Sequence record: OQ870555.1
Source of the DNA: Escherichia phage PECP14
Reading direction: 5' to 3' (one strand)
DNA: 64,000 nucleotides
Position numbers and translations under genes: made by a program
Notes under the pieces: generated by a model
Database searches by the model: none
The model's input: the letters and a program-made list of their open reading frames with translations, nothing else
What the model was told of the DNA's origin: nothing
In this document: positions 1-64,000 of the stretch, one piece after another
Layout of the letters: each line of letters starts with the position of its first letter
Numbering within the stretch: the first letter of the stretch is position 1

Positions 1-1565
1 TTAAATTTGGTGGAGTTCCTATCGGAGATTATAAGATCAGAATATCTGGTCAAGTAACTATGCCTGATGGTGTTACAGTTGATTCTTCTGGTTACTATGA
101 GTTCCCTAGTATTCTAACTGTAGCTTATAATTTTGTTCCTCCTACTGCACCTATCGATATTGTTTTTAAAGCTGCACGAATTGCTGATGGTAAAGAACGA
201 TATGATGTTAGAATTGAGTGGGATTGGGAACGCGGTGCTGGTGCTAATGTTCGTGAGTTCTTGGTTACTTATATAAACTCCGAAGAATACGCTAAGACTG
301 GCTGGGCTAAAGCTCAAAAGATAAACGTGGGGGCTGCTAGAGCTGCAACGATTATATCATTCCCATGGAAAGTTGAACATACCTTTAAGGTTTCATCAAT
401 TGCCTGGGGACCAAATAAGCAAGATATAACAGAATCAGCTCCTGTAACATTTATTCTGAATGAGGATACTCCTCTAGATAACAGTTTTGTCAATGAGACG
501 GGTATTGATGTTAACTATGCCTTTATTAAGGGTAGTATGAAAGATGGGGAAATCTGGAGACAGACATTCTTAATTGATGCAGCTACTGGTGCTATTAACA
601 TTGGTCTGCTCGATGAAGAAGGAAAAGCACCTATTTCTTTCGACCCTATAAATCGTGTTGTTAACGTTGATGGTAAAGTAATTACTAGAGATATTAATGC
701 TGCGAACTTTATCATGACTAACTTGTCTGGTAAAGATAATCCAGCAATTTACACTCAAGGTAAATCTTGGGGAGATAATAACTCTGGTATTTGGATGGGT
801 ATGGATAATACCTCTGCCAAAGCGAAACTAGACATTGGTAATGCTACACAATGGATACGTTATGATGGTACTACTCTGCGCATCTCTAGTGGTGTAGTAA
901 TTGGAACGCCAAATGGTGACGTAGATATTGGAACTGGTTTACAAGGTAAGCAAACAGTATTTGTTTATAAGTTAGCAACATCTTTACCGGCCAAACCGCT
1001 AGAACAAGATTATCCGCCTCCTGGTTGGTCAAAAACTCCACCTAACCGTACAGATATGACACAAAATATCTATGCGACTACAGGTACACTTGATCCAGTT
1101 ACTAACAAACTTCTTGAAGGTACTAGCTGGTCTGATGTAGTTCAGTGGAGTGGTACTGAAGGTACTATAGGACATGATGGACAGCGTGGTCCTGGGATGT
1201 ACTCCATGGGTATTCCTGGACTAGGTGGTTGGGATGATGGACAAGCTAACGCATTCTTCCAAAATAACTTTGGAAAACCTCCGGTTAAGTATGATGTTCT
1301 AACACAATTTAACAGTAATGCTCCGCAAACAGCATTTACCCGTCAATGGAACGGAGCTGGATGGATTAACCCTGCAATGGTTCTTCATGGCAATATGATT
1401 GTTAATGGGACTGTTACTGCGGATAAGATTGTGGCAGGAAATGCCTTCTTATCGCAAATCGGTGTTAATATAATCTACGATAGAAATGCTGCATTATCAG
1501 GGAACCCTGAAGCATACTACAAGATGAAGATAGACCTAAATAGTGGGTATATCCATATAAGGTAA
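1..1565 (+). CDS. tail/baseplate structural protein, 5'-partial (pb4-like by position)
   Basis: Frame of ORF 60..1565 is open to the window edge (no in-frame stop in 3..59), so the gene probably starts upstream; beta-rich FN3-like segments; sits just upstream of the fibre genes. Confidence 0.55.
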
Positions 1566-1570
1566 TTATA

Positions 1571-1993
1571 ATGAGTACAGAAAACCGAGTTATTGATATT
1601 GTTGTTGATGAAAAAGTACCTTATGGTCTTATCATGCAATTTATGGATGTTGATGATAGTGTATATCCACCAACAGAAGTTCCTGTTAACTTGACGGGGT
1701 ATTCTCTCCGAGGGACTATTAAGTCTAGTTTAGATGAGAACGCCGAGGTTCTAGCTAATTTTAAAGCTCGTGTTATTGATGCTGCTCAAGGTGCTGCTGC
1801 AATTAGTCTTTCTGTTGCAGACGTTACAAATATTGGTGAAAAAGCATCTAAAGAACGTGATAAGTACAACCCAAGACAACGTTTTGCAGGTTATTATGAT
1901 ATCCTAATGACTCGTGATGTGATTGGCTCTGAAGTCAGTTCTTTCCGTATTATGGAAGGTAAAGTATACATCAGCGATGGAGTAACTCAATAA
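1571..1993 (+). CDS. small tail protein (140 aa), p132/collar-like by size and position
   Basis: ATG at 1571 five nt after the upstream stop; ORF abuts the fibre gene (TAATG overlap at 1993). Confidence 0.45.
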
Positions 1994-4900
1994 TGGCACT
2001 TAAAACTAAAATTATTGTACAGCAGATTCTGAACATAGATGACACTACAACTACTGCTAGTAAGTATCCTAAATATACAGTAGTTTTAGGTAATTCTATT
2101 AGTTCTATTACTGCTGGTGAATTAACTGCTGCTGTAGAAGCCTCTGCTGCTTCTGCTGCGGCAGCAAAAGATTCTGAAATAGCAGCTAAGGAATCTGAAA
2201 CAAATGCTAAGGACTCGGAGAACCTAGCTGCAATTTATGCTACTTCTTCTGAAACATCTGCAACTCAATCTGCGGCATCTGCCGCGGAAGCTGAGAGACA
2301 AGCTGGTCTGTCACAAAAGAGTGCTGAAGCATCCGCTACATCGGCGGAAGAATCTAAAGGATTCAGGAATTCTGCTGAATTAGCTGCTCAAAATGCGGAG
2401 ACCAGTCGTAGACTTGCCGAACAAGCTAAAACTGCGGCTCAACAAGCTCAGACAGCTGCAGAAACTGCTAAGACTGGTGCTGAAACAGCAAAAGCAGGTG
2501 CAGAAGCTGCTGCTACAACTGCTGGAGAACATGCTGCTTCCGCTAAACAATCAGAATTAAATGCTAAAGAATCAGAAACTAATGCGGCTGGTTCTGCTGT
2601 AGAAGCAGGAGATAAGGCTGTAGATGCTACTACTGAGGCAAATCGTGCTAAGGCTGAAGCCGATCGCGCAGCTCAGATTGTAGATAGCAAGCTGGATAAA
2701 GAAGATATATCTGGTTTCATCAAAGTTTATAAGACAAAAGCAGAAGCTGATGCAGATGTTGCAAATCGTGTTCTGGGTGAAAAGATTCTAGTCTGGAACC
2801 AAACTGATTCAAAATATGGTTGGTATAAGGTTGCTGGTACTGCTGAGGCTCCTGTCCTAGAATTAGTAGAAATTGAACAGAAACTCGTATCAATCAATAA
2901 CGTTCATGCAGATGATGCTGGTAACGTACAGATCACTCTTCCAGGAGGTAACCCTTCTTTATGGTTAGGTGAAGTTACTTGGTTCCCTTACGATAAAGAT
3001 TCGGGTGTTGGATACCCTGGTGTTCTGCCAGCTGATGGTCGTGAAGTACTTCGTGTTGACTATCCTGATACTTGGGAAGCCATCGAAGCTGGTCTAATTC
3101 CTTCTGTTTCAGAAGCTGAATGGCAGGCCGGTGCAACTCTCTACTTCTCCACTGGTGATGGTTCCACAACCTTCCGTTTACCAGATATGATGCAAGGGCA
3201 GGCTTTTCGTGCACCTACTAAGGGAGAAGAAGACGGCGGTGCTATTAAGGAACAGATTCCTTATATCACTACTGTGAATGGAATTGGTCCTGCTGATGAT
3301 ACTGGAGCTATTAAGCTTCCTTACGTGGCAATGGTCAATGGAACTATTCGTCCAGATGAGAACGGAAATCTAGCACTAGGTAACGTAGTAACCAAAAACG
3401 TTTGGAACGGTACTGATGGAGAAGTCTTACTAAGGGGTGCATTTGGTTTAGGTGGTGCTGGTATAATTCTTAATGAACCAGATCTAGTATCCTTCTTTAA
3501 AGCAATGCGTGCTTTCGGTTCAGGGTATTATAGAAATGATAACGAGAGTAACTTAGTAATCCCTAAGTATTCTGCTGGATTCTACTCTAAAGTTGGAGAT
3601 ACCCATACCTTTATTTGTTCTGCCTATAGCAATGGTGTTGCTTTTGTAGCTTCTGCTTCTGATAGAGATTTAGATGAAGAATCTACAGTACATACTAATA
3701 TTCTTTATGGTACTGCAAATAAGCCTGATTTAAATAATGATACTCAAGGTGTCTTAGGTCTCGATAAAGGAGGAACAGGAGCTTCTACAGTTAGTTCTGC
3801 CAAAACTAACCTAGAAGTGGATAGAATAAAGCAGCTAGTAGGAGGAACACATATAACCTCTCAGGATCAAAATATAGTGTTTATGGTTCAGGACACTAAA
3901 ACCTGGGGGGTATACGACCATTCTGAAAACAAGTGGATATCTTTACCTGTTGAACATGGGGGTACTGGAGCTACTGAGCCAGTTCAAGCTAGAAAAAATT
4001 TAGGGGCTGCAAGTGCCGGTATTAACTCCGATATTACTCAGCTACGTAATATGGAGGGTTGGCCTCTTAGCATTAAGAACGGTGGTATTATTACTCGTAA
4101 ATACCACGCAGTTCCTTCGGATGGGTTTTACTTAGGATCGGAAGTTTTTTCTGCTCAGGTCCAACTGGATAATTCAGAGGATCCAGATACCCCTCGTTTA
4201 GAGGCATTATTTTACGCTGAAGGTAACTATGCCCAATCTCGTACTGAAAGGGCTACAGTAGCTGCTTATAGGCGTACTGCAGATGGTTCGTTAACTGCTA
4301 CTAAATATGCTAACCTGTACATGGATTCAGGGGCTTGGAATGCAGAACGTATGCAAGCTCTAGGGTATTCTAAAGGTTGGGACGATGATTCCTTTGGTTT
4401 CCTCGCTCCTTTTCAAGCTTCTGATGTAACGGGCAATGATCATGGATTCGTACCTATTATTAGTGCTATGACTCAATCCACAGGTGGCTACCCAATGAGG
4501 GCTACTACTGGATTAATATCTCGAGGTACTAGTACTTGGCCTGCCTATGCATTTAGACTTCGTGGAGATTCTAATTGGGGATGTACCTATCAGTTCCACA
4601 TGACAGGGGATATTGACGGATGGGGGTCAGACTATAATAACGTTGTCTTTAACTTTACTTACACAAAAAATGCGGTGTCGGATATCAATCTAAAAGATAA
4701 TATTCAAGACGTATCGGGTGAAGAATCTCTTGAAAACATTGAAAAAATGGAGTTCAAGAAATTCACCTATAAGTTTGATAAGAAAAAGAGTATTAGACGT
4801 GGTGTTATTGCACAACAAATAGAGTTGATTGATCCTCAATATGTTAAAGCTATTGGCAATCCTGAAACCGACGATATTACTTTAACCCTAGATACCAATC

Positions 4901-5076
4901 CATTGTTAATGGATGCTTTAGCTGCTATTAAGGTATTATCTGAAAGAAATAAGTCTCTTGAGACTAAACTACAAGAGATGTCTACTGTTATTGAAAACAT
5001 TAACGAAAAGCTTAATTTGATGACTAGATTATCAAATATAGAAGCAGAGTTAGATAAAATGAAAGGTACTAGTTAA
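1993..5076 (+). CDS. L-shaped tail fibre protein A with C-terminal intramolecular chaperone (S74-type) domain
   Basis: 1027 aa; N-terminal Ala/Ser/Glu-rich helical repeats; C-terminus ...SDINLKDNIQDVSGEESLENIEKMEFKKFTYKF...GVIAQQIELIDPQYV... matches the self-cleaving chaperone module of T5 pb1-type fibres. Confidence 0.8.
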   Translation: MALKTKIIVQQILNIDDTTTTASKYPKYTVVLGNSISSITAGELTAAVEASAASAAAAKDSEIAAKESETNAKDSENLAAIYATSSETSATQSAASAAEAERQAGLSQKSAEASATSAEESKGFRNSAELAAQNAETSRRLAEQAKTAAQQAQTAAETAKTGAETAKAGAEAAATTAGEHAASAKQSELNAKESETNAAGSAVEAGDKAVDATTEANRAKAEADRAAQIVDSKLDKEDISGFIKVYKTKAEADADVANRVLGEKILVWNQTDSKYGWYKVAGTAEAPVLELVEIEQKLVSINNVHADDAGNVQITLPGGNPSLWLGEVTWFPYDKDSGVGYPGVLPADGREVLRVDYPDTWEAIEAGLIPSVSEAEWQAGATLYFSTGDGSTTFRLPDMMQGQAFRAPTKGEEDGGAIKEQIPYITTVNGIGPADDTGAIKLPYVAMVNGTIRPDENGNLALGNVVTKNVWNGTDGEVLLRGAFGLGGAGIILNEPDLVSFFKAMRAFGSGYYRNDNESNLVIPKYSAGFYSKVGDTHTFICSAYSNGVAFVASASDRDLDEESTVHTNILYGTANKPDLNNDTQGVLGLDKGGTGASTVSSAKTNLEVDRIKQLVGGTHITSQDQNIVFMVQDTKTWGVYDHSENKWISLPVEHGGTGATEPVQARKNLGAASAGINSDITQLRNMEGWPLSIKNGGIITRKYHAVPSDGFYLGSEVFSAQVQLDNSEDPDTPRLEALFYAEGNYAQSRTERATVAAYRRTADGSLTATKYANLYMDSGAWNAERMQALGYSKGWDDDSFGFLAPFQASDVTGNDHGFVPIISAMTQSTGGYPMRATTGLISRGTSTWPAYAFRLRGDSNWGCTYQFHMTGDIDGWGSDYNNVVFNFTYTKNAVSDINLKDNIQDVSGEESLENIEKMEFKKFTYKFDKKKSIRRGVIAQQIELIDPQYVKAIGNPETDDITLTLDTNPLLMDALAAIKVLSERNKSLETKLQEMSTVIENINEKLNLMTRLSNIEAELDKMKGTS

Positions 5077-7061
5077 TGTCACGTAATTTAATGCCAAAAA
5101 GTGGGGCTATGGCCCCATATGTTGTAGTTAATAGAGACGCCGCAGTTGCCGGCGTTTTCTCTGTTGATGGAGAAGCTGGTGCTGTTGTGCTAACTTCCAA
5201 ATACCTGCAAATCTCTAAGTATACTACTGATAAAGCTGCTACTGATGCAGCTATCAATAATATTAACGAGTCGATTGGTAATATTAATACTGCATTAGGA
5301 GGTGTTAATACTACTTTAGATACTAAAGCTGCTAAAGGTGCCAATAACGATATTACAGAATTAAATGCACTTACTAAAGCTATTAAAATTTCTCAAGGTG
5401 GTACTGGGGCAGTAACGCTAGAAAATGCTAGAGCAAATCTACAAGTAGAACGCCTACGTCAGCAAGATAACGGAACTTTTATTACCTCTCCTGACGGTAA
5501 ATATTCTTTATTTATCTATAATAGTGGAGATTTTGGTTTAATTAATAGTGCTAGTACAGCAGTTAGTGCTATGAAAGTTGCTTTCGGTGGTACGGGTGGA
5601 ACTACTCCTAAAACTGCAAGAAAAGGCCTTAATGTCCCTGTTGGTGCCTTGGCTGAGATAGTACCTGATGGAGATAACGTATTGAACTATGTAGCTGTTG
5701 CTGGCCAGAGTGGGTATTATTCCTCTGGTGACGCAATAGTTAACGGGCCTCCCAAGCAAGAGGGTTGGTGGACGTATAACTTCCACTGTCATGGAGTAGA
5801 CATAAATGGTGTGGCACAATACGGTATACTTCGTGCAGTTGGATTGTCTGGTAGTTCCTGGGTTAACGTTCTTGATGGTACTGATAACTGGAGAGGATGG
5901 CAGGAACAATTTAATGTTCAAACTACTGTTCAAATCTCTAATGGGGGTACTGGTGCTCAGAGTGTAGGACAAGCAAGAAGTAATCTTGGAATTGGTGAAA
6001 CTGATATTCCTGTTTTTAGGGGTGTGAATCTTATTGAAAAGAATGGTGCTAATTCCGGCATTCTTTACCTAATAAACAAGAACGCAGAAGGTGTGCAACT
6101 TTCATATTCCAGGATCTACAATGAAATTCAAGGAGCGACCGCTAAAGCAACAATACAAGTAACAAGAGAAGGTGGTGATAATAACTATTATCAATTTGAC
6201 GAGCATGGTAATGCACTAAACTATAACTCTATAACAGTAGGTCGTGGTATTGGTAACGCTCTTGGTGATAATTCATTGGTTATTGGTGATACTGACACTG
6301 GCTTTAAATGGGGTGGTGATGGTATTATTCAAATTCATTGCAATGGTAGTAATATTGCATCTTATGAAGCGCACAATATGCATATTAATGGATTACTTAC
6401 AATATGGCCTACTGAGAATAACGCAAATGGGGTTAGAGTTTCAGGCGCTAGAACTGGTGGCGGTAATGCGTTAATTGGGGGTCAAATTGCTGGCGGCGGC
6501 TGGGATGGTTGGCGAGATCGCGCATCTGGTCTACTTGTTGAACTACCAGGTGATGATGCCGCATCAAACATATTCAAGGCTGTTAGGTGGGGCGGTGATT
6601 GGGCTGCTGGTCTTGATGTTGTAAGATATGGTGCTGGAGGTTGTGAGGCGCACCTTAATATAAGAGGTGCAACTTACACATTTAATGATGCTGGGTATGC
6701 GTCTGCTGTTCAGTGGGTTAACACATCCGATATTCGCCTGAAAGCAAATCTAAAAGAGATTGAAAGCGCTAAAGAAAAAGTGAAATCGATTAAGGGTTAT
6801 ACTTATTTTAAGCGTAATAATCTTGATGAAGATGAACACTCTATTTATTCTGAGGAAGCGGGTGTAATAGCTCAGGATGTGCAGGCTGTTTTGCCGGAGG
6901 CTGTTTATAAAATCTCTAACAGTGAGTATTTAGGTGTAAGTTATAGTGGTATTACCGCTCTCCTAGTTAACGCTTTTAATGAACTTAATGAAGTTGTTGA
7001 AAAGCAGCAGCAAGAAATTGATGAACTTAAGAAATTGGTAAAACAATTACTTGATAAGTAA
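5076..7061 (+). CDS. second L-shaped tail fibre protein (LtfB-like) with C-terminal intramolecular chaperone domain
   Basis: 661 aa; Gly-rich beta-helix-like body; C-terminus ...SDIRLKANLKEIESAKEKVKSIKGYTYFKRNN...AGVIAQDVQAVLPEAVYK... is a second copy of the chaperone module. Confidence 0.75.
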   Translation: MSRNLMPKSGAMAPYVVVNRDAAVAGVFSVDGEAGAVVLTSKYLQISKYTTDKAATDAAINNINESIGNINTALGGVNTTLDTKAAKGANNDITELNALTKAIKISQGGTGAVTLENARANLQVERLRQQDNGTFITSPDGKYSLFIYNSGDFGLINSASTAVSAMKVAFGGTGGTTPKTARKGLNVPVGALAEIVPDGDNVLNYVAVAGQSGYYSSGDAIVNGPPKQEGWWTYNFHCHGVDINGVAQYGILRAVGLSGSSWVNVLDGTDNWRGWQEQFNVQTTVQISNGGTGAQSVGQARSNLGIGETDIPVFRGVNLIEKNGANSGILYLINKNAEGVQLSYSRIYNEIQGATAKATIQVTREGGDNNYYQFDEHGNALNYNSITVGRGIGNALGDNSLVIGDTDTGFKWGGDGIIQIHCNGSNIASYEAHNMHINGLLTIWPTENNANGVRVSGARTGGGNALIGGQIAGGGWDGWRDRASGLLVELPGDDAASNIFKAVRWGGDWAAGLDVVRYGAGGCEAHLNIRGATYTFNDAGYASAVQWVNTSDIRLKANLKEIESAKEKVKSIKGYTYFKRNNLDEDEHSIYSEEAGVIAQDVQAVLPEAVYKISNSEYLGVSYSGITALLVNAFNELNEVVEKQQQEIDELKKLVKQLLDK

Positions 7062-7064
7062 AAG

Positions 7065-7096
7065 AAAACCCCAGTGGATTTCCACTGGGGTTTATT
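7065..7096. terminator. bidirectional rho-independent terminator between convergent tail and replication modules
   Basis: AAAA-CCCCAGTGG-ATTT-CCACTGGGG-TTTATT: perfect 9-bp stem, A-run before and T-run after, between the stop at 7061 and the minus-strand stop at 7098. Confidence 0.8.
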
Positions 7097-7097
7097 A

Positions 7098-7364
7098 TTA
7101 TCTGCTGCCAGCAATAACACCTAAGTTAAACACTGCTAACATAGCTCTAAGAGTAGGATCTTCTGAATTGCTACATAGTTCGACAAAAGCCTCTTCATCC
7201 CACTGGATTACATTGCCTTCACGATCTACCTTAAGAACTACGTTATTCACATCCGGTTCTGCTACCATAACATGATGATACGTAGCGGGATGTTCAAATG
7301 ATCCTATCATATTAGGATCAGCAAAATTATTTACTTCCTGAGCTTCCAAAGCCGCCTTCTCCAC
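7098..7364 (-). CDS. hypothetical protein (88 aa, GTG start)
   Basis: ORF track; overlaps the dUTPase 3' end; no recognisable domain. Confidence 0.4.
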   Translation of the reverse strand: MEKAALEAQEVNNFADPNMIGSFEHPATYHHVMVAEPDVNNVVLKVDREGNVIQWDEEAFVELCSNSEDPTLRAMLAVFNLGVIAGSR

Positions 7365-7773
7365 GATCAGTCTCCTCTAGTTCGTCAACGATTTCAAAAT
7401 GATGAGTTGAGTAGTGTGGTAGTACTACTAGCTGACAAAGTCTCTCGAAATTCTCCAGAGTTTGCATTTCAGAACCGTAGTTAAACAGGTTCATCTTAAT
7501 AGTACCACGGTAGTCTGAGTCGATCACTCCTGCGGTATTTGCGATCATTAGTTTACGCTTACCTAAAGAGCTGCGAGGAACTACCAAACCAAACCAACCT
7601 CGCGGAATTTCCACCGCGACACCGGTGTCAATCATAAGGGATTTGCCTGGTGCAATAGCACGTAAATCTGCCGCAAGGTTAGTACCAAAGAATGCACGCA
7701 GATCCATACCTGCGGCATCATCAGAACCAATCCTCGGCATGCAATCTGGATGAGTTAGTTTAATTTTAATCAT
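7327..7773 (-). CDS. dut: dUTP diphosphatase
   Basis: 148 aa; dUTPase motifs (..AGMDLRA.., ..IANTAGVIDSDYRG..); ATG at 7773 overlaps the upstream stop. Confidence 0.85.
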   Translation of the reverse strand: MIKIKLTHPDCMPRIGSDDAAGMDLRAFFGTNLAADLRAIAPGKSLMIDTGVAVEIPRGWFGLVVPRSSLGKRKLMIANTAGVIDSDYRGTIKMNLFNYGSEMQTLENFERLCQLVVLPHYSTHHFEIVDELEETDRGEGGFGSSGSK

Positions 7774-8645
7774 TGTCCTGCGATCTCCAAAATATCTTTC
7801 GTAAACTTATCTAATACGTCTTGACCCACAGCAGCAATAGCATCTACACAATAGGTCGGTAAATCAACCAGAATCAGATTTCGGAAAAGCAACTCCTCCG
7901 ATGCGTTCAGATTCTGTATATATTTCTGTTTCCCAGGCAGAGGGAGTTGATCAATAATATCCAGAACATTACCAAATTCACGGATAATATTATAACCACG
8001 TTTTGCACCGATGCCTTCAACACCACGGATGTTATCACCAAGATCTCCCATAATTGCTTTCAGAGAGATAAACTGATCTACATCGTCAACGTTATGATGT
8101 TCATACATATCACGAAGATGGTACTCACGACGTGTGGTGAAGGAGAAGCGAGAAACTCGATCAGTTAATAGAGTATCCCAGTCACCATCAGTAGAGATCA
8201 GCCAAACGTGATCATATAAATGACCAATGAGCTTAACAATATAAGCTGCCATATCGTCTGCTTCTACACCACGAATAGTGAAAGTTGGGAATGTGGTTTC
8301 ACACAACTCGAAAGCATCACGAAGATACTCGAAGAACTGTTCATCTAGTGCTTTCTCTTCTTCTGTACGTTGAGCATACTTTTCATCACGGTTGCCCTTA
8401 TAATCAGGAAGGTGCTCTAAACGGAATACAGACTTTCCTTTATCACCGAGAACGATTGTAGTTCTAGCTGAGTAGGATTTTGCGAGAGATTGAATTGTAG
8501 AAACATAACTTGAAGCGAAGGGTTTCTTACTATTATTATGTTTGAAGCGGAAGCCTAAGTTAGTTCCATCAACAATCATTAGGTTGCGACGAGAAGCCAG
8601 CTCAGCTTCTTCCTCTTCAATAAATTTTCCCCAGGATTTACTCAT
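7770..8645 (-). CDS. flap endonuclease / 5'-3' exonuclease (T5 D15-like)
   Basis: 291 aa; PIN-like N-terminus (MIVDGTNLGFR...), helix-3-turn-helix (...GDLGDNIRGVEGIGAKRG...). Confidence 0.8.
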   Translation of the reverse strand: MSKSWGKFIEEEEAELASRRNLMIVDGTNLGFRFKHNNSKKPFASSYVSTIQSLAKSYSARTTIVLGDKGKSVFRLEHLPDYKGNRDEKYAQRTEEEKALDEQFFEYLRDAFELCETTFPTFTIRGVEADDMAAYIVKLIGHLYDHVWLISTDGDWDTLLTDRVSRFSFTTRREYHLRDMYEHHNVDDVDQFISLKAIMGDLGDNIRGVEGIGAKRGYNIIREFGNVLDIIDQLPLPGKQKYIQNLNASEELLFRNLILVDLPTYCVDAIAAVGQDVLDKFTKDILEIAGQ

Positions 8646-9127
8646 TATTTAATTAAGTCCTCAACAGATGCGTGATGTAACCACGGTTCGAATAACCCGA
8701 TTACGATTTCCATGTCTTTCTTATTTAACACCATATGGGTACGACTCATTAAGTTGTCGACCATAGGGTCTGAGCTATCCAAAGCAATTAACCACTGTCC
8801 TCTGTCTTTCTTGAATATTAAGGCTGGTTTGGAGTTCATCTGTTCACCTTCACGGGAACACTGCTGCCACCACTTCTCTAGAGTGGATTCACCAACGTTA
8901 AATAAATTACTTGATATGTTATCATCTTTATACCACTTAACTTCGAAGCAGTATTTACTAATGTGTCCGCTTTGTGGTGGAAGGTAGATGTCACCCTTCA
9001 GTCCATGGCTCTGGCCAAAAGCACCAGAACCTGGAACACGTTCCCACTCAAGACCTGTACGTTCACGTAGTATATCTCTTACCTGATATTCACCACGTTT
9101 ACCTTTCTCTCTACTATCTACGGCCAT
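8645..9127 (-). CDS. hypothetical protein (D14-like position)
   Basis: 160 aa ORF coupled between the flap endonuclease and SbcC-like genes. Confidence 0.5.
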   Translation of the reverse strand: MAVDSREKGKRGEYQVRDILRERTGLEWERVPGSGAFGQSHGLKGDIYLPPQSGHISKYCFEVKWYKDDNISSNLFNVGESTLEKWWQQCSREGEQMNSKPALIFKKDRGQWLIALDSSDPMVDNLMSRTHMVLNKKDMEIVIGLFEPWLHHASVEDLIK

Positions 9128-9130
9128 GTT

Positions 9131-10969
9131 TTATTCTAAGTAGGAAAATCCTTCTGCATCTTTTTTGACAGTAATCTTATGGGCTACTGGATGCGTATGC
9201 CCATGAGAAACAATGATAGAATTCAGACTATCTTCCTCATTTAATAATTCAACGAGAGTATCAAGTCCTTTCGTATCAATAAAGCTAATAACTTCGTCAA
9301 GGAACAGAAGATTAATATTAACTTTACTAATAGATGTTAACAGCATTCGAATAGCTAACAGAGTTGCTAGGTTAATTCTACTCTGCTGACCAGTAGAGCA
9401 GTTCTCCATACTGGTGCGGTTTCCATCATTGAAGATTACTACTTGTAATTTAGTTTCATCAAGTTCAAATCCAAGTGCGAACTTACCACCAGTCATAATA
9501 GAAAGATATTTATTAATCAATTCCTCAAATACTTTCACACTATGCTCTAATTTATATCCTACCAGATTTTTCAATGCAGTGATCAGAATATCAAGATCAG
9601 CAACAGCTTCTGATACTCCATCCAGTTTGGACGTTATCTCAGACATTTCTGCCTCAGCTTTCTCAATCTGTTCTAGTTTCGCTTTATATTTTGCATTGGC
9701 TAACTCGACATTTGCATTATGCTCTTTGGCAATTGCAACTTTAGAACGTCCATCTGCGATTTCCTGTTCTAATTGTCGGATTTGCACCTGTAGGATTTGC
9801 ACATTGAGTTCTTCAAAAGAAGCATCACTCATTGAATTTTTGAACTCGTCCCTAGCTGCTATTGCCTTATCCAAAGCATCCTTAGCTCTAGTATATGCAG
9901 TGTACTCGACTTGTTCTTTCTTCAACTGCTCCAATGTAGCTTCAAGAGATTGTTTCTCTTTAAACAGAGGATCATATTCTGTTCTAGCCATATCCATTGC
10001 TTTTTGAGCAGCAGTTGTATCAAGATGCGTACCACAAGTAGGACATTCAGTATTTGAAGCCTCTTGCTTAAACTTCTGATAACGTTTCTTGACTTCTCCC
10101 GCACGTGAGGTAACAATCGTTAAGTCACGCGTAACACTTGAGATCTCTTCAGATTGGTCAGTGGGCGCAGGGAAATTTTTGAAAGGCTCGAAAGATTGTT
10201 CGGCAACTTGTACAGCTTTGTCCAAATTACGGAGTTTAGTAATATTAGCCTCTTGTGACTTGGCTAATGCCGCCTTAATTTTCGATTCAGTAAGTTCTTG
10301 TGCTAATGGTTCTTCATCAAACTCTGGAACTTCAACTGGCTCTTGTAAACTTCCGAGATTGCCTTTTCCGTTGAGGATCTTCGTAATTACGGCCATCTGG
10401 CCTTGCAAGTTACTTAACGTACTTGCCACTTCTTTACGATCAGCCTTAATAGTTTCTGACATCTCTTTATACTGTTCCTGATTGAACAGATTAACAAGAA
10501 AAGCTTTACGTGTCGCATCAGTTGCTTTGAGGAAGTCTAGATTGGAACCTACAGATTGATAGATCAGTTTAGTGAATGTTTGGAAGTCACCACCCATAAT
10601 CTCTTCAATCATCTTATACGTTTGAGTTGCTGTGTGTCCACTGATATCTTCTCCATTCTTAATCAGTGTAACCTTAGCAGTTGATTTAACTACTTTATGC
10701 AATTCATACTCATCTTCATCTTTCGAGAAGTAAGCATGCATATCATACTCTTTCTTCGGAGAACCCCAAGAGAATAGGGCGTCCTTCTTGATACCACGTG
10801 AGTTCTTGTTATAAAACAATTCCTCAATAACAGTAGCAATAGTGGACTTCCCTAGACCGTTTCCTCCGATTAACTGAGTAACTGGATTCTTATCGAAATG
10901 AATTACGATATCCTTACCGTAAGACATAACGTTGCTGAATTTTAGTGTCTTAATTATAATCTTTGACAT
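9131..10969 (-). CDS. SbcC/Rad50-like ATPase (D13-like)
   Basis: Walker A GGNGLGKST, long coiled coil, ABC signature CSTGQQSRINLA, Walker B LFLDEV; track ORF starts at a TTG at 11044, ATG at 10969 (MSKIIIKTL) preferred. Confidence 0.8.
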   Translation of the reverse strand: MSKIIIKTLKFSNVMSYGKDIVIHFDKNPVTQLIGGNGLGKSTIATVIEELFYNKNSRGIKKDALFSWGSPKKEYDMHAYFSKDEDEYELHKVVKSTAKVTLIKNGEDISGHTATQTYKMIEEIMGGDFQTFTKLIYQSVGSNLDFLKATDATRKAFLVNLFNQEQYKEMSETIKADRKEVASTLSNLQGQMAVITKILNGKGNLGSLQEPVEVPEFDEEPLAQELTESKIKAALAKSQEANITKLRNLDKAVQVAEQSFEPFKNFPAPTDQSEEISSVTRDLTIVTSRAGEVKKRYQKFKQEASNTECPTCGTHLDTTAAQKAMDMARTEYDPLFKEKQSLEATLEQLKKEQVEYTAYTRAKDALDKAIAARDEFKNSMSDASFEELNVQILQVQIRQLEQEIADGRSKVAIAKEHNANVELANAKYKAKLEQIEKAEAEMSEITSKLDGVSEAVADLDILITALKNLVGYKLEHSVKVFEELINKYLSIMTGGKFALGFELDETKLQVVIFNDGNRTSMENCSTGQQSRINLATLLAIRMLLTSISKVNINLLFLDEVISFIDTKGLDTLVELLNEEDSLNSIIVSHGHTHPVAHKITVKKDAEGFSYLE

Positions 10970-11927
10970 ATTTAGCAGCTCTAGCCAAGATTCTATCAAT
11001 GTCGTCTTGAGACAGCTTTTCAACTTCACGGAAGTAAAGCTCAAGCTCGCCTAACATATCAAGATCAACAAGATTTAACTTAGCATCTTTAGTAACTCGA
11101 TGGTTAATCTTTTTATCTAAGAGATCGGAATCTTTAATAGACTTTAACTGAACGACGTCACCAGTGACTTCATAAATTACACGGTCATAGTCACTAGGCT
11201 CCATTTCCTCACCAACTCCGATTGTTTTACGAATCAGTTGTGGTAAGTCACCAAGTTCAATCCATTCTACTTTTAATGTGTCGGTATCAATGATAAAACA
11301 ACCATTTGTACCTTTTGTTCGTTCTCTATGGAACGATGTAGTTAATGGAGATCCTGGATAAAGAAGTCTAGTAGAACCAACAGTTTGACTATTAGTATAA
11401 GAATGTAAATCGCCAGCAATTACAGTGTCATAACAGTTATACCTCGTTAGATCAATCTCTGGTTTTACATGTGGAGGGATTTCACCACGAACATGCGTGA
11501 AACATAGTTTTGATTCAGATGGTTTCCACTTTGGTTTGTGGATTTCATCATAAGGGATAATATCAAATTCAGGAGAACGATATGGTTTAGTAATGACTTC
11601 CCAATTTCCGTTTGTTACTTTATTAATAACTCCTGCATAATGATACAGACATGAAATAGTTTTAGTTAACATTTCATGGTTCCCAGTGAAGATCTTGCCT
11701 GAATGGTCAAGTCTTGACATGAACTGTTCAAGAAGTTCTATTTCTTCCGACGATGGGTCGGCAACATCAAGAATATCACCACCAGCAATATGCAGATCAC
11801 AGTTATGATTATGGAATATGTCATTTAACCGTTCTCCTAGCATCAGGAAGCGACGCTTCTGCCATTCCTTTGGAACTTTATCTTGTCCTAATTTGATATG
11901 ATGATCAGCACTAAATAGTATTCTCAT
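10950..11927 (-). CDS. SbcD/Mre11-like nuclease (D12-like)
   Basis: 325 aa; calcineurin-like phosphoesterase motifs (FSADHHI, GDILD, GNHE); directly upstream of the SbcC-like gene. Confidence 0.8.
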   Translation of the reverse strand: MRILFSADHHIKLGQDKVPKEWQKRRFLMLGERLNDIFHNHNCDLHIAGGDILDVADPSSEEIELLEQFMSRLDHSGKIFTGNHEMLTKTISCLYHYAGVINKVTNGNWEVITKPYRSPEFDIIPYDEIHKPKWKPSESKLCFTHVRGEIPPHVKPEIDLTRYNCYDTVIAGDLHSYTNSQTVGSTRLLYPGSPLTTSFHRERTKGTNGCFIIDTDTLKVEWIELGDLPQLIRKTIGVGEEMEPSDYDRVIYEVTGDVVQLKSIKDSDLLDKKINHRVTKDAKLNLVDLDMLGELELYFREVEKLSQDDIDRILARAAKYVKDYN

Positions 11928-11966
11928 AAGTTAAAAAGAAAGGGAGCCGTAGCTCCCCTTGGTTTA

Positions 11967-12740
11967 TTAGTCGTCCAGATCGCTAGCAGCTTCAGCGTCG
12001 ATGCCTTTCTGAGAACCAGCATCACCACCAGACTTAGTGTCACCGCCGTCTTGCTTCTCACGACCTTCCATGAAGGCGAGAATAGCTTCTTTCTGCTCTT
12101 CGTAGGACGGAACCGGGTAGGTTTCTTCCAGAGAAGGAACTTTTTCAAACTTGATGAACTCACCAGTATCATCACACATAGCTTCACCGAGAATATCGGC
12201 ATCTGCGGCGTGCAGTTTAGCTTCTGCGCTAGTAGGATCTTTCAGAGCCATCTGGAACTGCATTGCTGCGATCTGCTGTACATCGTACTCAGTATCGAAG
12301 CCTTTACCTTTCTTCTCGATAGAAATATCGATATCGAACGGGTCGGACAGTTTCAGCTGCTTCATGATAGACTGGATGCCTTTCAGGATAGTAGCTTTAA
12401 CTTCCATAACTTTCAGTTTGTTATCAGAACGGTCGATAACGAAAGCGATGTAGTTTTTCTTCGGTTTCAGCGGAACACGATTACCATCTTTGTCCAGCTC
12501 TTTCTCGAAGAAGCCCATTTCGTGAATCGGGTCAGCTTTACCGCGAACGAAGCTCTCTTTAGTACGGTTGAAACGCAGGCACTCAAACGGAGCTGCATTA
12601 CCATCTTTGTTAGTCAGCCAGTAGACATAACGTGGAAGAACACCAGAAACGATACGAACACGAGTTACACCGTTGTTGAATTTCAGGAAGTCGATTTTAT
12701 CGTTAGAACCGCCAGTAGTTTCGCCCCAAGACTTAGCCAT
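11967..12740 (-). CDS. putative ssDNA-binding protein (acidic C-terminal tail)
   Basis: 257 aa; strong RBS AGAGGAAA; acidic tail ending ...DAEAASDLDD; G+C-richer codon usage suggests high expression. Function is inference. Confidence 0.5.
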   Translation of the reverse strand: MAKSWGETTGGSNDKIDFLKFNNGVTRVRIVSGVLPRYVYWLTNKDGNAAPFECLRFNRTKESFVRGKADPIHEMGFFEKELDKDGNRVPLKPKKNYIAFVIDRSDNKLKVMEVKATILKGIQSIMKQLKLSDPFDIDISIEKKGKGFDTEYDVQQIAAMQFQMALKDPTSAEAKLHAADADILGEAMCDDTGEFIKFEKVPSLEETYPVPSYEEQKEAILAFMEGREKQDGGDTKSGGDAGSQKGIDAEAASDLDD

Positions 12741-13095
12741 ATTTTATTTCCTCTTTAAAGATTATCTTCGATTTATTGATTGCAATTAGTGGGTTAGTGT
12801 CGATTACAGAACGTGGTATCCATATGGGAACATATTGCATGTCCAAACTCGGATCGTTTGTAAACTTATATTCGGCATAATTTCGTAGACTTAGAATTCC
12901 TAGATATTCTGCCAGTTGTCTATTAGACAATTTGTAAGGGTTATCAACAATAGTTGATTCATTCAAGATGAATGAAGAACCGACCAGTAACTGGTGAGCA
13001 TCAGGCTCTGCAAGCATTCTATTAAATAGCTTGACAATCAGGTCGGAGTTTCCTCTAGCTAAGAGGTAAATTCTCTCGTAATCAAAGAATTTCAT
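12733..13095 (-). CDS. hypothetical protein
   Basis: 120 aa; preceded on the minus strand by a promoter module and RBS (..TTGATGAGAGACAAAAATG). Confidence 0.5.
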   Translation of the reverse strand: MKFFDYERIYLLARGNSDLIVKLFNRMLAEPDAHQLLVGSSFILNESTIVDNPYKLSNRQLAEYLGILSLRNYAEYKFTNDPSLDMQYVPIWIPRSVIDTNPLIAINKSKIIFKEEIKYG

Positions 13096-13235
13096 TTTTG
13101 TCTCTCATCAATTTATGTATATATTATACATTAAATCGGGAGGATTTGACAAGTACAATTTTTATTTTTCTGCTTCGGACTTTCTTATCAATCCGAAACT
13201 TTCTCTCTCAAATTTATGAGTATATTATACAATAA

Positions 13236-14588
13236 TTATGAGCAGTTGCCAAATGCAATTTTAGCTAATTGTACTGCTTTCTCCGGAGTCATAGTAATAG
13301 TTTTCCATGCATTATTGCGATACACGGCCATACGTCCAGAAGCCTGTCTTAAACCAGTACCTCCTTTCATAATTAAATCTACAACAATCGGATCTAGCTT
13401 TCCGTCAACAATACGTTGAACGCGGCCTGCTAACTGTTCTATGAGAGATTCATTATTAATGAGACTTCCCATTATTAAACAAGACAGCTCGTTAAGAGAA
13501 ATACCTTCTGAGAAGATACTCTGAGCTGCTGCAAGCACACAGGGTCCGCCCTCCGCTACATCTTTCTGGATTCTCAATCGGTCATCCAAAGGAGTTGCAC
13601 CTATAATCTCATAGGTTGTAACACCACGTTGTGCGAGAGCTTCTAATATTGTTTGGATTAGTTCCGTCCTATCACTTACAAAGAGAACCTTATGCCCCAT
13701 AGACACATATAAATGTGCTAGGTTTATAATAGTTTCCCGATATTCAGGATGATTATATACATCATTAGCACGTAGTGCCCACGGTACGTTCTGGTTTCCT
13801 GATAACTCGACAGGTACGGAGTACCTATGGATTGTGGGTGGAACAGTGTTATTAACAGGGGGACTAAAGATCTTATATCCAAAGAAATCTTTGAACATAA
13901 CTTGTAGCCCATCTTTACGTTTTAATGTACCTGATAGACCGATCTTGTAGCGAGCACATGAGATCTCTAGGAAATTAGTGAAAGTTGTAGCTACACAGTG
14001 GTGAACTTCATCAACTATAACAGTACCGAATACCTTAGAAAGATTATTCGCATGTTTGTTCACTGTTTGTATATTACTGACCACGATTGGTGGATCAATG
14101 TTATACTTTCCAGAACCTATAATACCCGGCTCGAATCCAAACCATTTACGAACTTCTGCAGCCCACATTTCACGAATGGATGTGTTAGTGCAGATTACCA
14201 GAGTTTTCTGGCCAAACTTATATGCAAGAGCTAGAGCTAGGATAGTTTTACCAAATCCAGGCTTACCATTAATAATACAGGTATCATCGCACTCTTCATA
14301 TATAGGAAGCTGATCTTCTTCACGTAGCTTGAACTGAGGTTCTGGTATTTCTACCGGAGCTAATGTGCGTTTATCAACTAATTCGTATTTTACTCCCTTA
14401 GCATCTAGTAAATCCAGACGCGTAATGGGAATCCACTTAATCTCTTTAGCAACAACACCACTATTCTTATACATAATAGGGTATTTACTAGTCATTGTCT
14501 CGATGTGATAAGTGGTTTGCTTACTACAATAATCCCAGAGTTCATCATCGGGCTTGAAATAGGCTTTATTAGATATAACAACCTTCAT
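13236..14588 (-). CDS. SF2 DNA helicase (D10-like)
   Basis: 450 aa; Walker A GKPGFGKT, DEVHH box, C-terminal helicase domain. Confidence 0.75.
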   Translation of the reverse strand: MKVVISNKAYFKPDDELWDYCSKQTTYHIETMTSKYPIMYKNSGVVAKEIKWIPITRLDLLDAKGVKYELVDKRTLAPVEIPEPQFKLREEDQLPIYEECDDTCIINGKPGFGKTILALALAYKFGQKTLVICTNTSIREMWAAEVRKWFGFEPGIIGSGKYNIDPPIVVSNIQTVNKHANNLSKVFGTVIVDEVHHCVATTFTNFLEISCARYKIGLSGTLKRKDGLQVMFKDFFGYKIFSPPVNNTVPPTIHRYSVPVELSGNQNVPWALRANDVYNHPEYRETIINLAHLYVSMGHKVLFVSDRTELIQTILEALAQRGVTTYEIIGATPLDDRLRIQKDVAEGGPCVLAAAQSIFSEGISLNELSCLIMGSLINNESLIEQLAGRVQRIVDGKLDPIVVDLIMKGGTGLRQASGRMAVYRNNAWKTITMTPEKAVQLAKIAFGNCS

Positions 14589-15082
14589 AATTTTATTCTA
14601 AGTCTAGGAATTTCAGGCTCCTCTTGATGGACTTGATAAATAACAGGGCTATTATTTACCAGAATATAGCTTATATAAGCTGGAACATAGGATAGCACGA
14701 ATGGATACGGGACTTTAGCCACATAGCATTGATACTTTCCATTATAAATTCTTGCAGAATGCAGAACTTTAGATGTGATAACATCATAGAACGTAGTTTT
14801 CTTCCAGTTAATGAGATTTCCATCAGAATCTATGAACTGGCTACGCTTTGACCCAACTAATTGGGACAACATTGATATTCTACCACGAATAGGATAGAGC
14901 TTATAAGGTAATTCTTTCCGCTTCTCAAATAAGGCTAACCTACGTTGAGAGAATGTGCCAGGCAACTCCCTGTTATCCAGCACATATTTATTATATCTTG
15001 TTGTAATTACGGAATAATCACCTTCCTGCTCAATTGATACAAACGCCCGTAAAGCATATACGGGCAATTTGAAATCAAGCAC
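14585..15082 (-). CDS. hypothetical protein (GTG start)
   Basis: 165 aa ORF starting 5 nt after the polymerase stop. Confidence 0.45.
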   Translation of the reverse strand: MLDFKLPVYALRAFVSIEQEGDYSVITTRYNKYVLDNRELPGTFSQRRLALFEKRKELPYKLYPIRGRISMLSQLVGSKRSQFIDSDGNLINWKKTTFYDVITSKVLHSARIYNGKYQCYVAKVPYPFVLSYVPAYISYILVNNSPVIYQVHQEEPEIPRLRIKL

Positions 15083-17642
15083 CTAAAATCCTTTTCACAT
15101 TATCCAGATCTTTACATACAGCAATAAACTTATCATCCTTGTACTTGCTGTGGTCTGGATGCTCTTTATCCATTGCAGCTAACTTCTTATACTCGAAATC
15201 TGCATCGAGTAATACACCCTTAACATAACGAGTATACTCATCATCATCAATACAAGCGATTGATGGGTGCTGTTTCTTCATCTTACCACAAGAGTAGTCA
15301 CGAGAACCACCTTTCTCAGAATCAGAATCAATACCGATTGGGCAGCCAGGGATACTAATACCACGATCCTTCTGGATGTTACGAATCAGAATCTCGTTAT
15401 ATTGATCAATCAGATCTTCACGTACAATAGCAACCACGGAGTCGTGAACCAACATGACGATCTTCATCTCTTTTCCTAGACCCAGGGACAGGATTTCCTC
15501 ATCCGCATCAATAGCACCTAACAACAGGCTATCAGAAGATGCAGACTGAATGATTGCGTTAAATCCAGAACGGATTTCTTCACCCTGAACACCGCGATCT
15601 TCGGAGTGGATATTGTGCAGACGACGCTTACGACCAAAGTGACTATAGATGAATCCAAAGTTCTTGATCTGATCGTGGCACTTATCAATCCAACGCTTAA
15701 GCTGAGGGAACTGACCGAAGTAAGTTTCGATATAGTCCTTCGCATCTGCAACGGTACATTCAACAAACGGTTCGCCTGTCTTAGCAGCCTGTTCCAGAAG
15801 AGCTTCGTTAACAGAATGAGCTACTTTAGCTGGGCCAGAACCATACAGAATACCGAAGGTAATTGCCTTAGCAGCCTGACGCAGAGCTGGGAACAGCTTC
15901 TTAACATCACGTGGTTCACAGGTCAGTTTAAATACCATGTGTGCGATGTTTGAGTGGAAGTCAGGGTATTTATCAGGCTCATTCTTCATGTTGATAAATA
16001 CTTGTTGCATGTTTCTGTCACCAGACAGTACAGCAGCGTAATAAACTTCCGCAGTTGTTAAGTCCCATGCGATTACACGATATCCAGGGGGAGCTACTAC
16101 ACAACCCTTAATAATAGATTCATCACGTGGTAACTGTTGCAGGTTTAGCTTACCAGAAGAACTCAGACGACCAGAAGTAGTCATGTGTTCGTGGAAACCG
16201 GTACGAATGCAACCATCTGCATCGATGCTCAGAAGAATCTTCTCAACATAAGTAGAGATCAGCTTAGTCAGCTTACGAATCTCTAGCAGAGTTTTCGCAA
16301 TCGGGTGCTGAGTAGCCAATTCATTCAGAGCTTCTGCGTTTGTAGAATCTGCACCTGTATCTGTCAGTTTACCAGTTGGAGTCAGACCAACATAATCAAA
16401 CAGAAGAACACGAAGTTGCTTAACAGAGTTCGGGTTAAATGCTTCGTTCTGATCTTTCTCTAGCTGAACGACTTCTGGATAAGTATACAGCTTTTCACGA
16501 GCCTTGTTCAGGTTGTGAGTTAACTGATACTGAGCTTCTTTCAAGCGATCAACAGAAATTGGTACACCACGATCTTCAACACGTTGCAGGAATACGCAAC
16601 CAGGCATCAGAACATCATAGTATAGACTGCGAAGTTTTTCATTCTTCTCAATTTTCGGTAAGAAGAAGTTATGCAGACGCAGAGTAGCATCGGTATCTTT
16701 TGCAGCATATGGCCACATAATATCAAATGGAATCAGATCATAGCTGAAATCCTCTTTTTTGATCTTATGTGCCTTGCAATAATCATCCTTGAACTTATCC
16801 AGTTCAAAGTCGTAATCGCCCATGTCAGTATACTTCATAGCCAGAGATTTCAGGCCGTGGGTACCACGACGTTCATCGAGAACATAGTGTTGTAACATGG
16901 TATCATGAAGTCTACGCTCTTTATGTGCTTTCTCAAAGGAAAGTCCTAAATGATAGGAATAAAAGTGCATATCGAACTTCAAGTTATGAAAAACGATCTG
17001 ATGATTCTTGCTATCCAGAATTTTCTGGAGATAATGTACAGCTACTTCGGTGATGCTGTCAGAGTCAATATAAACACCCTGATACTCTTGGTGAGACATA
17101 GAAACACCAAGCAGATAACCATCACGAGCGTACAAAGCTGAGGTTTCGGAGTCGAATGCGACAGGTCCGATAACCATGTTATACACCATCTTAATGTATT
17201 CTTCAGCTTCGTCTGGATCAGTAATAGGACGATAATCACCAGCTTTTGCAATCTTCTCACGACCATTAATAATGTCATGAATACTTTCTACAGTTGCATC
17301 GAAAACTGGTTTCATTTCAGGTTTAAAGTGTAGCTGAGCTGGACTAATACTTGCAATCCAGTTGGCATAGCCGCCATGCTCTACACGTTTACCAGTATAA
17401 TCACCGATACCTTTCTTACCTGCGAAATACAGGAAAGGTTCAGCACCAACTAGTACAACAAAATCGTAATCGTTCGGATCGAACGGGTTAACTGGAGTTC
17501 CGATTGTAATATGCTTTTTCAGCAAACGGCCAGATAACTTCTCGTTACACATATGGAATACATCAACTTCCTCACCGTAAAGCTGGAAGTGTTTATCATA
17601 ACGAGTGTTATTTAGAGCTTTATCAACTACTGCAATTTTCAA
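15075..17642 (-). CDS. DNA polymerase, family A (T5-type, with 3'-5' exonuclease domain)
   Basis: 855 aa; exo motif FDSETS, Pol A motifs (...RQAAKAITFGILYG..., ...LVHDS...); TTG start with strong RBS AAGGAG 7 nt upstream. Confidence 0.9.
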   Translation of the reverse strand: MKIAVVDKALNNTRYDKHFQLYGEEVDVFHMCNEKLSGRLLKKHITIGTPVNPFDPNDYDFVVLVGAEPFLYFAGKKGIGDYTGKRVEHGGYANWIASISPAQLHFKPEMKPVFDATVESIHDIINGREKIAKAGDYRPITDPDEAEEYIKMVYNMVIGPVAFDSETSALYARDGYLLGVSMSHQEYQGVYIDSDSITEVAVHYLQKILDSKNHQIVFHNLKFDMHFYSYHLGLSFEKAHKERRLHDTMLQHYVLDERRGTHGLKSLAMKYTDMGDYDFELDKFKDDYCKAHKIKKEDFSYDLIPFDIMWPYAAKDTDATLRLHNFFLPKIEKNEKLRSLYYDVLMPGCVFLQRVEDRGVPISVDRLKEAQYQLTHNLNKAREKLYTYPEVVQLEKDQNEAFNPNSVKQLRVLLFDYVGLTPTGKLTDTGADSTNAEALNELATQHPIAKTLLEIRKLTKLISTYVEKILLSIDADGCIRTGFHEHMTTSGRLSSSGKLNLQQLPRDESIIKGCVVAPPGYRVIAWDLTTAEVYYAAVLSGDRNMQQVFINMKNEPDKYPDFHSNIAHMVFKLTCEPRDVKKLFPALRQAAKAITFGILYGSGPAKVAHSVNEALLEQAAKTGEPFVECTVADAKDYIETYFGQFPQLKRWIDKCHDQIKNFGFIYSHFGRKRRLHNIHSEDRGVQGEEIRSGFNAIIQSASSDSLLLGAIDADEEILSLGLGKEMKIVMLVHDSVVAIVREDLIDQYNEILIRNIQKDRGISIPGCPIGIDSDSEKGGSRDYSCGKMKKQHPSIACIDDDEYTRYVKGVLLDADFEYKKLAAMDKEHPDHSKYKDDKFIAVCKDLDNVKRILGA

Positions 17643-17704
17643 ATTTAGTCTCCTTTTGGTAAGTAAGTATAACTTCAGTGTTTCTTCTCTAACTTACCAA
17701 TATA

Positions 17705-18595
17705 TTATACCAAATCTTTGAGCGATTCGGCAACTAAAATTTCAATACGTTGAGCCAACATATCGATCTCTTCTTTATTTAAATCACCTGGGTCTTTGCC
17801 TTCTGGAAGAAGGAAGTTACCAACTACAGGTGTTAAACGTGTTTTTGTACGAATTAGCTTCGCTAGTGCTTGAGCAGCTTTATTACCAGAGGCATCATTA
17901 TCTAATAGGATAACTACTACTCTTACTCCAGCAATAATGTAAGGACTGAACTTATCAGCAATGTTATCAGATGTAAACTGATGTGTACCAAAGCAGCAAG
18001 AAGCATAATCCACACCGTTATCTTCTAGATTTAACATATCAAAGATACCTTCAACTAGAACAAGAACTGGTGTATTATATCGTACAGGGAAAATCGGTGG
18101 TGAAACTTGTTTTGGTTTTACTAAGTATTTAGGAGGGGCAGAACCGTTTATAGAACGTCCCAGAAATAGGATATTGCGTCCAACAGCATCTGTTATTGGG
18201 AATACAATTCTGCCTTCCCAGTCTGCTTGATGTTGGAAAGCAAAATATTTCTTCAAGGTCTTAGAACTGATACCTCGGAAATCACCTTCGAAAAGGTAAG
18301 CAGATTCAGGAATTGCAAGATTCGTAGATCCATTCCTAATCTCTGAAATCTTTTTACGTACTTGTGACAATCTTGGTGACTGTCTGTACTGAGTCTCATT
18401 AAAATAATGGTAAATGCTCGGTATTCCTCTACCGAAGCCACAACTCAAGCAGTGCATAATACCTGATTCAGGATCAATACGCAAACTTGGGTGTTTATCA
18501 TCATGATCTGGATTGAGACAACAGATGAGGATGTCCCCACCTGTGTCTTTGTATTCAATGCCTTTCAGATCAAGTAGTTCTGTTATTCTACTCAT
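17705..18595 (-). CDS. DNA primase (DnaG-like, zinc finger + TOPRIM)
   Basis: 296 aa; Cys cluster CLNPDH...CLSCGFG, TOPRIM-like VLVEGIFD and LLDNDASG. Confidence 0.8.
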   Translation of the reverse strand: MSRITELLDLKGIEYKDTGGDILICCLNPDHDDKHPSLRIDPESGIMHCLSCGFGRGIPSIYHYFNETQYRQSPRLSQVRKKISEIRNGSTNLAIPESAYLFEGDFRGISSKTLKKYFAFQHQADWEGRIVFPITDAVGRNILFLGRSINGSAPPKYLVKPKQVSPPIFPVRYNTPVLVLVEGIFDMLNLEDNGVDYASCCFGTHQFTSDNIADKFSPYIIAGVRVVVILLDNDASGNKAAQALAKLIRTKTRLTPVVGNFLLPEGKDPGDLNKEEIDMLAQRIEILVAESLKDLV

Positions 18596-20064
18596 ATATC
18601 GCTGGCCTGTTCACCTGTTGAATTTTCAGCTTTGTCTTTCTTAGCACGTTTAGGTTGAGCTGGTTTATCCTTTTCAATAGGAATAACGAACTCAGCTTCC
18701 ATTTGCGCAATATCTTCCATTGCTAGGTTGGTAGTATTATCCATTCGCAGAGTTTCCCAGTTCATCTTAGGCATAAACTTCACACTATCAGAGGAACGAG
18801 TCTTAACGAAGTCAAACATAATAGCACCTTGACCGTTATCAGCTTTTGCAGCATTAAGATTAGCAGCCATATCTGCGGAATCAAGAATCCCTTTAGACAT
18901 ACGCGTTCTACCATCTTGGTCAATCTGGTAAGGGGCAACACCAGCCACGTTATGTTTCTGGCAGATAGATTTGAAAGATGAACTAACAACCATCTGTTCT
19001 TTCCAGTCATACATATCAATGGTCTTTGAATCTGGAAGTCTTGTTTGGTTAATATAGTCTAGAAGAGCTACAGTAACCTTATCACCATACTTAGCAACTA
19101 GTTTATTTAATTCTACGTCAACCGTCGTAATAGACAGTTCAGGATCGTAAACGATGATCATAGGAGTGTGAAGCTCATAGCCTTCAAGGAGTTTACTTTC
19201 CATATCATAGAAGTCACTCATTTTAGCCATAGTGTATTGCTTAACGAAGTTATCGAAAAGCTCTTCACCACCATTAAACATCCTAGCCCTAGTTCTGGCT
19301 AATCTCAACAGAGCAGCACCTTCAAGAGTGTTATTACGCATTGCTAATGCAGATACTCCAGCTAACATAGCCAGATTACGTCTAAACACTTCGTGCTCTT
19401 TCATCTCAATTGAGAAGTATGGAGCAATGTCTCCATTCAAATATTGCTGAACCTGTATGTTTGAACAGATAATGGATTTACCAGTACCACGCCAACCACC
19501 AAGCAGTAACGTTTCTGTGCGAGCTAAACCAATTTGAGCGTCGAACTCATTACAAATACCAAGAGCGATCAAGTTCAGTTTGGTATCTTCTTCTCTCTGG
19601 AAAATACGCATTGTGTCTGCGTTGAATACCTTTCCAGTATTCGTTACTTTCTCTTCTAATTTTAAGTGAAGGGAGGCAACTCGGTTGAGAATTTCTCCCT
19701 GATCCAGCATTGTTAAATCTTGAAGCACGTCTGTTTCTAGAAGTTTCAGGAATAGATCCTGTGTATATTCGGCTTCTAGGACTTCAAGCGCCTGTTCCAT
19801 GCTCACTTCTGGAATTTGAGTGTTAGCTAAGACGACAAGAGCTTGAGAAAGGCGGGCGTTCCTATTGGCCTCAAGCATCAGTGCGTCAATGGACGGCATT
19901 GCGTTATATTTCTTATAATAATTCTGGACGGCTTGGTAAATTGAGGAGAAAGCGTCATTAAAATGATCTTTATGCAGTTTTGAGAATGTTTCCAATGCTA
20001 TTTGCTTCTGTTCAGAAGCGAGAAGCATCTTCAACACTACAGCTTGCACGTTAAACAAGGTCAT
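18592..20064 (-). CDS. replicative DNA helicase (DnaB-like)
   Basis: Walker A GGWRGTGKS; track ORF starts at 20115 inside a terminator-like hairpin, so ATG at 20064 is preferred (start uncertain). Confidence 0.75.
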   Translation of the reverse strand: MTLFNVQAVVLKMLLASEQKQIALETFSKLHKDHFNDAFSSIYQAVQNYYKKYNAMPSIDALMLEANRNARLSQALVVLANTQIPEVSMEQALEVLEAEYTQDLFLKLLETDVLQDLTMLDQGEILNRVASLHLKLEEKVTNTGKVFNADTMRIFQREEDTKLNLIALGICNEFDAQIGLARTETLLLGGWRGTGKSIICSNIQVQQYLNGDIAPYFSIEMKEHEVFRRNLAMLAGVSALAMRNNTLEGAALLRLARTRARMFNGGEELFDNFVKQYTMAKMSDFYDMESKLLEGYELHTPMIIVYDPELSITTVDVELNKLVAKYGDKVTVALLDYINQTRLPDSKTIDMYDWKEQMVVSSSFKSICQKHNVAGVAPYQIDQDGRTRMSKGILDSADMAANLNAAKADNGQGAIMFDFVKTRSSDSVKFMPKMNWETLRMDNTTNLAMEDIAQMEAEFVIPIEKDKPAQPKRAKKDKAENSTGEQASDI

Positions 20065-20146
20065 TCTCCTTTGCACGCTTTCGTGCCTTCTAAATGCAAA
20101 AAGGGGAAGGAGCATAGCCCCCTCCCCTTAGGTTTAATTTACCAGA

Positions 20147-20914
20147 TTATTCAGCAGCCGCAGCTTTTGCATCCAGTTTAGCACGCTTAGCGGCACCATC
20201 ATAGTCCTTAGCAACCAGACCACGACGAGACAGCATAGATTTAACACCGCGCTCAGACTTACCAGTTTTCTCAGCGATCTCAGCAACAGTCATGTTAGCC
20301 AGATCCAGACCTTCTAACAGATCTTCACGAGTTTTAGCACTTGAAGTTTCCTGTACCGGCATAGCAGCGATACGACCTTCACGAAGCAGACTCAGAGCTT
20401 TACCACGGATCTGCTTAATATTGCGACCGAAGTGAGCAGCGATAGCTTCAATAGTAGCACCAGCAACAACCTGATTAACGAAATCAGTTTCTTCGTCAGG
20501 AGTGAAGGAACGAACAGCAGCAGCTTTTTCGGTTGGCTTAACAGAAGCAGTCATTTCCAGACTCAGGATCTTACCCTGTACCTGCTTAGCACCGAACTGA
20601 CCACCAGCTACAGCAGCAGCGATTTCAGCGTAAGTATACTGACCAGCATGAGCGTTCAGGAAATCAACCAGTTCAGCTTCCTGCTCAGGAGTCCACGGGG
20701 ATTTCTGTACTTCGTTTGCTTTCTGTACTTCGAAACCTTCTTTACGCAGCTTAGAGCCAACAGAGCGAGCGGTAACGTCTTTGCCAGTCTCGGTAGCCAA
20801 TTCAGCAGCGATAGCAGCTACTTGTTCTTGAGAGATTACAGCAACACCCAGAGCAGTGGCTTTTGCTTTCAGAGACTCGGTTACACCTTCTACGTTCCAG
20901 TTCAGTTTAGACAT
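20147..20914 (-). CDS. DNA-binding protein with four tandem helix-turn-helix-like repeats
   Basis: 255 aa; about 60-aa units each containing ..(T/Y)..AEIA..G.......G...S..G... ; strong RBS GGAGAAAAATAATAATG. Confidence 0.55.
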   Translation of the reverse strand: MSKLNWNVEGVTESLKAKATALGVAVISQEQVAAIAAELATETGKDVTARSVGSKLRKEGFEVQKANEVQKSPWTPEQEAELVDFLNAHAGQYTYAEIAAAVAGGQFGAKQVQGKILSLEMTASVKPTEKAAAVRSFTPDEETDFVNQVVAGATIEAIAAHFGRNIKQIRGKALSLLREGRIAAMPVQETSSAKTREDLLEGLDLANMTVAEIAEKTGKSERGVKSMLSRRGLVAKDYDGAAKRAKLDAKAAAAE

Positions 20915-21686
20915 TATTATTTTTCTCCAATAGTTCTTTAATCGACAGGATTTCTATCCCATTCGTTTCGGCTTTCTTATAAGATGAGGAAGAACGTTTT
21001 GATTCATCCTCACAGATTAGGTATTTGACGTCTTTGGTAACGGACTTCTTAACCGTATATCCTAGACTTTCTAAATAGTTTGTTGCATCCGTTCGATTTG
21101 CAAAATCTTGCAAAGATCCGGTAATACAGACCGTGATTCCATTTGGCTGGGTAACTAAATCATCTGTAATGATGATATCCGCTTTAGCACCTCGAATACC
21201 TGTTGAGAATTTCCACGGTAATTCAATAACATCCTTGCCTTGTGGGGAATTTAGCCAGGTTTTGTAATTTTCTCCAGCCTTGCCGTCAGCCTTCACATCG
21301 TGGAAGCTAGTGCAATTTTGGGACAGTTTCTTTGCTGCAACCTCTCCAATAAGAGGAATTCCTAAAGAACCGAGAACTGAACCAAAGTCAGTGTCTCCGC
21401 GAACCTTAGTATTTAACTCGCTAATCAATTTAGCGGCAACCTTGCTACCCACAGCTCCGACCAAATCTTCTTCGGTCAGGTAAAACAGTTCTGAGATCTT
21501 AGTCAGCTCCAGCTTCTCAATAGTTTTCGGGCCAAAGCCCTTTAACTTCATTTTTGTGCAGAAGTTCTCGATTAACTTACTTGATTGCGCTGGACAGTTG
21601 GACTTATTCCTACAGAATAATTGCCCGTTGACAAGATCTAGCTTAGAACCACAAGAGGGACATTGTGTTGGAATTTCGATTTTCAT
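20907..21686 (-). CDS. NAD-dependent DNA ligase, C-terminal subunit (Zn finger, HhH, BRCT-like)
   Basis: 259 aa from ATG at 21686; C4 zinc motif CPSCGSKL...C..C; complements the adenylation subunit upstream. Confidence 0.8.
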   Translation of the reverse strand: MKIEIPTQCPSCGSKLDLVNGQLFCRNKSNCPAQSSKLIENFCTKMKLKGFGPKTIEKLELTKISELFYLTEEDLVGAVGSKVAAKLISELNTKVRGDTDFGSVLGSLGIPLIGEVAAKKLSQNCTSFHDVKADGKAGENYKTWLNSPQGKDVIELPWKFSTGIRGAKADIIITDDLVTQPNGITVCITGSLQDFANRTDATNYLESLGYTVKKSVTKDVKYLICEDESKRSSSSYKKAETNGIEILSIKELLEKNNNV

Positions 21687-21716
21687 CAAATTTCTTCCTT
21701 ATCAATTTATATAAAT

Positions 21717-21745
21717 ATTATAACAAGTATTTAAGCATTTAGCAA
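21717..21745 (-). promoter_or_regulatory. early promoter module (minus strand) upstream of ligase C-terminal subunit
   Basis: Minus strand reads TTGCTA-17 nt-TATAAT followed by ATAAATTGATAAGGAAG RBS leader. Confidence 0.6.
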
Positions 21746-21809
21746 CTACAATTTTAACTAACTTTGCTTACCCTCGCCATAACTTTCTATCCCTCAACTG
21801 AATGATAAT

Positions 21810-21838
21810 AGTATATACCTAAGCGGCGAAAATGTCAA
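21810..21838 (-). promoter_or_regulatory. near-consensus sigma70 promoter (TTGACA-17-TATACT), minus strand, in the ligase inter-subunit spacer
   Basis: Minus strand reads TATTGACATTTTCGCCGCTTAGGTATATACT. Confidence 0.55.
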
Positions 21839-21888
21839 TAACCACTTTATAATTCCGACATGGTAAACGGGTAGCAAAGGGTTACGAA

Positions 21889-22860
21889 TTAGTCGTATAC
21901 TCGCTCTACTATACAAGGGATTACACCACCAGCACGAATCACTCGAATCTGGCAACCGATCTCTAAATCGAGAGCGTTAATATAATCAACGTTATTAAGA
22001 GTTGCTTTAACGATTGTGGCATCATCAATAATCACCGGCTCGAAATAACCAACTGGAGTTACTTTACCAGAAGCCCCTACTTGCCATTCAACTTTAACAA
22101 GTGTGGTAATTTCGCCTTCTTCATCCTCTTTAATAGCAAATGCGCCACGAGGAAATTTATTAGTCCAACCTTCACGGAAGAATTTGTTGTTATCATTAAT
22201 ACGAACAACTTTACCATCTGTCGGAATCCATTTAAAGAAGGAACGAACATTAACAACTGTCAAGAAGTTCTCATTCTCTAGCCAAAGCATATCTTTTAAA
22301 TAGGCTTCTGTAATACCGACTGTTTCCGCTGAACACTGGATACCATATGCAACGAAGATTAAACCACCTTCACCAATACGTTGGATGAAATCATCGCTGT
22401 CTTTCAGGTTAATAGCACCTGAAGCGTAGTTACGTTTGTTCTCTACTTCTTTAGTAATGAGAACTTCACCAGTGATTTGAGTTGGAACTTTTTGGGAAAT
22501 AGTTTTAGGGATGTTCAGCATTTTAACATTATGCGTTACATCATTCCCTAGAATACCGTTACCACGAGTTAACGCTTGAACAAATTCACCATTAATATAT
22601 AATAGAGAAATCGCACAACCATCTAACTTATCAGTTTCAACCTGACCTAATGGATTGAATGGAGCTTTATCACCGCGACCGTAATAGACTTTCTGCAAAG
22701 AATACATACGATACAAATGAGGAATATCACCTTTCGGTCCGATTTCTTCCTCCAGTGGGAATCTTTTAATCAGACGATCATATTCTTCATCGGAAATAAG
22801 ACTCATTCCCTGGTAGTACGCTTCTTGACAACGTTTGATAAAGTCTTTTACATTATTCAT
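21889..22860 (-). CDS. NAD-dependent DNA ligase, N-terminal adenylation subunit
   Basis: 323 aa; adenylation lysine motif KLDG (VETDKLDGCAISLLY); OB-fold region. Confidence 0.8.
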   Translation of the reverse strand: MNNVKDFIKRCQEAYYQGMSLISDEEYDRLIKRFPLEEEIGPKGDIPHLYRMYSLQKVYYGRGDKAPFNPLGQVETDKLDGCAISLLYINGEFVQALTRGNGILGNDVTHNVKMLNIPKTISQKVPTQITGEVLITKEVENKRNYASGAINLKDSDDFIQRIGEGGLIFVAYGIQCSAETVGITEAYLKDMLWLENENFLTVVNVRSFFKWIPTDGKVVRINDNNKFFREGWTNKFPRGAFAIKEDEEGEITTLVKVEWQVGASGKVTPVGYFEPVIIDDATIVKATLNNVDYINALDLEIGCQIRVIRAGGVIPCIVERVYD

Positions 22861-23053
22861 CGTCTGCGATTTCCATTTTGAGTTCTTTGTTATACTGAGC
22901 AGCCATACCAGCTAAATCAGCAGCTTCTTTCAACCACGCATCTTTGTACGCTTTCTGGTTTGGAGTGCCGATACTATCCTGGTAATTGATTCTTGCTATG
23001 GAGAGCAAATTAAGTTTTGCTTGAATCTTTGGAAGTGTTATTGTCATTGCCAT
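22853..23053 (-). CDS. hypothetical small protein
   Basis: Start moved to ATG at 23053 (MAMTITLPK) behind a promoter module and GAGAGGAT RBS. Confidence 0.45.
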   Translation of the reverse strand: MAMTITLPKIQAKLNLLSIARINYQDSIGTPNQKAYKDAWLKEAADLAGMAAQYNKELKMEIADDE

Positions 23054-23138
23054 AATTGATCCTCTCATCAATTTATATAAATATTATATATGAAAACTGA
23101 GTCGAAAGCAAGTACATTTATAAAGAAAAAGCCAAGAA

Positions 23139-23447
23139 CTAGGCATTCTTGGCTTTGAGTTCTTCAGCTCGTTTCTGTACTTCATGCAAGACCTCGGATT
23201 CACTGAGGATTTGCGTAAAAGCGTAGAATAGCTGTGATGTAGTTTCTAGGGTATAAGGAAAAGAGAAGCCGGATTTCGTTGGAAACCACTCTCCAGTAAT
23301 ATCTTGGAGCCAGTAACGAATTCCCATGTATAGATTCCCACGAAATTCAGATACGGTTAGTCTTACTTGTTCCCCCTCCTTCTCCCAAAGCATGATGGAC
23401 TGGTCGTCAACGTGTCCTTCATAGTTTTGATTTACCTGATCGCTCAT
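23139..23447 (-). CDS. hypothetical protein
   Basis: 102 aa ORF with ATG start. Confidence 0.5.
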   Translation of the reverse strand: MSDQVNQNYEGHVDDQSIMLWEKEGEQVRLTVSEFRGNLYMGIRYWLQDITGEWFPTKSGFSFPYTLETTSQLFYAFTQILSESEVLHEVQKRAEELKAKNA

Positions 23448-23497
23448 TTACATATCCCAAATACACAAAAAGCCCCATATAGGGGCTAATTGGTTTC

Positions 23498-23794
23498 TTA
23501 TCGGCCTACTGGAGAAGCACGATCTAACTCTGACTGGAGGCTCGTCACACGGCGAACTTTCGCAACAGGAATGAAACGGAAGCTATCGTTAGTACGAGAG
23601 AAAACGAGGATTTCATCTTCTTTCGGCTTACGGATGCGCTCACGTTTAATACGCTCAGCCAGGTATTTATCCTGAGCTGGATCAAATTCCATTGTACCCT
23701 GAAGGTACGTGGTTCCTTTCTGACGAAGTTTTTCGTAATGAAGATAAAACTCACCAAATTTTTCGCATTGAGCAATAATTTCAGCTTTATTCAT
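23498..23794 (-). CDS. hypothetical protein
   Basis: 98 aa ORF with RBS AAGGAAT. Confidence 0.5.
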   Translation of the reverse strand: MNKAEIIAQCEKFGEFYLHYEKLRQKGTTYLQGTMEFDPAQDKYLAERIKRERIRKPKEDEILVFSRTNDSFRFIPVAKVRRVTSLQSELDRASPVGR

Positions 23795-23830
23795 AACTGT
23801 ATTCCTTGTGTTGGTGGATTTATCTAAGAA

Positions 23831-24241
23831 TTACTTAGTGATAGCTCGGATAGCTTCTGCCAGATGAGCAGCTGCTTTACCGGTCAGCTTGTCGATGATT
23901 GCGTCGTCCAGGAAGTCCGGTGCTAAGCCAGCATCAGAGAATGCAGAGCGAAGATCGGAGTGAGCCTGAGCTTTGGAAGTACGAGAACCACCAGAAGCTT
24001 TTTCTCCAGTAGATGCGCTTGATTTAGAAGTAGAGCCAGCAGCTTTCTTGATATACAGACCTGCTTTGGTCAGCTTCATACGGAAACCGTTCGGAGTTAC
24101 ACCATTTTCCTGAGCAATTTCGCTAACAATTTCCATGCTAACGCCCGGACGCTCATCTTCTGGGAATTGCTCCATACGAGCAACGTAGTCGGAAGACATT
24201 TTTTCGAACAGTTCATCAGTCCACTGAGTTGGAGTAGTCAT
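23831..24241 (-). CDS. hypothetical protein
   Basis: 136 aa ORF with ATG start. Confidence 0.5.
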   Translation of the reverse strand: MTTPTQWTDELFEKMSSDYVARMEQFPEDERPGVSMEIVSEIAQENGVTPNGFRMKLTKAGLYIKKAAGSTSKSSASTGEKASGGSRTSKAQAHSDLRSAFSDAGLAPDFLDDAIIDKLTGKAAAHLAEAIRAITK

Positions 24242-24348
24242 ATTTTTCGATTTCCTTAATTAAGAATTAAACAGAATAGTTCTTTCAAACTATGAGAATA
24301 TTATATCAAGAATTACAGGATTAAGCAACTGAAATTTTTCAGTAACTG

Positions 24349-24603
24349 CTACACATCTAGTTCAACGATCTCCCAATCGTTGGCCAGAGCTTCGTCTAGA
24401 GTTAGCTCAGTGGTTTTCCACGATGCATCGTCTAGCGTGAGTTTAGTGCGTCCATCTTTAGACCACCACCATGTAAATTCTACGATGTCATTATTATCAA
24501 CATCTACTTTGATAATAGTAGTAGAATAAGTATTGTTTTCCCAGCTATCTCGCTGGAGATATTTTACATCTCCAGCTTTTAACAGATCAGTTAGTTTACT
24601 CAC
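24349..24603 (-). CDS. hypothetical protein (GTG start)
   Basis: 84 aa ORF coupled to the upstream gene. Confidence 0.45.
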   Translation of the reverse strand: MSKLTDLLKAGDVKYLQRDSWENNTYSTTIIKVDVDNNDIVEFTWWWSKDGRTKLTLDDASWKTTELTLDEALANDWEIVELDV

Positions 24604-25300
24604 GGCGTTTTCCTTTCTCTTTATCGAGTTTCAGGGCAGCTTTAACAGCTTCATTAACCAACGTGATAACTTCTTCACGACTCCACTTAAAGCCTAGAGC
24701 TTTAACGTCAACACCCAGCTTTTCCAGATGTTTAACAGAAGCTAATTCGTAGTGCATATAGTGCACGTTCTGTTGTTTACCTTCTGATAACAACCAAACA
24801 CGATAACAACCAACTGGATTAGTCATTGCTTTCTTGATCTCACCAATACACTGATAGCCAGGAACCCAAACAAGTTCACCAACTTCAAACTCTTCTGCCA
24901 TTGCATCATCAGGAATCAGCGGAGGATTCAATGGATCAACAATATCGTTTAAACGAAGCAGAGCACCATAACGTTCCAGAACAGATTTAATCATCGCTAC
25001 AGAACGATAGTTACGATCAGCAATTTCTTCAAAAGAATCACCAGAAAGATACTGTTCAATTACGTTTGCAAGCTCAACACCCTCAATCAGTGTTCCGCGC
25101 TTCTTCTTTTTCATTTCCGCAACTTGAACCTGACGATCTCTCCATTCTTCGATCATTCGTTCCATAGTTGGGTTAGAAGAAACACCGAGCATTTCACATG
25201 CTGCTTTCTTAGTACCACCATTCTCCAGATGTTCAATAACCTTTTTAAAGGTTTCATCAGGGATTTCATGGATAAGTTTCTTTCTACGAGAACCAGCCAT
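24596..25300 (-). CDS. hypothetical protein (234 aa)
   Basis: ATG start; N-terminal HTH-like segment (..GGTKKAACEMLGVSSNPTM..). Confidence 0.55.
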   Translation of the reverse strand: MAGSRRKKLIHEIPDETFKKVIEHLENGGTKKAACEMLGVSSNPTMERMIEEWRDRQVQVAEMKKKKRGTLIEGVELANVIEQYLSGDSFEEIADRNYRSVAMIKSVLERYGALLRLNDIVDPLNPPLIPDDAMAEEFEVGELVWVPGYQCIGEIKKAMTNPVGCYRVWLLSEGKQQNVHYMHYELASVKHLEKLGVDVKALGFKWSREEVITLVNEAVKAALKLDKEKGKRRE

Positions 25301-25369
25301 ATTTAAACTCCTCTCTCAAATTTATGAATCTATTATACAGAAAATTTTTCCTGAAAGCAAATAAAATTT

Positions 25370-25603
25370 TTATGATTCTTTGAGCAAAGAAGCAAGTTCA
25401 GCATAGACTTTATCTAACTCAAAGCCAATGCGAAGAGACACACGAGTCTTCCGTTGTTTAAGTAACCATATGGAGACATTAGGGATGCCAGCGAGACGAG
25501 GTGGTACAACCCTACATAGTTTCTCCGCAGTATCGTAAACAGAAGTTTTACGTTCTTTTATGGGAAACTTCCTTGTTTCCCACTTTTTATTCTTCACTGT
25601 CAT
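25370..25603 (-). CDS. hypothetical small basic protein
   Basis: Start moved to ATG at 25603 with RBS GGGAG; overlaps upstream gene end by 17 nt. Confidence 0.4.
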   Translation of the reverse strand: MTVKNKKWETRKFPIKERKTSVYDTAEKLCRVVPPRLAGIPNVSIWLLKQRKTRVSLRIGFELDKVYAELASLLKES

Positions 25604-28376
25604 TTCTAGCTCCCAATTCAGCAAGAGCTTCCTCATGCATCTGACGTTCTTCATCTGTCATAAACTTAACTGGAATCGGCATACATTCGATCTTACAGTA
25701 AGTTCTGTACCAGTCCACAATCTTTTCCGTATCCAGATCTTTACCGATACCCATCATGCCAAGATACATACGAGCATATTTTGGGTTAGCGCTCTGACCT
25801 GTCTTAAGGAAGAAATCCTTCTTCTTATTCTTAAGAGCTTCGATAAACGGTTTGATTGTTACGTTTGAACACTTTTTAATATCTTCCCAGAACATCTCGT
25901 GCATCTTATGGAAAAATGCAGCTCGATCATTCGGTTTATCCTTGATATACTGTTCAACGTGTTCCACTGTTACATCTTTAATAGAATCCAGATGATAATA
26001 GCGAACCAGAAGTAACTTGGCTTCATAGGCATCTGCATGACGTGGTGCGCAATATTCAGGAGTTGAGTGCAGAATAGCTTTGATTCGCTCTTCTGTATAC
26101 TCTTTGCCTGCACCTTCGATAGTCCCCCAGCTTTCACTGAAGATATCAATAGTTGCACCTTGATCGAGAAGATAATAACGCAAAGTACTGGTATAGTTTC
26201 TAGATTCCAGCTCACGACGGCGTGCGTACAGTTGCTGAGCTAACTCAATCCAACCCTCGTCAATATTATATTGCTCGGAACCCGCAGAGAATCCACTCGT
26301 AGATTTATCAATAAAATAATAAATGTTCTGAGCACCACGGTCGCGCCTGATTGCTTGAAAACGCATGTTTGGCGCTTGGTTTGAGGTTCTAGTGATTACG
26401 AATACGTTATCAAAATAGTTAAAGTCAACACCACTCGTTACAGATGGACTACATAATAAACAATCAATCTGTTGATCAATTAGCTCATTAGTTGTATAAT
26501 CCAGAATACGTCGGATATCTACATCAGACGTAGAGTTTGAGTGAATTTCTTTAACTAACGCACCAGTATTACGACGTAATGCCATTCCCTTCTCATTCAG
26601 TTCATCCGGGCCACAGTCAGATACTAGGATTGATTTCTCCCCCATCTCTAAAGATGTTTGAAGTGCAACCCAAATACTGGATTCATCAGGGAATTCATAA
26701 GCATGAGCTTTCGCCAGCATTTTACGGTGGTGATTATAAAATGCGACTGGTTTATCAAAATCAATCAAAGAACCATAGGCTTCAATCGTTTCTGCACTGA
26801 TATCACCATCGGATAAGATAACAGTTTTAGCAGTAATAAGGATATCACGAAGAACCTGAATACATTCACGACGGTTTTTAACAACCGGAGCGAATAACAG
26901 ATCATTCATTACTGCGTCACATTCATCAATAAAGATCGTATCAATCTGACCCACAAAGCTCTTGAACTTATGGATAGAGTGAATAGTTGAAGACATACGA
27001 TCAATGGCACCACGTTTGAAGTTCAGCATATCAACTGACTTATCATACTGACCAGCACCGAATTTCTTCGCGTTAGAAGATACAAGTGCCCTAGTATTTG
27101 TGATTGCAATAAAGTTTCCTGGAAGAACACCTGCATCTAGCCACTTAGTTACTGCTGTAGTTTTACCCGTACCAAGACTTGCCTTAACAAATGTTAAATG
27201 TCCTTTTGGGGGTACAATGTTAATTTTCAGGTACGGAACTTCTGGTGGAGAATCTGTGTCTAGACGTTTTAATGGTACACCTTTTAAGTTTGGTGGAATC
27301 TCACGTTTGGAGTTATTTACAAAGGCTTTGAGAGCCTGCTTACGACCGTTATTAAAGTAATCTTGAATATTACGACTATTATCTTTAGTCGCAATATACT
27401 CAGATAAAGCTGGTTTAATCTCACGTTCTAACCACGTAAAGTCAACACCATCTTCTAACGCTCTGTGATAAAGTTTTGGGATAATACGCAGGTACACTCC
27501 ATCCTCAGCTTCTTCTAGTTCGCTGATGGTTTCTTCCACTTTATCAGATGCAGCCTTCTTGCCTTTAATTTGATCAAGTAAGGAGTAGAACTCTTCTTTA
27601 AACTCACCTCTAGTTGTTTCAAAGTCAACTAGGTTATTAGGTAGATTCACCTTCGAACCCTTAACATATACAAGACGTGGTTTATTCTCCGCTTTAAACG
27701 GATCGACTATACCATCATCAAATAAGGGATCTGCAAAATAGTGAAGCTGAACAGAAGAATAATAAGCTAAGTCAGCAATATCAAAGCCATACTTTTGCTT
27801 ACTACTGTCATTGATAGATGTAAATAAGAACTTTAACTGTCCCTGCGTTACCTTGACATTAGATTCTAGCATTAAGTGCATTCGGATACCTGGTTTTAAT
27901 CCAGCCGAAGACGATGCATGGGCAATAAACCCTGCATCAAGAGGAAACATATCCTCACTAATACTATTCAACATCTTAATAATATGACGTGCCATGCCAA
28001 CAAGATTAAACTTGTCATAGCCACCAGTATCTACAATACCATCCACGTCCATAGCAATAATATGACTAGGATTGGATACGTTAAAGTTTCCCCTGGTACG
28101 ACGCACATTATCTTTTGGAGCTAAACATTTACCACGAATAGCTACAATATGCGGGTCTTTGGTAAGACGACGCATGATAGGTAACATTTCAGCAAGGTTT
28201 TGCGGGTCAAGTTCTTCAAGTACATCAAATTTGAAGGGCATGGAAGCTGGTTTACCTTCTGGATGCTCTTTAGAGAATCGCTTTGCAAAGGTGTAATCTT
28301 CCACTTTGATCTCTTTCCAGATGCCAGTGGCTTTATCTCTGGAAAATCCTGCGTGACCTTGTAGGATTGAGAACAC
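25587..28376 (-). CDS. large Walker-A/B ATPase, putative replication-initiation or helicase-like protein
   Basis: Walker A SLGTGKTT, Walker B IFIDECD; first 41 codons of the track ORF are low-complexity, GTG at 28376 with RBS AGGAG is the likelier start. Confidence 0.65.
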   Translation of the reverse strand: MFSILQGHAGFSRDKATGIWKEIKVEDYTFAKRFSKEHPEGKPASMPFKFDVLEELDPQNLAEMLPIMRRLTKDPHIVAIRGKCLAPKDNVRRTRGNFNVSNPSHIIAMDVDGIVDTGGYDKFNLVGMARHIIKMLNSISEDMFPLDAGFIAHASSSAGLKPGIRMHLMLESNVKVTQGQLKFLFTSINDSSKQKYGFDIADLAYYSSVQLHYFADPLFDDGIVDPFKAENKPRLVYVKGSKVNLPNNLVDFETTRGEFKEEFYSLLDQIKGKKAASDKVEETISELEEAEDGVYLRIIPKLYHRALEDGVDFTWLEREIKPALSEYIATKDNSRNIQDYFNNGRKQALKAFVNNSKREIPPNLKGVPLKRLDTDSPPEVPYLKINIVPPKGHLTFVKASLGTGKTTAVTKWLDAGVLPGNFIAITNTRALVSSNAKKFGAGQYDKSVDMLNFKRGAIDRMSSTIHSIHKFKSFVGQIDTIFIDECDAVMNDLLFAPVVKNRRECIQVLRDILITAKTVILSDGDISAETIEAYGSLIDFDKPVAFYNHHRKMLAKAHAYEFPDESSIWVALQTSLEMGEKSILVSDCGPDELNEKGMALRRNTGALVKEIHSNSTSDVDIRRILDYTTNELIDQQIDCLLCSPSVTSGVDFNYFDNVFVITRTSNQAPNMRFQAIRRDRGAQNIYYFIDKSTSGFSAGSEQYNIDEGWIELAQQLYARRRELESRNYTSTLRYYLLDQGATIDIFSESWGTIEGAGKEYTEERIKAILHSTPEYCAPRHADAYEAKLLLVRYYHLDSIKDVTVEHVEQYIKDKPNDRAAFFHKMHEMFWEDIKKCSNVTIKPFIEALKNKKKDFFLKTGQSANPKYARMYLGMMGIGKDLDTEKIVDWYRTYCKIECMPIPVKFMTDEERQMHEEALAELGARNDSEE

Positions 28377-28992
28377 AACAATACTCCTATGTTGGTTATT
28401 CGGATATCTTTCTTTAGGACTATTCAAAAGAATAGAACAACTATTACTACCATTTACACAAACATTAATCATCATCAAGCAGTATGAATAAGTTATCATA
28501 CCTCAGTGCTGCGCTCTCTTAACTCTTATCCAGATCAGAACCTAGGTCATTGGCCGCTAAGCCGATTCTGATTGCCCTCACTATCCTATTGGTAGGTGGC
28601 TACTGGACGTGTCACCATTCGCTGCTCTTTTCGTTCGCACCCCCATATAAAGCTCTGCCTATATAACGAGCTAAATATGCACGGTTTGGATTTACCTTTC
28701 CGAATTCAGGGTACGCAGATCACTTAATTGATAATTAACTAATGCAGTATAAACACTAGTAATAGTTAAAACAACCCTTAATGGGGCAGCCTAACTGTTC
28801 CGTATTGCGGATTGTAAACAAGAAAAATTAGCAAAATCAATTTTTACTAATGTCTCTCAATTCAATATAAATATTATATCAAGATTTTGAGCATCCTGCA
28901 AGTAAAATTTTTCCGAAGGTGCTATCAGTGTCTTTGAGCACAGAGAAAACCGAGTCAAAACGACTCGGTAATCAGGATTGAGCTAATGAAAA

Positions 28993-29388
28993 TCAATCAT
29001 CATTTAGGCCTGGGACATAGATTCCAATGCGATTTAATCGACCTTTAGCTTCTTCGAGAATATCTTCGGTGTACTCCCAAATATCATCTTCTACTTGCAA
29101 AAGATAAGGGGATTCACCAGTTTCGGGGTCACGTGTAATGGCTAAACCACGTGGATGGAATATAGAGAAGTTGAGGGCAACAATCAAGCCCATGCTGGAC
29201 AATTCATTCCAGTCAGCTTCCCAACCATCATCTTCATCTTCGTCCACAAAGACACCTACACTAGGGTCTGTTACAGAAGTAAACGGAAATGTTACACTAA
29301 CCTTGTCAACCCCCAACCAACGTGCAAGGAGCCCCTCAGCACGCTCTACCAAACTAGGATCTATCTGACGCCAAAATACTTGTTCCAT
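28993..29388 (-). CDS. hypothetical protein, tandem paralogue A
   Basis: 131 aa; RBS AGGAGG; shares ...G(L/M)(I/V)(V/F)ALN...R.G..(V/I)PGL... with the next gene. Confidence 0.55.
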   Translation of the reverse strand: MEQVFWRQIDPSLVERAEGLLARWLGVDKVSVTFPFTSVTDPSVGVFVDEDEDDGWEADWNELSSMGLIVALNFSIFHPRGLAITRDPETGESPYLLQVEDDIWEYTEDILEEAKGRLNRIGIYVPGLNDD

Positions 29389-29397
29389 TCTGCCTCC

Positions 29398-29826
29398 TTA
29401 AGCAGTTAAACCTGGGATCATATACCCGAAACGACGAAGTTTCTGAATCCCCTCATTTACTTCTTCGGGCGAGTATGACCAGCCCTCACGTTCATTTACC
29501 TGGAAAGCAGGAGCTTCACCAGTGCGATAATTTACAATAAGACGGTGATTTGCAGGCATAAACAGCTTATGGTTCAAGGCAAAAACCAGACCCATTTCAT
29601 CAAGTTCTTTCCAGTCTACAATCTCTTCTACTCCCTCGCCTAAATCCACACTAACTCCAATACACGGAGCTTCCTCTAGCGGGCCTTTAAAGGATAAGAA
29701 GATATCGTTATTCTCACACCAAATCTTGAGCAGATTGATGGTTTCATTATACATACCATTAGGGAGAGAGCGCCAGAAGTTGAGAAGCATAGGATTTACC
29801 TCTTTCATGAAAATATTATTGAACAT
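29398..29826 (-). CDS. hypothetical protein, tandem paralogue B
   Basis: 142 aa; same conserved blocks as the 131-aa neighbour. Confidence 0.55.
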   Translation of the reverse strand: MFNNIFMKEVNPMLLNFWRSLPNGMYNETINLLKIWCENNDIFLSFKGPLEEAPCIGVSVDLGEGVEEIVDWKELDEMGLVFALNHKLFMPANHRLIVNYRTGEAPAFQVNEREGWSYSPEEVNEGIQKLRRFGYMIPGLTA

Positions 29827-29828
29827 GC

Positions 29829-30344
29829 TTATACCTTAAGTTTCTGAAGAGCCTTACACATTTCAAGATCTGGACTAAATTCCAGCATATAGCTGATAGC
29901 ATTTAAATCTTGAAGGTTTATTCCAGTCCTGCCATTTACAATAACAGTAGGAAATTGGTACATCATAGCACCAGCATCATCTAGGACGCACCAATGCTTG
30001 AGCTTATGTTTTTCTACGAAACGTAAGACAGAATTACCCCGAGATAAACCACCTCCAGTAAAATCTGTTGTACCAAGAAAACGATCGATCAAACCGAGTC
30101 CGGTCATAATCTGAACGTTCTCCATTTCATTTCGTACAGAAAACCATGAAGATACCCCAACAATCATTATTGGGGATGGCTTAAGAAAGTTCTGAAAAGC
30201 CTGGAGTAATGGCTTGTAAACCCAATCACCACCAAAGAATAGCTTCTCACTATCTGGAGCATGATGGTGAGAGATGCTCGAATTGAGCACCCCATCAATA
30301 TCCAGGAAAATCACAGGAGTATTACTTATTTCCACCAGTAGCAT
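29829..30344 (-). CDS. HAD-superfamily phosphatase-like protein
   Basis: Motif VIFLDIDGVLN near the N-terminus; start uncertain (30368 or 30344). Confidence 0.55.
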   Translation of the reverse strand: MLLVEISNTPVIFLDIDGVLNSSISHHHAPDSEKLFFGGDWVYKPLLQAFQNFLKPSPIMIVGVSSWFSVRNEMENVQIMTGLGLIDRFLGTTDFTGGGLSRGNSVLRFVEKHKLKHWCVLDDAGAMMYQFPTVIVNGRTGINLQDLNAISYMLEFSPDLEMCKALQKLKV

Positions 30345-30507
30345 CCCACGTCCAGACTTTAACTTCATCAGTAAAAGGAACTGGAACCTTCAATTCACCT
30401 TTACCCCACATAACAGATAGGAACAGAGAATAAATGGTAATCATACCGATTAGGTTGACAAACCATACTAGACCTTTCCAGATACCCTTAAAAATCTTCT
30501 TCACCAT
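30322..30507 (-). CDS. small membrane protein
   Basis: Start moved to ATG at 30507 with RBS AAGGAGGGAG; one hydrophobic helix. Confidence 0.4.
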   Translation of the reverse strand: MVKKIFKGIWKGLVWFVNLIGMITIYSLFLSVMWGKGELKVPVPFTDEVKVWTWDATGGNK

Positions 30508-30670
30508 ATTCTCCCTCCTTAATAAGGAACTCTTTCCATTCTGCTGTATCCTCATAGATAACGCAGAAATCATCACTCTTCCATGAGAAGTCATCAGTAG
30601 CAAATTCGAAACGGTAGCACCAACTACCGTCTGGCCATACTAAAAGATCACACATGCTTTTCTGGGACAT
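30488..30670 (-). CDS. hypothetical small acidic protein
   Basis: Start moved to ATG at 30670 with RBS GGAGGG inside the end of the Sir2-like gene. Confidence 0.4.
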   Translation of the reverse strand: MSQKSMCDLLVWPDGSWCYRFEFATDDFSWKSDDFCVIYEDTAEWKEFLIKEGEYGEEDF

Positions 30671-31499
30671 AAATATTTCCCTCCATAAAAGCTTCAACTT
30701 GATCAATAAAGTGTTTATTACCAAAAACTTCGGCAGCTCCAGCACGCCATACAGTAACACCACGTTTCTCATACTCAAGCTGTTCGTCATAACGAACTTG
30801 TGGGTTAACAACCATCATCTTAGTTCCACGACATACAGCAGGAAATAGCTCCCAGTTGAAGTCGATTACTTGGTTGCTACAACCTACTACAATAACCATA
30901 TCATTGCTAGTAAGTGTATCAAACAGGTTAATCTGACCCATATACCACGGAGCCGTCTCACCAAAGAATGTTACGTTTGGTTTTACCCATTCGTAATCCT
31001 CAGGGGCAATCGCAGTATACCCAACATCTTCGATGATTTGGTTGCGACCCTGACGATAGATCACCTCTTTCAAGTACCCGTGAGCGTGAATGATTTCATC
31101 ACGAGGGATACCAGCACGTTCCAGAAGGTCATCAACGTTAGTAGTGAAGTTCTTCACGCTATCCTCACCATAACGCTGGAACCATTCTGCAATTCGCAGA
31201 TGGGCAATGTTAGGCTCAACAGTCTGTAATTCCTGACGACGCATGTTGTAGAACTCATGAGTCTTGAGATACAGATCGTTACCATCTTTATCAATGCCAG
31301 GGAAACGAGCACTGAAGTAGTTAGGATCATCTTCACCACAGAAGCGACGGAAGCCAGCTTCAAAGTTAGGCAAGCTACATACTTCCTCTAGATCGTACTC
31401 ATCCCACAAGGATTTCCCACTAGCAGTATCAGTACGGAAAGCACGAACACCACTATCTACACTCAAACCTGCACCACTAACAACGATTAGTCTACGCAT
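30648..31499 (-). CDS. Sir2-family (sirtuin-like) NAD-binding protein
   Basis: 283 aa; N-terminus VVSGAGLSVDSGVRAFR matches the sirtuin GAG(I/L)S..SGI..FR motif; later TTNVDDL...HG resembles the NID/HG block; no Zn-Cys cluster seen. Confidence 0.7.
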   Translation of the reverse strand: MRRLIVVSGAGLSVDSGVRAFRTDTASGKSLWDEYDLEEVCSLPNFEAGFRRFCGEDDPNYFSARFPGIDKDGNDLYLKTHEFYNMRRQELQTVEPNIAHLRIAEWFQRYGEDSVKNFTTNVDDLLERAGIPRDEIIHAHGYLKEVIYRQGRNQIIEDVGYTAIAPEDYEWVKPNVTFFGETAPWYMGQINLFDTLTSNDMVIVVGCSNQVIDFNWELFPAVCRGTKMMVVNPQVRYDEQLEYEKRGVTVWRAGAAEVFGNKHFIDQVEAFMEGNIYVPEKHV

Positions 31500-31693
31500 T
31501 ATACGATTCCTTGCTTGAATCCTTCGATGATATTTTGGAGCAGAATTGCTTCTTCTGGGCGAACCTTCTCTTGCTTAATAAGCATATCCAAACCAGCAAT
31601 ACAGGTAGCTACTCCAGCATTATACCCAGCATTCCACTGCTCCATGAGCATATTTTCTAAATTACTTTTTAGATTCTGATTCAAGAAGTCCAT
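31499..31693 (-). CDS. hypothetical small protein
   Basis: Start moved to ATG at 31693 with RBS GGAGG; stop overlaps the Sir2-like start (TAATG). Confidence 0.4.
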   Translation of the reverse strand: MDFLNQNLKSNLENMLMEQWNAGYNAGVATCIAGLDMLIKQEKVRPEEAILLQNIIEGFKQGIV

Positions 31694-31865
31694 AAAGTTT
31701 TTCCTCCAATTCCATAATACGATTTTCGTAAGAAGCACGCAGCTTCTCGATGGACAAAGCACGAACTGTAACTTCATCTGAATTGATCGCTAGCTGAGCT
31801 AGATCTTCTGTTTCCATACGTCCGTTGTAAATTAAGCGATATTTAAGATGTTTTACGTTTTTCAT
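31662..31865 (-). CDS. hypothetical small protein
   Basis: 67 aa ORF with ATG start. Confidence 0.4.
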   Translation of the reverse strand: MKNVKHLKYRLIYNGRMETEDLAQLAINSDEVTVRALSIEKLRASYENRIMELEEKLYGLLESESKK

Positions 31866-31874
31866 TCTTGTTCC

Positions 31875-32156
31875 TTAGTTCTGTACTGTAAATTCATTCT
31901 TATCACAGTGAGCATAATAATACCCATACATACGATAAATTTTCACAGCCTTAGTAGACCCCTTCGATTCTTCATAATCAATCCAGAGCCACTTGTCTTT
32001 ACCTACATAATGTACCCGAAACTTCTTAACTTTCTTATCATTCCATGTTGCAACAACACGACGATAATCAAATCCGCCCAACCAATCTAGAGCCTTACGT
32101 TCTTCACTAGGCTCTCCAAGATGGGAAACATCTACTTTTGGAAGCAATTCGCTCAT
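31875..32156 (-). CDS. hypothetical protein
   Basis: 93 aa ORF just downstream of nrdD on the minus strand; no radical-SAM CxxxCxxC motif, so not an NrdG activase. Confidence 0.5.
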   Translation of the reverse strand: MSELLPKVDVSHLGEPSEERKALDWLGGFDYRRVVATWNDKKVKKFRVHYVGKDKWLWIDYEESKGSTKAVKIYRMYGYYYAHCDKNEFTVQN

Positions 32157-32254
32157 AGCTTTCTCCTCTCAAATTTATAAATCAATTATACATAAGTTTT
32201 AGCTCGAAAGCAAATAAAATAAAAGCCAGGTCGACTAGCAACCTGGCTGATTCA

Positions 32255-34129
32255 TTATTTAGCGCGAATGTCTTGATGTTTCACTCGACCCATAACCTCA
32301 TGTTGTTTACCTGGGTTAAACGGACGAGCACCTGGATTTCCAAGATATCCACAAACTCGACGAGTTACCTCAAGAGTCTCAGGATCATGATTGCCACAAA
32401 TTGGGCATTTGAAACCATCCTCAGAAGCTATAGTTTCACCCAAGAACCCACATTCCCCACAAGAGTCTACTGGAGTATTAATACCGAAGTAATGAACTTT
32501 ACTTGCAGCATAGTTAATAACCCATTCCAGTGCATCAGGGAATCGTTTCATATCCGGTAATTCCACATAGGAAATGCACCCACCAGAAGCAATAGGAGTA
32601 AAGTTAGACTCATAATCAAACTTCACATTTGGAGCAACCTTACGTTCTACATCAAGGTGATGGGAATTAGTGTAATATCCTTTAGCCAGAATATCTTCAT
32701 GCTCTGGGAAATACTCACGGTCTAGGCGACAGAAGCGATCACATAGAGATTCAGATGGTGTAGCATACAGACTATACCCTAATTGAGTCTCTTCCTTCTT
32801 CTGATCAGCACGATCACGCATGTATTGTAGCACACGTTGAACGAACTTGATACAAGACTCAGACATTGTATCTACATCTTTACCAAACATGAGCTGCAAC
32901 ATTTCGTGGCAACCAATATATCCTAGAGATACAGAAGCACGCTTGTAGAAATGATCAAATACATATTCATCTGGCCCCAGACGTAATCCAAAGGCTCCTG
33001 ACATATAGAGGATGGGCGCAGCTTTAGCTTGAATGTATTTTAAGCGATCAACCCTCCACTCCAATGCTTTTAACGCGGTATCCACACGCAGCTCAAGCAG
33101 ATCGAAGAATAGATCAATATTTCCTTCCGCTTCGATAGCGATTCGAGGAAGGTTTACGGAAACAACGCCTAAGTTGTTACGACCAGAAGTTTCACCATCT
33201 TCCGCAGCAGCCAGGAACGAACGACAGCCCATAGAGACTTTGTAGTCCCCCGTAACTTCTACAACCTTATCATAACTGATGTAGTCAGGATACATACGTT
33301 CAGCAGTACATTTCATAGCTAACTTCTTGATATCATAGTTAACATCACCAGGTTTCATGTTTACGCCCTCACGCAAAACAAATACCAGTTTAGGGAAGAT
33401 AGCTGTACGTTTATTGATACCCAAACCATCCATACGTACTTCTAGTATTGCTTTCTGTACAAGACGTGCTTCCCAAGAAGTTCCTAGACCAAAACCAAAG
33501 GTAATAAACGGACTTTGACCATTAGAGTTGAACATCGTATTGATTTCATACTCCAGGCCCTGACAGGCATCGTAAACTTCTTTCTCAGTCATTTCCGTAG
33601 CCATTACAGATGCTTTGGCTTCATCCTTAGTCCAACGCTTTGCAAACGCATGATTCTTATCATAAGACTTACGAACATAAGGAGCCAATACTTCATCTAA
33701 TCGGTCTACAGAAGTACCCCCATATTGATGTGAACTAACCTGAGTGATAATCTGAGCTGTGATAGCAGCCGCAGTAGTAATAGAGTTTGGTGTACTGATT
33801 TCAGCATTACCAACCTTCATACCATTCTTCAACATATCTTCCAAAGCAACCAGGCAACAGTTAGTCATACCTAATGCAGCGTAATCAGCATCATGGAAGT
33901 GAATATCACCAATCATGTGAGCATTTCGAATCTGGATTGGCATTTCTTCCAGAATCAGATATTTACTCAATTCCCCTGCAAGCATATCCCTTTGTGTAGG
34001 GAAACGTTCTGAGGGCTTATTGGCATTATTAAACAGCAGCTCTTCATCTGCTGAACCTTCGATAATTTCTTTGCAGTTTCGAATCAAGGACTGCATTCCT
34101 TTATACTTTAGTTCTTCATTGCGATTCAT
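32255..34129 (-). CDS. nrdD: anaerobic ribonucleoside-triphosphate reductase
   Basis: 624 aa; C-terminal glycyl-radical motif RVCGYLG and Zn-ribbon cysteines (CGECG...CPICG); RBS GAAGGAGGG. Confidence 0.9.
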   Translation of the reverse strand: MNRNEELKYKGMQSLIRNCKEIIEGSADEELLFNNANKPSERFPTQRDMLAGELSKYLILEEMPIQIRNAHMIGDIHFHDADYAALGMTNCCLVALEDMLKNGMKVGNAEISTPNSITTAAAITAQIITQVSSHQYGGTSVDRLDEVLAPYVRKSYDKNHAFAKRWTKDEAKASVMATEMTEKEVYDACQGLEYEINTMFNSNGQSPFITFGFGLGTSWEARLVQKAILEVRMDGLGINKRTAIFPKLVFVLREGVNMKPGDVNYDIKKLAMKCTAERMYPDYISYDKVVEVTGDYKVSMGCRSFLAAAEDGETSGRNNLGVVSVNLPRIAIEAEGNIDLFFDLLELRVDTALKALEWRVDRLKYIQAKAAPILYMSGAFGLRLGPDEYVFDHFYKRASVSLGYIGCHEMLQLMFGKDVDTMSESCIKFVQRVLQYMRDRADQKKEETQLGYSLYATPSESLCDRFCRLDREYFPEHEDILAKGYYTNSHHLDVERKVAPNVKFDYESNFTPIASGGCISYVELPDMKRFPDALEWVINYAASKVHYFGINTPVDSCGECGFLGETIASEDGFKCPICGNHDPETLEVTRRVCGYLGNPGARPFNPGKQHEVMGRVKHQDIRAK

Positions 34130-34481
34130 TATACCCTCCTTCTCTAACTAAGACTACTATTATAACTCATTCGAAGGCGGATGTCAACAATATTTTACTA
34201 TAAAGTTCTGTAACATGATCTGAGTCAAAAAATTTTATTTGCCAACCTCTACTAAAAATAGTATAATCACGCACCCGTGTACGCGATATAAAATGATTAT
34301 CTAGTACCATACATCTCCCAGTAAAAGCAAGTAAATTTTTTATTTAAATGCAATATCATAGGCTTATTTAAAATTGTAGTTGCCTTTTACTGTATATAAT
34401 GGTATAATATATTTGTAAGTTGATAAACAAGATCTTTTTGTTGATCCTCTGTTAGCGAAGTACACTATAGGAGTGTTATTT

Positions 34482-35234
34482 ATGGGAAAACCGCGTCAGA
34501 AAAGAGAGAACCGTAATGGTTCAAGAAAGCGTAGCAACAAGTACGAGAGTAACGTAATTCAGGCTGACTTTTCGAATGATTACGCCAATCCAGTTGCTAA
34601 ATCCCTAGTTGGTAAAAACCGTGAGCAAAAATCATATATCAATATGATCAAGAATAACACAGTGACTGTGGGTATTGGTGAACCAGGTACTGGTAAAACC
34701 TTCATCCCGTCAGTTCTTGCAGCTCAGGAACTCGTAGACATTCACTCAGATATTGAGCAAGTGATCCTCGTGCGTCCGAACGAACCTCTAGGTAAATCTC
34801 TTGGTATGCTCCCAGGTGATCTGGCAGAAAAGCTAGAGCCTTGGTTGGAACCAATAGCCGATGGCATGAAATGGGCAATCGGTGATCACGCCTACAAAGG
34901 ATATGTCGAACGCCAGAAAATTAAATTCCTGGCTATCGAACATGCCCGTGGCCGAACTTTCAACAACTCCTATGTAATTGTCGATGAAGCTCAGAATATC
35001 TCCGTTGAAGCAATGATCTGTCTCCTGACTCGTGTCGGACAGGATTGCCGTTTAATCATCTGTGGAGATATCGCTCAGAAAGACATTAAGGGTGACTCCG
35101 GTCTAGCACTTCTTATGGAAGTCTATGAGAAGTACGAGAACGCCCCTTTCTCAATGATCGAACTAATTGATAACGTTCGTTCTGTTGAGTCTAAAGCATT
35201 CTACGATATCTTTAAGGATATGGGGAAGGTATAA
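34482..35234 (+). CDS. phoH: PhoH-like ATPase
   Basis: Walker A GEPGTGKTF, Walker B VIVDEAQN; ATG at 34482 with RBS AGGAG. Confidence 0.85.
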   Translation: MGKPRQKRENRNGSRKRSNKYESNVIQADFSNDYANPVAKSLVGKNREQKSYINMIKNNTVTVGIGEPGTGKTFIPSVLAAQELVDIHSDIEQVILVRPNEPLGKSLGMLPGDLAEKLEPWLEPIADGMKWAIGDHAYKGYVERQKIKFLAIEHARGRTFNNSYVIVDEAQNISVEAMICLLTRVGQDCRLIICGDIAQKDIKGDSGLALLMEVYEKYENAPFSMIELIDNVRSVESKAFYDIFKDMGKV

Positions 35235-35235
35235 T

Positions 35236-35478
35236 ATGGGAAACGTCGTACATCTGCACCGCAAAACTAAGATCCACCGTACTTCACTGAGTGCTGCTAA
35301 TATGATTACACGCAAAGAAGGGGAAGAAAGTCCAAAGACTTCCCTAGCGTGGAAAATTGTAGCCTCTAACCCAAACCGGCCATTCAATTATAACGAACTT
35401 TCAACATCAGTAGATATTCTTCTGAGGGCGAATGCGAAAGCAAAAGTAATTAATCAAGCCGAAAAACTAGACTGGTAA
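35236..35478 (+). CDS. hypothetical small basic protein
   Basis: ATG at 35236 (MGNVVHLHRK) with RBS GGGGAAGG. Confidence 0.5.
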   Translation: MGNVVHLHRKTKIHRTSLSAANMITRKEGEESPKTSLAWKIVASNPNRPFNYNELSTSVDILLRANAKAKVINQAEKLDW

Positions 35479-35599
35479 TATAGAAGGCCTGGGTATGAAA
35501 ATACTCGGGCCTTTTCTATCAGAAAATTTTATTTGCCAAATGACTGAGAATAAAGTAAACTATTTCCTTAATCCTGATAATTACAAAAAGGAAAGCCAA

Positions 35600-37930
35600 A
35601 TGAGCCATCGCATCGAAAAAGTAATTAAACGTGACGGTACTGTTCAGGACTTTGCTCCTGAAAAACTCAATGATTGGGCCGCATGGGCATGTAAAGATAC
35701 TGACGTAAGTTGGTCTGCCGTAGTTATGGCTGCCCTGAAAAATCTACCCAAAGGTGTTGTAGACTCCGATACACTCCAAGATGTGTTAATTAAAGCCGCT
35801 GAAGGTCTTATCAAAGACAATCCAGCATATGATACTGTAGCAAAGGAATTACGTCTTGCGCAGATGCGTAAACGCCTATATGATTCCTTCGAACCACCTT
35901 CTCTGCGTTTCTTCCACGATCATATGGTTCGTGTTGGCGCTTGGGAAGACATGAGTGCATGGATTAGCGATGATCAGTTTGACGCTCTGAATCAAGTTAT
36001 TGACCATGATCGCGATCGTTTATTCACCAGTGGTGGACTGAAACAGTTCTTCGACAAGTATTCCCGTCGTAATATTGCAACTGGTGAAATTTATGAAACC
36101 CCGCAGTTTGCCTACATGGGTATGGCAATGGCGATGTTATCTCAACCTAACTGGACAATTCTAGATGCAATCGACCTCTACAATGCAATGTCGCTCCACA
36201 AAATCAACGTTCCTACGCCGCCACTGGTTGGCCTGCGCTCTAGTGACCGTGGATTTGCTAGTTGCTGCCTCGTGGATTCCACTGACACTCTGGATTCAAT
36301 CGACACAGCCGAGCACATCGTCTTCAAAATGGTCGCAGCCAGAGCGGGAATCGGGTATCATCTTGAAAGCCGATCAATTGCTGATCCGGTGCGAAATGGG
36401 GCATTCCCGCATTCCGGAAAACTGCCATATTATCGACACATTGACCGTTCAGTAAAAGCTAACACTCAGCAAACCCGTGGCGGTTCTGCTACTGTGTCTT
36501 ATCCATACTTCGATCCTGAAATCATTCAGTTGATGCAGGTTAAACAGCAACGTGCTACAGACGAGAATAAAATCGATAAAATGGATTACTCTCTGAGCTT
36601 TAACAACCTTCTGTTAAAACGTTACCTGAAAAACGAAGATATTACGCTAATGTCCTACTTCTACGCACCAGAAGTTCATGAAGCGTTTTATGGCGAAGAT
36701 GAGGCTAAGTTTGAAGAAATCTACATGGCAGCGGAGAAACGTGTGGCATCTCTTACAAAGATCGACCACGAAGGGAAAACAATTCCAGCAGCTCCTAGAA
36801 TCTCTGCAAAAGAAATCCTAGATACTTGGTTACGCATCCGTATGGAAACAGGGCGTATGTACGCTCATCATATTGGTGAATCTAACCGTCATGGTAACTT
36901 CCTTGACCCGATTCGTATGACCAACCTTTGTGTAGAGATTACTCAGCCTACTCGTCCATTCCAGCACATTACGGAACTGTACAAAACTGCGGATCAATTA
37001 GATGATATGCGTCCAGAAGATATTGGTGAAGTATCTCTGTGTAACTTAGGTGGTGTTGTACTTGGACGCATGGAATCTCTGGCTGAGTGGGAAAAAACTT
37101 GCTACATCCTACTGAAATTCGTTGATACAATTATTGAAATTCAGGATTATCCGTTCCCAACTATGGAATATACAGCTAAGAAACGTCGTAATGTTGGTAT
37201 TGGCCTGATGAACGCAGCAGGTGCAATGGCAGCAGAAGGTCTGGCTTATGAAGGTATTGAAGCCCGTAACTGGATTCACCGTGAGGCTGAAAAACTGTCT
37301 TACTTCCTGCATAAAGCCTCTGTACGCCTAGCTAAAGAACAGGGTGCATGTGAGTGGTTTGATCGTACTAAACCATCTAAAGGAATTCTGGTAATCGACA
37401 CGTACAAGAAAACTGTTGATGAACTGGTATCCGTAGGTCTAGAAATGGATTGGGAGTCTCTGCGTGCAGATATTCTGAAATATGGTATGCGTAATTCTGT
37501 TCTGACTGCTCAGATGCCAGGAGAAAGTTCTTCTGTTCTGCTAGGAGTTACTAACTCTATCGAACCGCCTCGTAAGATTGTATCTATCAAGGGTAGTGCA
37601 GTGAATAAAGTAATTGCAATTGCTCCAGGTGCAACCGATTGGGAAACGTTAATGAGCTATAAACTGGCTTATGATGTAGATCGTATCGAGTGGATCAAAT
37701 GGGTAGCAACTATGCAGAAATTCTTCAGTCAGTCTATCAGTACGAATATGTACTATGACTACACCAAGTTTGATAATGAAATCATTCCTGGCCCAGTAGT
37801 AGTTCGTGATTTCATGACTGCTGTTAAGTATGGGTGGAAAACTTTCTACTATGCAAACTTCAATACCGCAAATGGTGGAGGTGCTGGAGAAGAAGCAGCC
37901 GGTTGTGCATCCGGCGGTTGTACTATTTAA
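35600..37930 (+). CDS. nrdA: ribonucleoside-diphosphate reductase alpha subunit
   Basis: ATP-cone N-terminus (MSHRIEKVIKRDGTVQDF), catalytic region with NLCVEI; ATG at 35600 with RBS AAAGGAAAG. Confidence 0.9.
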   Translation: MSHRIEKVIKRDGTVQDFAPEKLNDWAAWACKDTDVSWSAVVMAALKNLPKGVVDSDTLQDVLIKAAEGLIKDNPAYDTVAKELRLAQMRKRLYDSFEPPSLRFFHDHMVRVGAWEDMSAWISDDQFDALNQVIDHDRDRLFTSGGLKQFFDKYSRRNIATGEIYETPQFAYMGMAMAMLSQPNWTILDAIDLYNAMSLHKINVPTPPLVGLRSSDRGFASCCLVDSTDTLDSIDTAEHIVFKMVAARAGIGYHLESRSIADPVRNGAFPHSGKLPYYRHIDRSVKANTQQTRGGSATVSYPYFDPEIIQLMQVKQQRATDENKIDKMDYSLSFNNLLLKRYLKNEDITLMSYFYAPEVHEAFYGEDEAKFEEIYMAAEKRVASLTKIDHEGKTIPAAPRISAKEILDTWLRIRMETGRMYAHHIGESNRHGNFLDPIRMTNLCVEITQPTRPFQHITELYKTADQLDDMRPEDIGEVSLCNLGGVVLGRMESLAEWEKTCYILLKFVDTIIEIQDYPFPTMEYTAKKRRNVGIGLMNAAGAMAAEGLAYEGIEARNWIHREAEKLSYFLHKASVRLAKEQGACEWFDRTKPSKGILVIDTYKKTVDELVSVGLEMDWESLRADILKYGMRNSVLTAQMPGESSSVLLGVTNSIEPPRKIVSIKGSAVNKVIAIAPGATDWETLMSYKLAYDVDRIEWIKWVATMQKFFSQSISTNMYYDYTKFDNEIIPGPVVVRDFMTAVKYGWKTFYYANFNTANGGGAGEEAAGCASGGCTI

Positions 37931-37938
37931 TAAAAACA

Positions 37939-37964
37939 AGGAGATCTTCGGGTCTCCTTTTTCT
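37939..37964 (+). terminator. rho-independent terminator after nrdA (UUCG tetraloop)
   Basis: AGGAGATC-TTCG-GGTCTCCT followed by TTTTTC. Confidence 0.7.
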
Positions 37965-37976
37965 TTGAAATTTTAC

Positions 37977-38005
37977 TTGCTAATCGCTACCAGATTTGCT
38001 ATAAT
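37977..38005 (+). promoter_or_regulatory. early promoter module ending 6 nt before the HNH endonuclease ATG
   Basis: TTGCTA-17 nt-TATAAT, then ATCTAT-ATG; implies a leaderless or very short-leader transcript. Confidence 0.6.
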
Positions 38006-38011
38006 ATCTAT

Positions 38012-38509
38012 ATGAAATTAACACAGAGTAGATTAAAAGAGCTAATCTCCTATGACCCTGAAACTGGCGAATTTACCTGGCTCCCAAGAAAAACTTTAGC
38101 AAAGCATTTATGGAACGCTAAAGCAGGAACCTATGATAAATTAGGGTATCTTCGTATAAAAGTTGAAGGAGTTCAATATTTAGCTCATCGCCTAGCCTTC
38201 TTGTATATGACTGGAGAAATACCAGAAGGAAAAATTGACCATAAAGATACTAATCCGTCTAATTGCGCCTGGGATAATCTCCGTGAAGCCACGAGTTCTC
38301 AAAATTCTATGAACTCGTGTGCAAGATCGGATAACCAGCTTGGAATGAAAAATATTCGTGTAAAAGGCACTTCATTTCAGGTTAGGATAGGCAAAGACGG
38401 CAAATCTTATACAAAAACTTTTAAAACCCTAGAAGAAGCTATAGAATGGAGAGACACCAAACTACTAGAACTTCATGGGGACTTTGCAAACAACGGAGAA
38501 GCTAAATGA
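38012..38509 (+). CDS. free-standing HNH homing endonuclease with AP2-type DNA-binding domain
   Basis: 165 aa; HNH core (...LAHRLAF...KIDHKDTNPSNCAWDNL...), AP2-like C-terminus (NIRVKGTSFQVRIGKDGKSYTKTFKTLEEAIEWRD); between nrdA and nrdB, 4-nt overlap with nrdB. Confidence 0.8.
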   Translation: MKLTQSRLKELISYDPETGEFTWLPRKTLAKHLWNAKAGTYDKLGYLRIKVEGVQYLAHRLAFLYMTGEIPEGKIDHKDTNPSNCAWDNLREATSSQNSMNSCARSDNQLGMKNIRVKGTSFQVRIGKDGKSYTKTFKTLEEAIEWRDTKLLELHGDFANNGEAK

Positions 38510-39651
38510 CTACTTTACTTAACTTAGAATGGGATCATACTAACGCTGATCTTTTCCTCGGTGATTCTTTGGGTATCGCAGATTATGTGCGTGTGGCACA
38601 CCCCGAACTAGAGCGATTAGCTCTGTTGCAGCGTTCCCAGTTCTGGACTGAAACTGAAATTAGTCTTGAAGCTGATAAAAAGCAGTGGGGTAATCTCCCA
38701 CGTGATATTCAGGAAATTACTCTCCTGAACTTAGCATGGCAGACCCAAACAGATTCTTTCATTAGCCGTGCTCCTGAAGCAGCTATTATGCCGCTTGTAA
38801 GCCGTCCTGAATTGGAGGGTATGCTCAAGCAGTGGAGCTACTTCGAAGATCTGCACAGCCGTGCGTATAGTAATATTATTCGTAACGTTCTGACTGATCC
38901 AGCAGAATTTATTGATTCTGTAACTAAAAACCAAGAAGCATTTGCACGTATCGCAGATTCTGTTGAACTGTTTGATGAATTGTATCTGTTAGGTCAGTAT
39001 TTCCTTGCAGTACGTGATCATCGTGGTGATAATACTTATCCAGAAACTGAGTTCCCTGAAGTTAAACGTGAAACTCAGGCTAAGCTGTTAGATGCTTACT
39101 TTGCAATCTACGGTCTGGAAGCAATGCAGTTCTACGCATCCTTTGCATGTACCTTTGCTCTAGCAGAGAACGATATTCTGCAAGGTATTGCTAAGAACCT
39201 GCAATTAATCGCTAAAGATGAAGCTCTACATACTCAAATGTCTAAAGCTATCATCCAGATTATGTTCCAGCAGTTTGATAAAGATCTGGTAGACGAAGCA
39301 TTAGCTAAAGCACCAGCACAACTCCTAAAAACTCTGAAAACTGAGATTGAATGGGGTCACTTTATCTTTAAAGGCCGTAGTCTGATTGGTTTGAACGCAG
39401 AACTGCTTGAAGAATACCTTTACTTTGTAGGACGTAACGCATTTATGCACATTGGTGTAGAATGGCCAAGCCACTTACCTGTAATTACTAAGAATCCGAT
39501 TCCGTGGATCATGAACTGGTTGGATACTACTTCTCTACAACCTGCTCCGCAAGAGATTCAGATTGGTGCAGCCTACCGCGTAGGTCAAGTCACAGAAACC
39601 TCTGCTGATACTCTGAAAGATCTTGGCAACGAATTTGAGGGTATGTTCTAA
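38506..39651 (+). CDS. nrdB: ribonucleoside-diphosphate reductase beta subunit
   Basis: 381 aa; diiron/tyrosyl-radical ferritin-like fold (..EDLHSRAYS.., ..KDEALHT..). Confidence 0.9.
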   Translation: MTTLLNLEWDHTNADLFLGDSLGIADYVRVAHPELERLALLQRSQFWTETEISLEADKKQWGNLPRDIQEITLLNLAWQTQTDSFISRAPEAAIMPLVSRPELEGMLKQWSYFEDLHSRAYSNIIRNVLTDPAEFIDSVTKNQEAFARIADSVELFDELYLLGQYFLAVRDHRGDNTYPETEFPEVKRETQAKLLDAYFAIYGLEAMQFYASFACTFALAENDILQGIAKNLQLIAKDEALHTQMSKAIIQIMFQQFDKDLVDEALAKAPAQLLKTLKTEIEWGHFIFKGRSLIGLNAELLEEYLYFVGRNAFMHIGVEWPSHLPVITKNPIPWIMNWLDTTSLQPAPQEIQIGAAYRVGQVTETSADTLKDLGNEFEGMF

Positions 39652-40181
39652 TGATAGCAGCAATCTATGCAACTGGGCCGAATGGGGAGTTCGGCCTCAA
39701 TGGTAAGCTCCCCTGGGGTTCTTTCAAAGAAGAACTAGATATCTTCTATGCTACATTGGATTCTCTAGCACCTGATAATATTATTGTAGGAGCAGGAACT
39801 TGGTTAGCCTTCCCTGAGACTCTGCAAAAAAGAATACTAGGAGATTCTGACCTATTTATTTATGCAAATAGACCACTACCTAACTCTGTAGGATCAGCTA
39901 CACGCATAAGCAACATTGGATACCGTCTGCCTGATTTTCTCAAGGAAGAGGTAACTGTAGTATTAGGGGGAGCAACTCTGCTTCTTGAAATGTATGTCAA
40001 AAATCATCTAGATATGGCGTATATCTCTACTATTACTTCAGCCACACCATTATCCGCTGATGTACATCTGCATCATCATATTACTTTAACTAATTCAATG
40101 GCAACTAGAATGGACTATGTGGCAGGACAGAATGCAGATAAAACGCTTTCATTCTTACAAGAATTGGTGATATTTAAATGA
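39651..40181 (+). CDS. frd: dihydrofolate reductase
   Basis: 176 aa; N-terminal DHFR pattern ([22 protein letters not shown]); lies beside thyA. Confidence 0.75.
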
Positions 40182-41032
40182 AGCAATATATTGAAACTGG
40201 AAAACGTATTCTTGAAGAGGGTGTATGGGTAACGAATCCTAGAACAGGGGTTCGTTGCCTAACCATTATTGATGCAGACTTTACCTTTAACGTAGGGGCG
40301 GGAGAACTGCCGCTAGTAACTACTCGTAAAGCATTTGCTAAACAAGCAATAATGGAAATGATCGGATATCTCCGTGGGTACGACTCAGCAGCACAATTCC
40401 GCGCTATTGGTGTTAATACATGGAATGCTAATGCAAATGAAAATATTGCCTGGCTAGGTAATCCATTCCGTAAAGGCGAGGATGATATGGGACGAGTCTA
40501 TGGTGTTCAAGGACGTCATTGGACTAATTCTGATGGTATGGTATTTGATCAGTTAGCCAAAGTCTATCATAATTTGAAGAAAGGGATTGACGATCGTGGA
40601 GAAATTTTAACTTTTTGGAACCCTGGGGAATTTCGTAAAGGATGCTTACGTCCATGTATGCATACCCATCAATTCTCTATTTTAGGTGATACACTATACC
40701 TAAACTCTTTCCAGAGGTCTAATGATTTCTTGCTGGGCCAAGTATTTAATATGGTGCAATGTTATGCACTTCTAGCTATTATGGCACAGATTACAGGTCT
40801 TAAGCCAGGTATTGCTCGTCAAAAGATTATCAATCTTCATATCTATGAAGATCAGTATAATGTTCTGATGGAGCACAAGCAATTCGATCGTAAACCTTTT
40901 GCATCTCCTACTTTAGAAATCAATCCAAATATCCAAACTTTGGATGATGTATTAACGTGGGTAAATAAGGATGATTTTACTGTTCGTGGCTATGAACACC
41001 ATCCTGCTATTGCATACCCATTCACAGTCTAA
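40178..41032 (+). CDS. thyA: thymidylate synthase
   Basis: 284 aa; ThyA blocks (...[10 protein letters not shown]..., ...SNDFLLG...). Confidence 0.9.
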
Positions 41033-41037
41033 TTCAA

Positions 41038-41062
41038 ATAGCCCTTCGGGGCTATTATATTT
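41038..41062 (+). terminator. rho-independent terminator after thyA (UUCG tetraloop)
   Basis: TAGCCC-TTCG-GGGCTA followed by TTATATTT. Confidence 0.7.
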
Positions 41063-41071
41063 AAATTTCAT

Positions 41072-41100
41072 TTGCTTACTGAGTGAAATTCAAATATAAT
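41072..41100 (+). promoter_or_regulatory. early promoter module
   Basis: TTGCTT-17 nt-TATAAT, then ..ATAAATTGGAGACACTT-ATG. Confidence 0.65.
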
Positions 41101-41124
41101 ATATTTTATAAATTGGAGACACTT

Positions 41125-41379
41125 ATGGGACTCTTTAAAAAGAAAGTTTATTTAACACAAAGTCAAGAACGCAGGTTCTTAGCTCTGTCTCAGTATTACC
41201 ATTTACCTTTCGATCATTTCATAGAACGGGCGTTAGAACAATTCCTAGAAAAGGAATTAAGGGCAATTAGACCTGAACCGCCAAGAGCACCAAATGATGC
41301 ACAGAGAGGTCATCCACGTATCCCACCTATGCCGCCAGTTCCACCAGCGACTAGGGTCATTATAGAAGGTGATAAATAA
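41125..41379 (+). CDS. hypothetical protein, possible ribbon-helix-helix DNA-binding protein with Pro-rich tail
   Basis: ATG at 41125 (MGLFKKKVYLTQSQERRF...) downstream of the promoter; C-terminal PEPPRAPND...PPMPPVPP. Confidence 0.5.
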   Translation: MGLFKKKVYLTQSQERRFLALSQYYHLPFDHFIERALEQFLEKELRAIRPEPPRAPNDAQRGHPRIPPMPPVPPATRVIIEGDK

Positions 41380-41648
41380 TGTCTATTCTTTTATCTGCTT
41401 TAGAAGCAAAGCAAAATACTATTGCTAGTATTAAAAAGGAAGTAATTGATCTGGAATCACTTATCGCCGTAGAAATCGATAAAGCCATTAAAGATAAAGA
41501 ATTTAACTGCCACATCCAGGGACTGACTGAATACTCAGAAAACGCTAGAAATAGCGTTATGCAAAAACTTAGCAAACTAGGTTATGTTGTAGAAGCTAAG
41601 TATGAACAGCGTGAAGGTTTTTGGCTTGAAATTGATTGGAGCAAATAA
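41379..41648 (+). CDS. hypothetical protein
   Basis: 89 aa ORF coupled by TAATG to the upstream gene. Confidence 0.5.
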   Translation: MSILLSALEAKQNTIASIKKEVIDLESLIAVEIDKAIKDKEFNCHIQGLTEYSENARNSVMQKLSKLGYVVEAKYEQREGFWLEIDWSK

Positions 41649-42124
41649 TGTCGGTTTTCCACATATATACAGATGGTGCATGTAAAGGCAATCCTGGTTT
41701 AGGTGCGTGGGGATTTGTTGTCTATAATGATAATGATGATCGTATTGGCTCTAAATCTGGCTTTAGCCCTAAAACTACTAATAACGAAATGGAACTTACT
41801 GCAATTGTAGAAGTTCTTCGTTGGTCTACTAAGAAAGATAATCGTCCAGTAATTATCTACACTGATTCTGCTTACTGCAAAAATGGTATGGAAAGCTGGA
41901 TGTGGTCTTGGCAGAAGAAAGGCTGGAAGAAGGGAGATGGTGAAACTCCTCTCAATTTAGAACTCTGGCAAGAAGCGTTTAAACTAACTCAACAGTATAT
42001 TAATTTCCATGATACTAACCCAACCTTTGTTAAGGTTAAAGGTCACTCAGGTATTCGTGGTAATGAAGAAGTTGATGCTCTATGCAATACTGTAATTACT
42101 GAGCAAGAACTTGATGAGATGTAA
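41648..42124 (+). CDS. rnhA: ribonuclease H (RnhA-like)
   Basis: N-terminus HIYTDGACKGNPG, then ELTAI..., ...YTDS..., ...GHSG...NEEVD; ATG at 41648 with RBS GGAG. Confidence 0.8.
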   Translation: MSVFHIYTDGACKGNPGLGAWGFVVYNDNDDRIGSKSGFSPKTTNNEMELTAIVEVLRWSTKKDNRPVIIYTDSAYCKNGMESWMWSWQKKGWKKGDGETPLNLELWQEAFKLTQQYINFHDTNPTFVKVKGHSGIRGNEEVDALCNTVITEQELDEM

Positions 42125-42144
42125 TAAATAAATTAAAAATTCAC

Positions 42145-42173
42145 TTGCTTAAAGCCCTCGAATTTAGTATAAT
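42145..42173 (+). promoter_or_regulatory. early promoter module
   Basis: TTGCTT-17 nt-TATAAT upstream of the 92-aa gene. Confidence 0.65.
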
Positions 42174-42200
42174 ATTCGTATTGAAAGTGAGGAGGGCTTT

Positions 42201-42479
42201 ATGCGAATTTACAACTCAAATTCATTAGGATTTAAACCTTTGAGAAAACGCGCACAATCTCCGCGTCAGATCAGAAAGGCAAATATTGGTGAGCCAGAAA
42301 CTAGGCTTCCACCACCTCCGGAGCAACGTCTAGTTTACCTAGACGAAGAATTAGCCGAAAGGGAACGCAAAGCTCAAGAAGAAATTGAGCGTAAGAAACT
42401 ATGTACTGCTCCTGCATATAATAAGGGTGGTTATCAGTACGTTTCCAGTGAGGAACAAGCTAAGATGATCGGCAGATAA
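42201..42479 (+). CDS. hypothetical protein
   Basis: 92 aa ORF with RBS GGAGGG. Confidence 0.5.
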   Translation: MRIYNSNSLGFKPLRKRAQSPRQIRKANIGEPETRLPPPPEQRLVYLDEELAERERKAQEEIERKKLCTAPAYNKGGYQYVSSEEQAKMIGR

Positions 42480-42495
42480 TTTTTAAAAAATTCAT

Positions 42496-42524
42496 TTGCT
42501 AAACGCTTCAAAATTTCGTATAAT
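42496..42524 (+). promoter_or_regulatory. early promoter module
   Basis: AAAAATTCATTTGCTAAACGCTTCAAAATTTCGTATAAT. Confidence 0.65.
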
Positions 42525-42563
42525 ATATCTCATAAATTGATTAACAAAAAAGGAAAACAAATA

Positions 42564-43079
42564 ATGGCTAAGCAGAAAAACGCAAAAACTCAGGCAGCTC
42601 CGGCAGTTAAAACTTTCGCTCAGACCGAAGCCAATCGTAAGGCTCGTCTGGAACGTCATCTGCGTAAGCATCCTACTGATGCTCAGGCTCAGACTGCCCT
42701 GAAGTCTGCGGCTCCGGTTCGCCAGAAGCCGAAGGCCAAGAACTCTACTCGCGCAACTGCTAAGCAGGTTGTGTTCATCAAGGGTGAAGGTCATAAGTCT
42801 GTACCGGTAACTCTGAGCTTTAACGGCGGTGCTGAGATGTTCGCCCGCAACGGTATGGCTCTGAAAGACTACGAAAAAGCAGTCAATCAGAAGCGTAAGC
42901 CAATGGCTGACGTAATACGTGAATCCCGTGGACAGTTTGGCTCCGTTAAACCGAATATTTTCGGTGTAGAGTATAGCCGTGACAACGTTCGCGCTCTGTG
43001 CTACGGTATCGGTATTAAGTTTACTGGTGCTTCTGATCGTAAATCCGCTAAACCTACTCGTAAGCGTAAAGCGAAGTAA
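42564..43079 (+). CDS. hypothetical basic protein (171 aa)
   Basis: ATG at 42564 (MAKQKNAKTQ...) with RBS AAAAGGAAAAC; Lys/Arg-rich ends. Confidence 0.55.
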   Translation: MAKQKNAKTQAAPAVKTFAQTEANRKARLERHLRKHPTDAQAQTALKSAAPVRQKPKAKNSTRATAKQVVFIKGEGHKSVPVTLSFNGGAEMFARNGMALKDYEKAVNQKRKPMADVIRESRGQFGSVKPNIFGVEYSRDNVRALCYGIGIKFTGASDRKSAKPTRKRKAK

Positions 43080-43140
43080 TGATTGATGGGGCGAAAGCCC
43101 CATATACTAACTCTTTCTCTGACTAATTAAGGATATTTTT

Positions 43141-43356
43141 ATGTTCTCTAAGAAACCACGTTCCGTTACTGAAATCGTTGCTTCCTTTACCACTATTACT
43201 GATGAACTTCAAGCTCGTATTGAAGCTGACCAGAAAACTGCTGCTGATATTCAGAAACAGCAGGAAGAACTCGCTCTGAAACTGGCTGAAACCAATAAGA
43301 GTGAAAAATCTGCTCAAACTATTAAGGAAAATATCCTTAAACTGCTGGACAAGTAA
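43141..43356 (+). CDS. hypothetical coiled-coil protein
   Basis: 71 aa ORF, ATG start. Confidence 0.5.
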   Translation: MFSKKPRSVTEIVASFTTITDELQARIEADQKTAADIQKQQEELALKLAETNKSEKSAQTIKENILKLLDK

Positions 43357-43364
43357 TTTAAATC

Positions 43365-43390
43365 AGGGGGCGAAAGCCCCTCTTATTTGG
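43365..43390 (+). terminator. rho-independent terminator (GNRA-type GAAA loop)
   Basis: AGGGGGC-GAAA-GCCCCT followed by CTTATTT; a sister hairpin GGGGCGAAAGCCCC sits near 43087-43103. Confidence 0.6.
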
Positions 43391-43397
43391 AGAAACT

Positions 43398-43610
43398 ATG
43401 CGTAACTTCGTTGCAAAGAATGATTTTAACCGTGCTAGCACTCACAAGTCTGCTAGAGACTACACTCGTCTTTCTAAACATGAGCTTCTAGAAGAAATCA
43501 TGGAAGAAAACTGGGATGTTAGTGAAAATGGAACAGACCTGTTTGAAGAAGAGGAACTTCCTCTGAAAGACCCCAAACAGTGGGAGTCTATTAAAGAGAC
43601 AGCTCTTTAA
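43398..43610 (+). CDS. hypothetical acidic protein
   Basis: 70 aa ORF with RBS GGAGAAA. Confidence 0.5.
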   Translation: MRNFVAKNDFNRASTHKSARDYTRLSKHELLEEIMEENWDVSENGTDLFEEEELPLKDPKQWESIKETAL

Positions 43611-43640
43611 TAGTTTTCTACAACAATAAAGGACATAATT

Positions 43641-44342
43641 ATGAAATTCAAGCCCTTTGGTATGCTGGACATTGAATCTCTAGGTACTCCAGGAAATTGC
43701 GGTACTACTCATATTGCAATGCCTTCTTTCGCTTTTGTAGCGATGCACGGAATTGATAAAGATCCTGATCTGGTATTCGTTACTCTAGACGTTCAAGATC
43801 AGCTTAATGCGGGTGCTAAGGTAACTGCCTCTACTATTGCATTCTGGATGGATCAAGCTAAAAACAGTCCATCTGCGCTCCATATTATGGAGGCTCTAAA
43901 TGGTCGTAATCCTAAACTGATTGCCTTCCGTGATGGTAAGCATCACTGCACTAATGACGTAGGCTCTAATTATGCTGCCTTCTCTATGGCTCAGAACATT
44001 ATGGAATTGTCTCTAGGAGATAATGCTCTGTATTACGGCAATGGCCCAGAGTTTGATATGACAATCTACTCTGCAAATACGTTCCATGCCGGAACCCATG
44101 AAGAAATAGTTCCGTGGAAATTCTGGAACTTAGGTAACGTTCGATCTTTCCGTAATCAGTGGATGCAAGCTGGTTATAGCTATAAAGATCTAGAAGCCGA
44201 AGGTGCTAGCTGGGCAAAAGCTAAAATGGAAAAGATGGACACCATTCGTTATGGAATCTATCCTGTGAAGCATGATCCAGCATTCGATGCTTTAGTTGAA
44301 AGTTATTGTGTAGCCGTCATGATCGAAAAAATCAAAATTTGA
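43641..44342 (+). CDS. DEDDh-family 3'-5' exonuclease-like protein
   Basis: 233 aa; Exo I MLDIESLG, Exo II YYGNGPEFDMTIY, Exo III KHDPAFDALVESY (H-x4-D). Confidence 0.65.
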   Translation: MKFKPFGMLDIESLGTPGNCGTTHIAMPSFAFVAMHGIDKDPDLVFVTLDVQDQLNAGAKVTASTIAFWMDQAKNSPSALHIMEALNGRNPKLIAFRDGKHHCTNDVGSNYAAFSMAQNIMELSLGDNALYYGNGPEFDMTIYSANTFHAGTHEEIVPWKFWNLGNVRSFRNQWMQAGYSYKDLEAEGASWAKAKMEKMDTIRYGIYPVKHDPAFDALVESYCVAVMIEKIKI

Positions 44343-44343
44343 T

Positions 44344-44372
44344 TTGCTTTCAGCTCCAAAATTCTGTATAAT
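44344..44372 (+). promoter_or_regulatory. early promoter module
   Basis: TTGCTT-17 nt-TATAAT, then ..ATAAATTTGAGAGAACAACAAAAGGAAAACAATT-ATG. Confidence 0.65.
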
Positions 44373-44412
44373 ATATTCATAAATTTGAGAGAACAACAAA
44401 AGGAAAACAATT

Positions 44413-44595
44413 ATGCCAGTATCTAAAAACGTCCGTAAAAATGGTAAAGTAGCAAAACGTAACCTGGGTCTGCGTCGTATGGCTGAACGTCAGTCCGGCA
44501 TCCAGAAAATCTTTAACGTACTGAATCGCGCCAATCCGAATATTGATAACAGTTCTGATACTGTTCTGCGCACTCTGCTGGCAATCGGTCTGTAA
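44413..44595 (+). CDS. hypothetical small basic protein
   Basis: 60 aa ORF downstream of a promoter module. Confidence 0.45.
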   Translation: MPVSKNVRKNGKVAKRNLGLRRMAERQSGIQKIFNVLNRANPNIDNSSDTVLRTLLAIGL

Positions 44596-44649
44596 TAGAC
44601 CGTTTTTAAAACAAATTCAAATCTCAAACTTCATATAAGGAAGCAAATA

Positions 44650-45288
44650 ATGACTACTCGTATCTCTAAAACTCGTGCTCTGGCAACTATCAAGTCTCTG
44701 GAAGCTAAAATCCGTAAAGCTACTGAACAACAGCTTTTGATTGCTGTTGGTGAAGGTAAAGACAAGAATCAAGTTGTCGTTGGTGCTGCAATCGAAGTAG
44801 ATGCTCTGTCTACTCGTATTAAAACTGATTTCCAGTCTCTGCTGGATATGATGACCCAGCGTGATCATCTGAAAGCAGCGCTGATCAAGAGCAATGCTGA
44901 AACTGTTGTAGAGATCGGTTCCCGCTCTATGACTGTTGCGGAAGCAATCGAAGCTAAGCGTTCTATGGAACTCAAAGCTCAGTTGCTGGCTAACATGCGT
45001 AAGCAGTTCCATGCTGCTACTGTTAAGTTTAACACTCAGAAGGCTCAGTTTGATGCCAAGTATGAGCGTTTGCAGGATACCATGGCTACCCGCGACAAGA
45101 AGACTTCCGAGGATGAAGTTAAGATGCAGCTTAACCTGCTGGAACTCAAGAACACTCCGTTCCTGATCGATCCGCTGGAGCTGGAAAAGCTGATCAAGCA
45201 ACACGACGAAGAATACCAGGACTTTGCAACCAACGTTGACTTTGTTCTGTCTGAGTCCAACGCCTCTACTTTTATCGAAGTAGAGTAA
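44650..45288 (+). CDS. hypothetical alpha-helical protein
   Basis: 212 aa ORF with RBS AAGGAAG. Confidence 0.55.
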   Translation: MTTRISKTRALATIKSLEAKIRKATEQQLLIAVGEGKDKNQVVVGAAIEVDALSTRIKTDFQSLLDMMTQRDHLKAALIKSNAETVVEIGSRSMTVAEAIEAKRSMELKAQLLANMRKQFHAATVKFNTQKAQFDAKYERLQDTMATRDKKTSEDEVKMQLNLLELKNTPFLIDPLELEKLIKQHDEEYQDFATNVDFVLSESNASTFIEVE

Positions 45289-45672
45289 TAATTTAAAAGA
45301 CTAGTAAATCGGTAGACGAAAGCCCAAGCATCTTACCTCGCAGCAGCGGTTGAAATACGAGGTTAAATAAGACCGCTGACCATACTATAAAGTATAATCT
45401 ATTGGAGATTATGTTTATTACATCAGACATTTAATCTGACACGTAAAAACAAAAGGTCGTTGGTAGTACCAACACAACTTCAAAGATCAACGCTCAAGTA
45501 TGAAAGCTGAAAAGTTAAAAGCACTCAAACTTCTAACCTTCTAAAGCTAAAAGATGCAAAGTATTCGTTGATGATTCAAACCCTAGATCAAAGGTACATG
45601 GCTCATAAGATATGGCCTGTGGCGCCTCTAGGCTGTTTATCGGTTTACTAGTCTCTCAATTTAAAAATGTAT

Positions 45673-45701
45673 TTGCTAATTAGTTTAGTTTTCTGTATAA
45701 T
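45673..45701 (+). promoter_or_regulatory. early promoter module
   Basis: TTGCTA-17 nt-TATAAT, then ..TTTAAATTGATGAGACGAGG..ATG. Confidence 0.65.
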
Positions 45702-45731
45702 ATATTTTTAAATTGATGAGACGAGGCTATT

Positions 45732-46049
45732 ATGATTTTTCATATTCTGATTGATGATGTGCGTAACCTTCATGGAATGGACATTATCATTCGAACCCCC
45801 GAAGCCGCTGTTGAGTTTCTGAATAAAACCGATACCACAGGTCATTTCGTTTATATGGATAACGATCTGGCTGTAGATGGTATGGAAGGTTATCAAATTC
45901 TTCGTTTACTCCTAGAATTTGGTCAGAGACCCAAGAAAGTGGTACTAGTAACCTCGAACCCAGTAGCTAAAGAGACCATGCGTAATGATCTCTTAGACGA
46001 AGGGTATCAAGAAAGCCCTAATCGTATTGAGTACGATTGGCCGGAGTAA
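45732..46049 (+). CDS. hypothetical protein, possible receiver (CheY-like) fold
   Basis: 105 aa; alternating hydrophobic/acidic pattern (IFHILIDDV...YMDNDLAVDGMEGYQILRLL...VVLVTSNP) resembles a stand-alone receiver domain. Inference only. Confidence 0.5.
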   Translation: MIFHILIDDVRNLHGMDIIIRTPEAAVEFLNKTDTTGHFVYMDNDLAVDGMEGYQILRLLLEFGQRPKKVVLVTSNPVAKETMRNDLLDEGYQESPNRIEYDWPE

Positions 46050-46054
46050 ATAAA

Positions 46055-46504
46055 ATGAAGGCAGCTTTGCTTTTAATAGCTGCCCTAACCTATAGCTTCA
46101 ATAGTCATGCGACCTACGACTCAAAGCAGATTGATTGCATTGCAAAAAATATCTACTTCGAAGCACGAGGTGAGGGCACTAAAGGAATGATCGCAGTTGC
46201 ACAGGTTACTAAAAACCGTGTTAACTCTGGTACTTTTCCTGATTCTTACTGTAAAGTAGTATATCAGTCTAACCAGTTCTCTTGGGTGGCCAAGAGACCA
46301 AAAGTTGATAAAACCGATGAGGCTTGGCAAGTTGCTAAGAATTTAGCTAGAGTGATATACTACGTTGATTTACCACAAGATCCAACACATGGAGCGTTAT
46401 ACTTCCATAGTGGTAAAGATAAACCGTACTGGACAAAGAAGTTTAAGAAAACAACGAAGATTCAAGGCCATACGTTTTACAAGCCTGTGGTTAAGAAAAC
46501 TTAA
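46055..46504 (+). CDS. secreted cell-wall hydrolase, SleB/Hydrolase_2-like
   Basis: ATG at 46055; signal peptide MKAALLLIAALTYSFNSHA; domain ...CIAKNIYFEARGEGTKGMIAVAQVTKNR...SYCKVVYQSNQFSW.... Confidence 0.65.
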   Translation: MKAALLLIAALTYSFNSHATYDSKQIDCIAKNIYFEARGEGTKGMIAVAQVTKNRVNSGTFPDSYCKVVYQSNQFSWVAKRPKVDKTDEAWQVAKNLARVIYYVDLPQDPTHGALYFHSGKDKPYWTKKFKKTTKIQGHTFYKPVVKKT

Positions 46505-46513
46505 AAAATTCGA

Positions 46514-46542
46514 TTGCTTAAAGCCTTAAATTTCTGTATAAT
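46514..46542 (+). promoter_or_regulatory. early promoter module
   Basis: TTGCTT-17 nt-TATAAT, then ..ATAAATTAATGAGAGGAAGCG..ATG. Confidence 0.65.
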
Positions 46543-46573
46543 ACTTTCATAAATTAATGAGAGGAAGCGAAAT

Positions 46574-46744
46574 ATGAAATCAGTTGTAATTATTGGTGTT
46601 AATACTCGTGGTATCCGTACTACGAAAACAGTTAAAACTACTAACGTTGCTGAAATTACTACAAACCCTAAGAAGTTTGATTTCGCCAAAGTCTCGGCAG
46701 TTATGACAGAACAATCTTTTAACCAAGCACTGGGAATTAAATAA
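46574..46744 (+). CDS. hypothetical small protein (56 aa)
   Basis: Not in the supplied track (under 60 aa); ATG with RBS GAGAGGAAG; coupled by TAATG to the next gene. Confidence 0.4.
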   Translation: MKSVVIIGVNTRGIRTTKTVKTTNVAEITTNPKKFDFAKVSAVMTEQSFNQALGIK

Positions 46745-47193
46745 TGGAAGAGAATATTCTAGATGTTTTGCGTAGGGCTTTGCAGGAATCTAAGGTTGAT
46801 GGTTCTGATAAAGAAGTAGCTAAAAGCTACCAGACCATAATCGGAGATCTTCAGCGTGTTGATAAAGACTTCATTACTTCTGAACAGTTTGTATCTTATC
46901 TAAAAGCTCAACTGAAAAGCATTAATCAGACGAAAGCTAAACTTCACGGTCAAGACCTTGATAATTATAGCTTGCAGTCTGCTCAGTATGAATATATACT
47001 GAACAAATGGTTACAACAGTATCTGCCGCCTCAGCTTTCTGATTCTGAGATTCGCAAATACTTTGCAGAATTAGTTAAGTTGAACCCTGGGATTACGAAG
47101 GGTATGCTGATGAAAGCGATTAAGGAAGAATTCCCTGGTCGTTATGATGGTGGTATTGCTGCTCAAGTTGCTGGCGAATTCAATAAAAATTGA
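46744..47193 (+). CDS. GatB/YqeY-domain protein
   Basis: 149 aa; ...NKWLQQYLPPQLSDSEIRKYFAELVKLNPGITKGMLMKAIKEEFPGRYDGGIAAQVAGE... matches the YqeY pattern (yLPqqLs.eE...GRaDG). Confidence 0.6.
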   Translation: MEENILDVLRRALQESKVDGSDKEVAKSYQTIIGDLQRVDKDFITSEQFVSYLKAQLKSINQTKAKLHGQDLDNYSLQSAQYEYILNKWLQQYLPPQLSDSEIRKYFAELVKLNPGITKGMLMKAIKEEFPGRYDGGIAAQVAGEFNKN

Positions 47194-47194
47194 T

Positions 47195-47223
47195 TTGCTA
47201 AACGCTTCAAAATTCTGTATAAT
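47195..47223 (+). promoter_or_regulatory. early promoter module directing transcription into the ORF-free segment
   Basis: TTGCTA-17 nt-TATAAT; the -35 overlaps the YqeY-like stop codon. Confidence 0.65.
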
Positions 47224-48057
47224 AGATTCATAAATTAGAGAACAGCGAGCCGATTACGCTGAGTGAGTTTAGTGATTCCTAATAGGATAGCTATTCCACT
47301 GAATAGAGTCGGTGAGTTGGAGACTAGTAAGTACTCTGAGAGAGGCTACGAGCTAACGCTTATTGCTATTGATAGGGAACTGAAAATCTGCGGAAAACTC
47401 GGGAGCTGTCCCGAAATCTCGTAAACTCTTCTCTAGTTTATGTTAGTGGGGTGTCGAACTGACTTATGTGATAACACTGCCAGATGCTCACAGGCTGACA
47501 TTGAGCTTTACTGCTCCTTCTGGAAAGAATCGGATAACTCGGGCTTATACCGGATAAGCATTCGCTGCTGGAGTACATACTATGACGGTTCAGGAGGTAC
47601 GCCACCTGATCAGTATTAGGTTAGAATCGAAACAGCTAAACCACGAGGAAACCTGACGGCCTCAACCAAACTCGGAACTCGGGATCACTGCCTAGTGTGT
47701 ACCCCGTTTAACCTGAGACTAGGCATCCAGCTTCGCATCGAAAATCGGAGGTGCGATTCTAACAGACCGCGTAACTATGAGAGTGGGAAACGCTGACATG
47801 AGAGATGTCACTAATGGTGCCCAATAGTACAGGTAATTCGCGATAATTCCTGTTGAGCGGCAGCAGTAGGCTGGGAGTCATGACCTAAGCCTAACCGAGT
47901 TCTTCACATACGGAGAACATAACCACAAAGTCACCCTGACTTAAACTGGAAGATATTGTCTGACGGAAGGGCTGCAGAGCTTAATCTGAGGGGGCTGACC
48001 CTACCTACCGTCGGGTATCTTTAAGAGCTTTTATAAGAGTTCTTAAAAATACCTAAA
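47224..48057 (+). ncRNA. candidate large structured non-coding RNA (ORF-free, promoter-driven, ends at tRNA-Arg)
   Basis: No ORF of 60 aa or more in any frame between 47194 and 48158; visibly more G+C-rich than flanking DNA; recurring AACTCGG(G) motif and several short hairpins. Identity unknown. Confidence 0.4.
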
Positions 48058-48132
48058 CGGGGTGTAGTCTAAGGGATAGGCAGGAGTCTTCTAAATTCCT
48101 TTATGCAGGTTCGAATCCTGTCACCTCGGCCA
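48058..48132 (+). tRNA. tRNA-Arg (anticodon UCU)
   Basis: Hand-folded: acceptor CGGGGTG/CACCTCG, anticodon arm GGAGT-CTTCTAA-ATTCC, T-arm GCAGG-TTCGAAT-CCTGT, encoded CCA. Confidence 0.75.
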
Positions 48133-48158
48133 ATTTTATTAACTGCTAGGAAAATAAA

Positions 48159-48359
48159 GTGAAAACACGATATATAGTAAAAGTAGTAGGTGAACATTCA
48201 CAAGTAAATACCACCGATGTTACAGCGCTAGCATTTGAAGTAGTCTCCGGTATAGTCATATTTCATAACGGAGATATCAAAGCTCCTGAATTTGCTGTGG
48301 ATGCTAGCCTGTTTATTTCTGCAACTAAAGTAACTGTAGTAGCTAACTCTTCTAAATAA
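48159..48359 (+). CDS. hypothetical small beta-rich protein upstream of the SPFH gene (GTG start)
   Basis: 66 aa ORF ending 11 nt before the SPFH gene. Confidence 0.45.
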   Translation: MKTRYIVKVVGEHSQVNTTDVTALAFEVVSGIVIFHNGDIKAPEFAVDASLFISATKVTVVANSSK

Positions 48360-48370
48360 TAAGGAAATAT

Positions 48371-49315
48371 ATGTTTACTAAAAACACTAAAGAACTGACT
48401 TCCGATCAAAAAGTAATTCGTACTATTAAACGTTGGGGTGTTGGTGCTGTAGTTGGTCTTGGCGCTCTTATTCTGGCTCTCAATTCCTATACAGTTGTTC
48501 AGGACGGTACGGTTAAAACTCAGACTTTCCTGGGTAAAGTTAGTCCTAATCCTGTATTGCCGGGGTTCCATATTGTCAACCCATTCGCCTCTTTTGATAC
48601 TTTTAGTACGAAAGATATTTCTATGAAACTGGATAAACTTCAGGTTCCTAGCCAGGATAAGTTTAAGTCTACAGTTGACATTACCGTTATGTTGCAGTTT
48701 GATGGTGCTAAAGCTCCTATGAACCGTGTTAACGCAGGTACTCAGGATCAAGCTCTGAACAAGTACGTTGAAGAGAAGATGCTGTCTACGATTCGTGAGT
48801 TTGGTAAGTCTGTACCAAAAGCACAAGATCTGTTCGACGCTAAGATTCAGGCTCAACTGCAAACCGCTATTCAGCAAGAAGTAGAAGAGTATGCGCGTCC
48901 TTATGGTTACACCGTTAAGCAAGTATTCCTTCAGGATATTACTCTGCCACCGGTAATCATGGAACAGGTACAGAACACCAAAGTTCGTGAAGAACAAGTT
49001 AACGCTGCAAAAGCTGAACTGGCTCGTGTTGAACAAGAAGCACAGCAGAAAGTTAAGCAAGCTGAGGCAGATCGTTCCGCTCGTGAAAACATGGCAGTAG
49101 CTAACGAACGTGACGCAGATGCTAAACTGTACGCAGCTAAGAAAGAAGCTGAAGCTAACGCCGCTCTGCAACGTACCATTACTCCTGAAATGATTCGTTG
49201 GAAGCAGCTGGAAGTTGAAATGCTTCGTGCTGAAAAATACCAAGGGGGTGTACCACAGACTGTTGTCGGTACTGGCTACGATGGTCAAATGATCATGGAT
49301 ATGCGTAACAAGTAA
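48371..49315 (+). CDS. SPFH/band-7 (stomatin/prohibitin-like) membrane protein
   Basis: 314 aa; N-terminal TM helix (WGVGAVVGLGALILAL), SPFH body, C-terminal Ala/Glu/Gln-rich coiled coil; RBS AAGGAAAT. Confidence 0.75.
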   Translation: MFTKNTKELTSDQKVIRTIKRWGVGAVVGLGALILALNSYTVVQDGTVKTQTFLGKVSPNPVLPGFHIVNPFASFDTFSTKDISMKLDKLQVPSQDKFKSTVDITVMLQFDGAKAPMNRVNAGTQDQALNKYVEEKMLSTIREFGKSVPKAQDLFDAKIQAQLQTAIQQEVEEYARPYGYTVKQVFLQDITLPPVIMEQVQNTKVREEQVNAAKAELARVEQEAQQKVKQAEADRSARENMAVANERDADAKLYAAKKEAEANAALQRTITPEMIRWKQLEVEMLRAEKYQGGVPQTVVGTGYDGQMIMDMRNK

Positions 49316-49338
49316 TAGTTACACGTAATCTTCGAACC

Positions 49339-49375
49339 AAGCCCGCGTTTCCTTCGAGAGCGCGGGCTTTTCTGT
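49339..49375 (+). terminator. rho-independent terminator after the SPFH gene
   Basis: AAGCCCGCG-(13-nt loop)-CGCGGGCTT followed by TTCTGTATTT. Confidence 0.7.
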
Positions 49376-49385
49376 ATTTAAGGCA

Positions 49386-49430
49386 AAAGAAAAAGCCCCT
49401 TACCTTTCGGCAGGGGCTTTTGTTTTTTGG
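49386..49430. terminator. bidirectional terminator between convergent plus- and minus-strand genes
   Basis: AAAAAGCCCCT-(loop)-AGGGGCTTTTGTTTTTT, A-run upstream and T-run downstream. Confidence 0.7.
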
Positions 49431-49635
49431 TTTAGAACCATACTCTCTTGTTACAACAACCACTCATACGGGAGACCAATCTTGACTGAAAATCTACTCT
49501 AGGGGGCAGGATAAGAGTAGGCTTAAAGGCAAACGGATTGAACACCGGTATTTGTGTAAACATTGCTGGAGAGCAACAACGTGCTACAGGTATTGGGCAG
49601 CACGAAACAGATTTTCTGCAACACATAATTCCTCC

Positions 49636-50052
49636 TTAGGAGTTATTACCGCCATTTTGAGCTTTTGCAACTTGGCTTTGGCAGAAGCTATTAAACTTAC
49701 CCATAAGTGCTACAAGCTGTTTCCCATCCTCTGTCTTTGCGAAGTCTTCGAAAAGGGCTAGTACTGCCTGTCCTTCCGCAGAAACCTGCGGTTGTTGGGT
49801 TTGTTGCTGAACTTGCTGCTGAGGCACCTGTTGCTGCATTTGTTGAGGCATTTGCGACTGCCCGCTCATTTGCTGCATCATTTGCATAGGACTCACACTT
49901 CCAGGGTTTTGCTGGAGTTGCTGCTGCATCTGTTGCGCTTCTGCTAAACGCTGTTGCAACTGTTGTAGGTAAGGGTTATCCAGACCCGGAATGGGCTGCT
50001 GAGAGCCCATTGGTTGATTAAATCCGTTGTTCACAAAACCATATTTACTCAT
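49636..50052 (-). CDS. Gln-rich low-complexity protein
   Basis: 138 aa, about 35 percent Gln; RBS GGGGAGGAG before the ATG. Confidence 0.5.
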   Translation of the reverse strand: MSKYGFVNNGFNQPMGSQQPIPGLDNPYLQQLQQRLAEAQQMQQQLQQNPGSVSPMQMMQQMSGQSQMPQQMQQQVPQQQVQQQTQQPQVSAEGQAVLALFEDFAKTEDGKQLVALMGKFNSFCQSQVAKAQNGGNNS

Positions 50053-50074
50053 AATGGGCTCCTCCCCTTAAAGA

Positions 50075-51076
50075 TTAGGCTGGTACTTTAGCCTGTAGAG
50101 CTGCTAGAGTCTGAGTAATTGCACCCAGGCTTACAGCGATTTGATTGATTACCTGACCGTTTGCACCGCTACCTGCAGCGATTGCTTCACGCAGACGGCA
50201 TTCATTCAGTTCGTCTTGGATACGCGCAGTAGTTACACCAGCAATCGCAGTCTGAAGTTCGCAGCAGCACTCAGCAAGCTGACGTTCGATAGCGTTCTGG
50301 TTAGCACACATCTGAGCCTGAACAGCGGCAAACTGGTTGTTAGTCTGAAGAGACTGCTGGAAAGCAATCTGGGCAGAGTCAAACTTGTCTTGTGCACGAG
50401 CGATCTGGTTAGCAGCGAAAGCTTGATCCATCTGGCGAGAAAGATCGAACTGACCCTGAATAACGTTACGAGTTTCCTGACAGATCTGGTTGGACAGGTT
50501 AGCACCAGTACCATACACAGTAGTCAGAATCTGTTGAGTGCTAGAAGCTTGAGCAGCACCTACACCATTAACAGCGCTCAGAACAGCACCAGTACCTTGA
50601 TTCGCTTCGGTACGAGCAGTGTTGATTGCAGCTAGAATACTTGCAGTATCCTGGTTAGATAGGATAGCATCCACAGCAGTTCCCTCAGCGGCAACACCAG
50701 CACCACGTCCGAAACCACCGAAACCACCGAATCCGCCTGTTAATAGAGCACCAATCAGGATAGCTCCGAATAGACCCATACCTTCACCGCCGAAAGCACC
50801 ATTTGCTACTGCTGGGTAACCACCCATCAGACCTGGGAAGCCGCTAGTGAATACGTTTACTGGTTCTTGCATTTTATGTTTCCTATGTTTATGACAGCCC
50901 TCATGGTCGTCATCTTCATCATCTTCATCGTCATCATCGTGATCACGATGTTTCTTTTCGTAGGCCTTGACCTTCTCCCACTTATGTTTGTCTGATTCCT
51001 CATGACGTCTCAGTTCTGCTGCGACTTCACTGACGGTCTCAGGTTTCTTAGTTGCTTCTTCTGTCATTTTTGACAC
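50075..51076 (-). CDS. acidic His/Asp-rich protein with glycine-zipper membrane segment and Gln/Ala-rich C-terminal region
   Basis: 333 aa; HRDHDDDDEDDEDDDHEGCHKHRKHK; LFGAILIGALLTGGFGGFGGFG; C-terminal ECCCELQ and CRLRE; RBS AGGAGGTG. Confidence 0.55.
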   Translation of the reverse strand: MSKMTEEATKKPETVSEVAAELRRHEESDKHKWEKVKAYEKKHRDHDDDDEDDEDDDHEGCHKHRKHKMQEPVNVFTSGFPGLMGGYPAVANGAFGGEGMGLFGAILIGALLTGGFGGFGGFGRGAGVAAEGTAVDAILSNQDTASILAAINTARTEANQGTGAVLSAVNGVGAAQASSTQQILTTVYGTGANLSNQICQETRNVIQGQFDLSRQMDQAFAANQIARAQDKFDSAQIAFQQSLQTNNQFAAVQAQMCANQNAIERQLAECCCELQTAIAGVTTARIQDELNECRLREAIAAGSGANGQVINQIAVSLGAITQTLAALQAKVPA

Positions 51077-51273
51077 CTCCTAGTATATAGAAAATGTGTG
51101 TCTCTTTGATCACTCATCTATAACATATACTTTACACTACCCCAGCGAAAATGTCAAGGGGTCTTTAAAAATTGCCCCCGGATTTTTAGTGGGATAACAA
51201 TTTCTGGACCTCACCACTCACCTGCTACCCTTAAGTGCCCTGCGATTTTCCACTAAAAAGTTTAAAAATTCGA

Positions 51274-51302
51274 TTGCTTGAATGCTAAATTCTCTGTATA
51301 AT
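51274..51302 (+). promoter_or_regulatory. early promoter module upstream of the NadR-like gene
   Basis: TTGCTT-17 nt-TATAAT, then ..ATAAATTTGAGAGAGGAATCAAAT-ATG. Confidence 0.65.
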
Positions 51303-51332
51303 ATATTTATAAATTTGAGAGAGGAATCAAAT

Positions 51333-52388
51333 ATGATTAAGACTGGTCTAGTAATTGGTAAGTTCGCACCATTAACGCGTGGTCATATTAACCTAATAAA
51401 CACAGCAGCAACTATGTGTGAACGAGTTATTGTTGTAGTTAGTCATGATAATCGTTGGCTGGATAAGCAGAACACACGTGATCAGGAAGTATTACAGTTA
51501 AAGAATCGACTTCGTTGGTTAGAACAAACTTACGCGGATATTGAGCACGTTTCGGTAGAGTACATTATTGAAGATGATATTCCTGAATATCCGAATGGTT
51601 GGCCGGAATATGCTAGAATCCTTAATGAAAATTATGGACATTTGCCTGAGATCACCATTTTCTCTAGCGAACTAGACTATGATGCAGAATATAAGAAATA
51701 TCTGCCGAAGTTTGGTCATTATATTGTAGATTCTGATCGGACTCGTGTTCCAATCTCAGCTACAATGATTCGTAATGATCTTATGAAGTATTGGGAGTTT
51801 CTTCCTAGCGTAGTTCGTAAAGATTACGTGCGTAAGGTTGTAATCATTGGGACTGAAAGCTCAGGCAAAACAACTTTAACAAAGTACCTTGCGAAATTAT
51901 ATAATACTTCGTGGGTAGAAGAATATGGTCGTACTTACTGCGAAGTTGATCTAGTTGGTAATGAAGAACTCCTGACTAGCGAGGACTATAATAAAATTGC
52001 ATTCAGGCACAAAGAGCTAGAGTTTGAGGCAGAACGTACTGCAAATAAGATCATGTTTGTAGACACAAATGCTTTCATTACAGAGTTTTATCACAGACTT
52101 TACGAGCATCGTAAAAATCCGGTTGTAACAGCTATTGCTAAAGAAGAGCATTATGATTTAGTTATAGTTTTAGCACCTACTGTTAAGTGGGTAGATGATG
52201 GTTTACGTATTAACTCCGATCGTTCAATTACTTCTGAACTGTTCGAGCAGATGAAGAAAGAATTTCCTAATCAGTTTCCAGAAGGGCGTACTGTATATAT
52301 TGACTCCCCGGACTATAAGGTTCGTATGGACGAAGCAGTAAACGCAGTAGACTGGCTGATTCATCACTTTAACGTTGGAGAGTTTTAA
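51333..52388 (+). CDS. nadR: bifunctional NMN adenylyltransferase / ribosylnicotinamide kinase (NadR-type)
   Basis: N-terminus GLVIGKFAPLTRGHINLI (nucleotidyltransferase H-x-G-H); central P-loop VVIIGTESSGKTTL (kinase); ATG at 51333. Confidence 0.8.
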   Translation: MIKTGLVIGKFAPLTRGHINLINTAATMCERVIVVVSHDNRWLDKQNTRDQEVLQLKNRLRWLEQTYADIEHVSVEYIIEDDIPEYPNGWPEYARILNENYGHLPEITIFSSELDYDAEYKKYLPKFGHYIVDSDRTRVPISATMIRNDLMKYWEFLPSVVRKDYVRKVVIIGTESSGKTTLTKYLAKLYNTSWVEEYGRTYCEVDLVGNEELLTSEDYNKIAFRHKELEFEAERTANKIMFVDTNAFITEFYHRLYEHRKNPVVTAIAKEEHYDLVIVLAPTVKWVDDGLRINSDRSITSELFEQMKKEFPNQFPEGRTVYIDSPDYKVRMDEAVNAVDWLIHHFNVGEF

Positions 52389-52389
52389 T

Positions 52390-53067
52390 ATGACTAACTA
52401 TCTTGTAAATGACTTTAAAAACTGGAAACCTTTGGAATATCTGTGGCTGTTTATAGCAGTCGCCTTTATTAGTTTAGCTAACTATAATGGTACAGCTCTA
52501 GATTGGGCTACTGCAATAACCAACGTGGTTTGTGTTATTCTGGTTGCAAAAGGACGTGTTTCCAACTATATTTGGGGCTTAGTTGGTGTTCTTACCTATG
52601 GTATTACAGCTTTAAACGCAGATCTTTATGGTAACGCTGCACTAAACCTGCTATACTACGTTCCTATGCAGTTTTATGGAATGTACTTATGGCATAAAAA
52701 TAAGCCAAGTAATCTGCCAGATGTTCCAACTAAGGTTCTGACTAAAGCCCAAGCTCTGCTGACTCTAGGGATTCTAGCAGTAGCCACGTTAGGGTATGGT
52801 AGTTTCTTAGCTACTACGGCTGATCCATTCCCAATGTTGGATGCATTTACTGCGGTAGGTAGTGTGATCGCTATGTGGCTTATGGTTAAGCAGTATGCCG
52901 AGCAGTGGCTGATCTGGATTGCTATTAACATTGGTACTGTATATATTTGGCTTGTAACTGCCCAGTCTACGGGTGCTTCTTATGCAATCCTAGCAATGTG
53001 GCTGGTGTTCTTAGGTAACTCTATTATGGGAGCCTATAAAGGCTACTTTGTAAGAGTTAACAAATAA
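52390..53067 (+). CDS. pnuC: nicotinamide riboside transporter (PnuC-like)
   Basis: About 225 aa with multiple TM helices and a WxxxxP-type region; start overlaps the nadR stop (TAATATG). Confidence 0.7.
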   Translation: MTNYLVNDFKNWKPLEYLWLFIAVAFISLANYNGTALDWATAITNVVCVILVAKGRVSNYIWGLVGVLTYGITALNADLYGNAALNLLYYVPMQFYGMYLWHKNKPSNLPDVPTKVLTKAQALLTLGILAVATLGYGSFLATTADPFPMLDAFTAVGSVIAMWLMVKQYAEQWLIWIAINIGTVYIWLVTAQSTGASYAILAMWLVFLGNSIMGAYKGYFVRVNK

Positions 53068-53074
53068 AGTAGTT

Positions 53075-53100
53075 ATAGCCCTCTAAGCGAGGGCTATTAT
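53075..53100 (+). terminator. rho-independent terminator after pnuC
   Basis: ATAGCCCTC-TAAGC-GAGGGCTAT followed by TATAC. Confidence 0.65.
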
Positions 53101-53114
53101 ACAGAAATTTTCAC

Positions 53115-53143
53115 TTGCTTTATATAGAAAATTTCTGTATAAT
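53115..53143 (+). promoter_or_regulatory. early promoter module
   Basis: TTGCTT-17 nt-TATAAT, then ..ATAAATTTGAGAGAGGAATCAAAC-ATG. Confidence 0.65.
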
Positions 53144-53173
53144 ATATTTATAAATTTGAGAGAGGAATCAAAC

Positions 53174-53470
53174 ATGAAACACATTGTACTTGCATTGACT
53201 CTAGTATCTACTTCTGTATTTGCTGCTCCACAACAGGAACTTTGTCAAGTTCAAGTTTGTAATAAGCTAGAACGATTTACTCTAGACATTTGGTCGCACA
53301 TTAAAGATAATATGGGTGAACAGTGTTTTGATATTGTTCTGCCAAAAGAACAAGCTGTTCCTGGGGCTGTTCTCAGCTCAGAATCACGTTGGTGGCAGGG
53401 TTCTTCTATCAACCCAACTAAGAAGTCAGTGACACGTATCAAACAAGTATATCAGTGCAATGTTCAGTAA
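53174..53470 (+). CDS. secreted small protein with signal peptide
   Basis: ATG at 53174; MKHIVLALTLVSTSVFAAPQQ signal peptide, several Cys. Confidence 0.5.
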   Translation: MKHIVLALTLVSTSVFAAPQQELCQVQVCNKLERFTLDIWSHIKDNMGEQCFDIVLPKEQAVPGAVLSSESRWWQGSSINPTKKSVTRIKQVYQCNVQ

Positions 53471-53478
53471 AATTTCAC

Positions 53479-53507
53479 TTGCTTAATGCCGAAATTTTCT
53501 GTATAAT
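53479..53507 (+). promoter_or_regulatory. early promoter module upstream of the tRNA-Ser/tRNA-Met pair
   Basis: TTGCTT (53479-53484), 17-nt spacer, TATAAT (53502-53507). Confidence 0.65.
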
Positions 53508-53521
53508 ATATTCATAAATTC

Positions 53522-53615
53522 GGAAGATTAACCCTAAAGGTAAGGGAGCTGTTTGCTAAACAGCCAGTAGCTGTGGAGACACGGTGTGCCAGTTCGAATC
53601 TGGCATCTTCCTCCA
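53522..53615 (+). tRNA. tRNA-Ser (anticodon GCU), class II
   Basis: Acceptor GGAAGAT/ATCTTCC, anticodon arm GCTGT-TTGCTAA-ACAGC, long variable arm, T-arm GCCAG-TTCGAAT-CTGGC, CCA. Confidence 0.75.
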
Positions 53616-53620
53616 AATTT

Positions 53621-53698
53621 GGTTCTCAAGCTCATTTGGTATGAGCCGTCGCCTCATAAGCGAAAGGTAGGTAGGTTCGAATCCTCCGGGAGCCACCA
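53621..53698 (+). tRNA. tRNA with CAU anticodon (Met, fMet or Ile-lysidine), copy 1
   Basis: Acceptor GGTTCTC/GGGAGCC with G-U pairs, loop CTCATAA, T-arm GTAGG-TTCGAAT-CCTCC (one mismatch). Confidence 0.7.
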
Positions 53699-53715
53699 AT
53701 TAACTAGGAGACTAT

Positions 53716-53901
53716 ATGTCTAGATTCTATGAAATGAAGAAAGCATTAGAAGAATGTCGGTGTAAGGATTGTCATGGTGGTGGTAGGCAGGATGATGCAG
53801 AACCTGGGGATATTTTCTGTAGAGAATGGGAATGTCCTACATGTAAAGGTACTGGTATCAACCCTGAATATGCAATTTGTCTAGACATTGAGCGAGGCTA
53901 A
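53716..53901 (+). CDS. hypothetical small Cys-rich protein (possible zinc ribbon)
   Basis: 61 aa; CRCKDCHGG...CPTCKG. Confidence 0.5.
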   Translation: MSRFYEMKKALEECRCKDCHGGGRQDDAEPGDIFCREWECPTCKGTGINPEYAICLDIERG

Positions 53902-54241
53902 GATGGATATTTTTACTACTCCGGCAATAAACCTTTTAGGTGTTGGCTTGTTCCAAGCTACGGTGTATCGTACTGATGATTCTACTGATGTGGTAACGTT
54001 CATCGTACCTGAGTTCTTCCTAGAAAAGTTCTTTGAAGAGTTTGAGCAGTTCCGTGAAGAACACAATGCTCATTCCGATATGGAAGATCTAGCAGCTATG
54101 TTCCCTGTGGTTTACGGCTATATCTTTGAAGGTAATGGCCTAGATCTTAATAAATCTGAACTCGTTGAACTTAATTGGGGCATCAATTTTGAAGTTGGCT
54201 CTCCATTCCCTCGATATTTCCAGGGTTTAGAGATTCGCTAA
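53888..54241 (+). CDS. hypothetical protein
   Basis: 117 aa ORF overlapping the upstream gene by 14 nt. Confidence 0.5.
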   Translation: MSEAKMDIFTTPAINLLGVGLFQATVYRTDDSTDVVTFIVPEFFLEKFFEEFEQFREEHNAHSDMEDLAAMFPVVYGYIFEGNGLDLNKSELVELNWGINFEVGSPFPRYFQGLEIR

Positions 54242-54249
54242 GATTACAT

Positions 54250-54326
54250 GGGGGTGTAATCGAATTGGCATAGGTACTGGACTTAAAATTCAGGTTTTGT
54301 GGGTTCGAATCCCACCACCCCTACCA
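54250..54326 (+). tRNA. tRNA, anticodon loop CUUAAAA (UAA, Leu-type) with short variable arm; isotype uncertain
   Basis: Acceptor GGGGGTG/CACCCCT, anticodon stem CTGGA/TTCAG, T-arm GTGGG-TTCGAAT-CCCAC, CCA; D-arm folds poorly by hand. Confidence 0.5.
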
Positions 54327-54477
54327 AATTAAGGAAATAAAATGAAAGCTATTAAGAAAGCACTACGTAAATTTATGTACTGTCGTTTTCATAGCATCAA
54401 GACTTCAACTAATGGTACGACTTATGATCGCTATGATCCTAAGTTTGGCTTACATTCTAAATAACTGGAGATAATAA

Positions 54478-54684
54478 ATGGCTAATCCTGAAATTACTGC
54501 ACAGCGCTTTATGCTGAAAGGTATTATTGCTGAAGCAGGCATGACAGAAGAAGTTGCAGATTTTCAAAAGCAGTTCCTAAATATTCTCACTCAAGCCAAA
54601 GAGCTAGGAGAGAAAGAACATGGCGCGGCTATTATGGCAATCACATTGGTTGGGCTTGATCTGGCAGAAGAATCAGGAGTTTAA
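54478..54684 (+). CDS. hypothetical protein
   Basis: 68 aa ORF with RBS GGAGATAATAA. Confidence 0.45.
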   Translation: MANPEITAQRFMLKGIIAEAGMTEEVADFQKQFLNILTQAKELGEKEHGAAIMAITLVGLDLAEESGV

Positions 54685-54714
54685 CTCCTCCAAGCAGAAA
54701 TTTTAAAAATGTAC

Positions 54715-54744
54715 TTGCTTTTTACTTAAGATTTCTGCTATAAT
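54715..54744 (+). promoter_or_regulatory. early promoter module
   Basis: TTGCTT-18 nt-TATAAT, then ..ATAAATTGATGAAGGAGTTAACGA-ATG. Confidence 0.6.
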
Positions 54745-54774
54745 AGTTATATAAATTGATGAAGGAGTTAACGA

Positions 54775-55050
54775 ATGTCAAAACGTGTTACTGCAACTGG
54801 TGTTGAAAGTGCTGTTTGTAAATCCTGGGGTGGCTGGGAAGGTGAGATTGAATGGCTTTATTTCTACGATGTAGAACTTCTGCCGGAAGTCAAAGCTAAA
54901 TGTGTGGAAGCTGGTATGGCTCCTGATGCAAAGGCTGATATCGAAATCACCATGACTAAGCTAGAAGGTCGTGTAATTACGCTCAATGATGATTATGAAG
55001 AAGTGTTCGAGCTTCCATTCAAACTGAGTGTCACCCCTAGCTTCGAGTAA
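54775..55050 (+). CDS. hypothetical protein
   Basis: 91 aa ORF with RBS GAAGGAG. Confidence 0.5.
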   Translation: MSKRVTATGVESAVCKSWGGWEGEIEWLYFYDVELLPEVKAKCVEAGMAPDAKADIEITMTKLEGRVITLNDDYEEVFELPFKLSVTPSFE

Positions 55051-55086
55051 CTGATATAGCACTGAGCAAGTTCTTTAAAATTTGAC

Positions 55087-55115
55087 TTGCTCAGTCCTTC
55101 AAAACTTGATATAAT
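55087..55115 (+). promoter_or_regulatory. early promoter upstream of a four-tRNA cluster
   Basis: TTGACTTGCTC...TGATATAAT; -35 read as TTGCTC, 17-nt spacer. Confidence 0.6.
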
Positions 55116-55179
55116 AGTTATCTAATTTGGAAAACATATTTAAAAGTGTTTAAACTAGTATTTGAATATTTCTAAATAT

Positions 55180-55270
55180 GTTGGATTAGTATCGTAGAGG
55201 TAGCGAAGCAGACTGTAAATCTGCCGACTCGGAAGGGTCTCGGGTGGTTCGACTCCATCATCCAACACCA
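55180..55270 (+). tRNA. tRNA-Tyr (anticodon GUA), class II
   Basis: Acceptor GTTGGAT/ATCCAAC, anticodon arm GCAGA-CTGTAAA-TCTGC, long variable arm, T-loop TTCGACT, CCA. Confidence 0.75.
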
Positions 55271-55277
55271 AATTTAA

Positions 55278-55354
55278 GTCCTGTTAGACAAACTGGTAAA
55301 GTCACTACCCTTTCAAGGTAGGATTTGCGGGTTCGATCCCCGCACAGGACGCCA
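55278..55354 (+). tRNA. tRNA-Glu (anticodon UUC)
   Basis: Acceptor GTCCTGT/ACAGGAC, anticodon arm CTACC-CTTTCAA-GGTAG, T-arm GCGGG-TTCGATC-CCCGC, CCA. Confidence 0.8.
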
Positions 55355-55362
55355 AATTCTGC

Positions 55363-55439
55363 ATTCCTAGAGTGTTACTGGACAGCATGTCGGTCTCCAA
55401 AACCGTACGGTCTAGGTTCGAGTCCTAGTAGGTTTGCCA
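55363..55439 (+). tRNA. tRNA-Trp-like (anticodon CCA) with imperfect acceptor stem; possible pseudo-tRNA
   Basis: Loop CTCCAAA, T-arm CTAGG-TTCGAGT-CCTAG, encoded CCA, but the best acceptor pairing carries two U-U mismatches. Confidence 0.4.
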
Positions 55440-55445
55440 ATATTT

Positions 55446-55520
55446 GCACCTTTAGCTGAGATGGATTAGCGCTTGCCTGAAGAGCTTGAGAGGTTGGATC
55501 GTTACCAACGGGGTGCACCA
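55446..55520 (+). tRNA. tRNA-Phe-like (anticodon GAA) with atypical stems
   Basis: Acceptor GCACCTT/GGGGTGC, D-stem GCTG/TAGC, loop CTGAAGA, unusual T-loop ATCGTTA, CCA; anticodon stem has two mismatches. Confidence 0.45.
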
Positions 55521-55537
55521 ATTTGAAGGAGATGCTG

Positions 55538-55810
55538 ATGCATCCTGAAAACTTCTTTATTTACTGTGCGGATAAGTCACTGAAACGCAGAATTAACAAA
55601 GTCTATCATTATCGTGCTAGTCAACAGCCTTATGTTTATGCTTTTGATGGAGAAACCATTCCACTAGAGCAGTTGGCTTGTGATTACATGGTATTGAAGA
55701 ACTTTGATGAGACAAAGATCTCAAGCGTTCATAATCGACAGAACCCATTAACGTGGAAGTATAAGAAGAAAAAGAAAGGCATCATATTTCTGAAAAATGT
55801 AGTTGCTTAA
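55538..55810 (+). CDS. hypothetical protein
   Basis: Track ORF starts at a TTG at 55523; ATG at 55538 follows RBS GAAGGAG. Confidence 0.5.
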   Translation: MHPENFFIYCADKSLKRRINKVYHYRASQQPYVYAFDGETIPLEQLACDYMVLKNFDETKISSVHNRQNPLTWKYKKKKKGIIFLKNVVA

Positions 55811-55831
55811 CCGCTTAAAGTTCTGTATAAT
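55803..55831 (+). promoter_or_regulatory. early promoter module
   Basis: TTGCTT-17 nt-TATAAT; overlaps the stop of the upstream gene. Confidence 0.65.
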
Positions 55832-55860
55832 TATTACATAAATTGAACTGGAGAAGCAAC

Positions 55861-56085
55861 ATGACAGAACAAGAATTGAAAGAACGTAAGCTGGTAATGC
55901 TTCGCTTACTAAACATTTTCTCTGGTATGGATGGTGGTATTGACTTCGTTAATCTACGTTGCTTTGTAGAAGAAGCAGAAGGTGAGGCTATCACTAGGAT
56001 TCTTAAACATATGGGTTTGTTATTAGATGTTGCTAATGTGGCTACTCAATATAAGCTCGAAGATTTACCGGAGCGTGTTAAATGA
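55861..56085 (+). CDS. hypothetical protein
   Basis: ATG at 55861 (MTEQELKERK) with RBS GGAGAAGC. Confidence 0.5.
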   Translation: MTEQELKERKLVMLRLLNIFSGMDGGIDFVNLRCFVEEAEGEAITRILKHMGLLLDVANVATQYKLEDLPERVK

Positions 56086-56273
56086 AAATGTTAGTTAAAT
56101 TTAAGTGTTGTGGTTCTGAACATATTTTCACTCGTTATAGAGAGTTTAAGATGTGTGAGTGTGGTAAGTCAGGCTATGATGCTGGAGATGGCTATTATGC
56201 TAGATCTATAGGACATTATAAAGATCTAGAGTTTACTAATCTCGAAAAGCAAGATAAATCGACCGTTGGCTGA
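56082..56273 (+). CDS. hypothetical small protein, possible zinc ribbon
   Basis: 63 aa; CCGSEH...CECG; 3' end overlaps the tRNA-Cys 5' end. Confidence 0.45.
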   Translation: MKMLVKFKCCGSEHIFTRYREFKMCECGKSGYDAGDGYYARSIGHYKDLEFTNLEKQDKSTVG

Positions 56274-56335
56274 ATGGCTTAGGCGGAGGCCTGCAAAACC
56301 TCCTTATGTGAGTTCGAATCTCATGCGGTCGTCCA
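56260..56335 (+). tRNA. tRNA-Cys (anticodon GCA)
   Basis: Acceptor CGACCGT/GCGGTCG, loop CTGCAAA, T-arm GTGAG-TTCGAAT-CTCAT, CCA. Confidence 0.65.
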
Positions 56336-56342
56336 AATTTTA

Positions 56343-56425
56343 GGGTCGTTAGCCAAGCGGTTTGGCGGTGGACTGTTAATCCATGTCGAAAGACAACGTA
56401 GGTTCGAATCCTACACGGCCCGCCA
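56343..56425 (+). tRNA. tRNA-Asn (anticodon GUU) with an unusually long (about 13 nt) variable region
   Basis: Acceptor GGGTCGT/ACGGCCC, D-stem GCCA/TGGC, anticodon arm GTGGA-CTGTTAA-TCCAT, variable GTCGAAAGACAAC (mini-hairpin), T-arm GTAGG-TTCGAAT-CCTAC, CCA. Confidence 0.65.
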
Positions 56426-56528
56426 TATTCTGTGTAGAGTTAAGTAAACCGGTAGCCAACCAGCTATCATTACTGATATCGAATTCAGTCACAGATACCA
56501 TTTTTCATTAACAACTGAGGAAATAGAT

Positions 56529-56714
56529 ATGACAACTCGTGCAATTGCTCGACTAGAAGCTGATCGTGATAATCTGATTAATAATATTAAGGTTCGTGGT
56601 AATATTATTAAGGCTCTGAAAGCTGAACTTCTTGAAGAACTTCAAGGTCAAGTAGAGCGTCGTGAAGCTCTAAAAGAGGTTGAGGAAGCTATCGAAAAAC
56701 TCAAAACTGAGTAA
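56529..56714 (+). CDS. hypothetical coiled-coil protein
   Basis: 61 aa ORF with RBS GAGGAAATAG. Confidence 0.45.
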   Translation: MTTRAIARLEADRDNLINNIKVRGNIIKALKAELLEELQGQVERREALKEVEEAIEKLKTE

Positions 56715-56723
56715 ATAAATTAT

Positions 56724-56800
56724 GCGATCGGGGCTGGCTTGGTAATGGTACTCCCCTGTCACGGGAGAGAATGTGGGTTCGAATCCCATCGGTCGCGCCA
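56724..56800 (+). tRNA. tRNA-Asp (anticodon GUC)
   Basis: Acceptor GCGATCG/CGGTCGC, anticodon arm CTCCC-CTGTCAC-GGGAG, T-arm GTGGG-TTCGAAT-CCCAT, CCA. Confidence 0.8.
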
Positions 56801-56814
56801 ATTTAGGCTATAGT

Positions 56815-57006
56815 ATGACACGCAAATATTTAGTTATTAAAGGTGAACATGCAGGACAAACTGTATACTCATTGAAATTTCATGATTATGGTTTAGCCTC
56901 AGATGATACTCGATATACTGGAATAGAGCATACAAGTGTAACATTAGACGAAACAGGTGATTATCCTAGTTTTACTATTCCTAAAGATTTCTTAAAAGAG
57001 ATTTAA
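56815..57006 (+). CDS. hypothetical protein
   Basis: Track ORF (from 56773) begins inside tRNA-Asp; ATG at 56815 (MTRKYLVIKG) preferred. Confidence 0.45.
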   Translation: MTRKYLVIKGEHAGQTVYSLKFHDYGLASDDTRYTGIEHTSVTLDETGDYPSFTIPKDFLKEI

Positions 57007-57007
57007 T

Positions 57008-57084
57008 GCTTCCATAGCTCAACTGGTTAGAGCTACCGCCTCTTAAGCGGAGGGTTGAAGGTTCAAGTCCTTCTGGGAGTACCA
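57008..57084 (+). tRNA. tRNA-Lys (anticodon CUU)
   Basis: Acceptor GCTTCCA/TGGGAGT (two G-U), D-stem GCTC/GAGC, loop CTCTTAA, T-arm GAAGG-TTCAAGT-CCTTC, CCA. Confidence 0.7.
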
Positions 57085-57287
57085 AACAAATAGAGTAAAG
57101 GCTACAGTAGGTGCACCCTTACGGACTGCTACACCGGACTCTATTCATTAACAAACATTCTAGCGTGGTGGAGAGGGGACACCAGCTTGCCGAGGGTAGA
57201 AGCTCGTTCGATTCGAGTGAAAGAATGGTTCTCGTAAATCCGCACAAGTGATAGCAGGTTCAAGTCCTGCCTAGATTGACTTATTAT
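57085..57287 (+). other. tRNA-like remnants / unassigned structured segment
   Basis: Two T-arm-like hairpins (GCTCG-TTCGATT-CGAGT near 57202-57218; GCAGG-TTCAAGT-CCTGC at 57254-57270) and an acceptor-like pairing ATAGAGT/ACTCTAT (57090-57146), but no complete cloverleaf or CCA in my folds. Confidence 0.35.
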
Positions 57288-57361
57288 GCGTTCGTAGTTA
57301 AAAGGTATAATTTTTGGTTGCCAACCAGAAGTTGAGGGTTCGATTCCCTCCGACCGCACCA
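57288..57361 (+). tRNA. tRNA-Gly (anticodon GCC)
   Basis: Acceptor GCGTTCG/CGACCGC, loop TTGCCAA, T-arm GAGGG-TTCGATT-CCCTC, CCA. Confidence 0.7.
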
Positions 57362-57609
57362 AATTTAGGTTTCTGCTTCCTAGAGAACGAACTCCTAGAT
57401 AAACAAGGTGATGAGTTTCCGGCCGGTTCTAGTCGCTGAAAATCCTCCCGACCAGGTAGGTGTAAGTAAACGAAAGTTTACTTATTAAGTAAGTCCGACA
57501 CATCGGCGGGTGTGTTCTAGTACTTAAAGAAGGTCTAGCAAACTTTCTCGCTAGCATGAGTTGATAGCTCGGTGACTTACCTAATAAGTAAATTTATTAA
57601 AAAATGTAG

Positions 57610-57638
57610 TTGCTATTTAGCTTAATTCTCTGTATAAT
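57610..57638 (+). promoter_or_regulatory. early promoter module upstream of tRNA-Pro / tRNA-CAU
   Basis: TTGCTA-17 nt-TATAAT. Confidence 0.65.
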
Positions 57639-57670
57639 ATATTTTATAAAGTGAGTTAACAAAGAATATT

Positions 57671-57748
57671 CTCCGTGTAGCTCAGTTTGGCCAGAGCGTT
57701 TCGTTTGGGGCGATAGGGTCGGGGGTTCAAATCCTCCCACGGAGACCA
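57671..57748 (+). tRNA. tRNA-Pro (anticodon UGG)
   Basis: Acceptor CTCCGTG/CACGGAG, D-stem GCTC/GAGC, loop TTTGGGG, T-arm GGGGG-TTCAAAT-CCTCC, CCA. Confidence 0.75.
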
Positions 57749-57754
57749 AACAAT

Positions 57755-57832
57755 TGCGGGTTAGATCTCTGGTAGAGATCGCTAGTCTCATAAGCTAGAA
57801 AGAGGTAGGTTCGATTCCTGCACCCGCTTCCA
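57755..57832 (+). tRNA. tRNA with CAU anticodon (Met, fMet or Ile-lysidine), copy 2
   Basis: D-stem GATC/GATC, anticodon arm CTAGT-CTCATAA-GCTAG, T-arm GTAGG-TTCGATT-CCTGC, CCA; first acceptor pair is a mismatch. Confidence 0.7.
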
Positions 57833-57853
57833 ATTCAATAGAAGGATTTCGAA

Positions 57854-58018
57854 ATGAAATTATTTCGCTTAAAAGTAAGTGATCTACGTTCTAGTAAAGA
57901 TCGTAAGAAGTATCTATTAGCCCATTACGGTAAAGATAAAAATGAAGTAATGGCGGAATTTGGTATTAATCATCCTTACTTGAAAGTCTACTCTATTAAA
58001 GAAGTATACATGTACTAA
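57854..58018 (+). CDS. hypothetical small protein (54 aa, not in supplied track)
   Basis: ATG at 57854 after GAAGGATTTCGAA; reads MKLFRLKVSDLRSSKDRKKY.... Confidence 0.35.
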   Translation: MKLFRLKVSDLRSSKDRKKYLLAHYGKDKNEVMAEFGINHPYLKVYSIKEVYMY

Positions 58019-58020
58019 AT

Positions 58021-58099
58021 AGATCGCTAGCTCAATTGGTTTAGCAGCACCCGGCTTTTAACCGGAAGGTTCTGGGTTCGAGTCCCAGGCGGTCTACCA
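58021..58099 (+). tRNA. tRNA-Lys (anticodon UUU)
   Basis: Acceptor AGATCGC/GCGGTCT, loop CTTTTAA, T-arm CTGGG-TTCGAGT-CCCAG, CCA. Confidence 0.7.
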
Positions 58100-58116
58100 A
58101 TTTAAAGGAATTTGTT

Positions 58117-58434
58117 ATGAATATTAACAAAGTTCTAGAAACAATATCAGAAATGTCTGGTAGAGCTGGAAAACGCTTTACTGAACTATGTATTAAAAAT
58201 CAAAAAGTACCAGAACATCAATGTCATTATTGTCGAGATTGTGAACAATACCATGAAATGTGTATGGTTGAAGATTGGGTCTGGAATCAGATAAGAAAAG
58301 AACAACCCAAAGATATTGTTCTATGTTTTACTTGTATGGAACGACGTTTAGGACGTAAAATTACTCTTAAAGATCTTAAACATGTTCCCTGTAACGCTCC
58401 TTACTTCATTGGCTTTAGAATGGAGAGATTTTAA
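58117..58434 (+). CDS. hypothetical Cys-rich protein (possible zinc-binding)
   Basis: 105 aa; CHYCRDCEQYHEMC...CFTCMERR; RBS AAAGGAA. Confidence 0.5.
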   Translation: MNINKVLETISEMSGRAGKRFTELCIKNQKVPEHQCHYCRDCEQYHEMCMVEDWVWNQIRKEQPKDIVLCFTCMERRLGRKITLKDLKHVPCNAPYFIGFRMERF

Positions 58435-58567
58435 TGACTATCTGGTTTTACTTAATGAAGCAGAAAATAAAAGATCCCTATGTATTCTCTGCCGATTTTA
58501 CAATAGGTATGTTTATAGCAGGTTTCTGTGAATTTGTAGTTGAAGCCTACATTATAGGAAGTCTTTT

Positions 58568-58641
58568 GCTCGGTTAGTTTAATGGGAGAACCCCGTCTTT
58601 ACACGGCGGTTGCGATAGTTCGATTCTATCACCGAGTACCA
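58568..58641 (+). tRNA. tRNA-Val (anticodon UAC)
   Basis: Acceptor GCTCGGT/ACCGAGT, anticodon arm CCGTC-TTTACAC-GGCGG, T-arm GATAG-TTCGATT-CTATC, CCA. Confidence 0.7.
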
Positions 58642-58660
58642 ATTAACTCAAAATAAGGAA

Positions 58661-59020
58661 TTGCAAATGCAATTATCAAGCAAGGTTCAAGGCTATTTCG
58701 GACATGTAACAATGGAGTTCGCTATCTCTAAAGGTTGGGACTTCGAACAAGATTTAGCTGAGTTCTACAAAGATATTGATCTGAACGTACCGTACATGGG
58801 ACTCTCAACTGGTCAAGAGATCACAGAAGCCGACGTGTTCAAGGCAAGTCAAGGTGAGGTAACACCTAGTTTTGCCGAGTTCTGGTTAGGTATCACACTG
58901 AAAGAAGATGCACCGGATAGTGGAGTACTAATGACTAGTATGCACTCTGGAAGCTCTGATTACCTTTTCGTTAGTGACGTTAAGGAAATACAAGAAATCT
59001 GCAAAAATGTACTTGCTTGA
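58661..59020 (+). CDS. hypothetical protein (TTG start per track; ATG 6 nt downstream)
   Basis: 119 aa ORF with RBS AAGGAATTG. Confidence 0.5.
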   Translation: MQMQLSSKVQGYFGHVTMEFAISKGWDFEQDLAEFYKDIDLNVPYMGLSTGQEITEADVFKASQGEVTPSFAEFWLGITLKEDAPDSGVLMTSMHSGSSDYLFVSDVKEIQEICKNVLA

Positions 59021-59041
59021 TGCTTAATTTCTTGTTATAAT
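59013..59041 (+). promoter_or_regulatory. early promoter module directing transcription into an ORF-free 0.36-kb segment
   Basis: TTGCTT-17 nt-TATAAT; overlaps the stop codon of the upstream gene. Confidence 0.6.
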
Positions 59042-59401
59042 ATTTATATAAATTGATGTGAAAATAGCTGCCTAGATATTAGGTGTATGACGTCTACACT
59101 AGCAGAGCTACCGAAAAAAGAGATCCTCAGGATAAACGCCGTAGCAAAATTAGTCTGATATCCATCAATTTAGTTCACTAAGGTATTAGCTCGACCTAGG
59201 ACTGGCTGCCAAAAAGCACGGTTGCAATTAGACCCATAATGGCGGGGGATACTTTGCAAGAAGTTCTAGATTAGTCCACTAGATTCAGCGGCAACTGAAT
59301 AGTGTATCGGGTTTGTGGAGAGCGGTTATCCTCTACTGGCTAATGTCTGAGGGTAATACGCACACCGAGCTAATAGCCTTAGTAAACTAGAAGGAATATC
59401 T

Positions 59402-59665
59402 ATGTTTGATCTTAAAGATATGGCTAAGAAACTAATGTCGCAACGTTATCAACAAAGAACCCTCCATAAACGAGTTTCCGATATGAAGAAACGTTGCAAT
59501 AATGCTAAGTATTATAATAGTCTTAATAAACTATCTGATATAGATCTTGCTAAAACTGAAGCAATATATAATCACTTAGTAGTAGAATCTGATATAGTGA
59601 ATAAAGATATTGCTAGGCTAGAAGCTCAGATTGTAGCAACTGTTCTCGATATGTATAGAGAATAA
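59402..59665 (+). CDS. hypothetical coiled-coil protein
   Basis: 87 aa ORF with RBS GAAGGAATATCT. Confidence 0.5.
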   Translation: MFDLKDMAKKLMSQRYQQRTLHKRVSDMKKRCNNAKYYNSLNKLSDIDLAKTEAIYNHLVVESDIVNKDIARLEAQIVATVLDMYRE

Positions 59666-59674
59666 ATAAATTTT

Positions 59675-59753
59675 GGGGAATGGGTCTGCATGGAGTGGAC
59701 ACCTCGCTTGCACCGAGGACATCAGAACGGTTCGATTCCGTTATTCTCCACCA
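59675..59753 (+). tRNA. tRNA-Ala (anticodon UGC)
   Basis: Acceptor GGGGAAT/ATTCTCC with G3-U70, anticodon arm CCTCG-CTTGCAC-CGAGG, T-arm AACGG-TTCGATT-CCGTT, A73, CCA. Confidence 0.75.
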
Positions 59754-59759
59754 AAATTC

Positions 59760-59835
59760 GGGGTCATAGGTTATTTGGTTAAACTTACTGCCTTGCAAGC
59801 AGTGGAACTCAGTTCAATTCTGAGTGACTCCACCA
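59760..59835 (+). tRNA. second tRNA-Ala-like (anticodon UGC), divergent sequence
   Basis: Acceptor GGGGTCA/TGACTCC also with G3-U70, anticodon arm ACTGC-CTTGCAA-GCAGT, T-arm CTCAG-TTCAATT-CTGAG, A73, CCA. Confidence 0.65.
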
Positions 59836-59854
59836 AACAAATTAAGGAAATAAT

Positions 59855-60073
59855 ATGGTATTCTTAGCAGCCTCTGTAGTTCTTGCAGCTTTAGCACTAG
59901 CTATCTATTTTAGAACTATTAAAGATTTAGCTAAAGAAAAGAAAACTTTCTTTACTGATTATTCTTGGGGCGCTCCATATACCGTCCGCTTTATCAGCTT
60001 AGAAGCTATGCTGATAATGGTATTCAGTGGTATAGGTTCCGTTGTTACAGGGTTACTATTTATTTCTAACTAA
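59855..60073 (+). CDS. hypothetical small membrane protein
   Basis: 72 aa; two hydrophobic segments; RBS AAGGAAATAAT. Confidence 0.5.
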   Translation: MVFLAASVVLAALALAIYFRTIKDLAKEKKTFFTDYSWGAPYTVRFISLEAMLIMVFSGIGSVVTGLLFISN

Positions 60074-60080
60074 ATAAAAT

Positions 60081-60161
60081 GGGGATGTGGCGAAATTGGC
60101 AGACGCGCTAGATTTAGGTTCTAGTCTTCGGGTGTGGGTTCGAGTCCCTCCATCCCTACCA
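60081..60161 (+). tRNA. tRNA-Leu (anticodon UAG)
   Basis: Acceptor GGGGATG/CATCCCT, anticodon arm CTAGA-TTTAGGT-TCTAG, about 9-nt variable region, T-loop TTCGAGT, CCA. Confidence 0.65.
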
Positions 60162-60335
60162 AACATTGGATTAACTCATGATGAAAACTCCTATAACTGA
60201 TATCTGGTTAGCTGTTAATACATTAACTAAAGAGTATGTGTTTATAGAGTATGGTCAGAGGTATGACCAAAAGATGTATAATCTCATACTTCCAGTATCC
60301 GCTAATGAAGTTTATGATTTAATCCTGAGATCTAC

Positions 60336-60426
60336 GGAAGAGCAAATCGATTAGGTGACGAAAACCACTTGGAAAGTGGCTGACTGGTAAAACGGCTTGA
60401 GAGTTCGAATCTCTCTTCTTCCGCCA
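60336..60426 (+). tRNA. tRNA-Ser (anticodon GGA), class II
   Basis: Acceptor GGAAGAG/TTCTTCC, loop TTGGAAA, long variable arm, T-arm GAGAG-TTCGAAT-CTCTC, CCA; 5' end overlaps a sub-60-aa ORF. Confidence 0.6.
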
Positions 60427-60433
60427 AACAACT

Positions 60434-60523
60434 GGAAGGTAGGACATAGTGGTATGTAACAGGTCTTGAAAACCTGCCCGCTGTAGCGATATGGTGATGG
60501 TTCGACTCCATTACCTTCCTCCA
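60434..60523 (+). tRNA. tRNA-Ser (anticodon UGA), class II
   Basis: Acceptor GGAAGGT/ACCTTCC, anticodon arm CAGGT-CTTGAAA-ACCTG, long variable arm, T-arm GATGG-TTCGACT-CCATT, CCA. Confidence 0.75.
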
Positions 60524-60541
60524 ACTAATAAGGAAAACCTT

Positions 60542-60745
60542 ATGAAACACATTGTTAAGTATACCGAAAGCGAACGTGGCTGGGGTGGTGAAATCTGGTA
60601 TCGTCCATTTGACACCGAGGCCGAAGCCTTGATGGAAGTTAATGATGTAAATAAAGATCTACCTAAAGATCATGTGCCAACATACTACATCCAAGCTGAG
60701 TATATTGGTGTTAAGGATAAGGTTCCCGAAGGTTACAAGTTTTAA
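60542..60745 (+). CDS. hypothetical protein
   Basis: Track ORF (from 60491) begins inside tRNA-Ser; ATG at 60542 (MKHIVKYTES) follows RBS AAGGAAAACC. Confidence 0.5.
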   Translation: MKHIVKYTESERGWGGEIWYRPFDTEAEALMEVNDVNKDLPKDHVPTYYIQAEYIGVKDKVPEGYKF

Positions 60746-60749
60746 ATAA

Positions 60750-61064
60750 TTCTTGAAGTATGCCGGAATCGGTAGACGGGGCTTCCTAAAGGGCGTAAGG
60801 GGAACATCCACTCCTCATAAGATACCCGAAAACGAGGCTGAGATAAATGGTCTATCTCGTGAAGGTTCAAGTCCTTCTGCTTCTTGATACATCAATGGCT
60901 CAAAGAGTAACGGTGCACCTTTCTAGAGAATTTCCTGGGCGAGAATCCAGGTGTAATCAACTAGTTGTTAGTGTGATGAGTTTCGGAGAGCCGCCACAAT
61001 TGAAGTCTTTAGAATGGGTATCGCCCTTTAGCCCCTCCGAAAGGGATAACTAGAGATTTCAATT
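60750..61064 (+). other. ORF-poor structured segment with an orphan T-arm-like hairpin and a 12-bp inverted repeat abutting tRNA-His
   Basis: GAAGG-TTCAAGT-CCTTC at 60861-60877 with no matching acceptor or CCA; arms GCCACAATTGAA (60993-61004) and TTCAATTGTGGC (61058-61069) separated by 53 nt; the 3' arm overlaps tRNA-His. Confidence 0.35.
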
Positions 61065-61141
61065 GTGGCTATATCATAATTGGTTAATGATCCTGATTGT
61101 GAATCAGGCCTATGTGGATTCGAATTCCACTAGCCACCCCA
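61065..61141 (+). tRNA. tRNA-His (anticodon GUG)
   Basis: Acceptor GTGGCTA/TAGCCAC, anticodon arm CCTGA-TTGTGAA-TCAGG, T-arm GTGGA-TTCGAAT-TCCAC, CCA. Confidence 0.8.
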
Positions 61142-61148
61142 AATATTG

Positions 61149-61222
61149 CGTCCTTATTTCAATGGAAAGAATGTAAAGCTACGAACTTTACGATCGGGGT
61201 TCGATTCCCTGAGGATGCACCA
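61149..61222 (+). tRNA. tRNA-Arg (anticodon ACG)
   Basis: Acceptor GCGTCCT/AGGATGC, anticodon arm TAAAG-CTACGAA-CTTTA, T-arm CGGGG-TTCGATT-CCCTG, CCA. Confidence 0.75.
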
Positions 61223-61246
61223 ATTAACTTATATAGGAACTAAAAT

Positions 61247-61447
61247 ATGGCTGATTTCTGCAAAGAATGCTCTATCGATATGTGGGGCAAAGATACTGGT
61301 GATCTTTCTGGTCTGATTACAGAAGCCGAAGTTAAAGAAGGCTATGGTGCTGTTGTAATCTGTGAAGGTTGTGGTATTATTCGTGTTGATCATAATGGTA
61401 AACGTCTAGAAGAACCAGATCCAATTGCCACGGTTCCTGTAGAATAA
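61247..61447 (+). CDS. hypothetical small Cys-containing protein
   Basis: 66 aa; CKEC...CEGCG; RBS ATAGGAAC. Confidence 0.5.
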   Translation: MADFCKECSIDMWGKDTGDLSGLITEAEVKEGYGAVVICEGCGIIRVDHNGKRLEEPDPIATVPVE

Positions 61448-61454
61448 AAATTAT

Positions 61455-61530
61455 TGGGATGTAGATCAATTGGCAGATCGTCGGCCTCTGACTCCGAAGG
61501 TTCCACGTTCGATCCGTGGCATCCCAGCCA
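61455..61530 (+). tRNA. tRNA-Gln (anticodon CUG)
   Basis: Acceptor TGGGATG/CATCCCA with U1-A72, loop CTCTGAC, T-arm CCACG-TTCGATC-CGTGG, CCA. Confidence 0.7.
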
Positions 61531-61536
61531 AATACT

Positions 61537-61612
61537 TGGAGAGTAGTGTAACGGTTAGCACAACGGCCTTTGACTCCGTTAATGGTAGGTTCGATTCCTC
61601 CTTCTCCAGCCA
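61537..61612 (+). tRNA. tRNA-Gln (anticodon UUG)
   Basis: Acceptor TGGAGAG/TTCTCCA with U1-A72, loop CTTTGAC, T-loop TTCGATT, CCA. Confidence 0.7.
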
Positions 61613-61618
61613 ATTTAT

Positions 61619-61693
61619 GCGTGATTAGTTCAGTGGCTAGAATAACTGGCTTCCAACCAGTAGACACGAGTTCGACTCTCGTATCCCGCACCA
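61619..61693 (+). tRNA. tRNA-Gly (anticodon UCC)
   Basis: Acceptor GCGTGAT/ATCCCGC, anticodon arm ACTGG-CTTCCAA-CCAGT, T-arm ACGAG-TTCGACT-CTCGT, CCA. Confidence 0.75.
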
Positions 61694-61709
61694 AATATAA
61701 GGAAACGTT

Positions 61710-61931
61710 ATGCACGTTTTTGAGTTTCGTAATAAAAACCCTAATAGACGAGTTTTAATTATTGGTGAAACATATCGAGCTTATGAGCAAGAAGATGGTT
61801 CGGTTTTATTAAATGATGAAAAGCAAGGCTATAGTTTTCATCCAGAAGAAACATATGAGGAATTTCGTACTAAGTTTCTTTTACCAGACTGGCTAGCAAT
61901 AGCTGAGCAAAGAGAACCCGAAGATGGCTGA
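61710..61931 (+). CDS. hypothetical protein
   Basis: 73 aa ORF with RBS AAGGAAACGTT. Confidence 0.5.
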   Translation: MHVFEFRNKNPNRRVLIIGETYRAYEQEDGSVLLNDEKQGYSFHPEETYEEFRTKFLLPDWLAIAEQREPEDG

Positions 61932-62098
61932 TAATCTAAAGCTAAAGGTAGATAAACAAATGAAGTGCGTTGAGGTTGAGTTGGGTGAAGAACGTTTAAA
62001 ACTCTCCTTCGAATTCTTACAACAGTTGGCTATGACAGTAATGTCTGATAAGTCTCCTGTATTTGAAAAAGAAATTCCGTTGAAATAACGGGTTTATT

Positions 62099-62173
62099 GC
62101 TCCTAAAGCATTGCTGGCAATGCAGTTGCCTTGTAAGCATCTGAACCGGGTTCGATTCCTGGTGGGAGCACCA
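62099..62173 (+). tRNA. tRNA-Thr (anticodon UGU)
   Basis: Acceptor GCTCCTA/TGGGAGC, loop CTTGTAA, T-arm CCGGG-TTCGATT-CCTGG, CCA; one mismatch in the anticodon stem. Confidence 0.65.
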
Positions 62174-62188
62174 AATTTAAAAATTCAT

Positions 62189-62217
62189 TTGCCTTCTCTC
62201 TTATTTCTTGTTATAAT
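62189..62217 (+). promoter_or_regulatory. early promoter module
   Basis: TTGCCT-17 nt-TATAAT, then ..TATAAATTAATGAGAGGGAAGGCAA-ATG. Confidence 0.6.
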
Positions 62218-62247
62218 ATTTATATAAATTAATGAGAGGGAAGGCAA

Positions 62248-62541
62248 ATGAAACGTTATCTTTCTGTCGTATTCCAAACGGGTGGTCAACGCTACACTTA
62301 CGAATTTCCTGAGTCTTGGAAAATCAAAGAGGGTGATCAAGTTGTTGTGCTAACACCTCGTGAAGGCTTCAAAGTAGTAACGGTTAAACAAGTATTTCCA
62401 AAAGATCACGAACCATCTAAGTCTATTAACTATAAGATGATTCATGGTCTGGTACGAAAAGTACCTAGAACAGAAGTCGAAGTAGATAAAACTGGAGAAG
62501 CTAAATACCAGTATACCTCTTACTTAGACGAAATGATGTAA
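62248..62541 (+). CDS. hypothetical protein
   Basis: 97 aa ORF downstream of a promoter module. Confidence 0.5.
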   Translation: MKRYLSVVFQTGGQRYTYEFPESWKIKEGDQVVVLTPREGFKVVTVKQVFPKDHEPSKSINYKMIHGLVRKVPRTEVEVDKTGEAKYQYTSYLDEMM

Positions 62542-62542
62542 T

Positions 62543-62618
62543 GCTCCGATAGTTCAAACGGTTAGAACAGGCGACCGATAATCATCAAATCTTGGTTCGA
62601 TCCCAAGTCGGAGTACCA
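62543..62618 (+). tRNA. tRNA-Ile-like (anticodon GAU), C at position 33 in my fold
   Basis: Acceptor GCTCCGA/TCGGAGT, loop CCGATAA, T-arm CTTGG-TTCGATC-CCAAG, CCA; anticodon stem has one mismatch. Confidence 0.55.
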
Positions 62619-62624
62619 AATTAT

Positions 62625-62700
62625 AGTTAGTTGGCAGAGTGGTTATGCACCTCCTTCATACGGAGTGACTACAGTGGTTCAAATCCACTACTAACTACTA
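62625..62700 (+). tRNA. tRNA with CAU anticodon, copy 3; 3'-CCA not encoded
   Basis: Acceptor AGTTAGT/ACTAACT, loop TTCATAC, T-arm AGTGG-TTCAAAT-CCACT; sequence after the discriminator is CTA. Confidence 0.6.
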
Positions 62701-63069
62701 AACAGAGGATCAGGTCATTGTACCAGATCCTGCTGAGAAGAGAGTCCACATTCTATAAATGCCCGGGCGTGACAGCAGGAAGTAGACTGCAACTCCATGC
62801 TATCCAGGAGTATAAATGTAGAAGCTAGGACTTTAGATAGACATTGTCTTAGCGTGAGCAATCACGTAGTTGCAACAGACCTGGAAGATCGCAACGTTAA
62901 AATCAAAGTTCCAGTGCTTATTTATCTAATCGAGACCATCAATCTCACCGGAATGCTAGCACCCCAACAGTAGCTAGTGATTAGATAATAAGCAAGCCTG
63001 CCTTCCAGTTTTTATCTTGCTTCTGGGTTAACAAAAAGCTGAGCCAAATTCTAACATCAGGGAGATCTA

Positions 63070-63438
63070 ATGAAAGCATATCAAAGTCTTAAGTCTGGCG
63101 TAATTAACATTGTTCATAACAATCAGATCATTCAACTATATTCTAAAGATGGTGAACTTAAACAGAAAGTTCTAGTCGAAGATCTAGAAGGTATCACACC
63201 TCACTTTGACCCTGAGGCCTTTCGCATTGTAGATGTGGAAGTGGTTCCTCAAGTCGAGGGTGGTCAGCACCTAAATGTCAATGTGTTAAGCCGTGATCAG
63301 CTTTTGGATGCACAGAAACATCCTGAAAAATATCCTCAGTTGACCATCCGTGTCTCTGGCTATGCTGTTCGATTTAACGCATTGACGCGTGAACAACAGA
63401 ACGACGTTATTAGTCGTACATTTACTCAGGCGATATAA
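63070..63438 (+). CDS. hypothetical protein
   Basis: 122 aa ORF with RBS AGGGAGATCTA. Confidence 0.5.
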
Positions 63439-63519
63439 TGGGGTTTGGATACGATTTCTCCCAGCTACGCAAGGTAGTCGAGCAAACTCCATTTATCTCC
63501 CAAGTTTTAGGAGAAATGT

Positions 63520-63813
63520 GTGGATCGAGCATTAAGACGCCATCACCGGCAACGTGTGAAAAACAATCGCAAGAAGTATTGGACAGTCTTCCCACATGAA
63601 GAAAGCCCTAAGCGGTTAGGCATTATCACTACCACTCCTTGCATCTGTTCTTGTTGGATGTGTGGGAATCCTCGCAAATACCATAAGAATAGTAAAGCAG
63701 GCATGAAAATCTCGGAGATTAAAAAGATGGATGCAATGATCTTAGGTATCGGATACGGCGAAGGTATTTCAAATGATGAATTTGATGGCTTCGTAGGTTT
63801 CGGTGAAGGTTAA
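63520..63813 (+). CDS. hypothetical basic, Cys-containing protein
   Basis: 97 aa; basic N-terminus RRHHRQRVKNNRKKY; CICSCWMCGNPRKYHK. Confidence 0.5.
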   Translation: MDRALRRHHRQRVKNNRKKYWTVFPHEESPKRLGIITTTPCICSCWMCGNPRKYHKNSKAGMKISEIKKMDAMILGIGYGEGISNDEFDGFVGFGEG

Positions 63814-63822
63814 TTAATAACA

Positions 63823-63858
63823 AACCCCAGCTATTGAATAAGTAGTCTGGGGTTTTCT
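63823..63858 (+). terminator. rho-independent terminator
   Basis: AACCCCAG-(16-nt loop)-CTGGGGTT followed by TTCTTG. Confidence 0.6.
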
Positions 63859-63877
63859 TGTATATAGGATTTTCGAA

Positions 63878-64000
63878 ATGAAAATTTTTAAAGTGAACTA
63901 TAGCGGCCTGTGGTTAGGTGGTACAGCTATTGTTGTTGCGGAAACTGCGGAAGAAGCAATCGAACTGGCTAGAAACCATAGAAGTTCTATAGAATTCGAG
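63878..64000 (+). CDS. hypothetical protein, 3'-partial (runs off the window end)
   Basis: ATG at 63878 after TTTCGAA; open to position 64000. Confidence 0.4.
   Translation, partial: MKIFKVNYSGLWLGGTAIVVAETAEEAIELARNHRSSIEFE

What the first reader, a model, noticed from the sequence alone, without database searches (positions are those of the whole stretch)
49636..51270. Minus-strand island of two low-complexity proteins (Gln-rich; His/Asp-rich with glycine zipper) inside the plus-strand early/tRNA region
Two convergently oriented genes sit between a bidirectional terminator (49386-49430) and the nadR promoter. The 333-aa product combines an acidic His/Asp-rich tract, a Gly-zipper membrane segment and a Gln/Ala-rich C-terminal region with Cys pairs. 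The 138-aa product is about 35 percent Gln. The composition suggests a metal-binding or membrane-perturbing protein with a partner, which is speculative.
Basis: partly seen in the sequence, partly recalled or inferred. Interest (0 to 1): 0.6.

Follow-up and report, generated by a model that had tools for sequence, protein, structure and literature searches.

The report
Mobile three-gene phage membrane-rod cassette
The "island" is a real, conserved and horizontally mobile three-gene operon of T5-like phages (T5 genes 077-079) that encodes a membrane-anchored, roughly 22 nm coiled-coil rod with an invariant triple-cysteine motif plus two small partner proteins; its function is unknown, it is dispensable in the laboratory, and it most likely acts on the host cell envelope.

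Summary
The island holds three co-directional genes, not two. They are A (330 aa, ATG at 51067), B (138 aa; 27.5% Gln, not 35%) and an overlooked Cys-pair-rich peptide C (64 aa, 49432-49626). All three have strong ribosome-binding sites. They run from a sigma-70 early-type promoter (T5 "P12") to the bidirectional terminator.

The window is an Epseptimavirus (99.6% identical to Salmonella phage Sepoy), and the genes equal T5.077-079. A and B are under purifying selection (dN/dS about 0.13). The cassette lies inside the T5st0 deletion, so it is accessory. The same A-B-C order recurs in N4-like, lambdoid, KPP23-like and other phages, often next to lysis genes.

A belongs to a large phage-only family (at least 476 clusters at 50% identity, including crAss-like "spike protein" ORFs). 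The family shares a Gly/aromatic hydrophobic segment, one 150-165-residue helix and a CCC motif. The His/Asp tract and the Gln richness are lineage-specific decoration.

Best guess, at low confidence: a disulfide-locked, spanin-like or class-I-fusion-like envelope device with cytoplasmic partners. Exclusion, cytoplasmic metal/thiol and virion-fibre readings remain open.

The parts
51129..51176 (-). Promoter of the cassette (equals T5 promoter P12). It has -35 TTGACA (51157-51152), a 17-nt spacer and -10 TAAAGT (51134-51129). An A/T-rich tract (AATTTTTAAAGA) lies upstream, and ATATG follows the -10.
   Evidence: The consensus scan scored 10 of 12 matches. The sequence is nearly identical to the annotated T5 P12. 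T5 early promoters carry ATATT in the discriminator (PMC7472727); this one has ATATG.
50075..51067 (-). Gene A (330 aa; T5.077 / Sepoy_120; PHROG 8119). It starts at ATG 51067, preceded by the Shine-Dalgarno sequence GGAGG at 51080-51076. The ORF-list GTG at 51076 lies inside that Shine-Dalgarno sequence.
   Evidence: phrog_8119, E 1.5e-195; dN/dS 0.13.
50945..51034 (-). A residues 12-41: a charged N-terminal helix (VSEVAAELRRHEESDKHKWEKVKAYEKKHR). It is part of an N-terminal extension found in the T5-type proteins that come with B and C (also, in unrelated form, in the A-like P0095, which lacks them).
   Evidence: AlphaFold2 pLDDT is above 90 for this helix.
50873..50953 (-). A residues 39-65: the acidic/His-rich tract. 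It is predicted disordered and is lineage-specific.
50870..50872 (-). Conserved internal Met66, immediately before the family-wide motif QEPVNVF. It is a possible second translation start that would give a short isoform matching the N-terminus of crAss-type relatives (inferred).
   Evidence: A Met is present within 1-3 residues of this position in all 11 T5-type sequences. Shine-Dalgarno-like purine motifs lie 6-11 nt upstream in 6 of 8 loci.
50693..50848 (-). A residues 74-125: the Gly-rich (38% Gly) hydrophobic segment. Its core is GLFGAILIGALLTGGFGGF (residues 98-116, nt 50720-50776), flanked by a conserved acidic residue on the N-side and a conserved Arg on the C-side. It is the putative membrane anchor or insertion peptide.
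   Evidence: The hhalign match between T5-type and crAss-type profiles centres here (probability 98.3%).
50087..50539 (-). A residues 177-327: one predicted uninterrupted alpha-helix of about 150 residues (about 22 nm), rich in Ala, Gln, Asn and Thr. Its last 100 residues are the most conserved part of T5-type proteins (QACxNQNALQMQIAECCCE...RIQDEL...NGQVINQIAVSLGAITQTLAALQAK).
   Evidence: AlphaFold2 is (pLDDT 76-90 over residues 210-300). The crAss-type relative gives a helix 125-287 with pLDDT above 90.
50261..50269 (-). The Cys267-Cys268-Cys269 triplet of A, the hallmark of the whole family.
   Evidence: CCC is present in 162 of 180 family proteins, in the context [LI][AC]xCCC[ED]. It is invariant in the T5-type alignment and nearly invariant in the crAss-type alignment.
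49636..50052 (-). Gene B (138 aa; T5.078 / Sepoy_121; PHROG 7894). It has a conserved helix YLQQLQQRLAEAQQMQQQL, a variable Gln/Pro/Met-rich linker (residues about 48-88, nt 49789-49911) and a conserved C-terminal domain EGQAVLALFEDFAKTEDGKQLVxxMGKFNSFCQS (nt 49660-49788). Shine-Dalgarno sequence: GGGGAGGAG.
   Evidence: E 2.3e-80; dN/dS 0.13. The GenBank name "cAMP-dependent protein kinase catalytic subunit" has no support in Pfam.
49432..49626 (-). Sequence: MCCRKSVSCCPIPVARCCSPAMFTQIPVFNPFAFKPTLILPPRVDFQSRLVSRMSGCCNKRVWF. It has four CC pairs, 9 basic residues against 1 acidic, is rich in Pro and Phe, and ends in an aromatic residue. Shine-Dalgarno sequence: AAGGAGGA.
   Evidence: A peptide of 49-91 aa starting MCC, MCGC or MSCNC, with 0-1 acidic residues, follows B in all lineages examined.
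49386..49430 (.). Bidirectional intrinsic terminator. The stem is GCCCCT...AGGGGC (49395-49417), with T-runs on both strands. It begins two bases after the stop codon of C.
   Evidence: Read directly from the sequence. It is annotated as an [quoted passage not shown] in T5 and as a terminator in Sepoy. The simple scan did not list it.

Best explanation
SHOWN. The island is a self-contained accessory operon, A-B-C (equal to T5.077-079). It has its own sigma-70 early-type promoter and ends at the bidirectional terminator. The same cassette, in the same gene order, has moved between unrelated phage groups. A is the T5-type branch of a large phage-only family. The family is defined by a Gly/aromatic-rich hydrophobic segment, a single alpha-helix of 150-165 residues (22-24 nm) and an invariant Cys-Cys-Cys motif.

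INFERRED.
- A is held in the inner membrane by the Gly-rich segment, with its charged N-terminal extension in the cytoplasm.
- Its helix assembles into a parallel coiled-coil rod in the periplasm, locked by interchain disulfides at the CCC and other conserved Cys. A rod of this length is about the width of a Gram-negative periplasm.
- In architecture it works like an i-spanin or the fusion-peptide-plus-HR1 part of a class I viral fusion protein, that is, a device that bridges or perturbs the envelope membranes.
- B and the basic, CC-pair peptide C have no export signals. Every A with B and C has an N-terminal extension (acidic in most lineages, His/Asp-rich only in T5-likes). I therefore propose that they are cytoplasmic partners that bind or regulate that extension.
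- A conserved internal start codon may add a short isoform, as in holin/antiholin pairs.
- The physiological role would be an accessory envelope function late in infection: assisting or timing lysis, or remodelling the envelope. It is not the primary spanin.
For: Real, expressed-type genes:
- Strong ribosome-binding sites on all three genes.
- Promoter with TTGACA-17-TAAAGT, identical to T5 P12.
- dN/dS of 0.13 for A and B.

Mobile cassette. A-B-C occurs in:
- T5-likes;
- Pseudomonas phage KPP23;
- an N4-like contig carrying a virion RNA polymerase;
- two divergent contigs of 57 and 114 kb;
- a lambdoid contig;
- a GC-rich phage.

Family size and unity:
- 476 clusters with E up to 1e-3.
- CCC present in 162 of 180 proteins.
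- hhalign of T5-type against crAss-type: probability 98.3%, E 2.6e-14.
- PHROG cross-hit with E 6e-8 over nearly the full length.

Rod:
- AlphaFold2 helices 177-327 and 125-287 with pLDDT above 90.

Fusion-like architecture:
- A crAss-type profile searched against all PDB sequences returns only coronavirus S2 (fusion-peptide/HR1 region) and influenza HA2 (residues 6-88) among its top 60 hits. E-values are marginal, 0.007-0.08.
- Window A contains GLFGAI. From my own knowledge, not a tool result, this is the start of the HA2 fusion peptide.

Link to lysis genes:
- ABC directly follows spanin-endolysin-spanin in L042, and an A-like gene directly precedes an M23 peptidase, a holin and a transglycosylase in L044.
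- ABC abuts holin/lysozyme/Rz in the lambdoid contig.
- A lies within 1-2 kb of holin/endolysin genes in crAss-like cr116_1 and cr4_1.

Host range and partners:
- All identified hosts are diderm bacteria (Enterobacteria, Pseudomonas, Bacteroides); four records name an archaeal host, Methanomassiliicoccales.
- B and C co-occur with the N-terminal extension of A in all nine lineages.

Background knowledge: conserved Cys along a straight helix can only pair between chains, as in lambda Rz (Berry et al. 2013, from memory).
Against: - T5-like phages, the lambdoid contig and L042 already carry canonical Rz-like spanins (PMC6813399, PMC11664485). A spanin-type role would therefore be redundant.
- In T5-likes the cassette has an early-type promoter and is not in the lysis cassette.
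- It is dispensable. It lies inside the T5st0 deletion, and a lab variant of Bas33 lost a ~10-kb region of hypothetical genes and tRNAs that the paper likens to a T5 (T5Mos) deletion; I did not map it to the cassette (PMC13250531 supplement).
- Membrane topology is not established. Flanking charges are sparse, and the conserved acidic-N/Arg-C flanks would favour the opposite orientation for a short isoform.
- B and C lack signal peptides, so they cannot meet a periplasmic rod before the membrane is breached.
- Proximity to lysis cassettes is also what one expects of morons, and it is absent in T5-likes, KPP23, the N4-like contig, vir215, csAssE-Sib and C3_41T2LP.
- The matches to fusion proteins are marginal, are absent for the T5-type profile, and could reflect shared Asn/Gln/Ala-rich heptad composition.
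- Fold searches returned nothing.
Confidence: 0.33

Rival explanations
1. Moron-type protective function. The cassette would be an autonomously expressed accessory unit whose membrane protein blocks genome entry of other phages (superinfection exclusion) or counters a host envelope-linked defence. B and C would be cofactors.
For: - The cassette has its own promoter and terminator and sits on the strand opposite its neighbours.
- It has been transferred among unrelated phages and sits in variable regions next to tRNA clusters.
- In the lambdoid contig it lies in the classical moron position between the Q antiterminator and the lysis genes.
- It is dispensable and prone to loss in the laboratory.
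- About half of the phage records that match the 2-kb region carry it whole (217 of 400).
- The early-type promoter would give expression soon after infection.
Against: - There is no similarity to any known exclusion or anti-defence protein, and PADLOC gave nothing.
- In crAss-like phages and L044 the A-type gene is co-oriented within late structural/lysis operons and is widely conserved. That is not moron-like.
- It is essentially absent from prophages: no hit in 185,579 representative genomes (one degenerate pattern) and none in 5,426 complete E. coli genomes.
Confidence: 0.22
2. Cytoplasm-facing assembly. A would insert N-out/C-in (or as a hairpin), so that rod, B and C share the cytoplasm. 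The invariant CCC of A, the conserved Cys of B and the CC/CxC motifs of C would then form a metal-thiolate or redox-active site, or nucleate a membrane-attached scaffold or condensate.
For: - None of the three proteins has a signal peptide.
- The stretch preceding the hydrophobic core (the N-tail of a short isoform and of crAss-type proteins) carries almost no positive charge, while a conserved Arg follows the hydrophobic core.
- Peptide C starts MCC, MCGCGC or MSCNCGC, and some crAss-type tails end CGCGC or CNC, which resembles metallothionein motifs.
- The Gly/Phe, Gln-rich and Tyr/Gly-rich tracts are typical of self-associating low-complexity regions.
Against: - The long charged N-terminal extension of T5-type A cannot cross the membrane, so the long isoform at least must be N-in.
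- No match to any metal-binding family was found in Pfam or NCBIfam.
- The His-rich tract is not conserved.
- Three consecutive Cys in a helix cannot chelate one ion within a single chain.
Confidence: 0.15
3. Virion fibre or decoration protein, as implied by the GenBank names "outer capsid protein/viral fiber" and "spike protein/glycoprotein" given to crAss-type relatives.
For: - A long coiled-coil rod is typical of fibres.
- In crAss-like genomes the gene lies between the small terminase and capsid genes.
Against: - T5st0, which lacks the cassette, makes infectious particles (the use of T5st0 as a standard laboratory strain is from my own knowledge).
- The cassette moves among phages with podovirus and siphovirus virions.
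- It has an early-type promoter.
- In KPP23 the homologue is not among the proteins labelled virion proteins.
- There is no sequence match to any chain of a solved phage virion.
- A hydrophobic Gly/Trp/Phe segment is unusual for a fibre.
Confidence: 0.07

Closest known systems
Two-component spanins (lambda Rz/Rz1 type)
   Same: - A phage-encoded protein with an N-proximal membrane segment followed by a long coiled coil about as long as the periplasm is wide.
- Conserved Cys that could give interchain disulfides.
- Found only in phages of double-membrane hosts.
- Repeatedly adjacent to lysis genes.
   Different: - No HMM match to any spanin family.
- No outer-membrane lipoprotein partner: neither B nor C has a signal peptide or lipobox.
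- No embedded or overlapping gene pair.
- A is twice the size of Rz and low in charged residues.
- It coexists with canonical spanins.
- It has an early-type promoter in T5-likes and is dispensable.
Class I viral fusion proteins (influenza HA2, coronavirus S2, syncytin): fusion peptide plus HR1
   Same: - A Gly-rich hydrophobic peptide (GLFGAI...) followed by a long Asn/Gln/Ala-rich helix.
- A Cys cluster in the helical region.
- The crAss-type profile finds only these proteins at the top of a PDB-wide search.
- This similarity is presumably the origin of the "spike protein/glycoprotein" label in crAss genome records (my inference; I did not check how the label was assigned).
   Different: - E-values are marginal (0.007-0.08) and there is no hit for the T5-type profile.
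- There is no C-terminal transmembrane anchor, no recognisable HR2 fold-back in the models and no receptor-binding subunit.
- Convergence of composition cannot be excluded.
T4-type class III holin T, with antiholins RI/RIII, and dual-start holin/antiholin pairs (lambda S105/S107)
   Same: - One membrane segment with a cytoplasmic N-terminal part and a large, Cys-containing C-terminal part.
- Small cytoplasmic partner proteins.
- A conserved internal Met that could give two isoforms.
   Different: - No sequence similarity to any holin family.
- T5-likes have their own holin elsewhere.
- Dual initiation is only inferred.
PHROG 8119 / PHROG 7894 / PHROG 16490 (families of unknown function)
   Same: A and B are full-length members of PHROG 8119 and 7894. 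crAss-type relatives are PHROG 16490.
   Different: These are labels without function. The link between 8119 and 16490, the third gene and the cassette structure are not recorded in the PHROG rows returned by these searches.

Membership tests
PHROG 8119 (A) and PHROG 7894 (B) | Full-length match to the family profile HMM | tested here: met
   A scores E 1.5e-195 over 4-333 against profile positions 1-332. B scores E 2.3e-80 over 1-138 against 1-139.
Two-component spanin (Rz/Rz1) | i-spanin: an N-terminal transmembrane domain followed by a periplasmic coiled-coil domain | tested here: inconclusive
   A hydrophobic segment (Kyte-Doolittle 1.72) and a 150-residue predicted helix are present. Topology and periplasmic location were not determined. 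A also has a 65-97-residue N-terminal extension that Rz lacks.
Two-component spanin (Rz/Rz1) | o-spanin partner: a small outer-membrane lipoprotein with a signal peptide and a lipobox Cys | tested here: not met
   B starts MSKYGFVNNGFNQ and C starts MCCRKSVSCCPIPV. Neither has a hydrophobic signal sequence or a lipobox.
Two-component spanin (Rz/Rz1) | Sequence membership in a spanin family (Pfam Phage_lysis, PHROG Rz-like spanins) | tested here: not met
   No such hits for A, B or C. Genuine Rz-like spanins were recognised by the same tools next door in L042 and L013.
Class I viral fusion protein | A Gly-rich hydrophobic fusion peptide followed by a long HR1 helix | tested here: met
   GLFGAILIGALL within a 38% Gly stretch, and long helices in both models. 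This is a resemblance in architecture only.
Class I viral fusion protein | An HR2 that folds back, plus a C-terminal transmembrane anchor | tested here: not met
   The models show one straight helix. T5-type A ends at LAALQAKVPA, and crAss-type proteins end in a disordered Pro/Tyr/Gly/Trp tail without a hydrophobic helix.
Class I viral fusion protein | Statistically significant sequence or profile similarity | tested here: inconclusive
   For the crAss-type profile, all of the best 60 PDB hits are CoV S2 or HA2, but with E 0.007-0.08. The T5-type profile gives none. Foldseek gives none.
Holin / antiholin | Match to a holin family, and location in the lysis cassette | tested here: not met
   No holin hits in Pfam or PHROG. 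The holin of T5-likes is elsewhere.
Holin / antiholin | Dual-start motif giving two isoforms | tested here: inconclusive
   A conserved internal Met with Shine-Dalgarno-like motifs in 6 of 8 loci. Acid-rich codons produce such motifs by chance, and there are no expression data.
cAMP-dependent protein kinase catalytic subunit (GenBank name of B in Sepoy and others) | Protein kinase domain | tested here: not met
   Pfam gives only sub-threshold low-complexity hits and no kinase domain. The name is most likely a Gln-run artefact.
   The His/Asp tract is not conserved, and the only hit is a weak ZIP-loop match (E 0.036, below cut-off). The CCC of A and the CC/CxC motifs of C are conserved, but no family match exists. 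Metal binding itself cannot be tested here.

The most novel reading that the evidence does not exclude
The A family would be a previously unrecognised class of phage membrane-fusion or envelope-bridging protein. It would be a trimeric, disulfide-ringed coiled-coil rod with an N-terminal fusion-peptide-like anchor. It would be shared from T5 to crAss-like gut phages and possibly be truly related to the fusion-peptide/HR1 module of class I fusion proteins of animal viruses. In proteobacterial phages it would have been split into a regulated three-protein cassette, with a basic Cys-pair peptide standing in for the aromatic C-terminal tail.
Probability: 0.1. Interest if true: 0.85.

Novelty: new variant of a known kind. 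Interest (0 to 1): 0.6.

Why it matters
T5 is a classical model phage, yet T5.077-079 have no assigned function in the T5 records examined here, and a full-text search for their locus tags found no paper. This work adds the following:
- They form a three-gene cassette that travels between T5-like, N4-like, lambdoid and Pseudomonas phages.
- Protein A links them to a very large, unannotated family in crAss-like gut phages, at least 476 clusters at 50% identity.
- The family has a clear signature: a Gly-rich hydrophobic peptide, a 22-24 nm helix and an invariant CCC.
- The signature gives a testable envelope-centred hypothesis.

If A is a fusion-like or spanin-like device, it would add a new component to the lysis or entry toolkit of phages of Gram-negative bacteria, and would explain the "spike protein" ORFs of Crassvirales. 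If it is an exclusion or anti-defence module, it is a new one carried by phages that are being developed for therapy and biocontrol.

The experiments are easy, because natural deletion mutants (T5st0) and genetic tools for T5 already exist.

Tried and rejected
- Pfam, NCBIfam and PADLOC scans of A, B, C and of 98 family members found no family. The only results were a sub-threshold ZIP-loop hit, single stray hits to Baculo_PEP_C and DUF4116, and a weak ZorA-tail hit.
- PDB sequence searches with the T5-type protein and T5-type profiles returned only low-complexity matches such as Pex5, a BoNT linker and the DnaJ Gly-rich region.
- Foldseek of both AlphaFold2 models against PDB and BFVD found nothing with E below 0.1. 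A single long helix is not informative for fold search.
- Scans of IMG/VR and JGI metagenomes with degenerate patterns recovered only T5-like loci.
- The scan of representative bacterial genomes found nothing. No copy was found in complete E. coli genomes.
- A profile of the C peptides against 5.8 billion proteins recovered only cassette-linked peptides.
- A search for expression data failed. The one T5-like RNA-seq and proteome dataset found (Bas33, PMC13250531) used a phage variant lacking a ~10-kb region of hypothetical genes and tRNAs that probably includes the cassette (not mapped), so I did not pursue it.
- Virion proteomics papers were uninformative for these genes. AKFV33 identified only 4 gel bands. 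The gene-strand blocks given for phiR2-01 show no opposite-strand island in the early block, so it probably lacks the cassette.
- Searching the literature for T5.077, T5.078 and T5.079 found no paper.
- "Primary spanin" was rejected, because T5-likes, L013 and L042 have Rz-like spanins.
- "Non-coding or chance ORFs" was rejected on dN/dS, ribosome-binding sites and cross-lineage conservation.
- A global heptad register was not found in the long helix. Periodicity peaks weakly at 3.5-3.6 residues, so the oligomeric state is not inferred.
- Rfam found no RNA in the island.
Full report
**1. Where we are.**
The 2-kb region around the finding is 99.6% identical to Salmonella phage Sepoy (Demerecviridae, Epseptimavirus). 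It matches 400 phage records, and 217 of them cover at least 80% of it. The neighbours are an SPFH/band-7 gene upstream on the + strand and a nadR-like NMN adenylyltransferase and pnuC downstream on the + strand. The window is therefore the early/tRNA region of a T5-like phage.

**2. Checking the observation.**
Both ORFs are present at the stated coordinates. The compositional features of the large protein are real:
- a tract with 10 Asp, 3 Glu and 6 His in 28 residues;
- a 52-residue stretch that is 38% Gly, containing GLFGAILIGALLTGGFGGF;
- a C-terminal 205 residues rich in Ala (20%) and Gln (13.7%).

Several details are wrong.
- The GTG at 51076 sits inside the Shine-Dalgarno sequence GGAGGTG. 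The start is ATG 51067, giving 330 aa, as in the Sepoy annotation.
- The small protein is 27.5% Gln, not about 35%.
- The large protein has a Cys triplet and four single Cys, not Cys pairs.
- The two genes are co-directional with each other.
- A third minus-strand gene was missed. It lies at 49432-49626, encodes 64 aa, has its own AAGGAGG ribosome-binding site, and ends two bases before the terminator.

In T5 the three genes are annotated T5.077, T5.078 and T5.079 (T5p075-077 in AY734508). They lie between promoter P12 and an [quoted passage not shown].

**3. Are they genes?**
The evidence says yes.
- The open frame of A is longer than any frame in 300 shuffles of the region.
- Against 26 T5-like loci, A and B have a median dN/dS of 0.13.
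- C has too few substitutions among T5-likes to judge (dN/dS about 0.55 at dS about 0.08). However, a peptide with the same peculiar properties follows B in every lineage I could examine.

The C peptides share these properties:
- they start MCC, MCGCGC or MSCNCGC;
- they have further CC pairs;
- they have 4-9 basic and 0-1 acidic residues;
- they are rich in Pro, Phe, Ser and Thr;
- they contain an FNPF-like motif;
- most end in an aromatic residue.

In KPP23 the annotated ORF072 is in the wrong frame; the MCC peptide is in another frame. In the N4-like contig, C overlaps the end of B.

**4. Transcription unit.**
A sigma-70-type promoter lies on the minus strand at 51157-51129: TTGACA, 17 nt, TAAAGT. 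An A/T-rich tract lies upstream. The sequence is almost base-for-base that of T5 P12. T5 early promoters are reported to share ATATT just downstream of the -10 (PMC7472727); this promoter has ATATG. The cassette therefore looks early-type, but I found no direct expression data. The only T5-like RNA-seq and proteome dataset I located used a phage variant that had lost a ~10-kb region of hypothetical genes and tRNAs, probably including the cassette; I did not map it.

**5. Accessory and mobile.**
GenBank record AY734508 is the segment missing from the heat-stable mutant T5st0 (wild-type coordinates 33667-41891). It contains the cassette, which sits at 38064-39671 in NC_005859. A Bas33 laboratory stock also lost about 10 kb of tRNA and hypothetical genes, "comparable" to a T5 (T5Mos) deletion according to the paper. 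The cassette is thus dispensable for growth on laboratory E. coli.

The same A-B-C order occurs in the following phages.

| Phage or contig | Context |
|---|---|
| Pseudomonas siphovirus KPP23 (and RSP) | 62-kb genome |
| N4-like contig, 71 kb | Virion RNA polymerase present; again beside a tRNA cluster |
| Contigs of 57 and 114 kb | Opposite-strand islands, 42-47% identical A |
| Lambdoid contig | Between the Q antiterminator and holin/lysozyme/Rz |
| GC-rich phage L042 | Directly after spanin-endolysin-spanin |

I found no copy in one-per-species bacterial genomes (one degenerate pattern) or in 5,426 complete E. coli genomes.

**6. Protein A and its family.**
A word-indexed search found only 33 relatives. 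A profile search of 1.84 billion cluster representatives found 476 clusters with E up to 1e-3 and 108 with E up to 1e-10, nearly all 250-340 aa. Most are of the type seen in crAss-like gut phages (PHROG 16490). GenBank crAss records label these "spike protein/glycoprotein" or "outer capsid protein/viral fiber". A few are in viruses assigned to Methanomassiliicoccales.

T5-type and crAss-type proteins are homologous. hhalign gives probability 98.3% and E 2.6e-14, and a PHROG cross-hit scores E 6e-8 over almost the full length.

Features shared by the family:
- a conserved N-terminal motif, M-x-EPVNVF in T5-type and M..K.YVFP in crAss-type;
- a Gly/aromatic-rich hydrophobic segment;
- a long helical region rich in Asn, Gln and Ala;
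- the motif [LI][AC]xCCC[ED], present in 162 of 180 proteins;
- an "LQAKV" motif.

T5-type proteins add an N-terminal extension of 37-73 residues and stop at LQAKV. crAss-type proteins have no such extension. Instead they continue into a tail of about 50 residues (QPNTVPVxYPNL...YGYGYG..FWG), which in some ends CGCGC or CNC.

No Pfam, NCBIfam or PADLOC family matches any of 98 members tested.

**7. Structure.**

| Model | Overall confidence | Main elements |
|---|---|---|
| Window A | Mean pLDDT 62 | Confident helix 12-41; disordered acidic and Gly-rich regions; helix 139-168; one helix 177-327 (pLDDT 76-90 over 210-300) |
| crAss-type member P0041 | Mean pLDDT 74 | Short helices 63-120; one helix 125-287 at pLDDT above 90; disordered tail |

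A helix of 150-165 residues is 22-24 nm long. From general knowledge, that is about the inner-to-outer membrane distance of Gram-negative bacteria. Fold searches are uninformative for such a shape.

**8. Resemblance to fusion proteins.**
A profile of 76 crAss-type sequences, searched against all PDB sequences, gave coronavirus S2 (fusion-peptide-proximal region plus HR1) or influenza HA2 (residues 6-88, that is, fusion peptide plus the long helix) as every one of its best 60 hits. E-values were 0.007-0.08. A single sequence gave syncytin-2 and haemagglutinin as weak hits. This similarity is probably the source of the "spike" label in crAss genome records, though I did not check how that label was assigned.

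The T5-type profile gives no such hits. The scores are marginal, and HR1 regions share the same Asn/Gln/Ala-rich heptad composition. I therefore treat this as a resemblance in architecture, not as evidence of family membership. The hexapeptide GLFGAI in window A equals the start of the HA2 fusion peptide; that comparison is from memory and may be coincidence.

**9. Proteins B and C.**
B has three parts:
- an invariant-Leu helix, YLQQLQQRLAEAQQMQQQL;
- a linker whose length (about 10-60 residues) and composition vary by lineage, Gln/Met-rich in T5-likes and Pro-rich in the N4-like and lambdoid versions;
- a conserved C-terminal domain of about 40 residues with an invariant Cys (E93, T107, G110, K111, L113, K119, F120, C124, Q125).

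The Gln richness is therefore linker decoration. The GenBank name "cAMP-dependent protein kinase catalytic subunit" has no support.

Neither B nor C has a signal peptide. Two correlations stand out.
- Every A that comes with B and C has the N-terminal extension.
- Every A without B and C, except the atypical P0095, has the aromatic/Gly/Cys tail, whose composition resembles that of C.

C may therefore be a split-off tail, or B and C may be partners of the N-terminal extension. Both ideas are inferences.

**10. Genomic company.**

Lysis genes are close in these contexts:
- directly adjacent in L042, L044 and L013;
- within 1-2 kb in crAss-like cr116_1 and cr4_1.

No such link exists in T5-likes, KPP23, the N4-like contig, vir215, csAssE-Sib or C3_41T2LP. 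In T5-likes the only nearby candidate is a SleB-like hydrolase 3 kb away.

The enrichment is suggestive. It is confounded by conserved synteny among crAss phages, and by the fact that morons also collect beside lysis cassettes.

**11. Mechanism.**
I commit, at about one chance in three, to an envelope-acting device.
- A is anchored in the inner membrane with its charged N-terminus in the cytoplasm.
- Its helix forms a parallel coiled-coil rod in the periplasm, cross-linked through the CCC and other conserved Cys. Conserved Cys along a straight helix can pair only between chains, as in lambda Rz.
- The rod works like an i-spanin or a fusion-peptide/HR1 module.
- B and C act on the cytoplasmic extension.
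- A conserved internal Met with Shine-Dalgarno-like motifs may give a short isoform.

It is not the primary spanin, because T5-likes, L013 and L042 have Rz-like spanins.

The rivals are:
- a moron-type exclusion or anti-defence function;
- a cytoplasm-facing thiol/metal or scaffold assembly, which is favoured by the missing export signals and by the acidic-N/Arg-C flanks of the hydrophobic core;
- a virion fibre.

Topology is the key unknown. Flanking charges are too sparse to decide it.

**12. Novelty and verdict.**
The ORFs are known only as hypothetical proteins and as PHROGs of unknown function. A full-text search for the three T5 locus tags found no paper. The following appear to be new:
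- the third gene;
- the cassette and its mobility;
- the link to the large crAss-type family;
- the CCC-rod signature;
- the demotion of the His/Asp and Gln tracts to lineage-specific decoration.

The finding is real and moderately interesting. Its function remains open, and it can be tested directly with existing T5 deletion mutants.

Noticed in passing
L003 (Pseudomonas phage KPP23, AB910392) 6969-7151 +: The annotated ORF072 (6971-7165) is in the wrong frame. The conserved peptide MCCNQPVPQCCGPF... is encoded in a different frame of the same stretch.
   Followed up: yes
window 49636-50052 (-), and the GenBank records of Sepoy, STWB21, HMD-P2 and others: Protein B is named "cAMP-dependent protein kinase catalytic subunit" in several GenBank records. 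It has no kinase domain, so the name is most likely an artefact of Gln-run matches that has spread between annotations.
   Followed up: yes
window 50870-50872 (-), Met66 of A: An internal Met is conserved in all T5-type A proteins, exactly where crAss-type relatives begin. Shine-Dalgarno-like motifs lie upstream in 6 of 8 loci, so a second start and a short isoform are possible.
   Followed up: partly
window 49339-49369 (+): A second hairpin terminator (AAGCCCGCG...CGCGGGCTT, followed by a T-run) ends the SPFH gene. It contains GCGC. T5 records place a "major DNA single-chain interruption" (nick consensus Pu-GCGC) at the equivalent position, between ter1 and the SPFH gene.
   Followed up: no
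window 49432-51067, compared with T5 (L002): Synonymous divergence from T5 is about 0.45 in A but only about 0.08 in B and C. This suggests a recombination boundary inside the cassette.
   Followed up: no
AY587007 (T5), hit H78: In this T5 record, gene A is split into ORF072 and ORF073 (two tblastn pieces). This is probably a frameshift or sequencing difference relative to AY543070 and AY734508.
   Followed up: no
window 51282-53067 (+): A nadR-like NMN adenylyltransferase/ribosylnicotinamide kinase gene and a pnuC transporter gene (NAD salvage auxiliary genes) follow the island. They have a typical T5 early promoter (TATAAT followed by ATATT). T5 itself has a primase-like gene at this position instead.
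   Followed up: partly
window 48371-49315 (+) and 46037-46504 (+): An SPFH/band-7 protein (annotated "lipoprotein" or "membrane protease") and a secreted SleB-like cell-wall hydrolase (Hydrolase_2, with a signal peptide) lie upstream of the island. The hydrolase also appears about 4.5-5 kb from the cassette in the divergent contigs L011 and L012.
   Followed up: no
L045 (NC_092586, Caudoviricetes sp. vir215) 4878-5759, and BK063680 (vir335): A-family members (PHROG 16490) occur in gut viruses assigned to the archaeal order Methanomassiliicoccales. One of them is a temperate genome with an integrase and a reverse transcriptase.
   Followed up: no
L009 7652-8593, L010 7677-8771, L004 8926-9870: In crAss-like phages the A-type gene is always followed by a protein of about 135-180 aa that looks beta-rich from its sequence, and then by a protein of about 170 aa starting MFSNL..G (PHROG 28898). 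This may be a separate conserved triad.
   Followed up: no
window 48058-48129 (+): A tRNA gene (Rfam RF00005, 49 bits; tRNA-Arg in Sepoy) lies just upstream of the SPFH gene.
   Followed up: no

What the first reader, a model, noticed from the sequence alone, without database searches (positions are those of the whole stretch)
51274..53100. Phage-encoded NAD+ salvage pair (NadR-type NMNAT/NR kinase plus PnuC transporter) alongside a NAD-dependent ligase and a Sir2-family protein
The 51333-52388 product has a nucleotidyltransferase motif (GKFAPLTRGHINLI) and a kinase P-loop (VVIIGTESSGKTTL), the NadR architecture. The overlapping next gene is a multi-TM PnuC-like transporter. Together they form a complete nicotinamide-riboside to NAD+ route under a strong early promoter. 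The same genome carries a split NAD-dependent DNA ligase (20907-22860) and a Sir2-family protein (30648-31499). It could supply the ligase or counter NAD+-depleting host defences; both are inference.
Basis: partly seen in the sequence, partly recalled or inferred. Interest (0 to 1): 0.65.

Follow-up and report, generated by a model that had tools for sequence, protein, structure and literature searches.

The report
Phage NAD+ rebuilding operon (NARP3)
This T5-like phage carries a two-gene operon, a nicotinamide-riboside importer plus an enzyme that turns the riboside into NAD+. It is real and correctly read, but it is the same system published in 2026 as the anti-defence pathway "NARP3".

Summary
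51333-52388 encodes a 351-aa NadR-type enzyme with an NMN adenylyltransferase domain, a ribosylnicotinamide kinase domain and no HTH. 52390-53067 encodes a 225-aa PnuC transporter. Upstream lies a promoter 73/75 identical to T5's annotated promoter P15a, and a stable hairpin follows. The window is an Epseptimavirus-like T5 relative.

The two proteins are 347/351 and 224/225 identical to Bas30_86 and Bas30_87 of Escherichia phage TrudiRoth. That pair was characterised biochemically, structurally (PDB 9X6H/9X6F) and genetically as NARP3 (Yan et al., Sci Adv 2026, PMC13464706). It imports nicotinamide riboside, converts it to NMN and then NAD+, and rescues phages from Sir2-HerA and DSR1. All 20 residues the paper names are conserved here.

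The split NAD-dependent ligase and the Sir2-like gene are also real. T5 and Salmonella phage STWB21 keep both without the cassette, so the ligase does not need it.

Minor corrections: the genes do not overlap (1-nt gap), and the native-phage role remains untested.

One small new point: the cassette is bounded by two copies of the promoter-leader, and two sibling phages have exactly one copy and no cassette.

Verdict: already known, low interest.

The parts
51254..51328 (+). Early promoter plus leader of the operon. -35 TTGCTT at 51274-51279, 17-nt spacer, -10 TATAAT at 51297-51302, A-rich upstream region, leader ATAAATTTGAGAGAGGAATC containing the Shine-Dalgarno sequence.
   Evidence: 73/75 nt identical to the promoter annotated P15a in T5 NC_005859. 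Same -10 and leader as T5 P-N25. Identical in phages Stitch and TrudiRoth apart from 2 nt. The generic scan missed it because the -35 matches TTGACA at only 3 of 6 positions.
51333..52388 (+). nadR-like gene, 351 aa: NMN adenylyltransferase domain (about 1-150) plus ribosylnicotinamide kinase P-loop domain (about 165-315). No N-terminal HTH.
   Evidence: NF005988 254.9 bits (cutoff 201), profile positions 65-407 of 411. PF01467 plus PF13521. 347/351 identical to PDB 9X6F/9X6H, which is Bas30_86. E 3.9e-55 to H. influenzae NadR 1LW7. All 17 residues named in the paper are conserved.
52390..53067 (+). pnuC, 225 aa: nicotinamide riboside transporter. The ATG lies 1 nt after the nadR stop codon, with its SD (GGAGAG) inside the end of nadR.
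   Evidence: PF04973 148.3 bits and TIGR01528 121.2 bits. E 8.7e-33 to N. mucosa PnuC 4QTN. 224/225 identical to Bas30_87 and 100% identical to the phage EPS7 protein. N45, Q94 and N180 are conserved.
53075..53097 (+). GC-rich hairpin (9-bp stem, 5-nt loop) just after pnuC. Likely the operon terminator.
   Evidence: Fold gives -17.1 kcal/mol, z -4.7. Annotated as a terminator at the same place in phage Stitch. It has no canonical T-run, so the scan did not call it.
53105..53177 (+). Second copy of the promoter-leader (82% identical over 73 nt; the last 35 nt before the start-codon region are identical). It drives the next gene, a 98-aa ORF at 53174-53470. Together with 51264-51336 it forms the direct repeat that bounds the cassette.
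   Evidence: Repeat family D1. Exact 35-mer found twice. STWB21 and HMD-P2 have a single copy and no cassette.
21889..22860 (-). Context, not part of the operon: ligA, the adenylation plus OB half of a split NAD-dependent DNA ligase.
   Evidence: PF01653 and PF03120. 95.7% identical to T5 ligA, T5.116. The sequence shows a domain-Ia-like YY..ISDEEYDRL and a KLDG motif.
20907..21689 (-). Context: ligB, the HhH plus BRCT half of the split ligase. The T5 annotation starts one codon later.
   Evidence: PF00533 and PF12826. 95.8% identical to T5 ligB, T5.117.
30648..31499 (-). Context: Sir2-family protein, CobB-like.
   Evidence: PF02146 77.9 bits. phrog_2162. Best PDB match is E. coli CobB 1S5P. 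No PADLOC match. 52% identical to T5.102.

Best explanation
This is an orthologue of the phage NARP3 operon.

How it works:
1. Early in infection, host RNA polymerase transcribes nadR-pnuC from a T5 P15a-type promoter.
2. PnuC inserts in the inner membrane and lets external nicotinamide riboside (NR) in.
3. The kinase domain of the NadR-like enzyme phosphorylates NR to NMN with ATP.
4. Its adenylyltransferase domain joins NMN and ATP to give NAD+.

The net effect is to refill the NAD+ pool from an outside precursor. This lets the phage replicate in cells whose defence systems (Sir2-HerA, DSR1 and similar) have hydrolysed NAD+.

Basis of each step:
- Shown here: the gene anatomy, family membership, conserved residues, near-identity to the characterised proteins, and promoter homology.
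- Taken from the literature on 99%-identical proteins: NR binding, both enzyme activities, NAD+ restoration, and rescue of T7, lambda and Klebsiella phages.
- Inferred: that the same happens during infection by this phage itself.
For: - Family assignment comes from curated profiles and from PHROGs 3462 and 1880.
- NadR is 347/351 identical to Bas30_86, PDB 9X6H/9X6F. PnuC is 224/225 identical to Bas30_87.
- K10, F11, S37, E80, P84, G89, F110, S112, D115, V139, I141, K163, D164, R167, K168, E230 and D275 of the enzyme are at the same positions. So are N45, Q94 and N180 of the transporter. The paper's alanine-substitution mutants drew on 13 of these 20 residues, singly or in combination; K163, D164, R167 and K168 are named as NR/NMN-site residues only.
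- Experimental results in PMC13464706:
  - NR Kd of 0.66 uM for the transporter and 34 nM for the enzyme.
  - NR to NMN to NAD+ shown by HPLC.
  - Both genes are needed for a 10^3-10^4-fold rescue against Sir2-HerA.
  - Rescue depends on NR, with an EC50 of 3.6-5.6 uM.
- The promoter is 73/75 identical to T5 P15a, and a hairpin follows pnuC.
- The pair recurs widely in phages. NadR homologues occur in 791 of 50,697 phage records and PnuC in 779. In the metagenomic record MT836087 they lie side by side.
Against: - The native-phage role is untested. The paper itself states that NARP3 could not be examined in TrudiRoth.
- The cassette is dispensable for growth. T5 (first 100 kb, including the syntenic slot) and the whole genome of Epseptimavirus STWB21 lack it.
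- The benefit depends on external NR at micromolar level. NADase products are nicotinamide and ADP-ribose, not NR, so this pathway imports rather than recycles.
- TIGR01526 (nadR_NMN_Atrans) scores 272.6 bits, below its cutoff of 341.15, although NF005988 passes.
- E. coli already has its own pnuC and nadR.
Confidence: 0.88

Rival explanations
1. Housekeeping supply. The operon mainly keeps NAD+ available for the phage's own NAD+-consuming enzymes: the split LigA/LigB ligase, which releases NMN at each ligation, and the Sir2-like protein. On this reading, defence evasion is secondary.
For: - The same genome encodes ligA/ligB and a Sir2-family protein.
- NAD-dependent ligases convert NAD+ to AMP plus NMN (established biochemistry). 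NMN is a direct substrate of the NMNAT domain.
- The operon has an early promoter like those of the replication genes.
- The native role is untested.
Against: - T5 keeps ligA/ligB at 96% identity and a Sir2 gene without the cassette. So does STWB21, from the same genus. These enzymes therefore work without it.
- Recycling ligase-derived NMN would not need a transporter or the kinase domain. Yet both PnuC and kinase-site residues were required in the published rescue assays.
Confidence: 0.15
2. Regulator. The NadR-like protein acts as a DNA-binding repressor of host NAD genes, as enterobacterial NadR does.
For: Some public records call it 'trifunctional NAD biosynthesis/regulator protein NadR' or 'DNA-dependent negative transcription regulator'.
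Against: - The protein starts at the NMNAT domain. It aligns to positions 65-407 of the 411-position NadR profile.
- No HTH family is found.
- The paper describes Bas30_86 as truncated, lacking the HTH.
Confidence: 0.01
3. Different cargo. The transporter imports a vitamin other than NR, since Pnu-family members also carry other vitamin precursors, and the pairing with NadR is incidental.
For: Pnu-family transporters are diverse (own knowledge). NF011926, the enteric PnuC subfamily model, scores only 67.8 bits against a cutoff of 335.
Against: - The TIGR01528 PnuC equivalog is passed almost threefold.
- The two genes are translationally coupled and adjacent.
- NR binding (Kd 0.66 uM) and NR-dependent rescue were measured for a protein differing at one residue.
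Confidence: 0.02

Closest known systems
NARP3 (Bas30_86/Bas30_87 of Escherichia phage TrudiRoth; Yan et al., Sci Adv 2026, PMC13464706; PDB 9X6H, 9X6F)
   Same: - Same two genes, order, spacing and promoter.
- 347/351 and 224/225 amino-acid identity.
- All residues the paper names are conserved.
- Same phage genus.
   Different: - Four substitutions in the enzyme (V73I, E212N, N220S, R258S) and one in the transporter (A25V). None is at a named site.
- The upstream neighbours differ. The window keeps the divergent T5.077/078-like genes that TrudiRoth lacks.
- The loop of the terminator hairpin is inverted between the two phages.
Haemophilus influenzae-type NR salvage (PnuC plus bifunctional NadR; NadR structure 1LW7; Neisseria mucosa PnuC 4QTN)
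   Same: - Same pathway logic: NR import, then NR kinase, then NMN adenylyltransferase.
- Same domain order.
- The ESSGK P-loop, the WVDDGLR segment and the EQW..W...N transporter motif are conserved.
   Different: - Distant in sequence (E 3.9e-55 and 8.7e-33).
- Phage-borne and fused into one early operon.
- Used, according to the literature, against immunity rather than for growth.
Enterobacterial trifunctional NadR (NCBIfam NF005988) and host PnuC
   Same: NMNAT and RNK domains. The protein passes the NF005988 cutoff.
   Different: - No HTH repressor domain (profile positions 1-64 are missing).
- The host genes are at separate loci.
- The phage PnuC fails the enteric PnuC subfamily model NF011926 (67.8 bits against 335).
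NARP1 and NARP2 (Osterman et al. 2024, 10.1101/2024.02.11.579819)
   Same: Same outcome: the phage rebuilds NAD+ to survive NAD+-depleting defence. That paper had already pointed to the NadR-PnuC operon of BASEL T5-like phages as a likely third pathway.
   Different: - NARP1 starts from ADP-ribose and nicotinamide, and NARP2 from nicotinamide via NMN. Both recycle NADase products.
- This operon needs an external precursor and a transporter.

Membership tests
NadR family (bifunctional NMNAT / ribosylnicotinamide kinase) | Curated family profile passed | tested here: met
   NF005988 scores 254.9 bits against a cutoff of 201. The domain model TIGR01526 scores 272.6 bits, below its cutoff of 341.15.
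NadR family (bifunctional NMNAT / ribosylnicotinamide kinase) | N-terminal nucleotidyltransferase domain with (H/T)xGH and ISxTxxR motifs | tested here: met
   T15-R-G-H18 and I141-S-A-T-M-I-R147. PF01467 covers residues 7-147.
NadR family (bifunctional NMNAT / ribosylnicotinamide kinase) | C-terminal P-loop kinase domain (Walker A GxxxxGK[ST]) | tested here: met
   GTESSGKT at 173-180. PF13521 scores 110.9 bits. It aligns with GGESSGKS of 1LW7.
NadR family (bifunctional NMNAT / ribosylnicotinamide kinase) | N-terminal HTH DNA-binding domain (the trifunctional enterobacterial form only) | tested here: not met
   The alignment starts at profile position 65 of 411, and there is no HTH Pfam hit. 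The protein is therefore the bifunctional, non-regulatory form.
NadR family (bifunctional NMNAT / ribosylnicotinamide kinase) | NR kinase and NMN adenylyltransferase activity | not testable with these tools
   Measured for Bas30_86, which is 347/351 identical.
PnuC nicotinamide riboside transporter family | Curated family profiles passed | tested here: met
   PF04973 scores 148.3 bits (cutoff 27.3). TIGR01528 scores 121.2 bits (cutoff 42.45). The enteric subfamily model NF011926 is not passed (67.8 against 335).
PnuC nicotinamide riboside transporter family | Polytopic membrane protein homologous to a solved PnuC | tested here: met
   E 8.7e-33 over residues 9-215 to 4QTN. Hydrophobic stretches span about residues 12-79 and 114-218. 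The helix count itself was not determined here.
PnuC nicotinamide riboside transporter family | NR-binding residues shown by mutagenesis in the phage protein (N45, Q94, N180) | tested here: met
   All three are present at the same positions (definition).
NARP3 phage counter-defence operon | Adjacent, co-oriented nadR-like (HTH-less) and pnuC genes in a phage genome | tested here: met
   nadR at 51333-52388 and pnuC at 52390-53067, same strand, 1-nt gap. The window is a T5-like phage.
NARP3 phage counter-defence operon | Orthology to the type pair Bas30_86/87 | tested here: met
   99% identity for both proteins, with the same promoter.
NARP3 phage counter-defence operon | Restores NAD+ and rescues phage from NAD+-depleting defence | not testable with these tools
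   Shown heterologously for Bas30_86/87. Not shown for any phage in its native context.
NARP1 / NARP2 | NARP1 is the two-gene operon of Osterman et al. that rebuilds NAD+ from ADP-ribose and nicotinamide; the 2026 paper names its enzymes ADPS and NAMAT. NARP2 uses NAMPT plus NMNAT. | not tested
   The operon itself contains neither. The rest of the window was not screened for these genes.

The most novel reading that the evidence does not exclude
Two readings remain open.

1. In its native T5-like phage the cassette may not act mainly as an anti-defence device. It could buffer NAD+ for the phage's own consumers (split ligase, Sir2-like protein) after host shut-off.

2. The cassette may be a module that T5-like phages gain and lose by recombination between repeated early promoter-leader sequences. 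That would make the variable slot downstream of P15a a general cargo site.

The first is untested anywhere. The second rests on two empty-site genomes.
Probability: 0.2. Interest if true: 0.3.

Novelty: already known. Interest (0 to 1): 0.15.

Why it matters
NAD+ depletion is a common bacterial anti-phage strategy, and phage pathways that rebuild NAD+ decide who wins. This operon is one such pathway, but it has already been described in full, so the window adds only another member.

It adds two practical things:
- Natural cassette-less siblings (STWB21, HMD-P2) could serve for the native-context test that the published work could not do.
- Gain or loss of the cassette maps exactly to a repeated early promoter.

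Tried and rejected
- **Promoter scan.** The generic scan did not list the operon promoter, because its -35 matches TTGACA at only 3 of 6 positions. I relied instead on 73/75 identity to T5's annotated P15a.
- **Terminator scan.** It did not list the hairpin after pnuC, which has no T-run. Folding shows it is stable.
- **Longer reading frames rejected.**
  - The ATG at 51282 for nadR lies inside the promoter, upstream of the -10.
Annotations and the published residue numbering fit the ATG at 52390.
- **Inverted repeat as a leftward promoter.** I considered reading 53095-53112 / 53127-53144 this way. I rejected it because its -35 would match at only 2 of 6 positions (read from the sequence).
- **PADLOC.** It gave nothing meaningful for NadR, PnuC or Sir2.
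- **Literature search.** A search for 'T5-like' + nicotinamide + PnuC found nothing.
- **Heavy searches not run.** I did not run the large protein-database searches, structure prediction or fold search. A crystal structure of a 99%-identical protein and a solved PnuC homologue already answer those questions.
Full report
**What is there**

Window 51274-53100 holds two co-oriented ORFs.

The first ORF, 51333-52388, gives a 351-aa protein.
- It carries the nucleotidyltransferase motifs T15-R-G-H18 and I141-SATMIR.
- It has a Walker A loop, GTESSGKT, at 173-180.
- Pfam assigns a cytidylyltransferase-like domain to residues 7-147 and an AAA_28 P-loop kinase domain to 168-314.
- NCBIfam's full-length NadR model NF005988 is passed (254.9 bits, cutoff 201). 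The alignment covers only profile positions 65-407 of 411, so the N-terminal HTH of enterobacterial NadR is absent.
- The domain model TIGR01526 scores 272.6 bits, below its strict cutoff of 341.15.

The second ORF, from the ATG at 52390 to 53067, gives a 225-aa hydrophobic protein.
- It passes Pfam NMN_transporter (148.3 bits) and the PnuC equivalog TIGR01528 (121.2 bits, cutoff 42.45).
- It matches the solved Neisseria mucosa PnuC 4QTN at E 8.7e-33.

The nadR stop codon is at 52386-52388, so the two genes are separated by one base, and the pnuC Shine-Dalgarno sequence lies inside the end of nadR. Neither public annotations nor the published residue numbering use that start.

**Expression signals**

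Upstream lies TTGCTT (51274-51279), a 17-nt spacer, then TATAAT (51297-51302), preceded by an A-rich stretch and followed by the leader ATAAATTTGAGAGAGGAATC.
- This 75-nt block is 73/75 identical to the promoter annotated P15a in phage T5.
- It shares its -10 and leader with T5's P-N25, which also occurs in the window at 25309-25341 on the minus strand.
- That P-N25-type promoters are exceptionally strong is my own recollection of the classical T5 promoter literature.
- The generic consensus scan missed the site because the -35 matches TTGACA at only three positions.

After pnuC comes a 9-bp GC-rich hairpin at 53075-53097 (-17.1 kcal/mol, z -4.7). It is annotated as a terminator in phage Stitch.

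A second, AU-rich hairpin follows. Its 3' arm is the spacer and -10 of the next promoter.

**What genome this is**

The region is 95-96% identical at nucleotide level to many Salmonella and Escherichia T5-like phages of the genus Epseptimavirus (Demerecviridae, Markadamsvirinae). Most of them annotate the two genes as nicotinamide-nucleotide adenylyltransferase and PnuC-like transporter. The PnuC protein is 100% identical to that of phage EPS7. PHROGs already has families for both genes. A block of 27 tRNA genes follows from 53522, as in T5.

**It is NARP3**

A search of solved structures returned 9X6F/9X6H at E 2.6e-239, with 347 of 351 residues identical. These entries are Bas30_86 of Escherichia phage TrudiRoth, from Yan et al., Sci Adv 2026 (PMC13464706). 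I fetched TrudiRoth (MZ501109).
- Bas30_86 is 347/351 identical to the window's enzyme, and Bas30_87 is 224/225 identical to its transporter.
- The promoter region is the same apart from two bases.

The paper names the pair NARP3 and reports the following.
- Trimeric Bas30_87 binds NR (Kd 0.66 uM).
- Bas30_86 binds NR (34 nM) and NAD+ (56 nM).
- HPLC shows NR converted to NMN and then to NAD+.
- The paper presents crystal structures with and without NAD+.
- Co-expression of both genes, but neither alone, restores NAD+/NADH and rescues T7 and lambda 10^3-10^4-fold from Sir2-HerA. It also counters DSR1, and it rescues Klebsiella phages.
- Rescue is NR-dependent, with an EC50 of 3.6-5.6 uM.

Every residue the paper names is present at the same position in the window. 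In the enzyme these are K10, F11, S37, E80, P84, G89, F110, S112, D115, V139, I141, K163, D164, R167, K168, E230 and D275. In the transporter they are N45, Q94 and N180. Its alanine-substitution mutants drew on 13 of these 20.

The idea was already in print earlier. Iyer et al. 2022 catalogued phage NadR (PMC9503650). Osterman et al. 2024 pointed to the NadR-PnuC operon of BASEL T5-like phages as a probable further NAD+ reconstitution pathway.

**Distribution**
- tblastn finds NadR homologues in 791 of 50,697 phage records. Of these, 206 are at 80% identity or more, which is the T5-like set.
- The rest are Vibrio phages such as ICP1, Bacillus Tsamsa-like phages, Enterococcus EFDG1-like phages, jumbo phages and Lak phages.
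- PnuC homologues occur in 779 records with a similar host spread.
- In the metagenomic record MT836087 the two hits are adjacent. In sibling records of ICP1, Lak-A1 and a Vibrio phage series they fall at neighbouring coordinates.

**The other NAD-related genes**

- ligA (21889-22860, minus strand) has the NAD-ligase adenylation and OB domains. It also has a YY..ISDEEYDRL N-terminus and a KLDG motif.
- ligB (20907-21689, minus strand) has HhH and BRCT domains.
- Both are about 96% identical to T5's annotated ligA and ligB. The split ligase is therefore a known T5 trait.
- The Sir2-family gene (30648-31499, minus strand) matches PF02146 and phrog_2162. It is closest to E. coli CobB among solved structures and has no PADLOC match.

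**Does the operon exist to feed the ligase?**

T5 was searched over its first 100 kb, which includes the syntenic slot. It has ligA, ligB, Sir2 and the neighbouring HAD gene, but no nadR or pnuC.

The complete genome of Salmonella phage STWB21, from the same genus as the window, also has ligA (85%), ligB (95%) and Sir2 (66%) but no nadR or pnuC.

So the phage's NAD+-consuming enzymes function without the cassette. Recycling of ligase-derived NMN would need neither a transporter nor the kinase domain, yet both were required in the published assays. The housekeeping reading is therefore secondary at best. It is not excluded as a contribution, because no one has tested the operon in its native phage.

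**A small addition: cassette boundaries**

The promoter-leader occurs twice, at 51264-51336 and 53105-53177. The copies are 82% identical over 73 nt, and the 35 nt up to the start-codon region are identical. The second copy drives the next gene, a 98-aa ORF of unknown function.
- I built a query in which 51264-53104 was removed. It aligned in one ungapped piece over 100% of its length to STWB21 and HMD-P2.
- Alignments show that these phages have the left-type promoter fused directly to the 98-aa ORF.
- TrudiRoth's right-hand copy matches the empty-site junction, so a crossover anywhere in the shared ~47 nt would give exactly this product.
- T5 has a different gene, T5.076, behind P15a at the same place.

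The simplest reading is that the slot behind this promoter is variable. The cassette would then be lost, or acquired, by recombination between repeated early promoter-leaders. This is inference from two empty sites.

**Verdict**

The system is already known in detail, with proteins 99% identical to those here. What remains open is the phenotype in a native T5-like phage and the relative weight of counter-defence against housekeeping.

Noticed in passing
51264-51336 and 53105-53177; L002 (STWB21) 2300-2445; L003 (HMD-P2) 2300-2445: The nadR-pnuC cassette is bounded by two copies of the same early promoter-leader. Two Epseptimaviruses have a single copy and precisely no cassette. T5 carries a different gene (T5.076) in the same slot. 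This suggests gain or loss by recombination between promoter repeats, and it provides natural NARP3-less siblings.
   Followed up: yes
53075-53144: Two tandem hairpins follow pnuC. One is GC-rich (53075-53097). The other is an 18-nt perfect AU-rich inverted repeat (53095-53112 / 53127-53144) whose 3' arm is the spacer and -10 of the next promoter. The repeat is conserved in Stitch and TrudiRoth. Its role (terminator, or promoter occlusion) is unknown.
   Followed up: partly
53084-53088; L006 (TrudiRoth) about 7555-7560: The 5-nt loop of the terminator hairpin is reverse-complemented between phages (TAAGC here and in Stitch, GCTTA in TrudiRoth) while the stem is unchanged. This is a small hairpin-loop inversion.
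   Followed up: no
30648-31499 (-) and 29829-30368 (-): The phage Sir2-like protein is CobB-like with GAGLS, TTNVD and HG motifs. It has no cysteines between the catalytic HG and FFGE, so apparently no zinc ribbon. It is only 52% identical to T5's Sir2 and 66% to STWB21's, although neighbouring genes are 87-96% identical. The adjacent gene is a HAD_SAK_2 ('Swiss Army Knife RNA repair') domain protein. Function unknown.
   Followed up: partly
50075-51076 (-) and 49636-50052 (-): These are divergently transcribed neighbours. The first is a 333-aa protein (phrog_8119, 77% identical to T5.077) with a His/Asp/Glu-rich N-terminus, a Gly-rich hydrophobic segment and a Q/A-rich tail. The second is a 138-aa Gln-rich protein that some records label 'cAMP-dependent protein kinase catalytic subunit', with no Pfam support. 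TrudiRoth lacks both.
   Followed up: no
53174-53470 (+): A 98-aa ORF with a signal-peptide-like N-terminus (MKHIVLALTLVSTSVFA) and four cysteines. It matches phrog_6894 (unknown function) and is driven by its own copy of the strong early promoter. It is retained in cassette-less STWB21 (97% identical) but not found in T5's first 50 kb.
   Followed up: partly
25309-25341 (-), 44363-44395 (+), 53469-53540 (+): Further copies of the T5 early promoter -10/leader motif. The first is the P-N25 equivalent. The third resembles T5 P15b and precedes the tRNA block. These repeated elements could be general recombination substrates in this phage family.
   Followed up: partly
48058-62698: 28 tRNA genes were predicted in the window, 27 of them in a block starting 55 nt after the 98-aa ORF. 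This is ordinary for T5-like phages.
   Followed up: no
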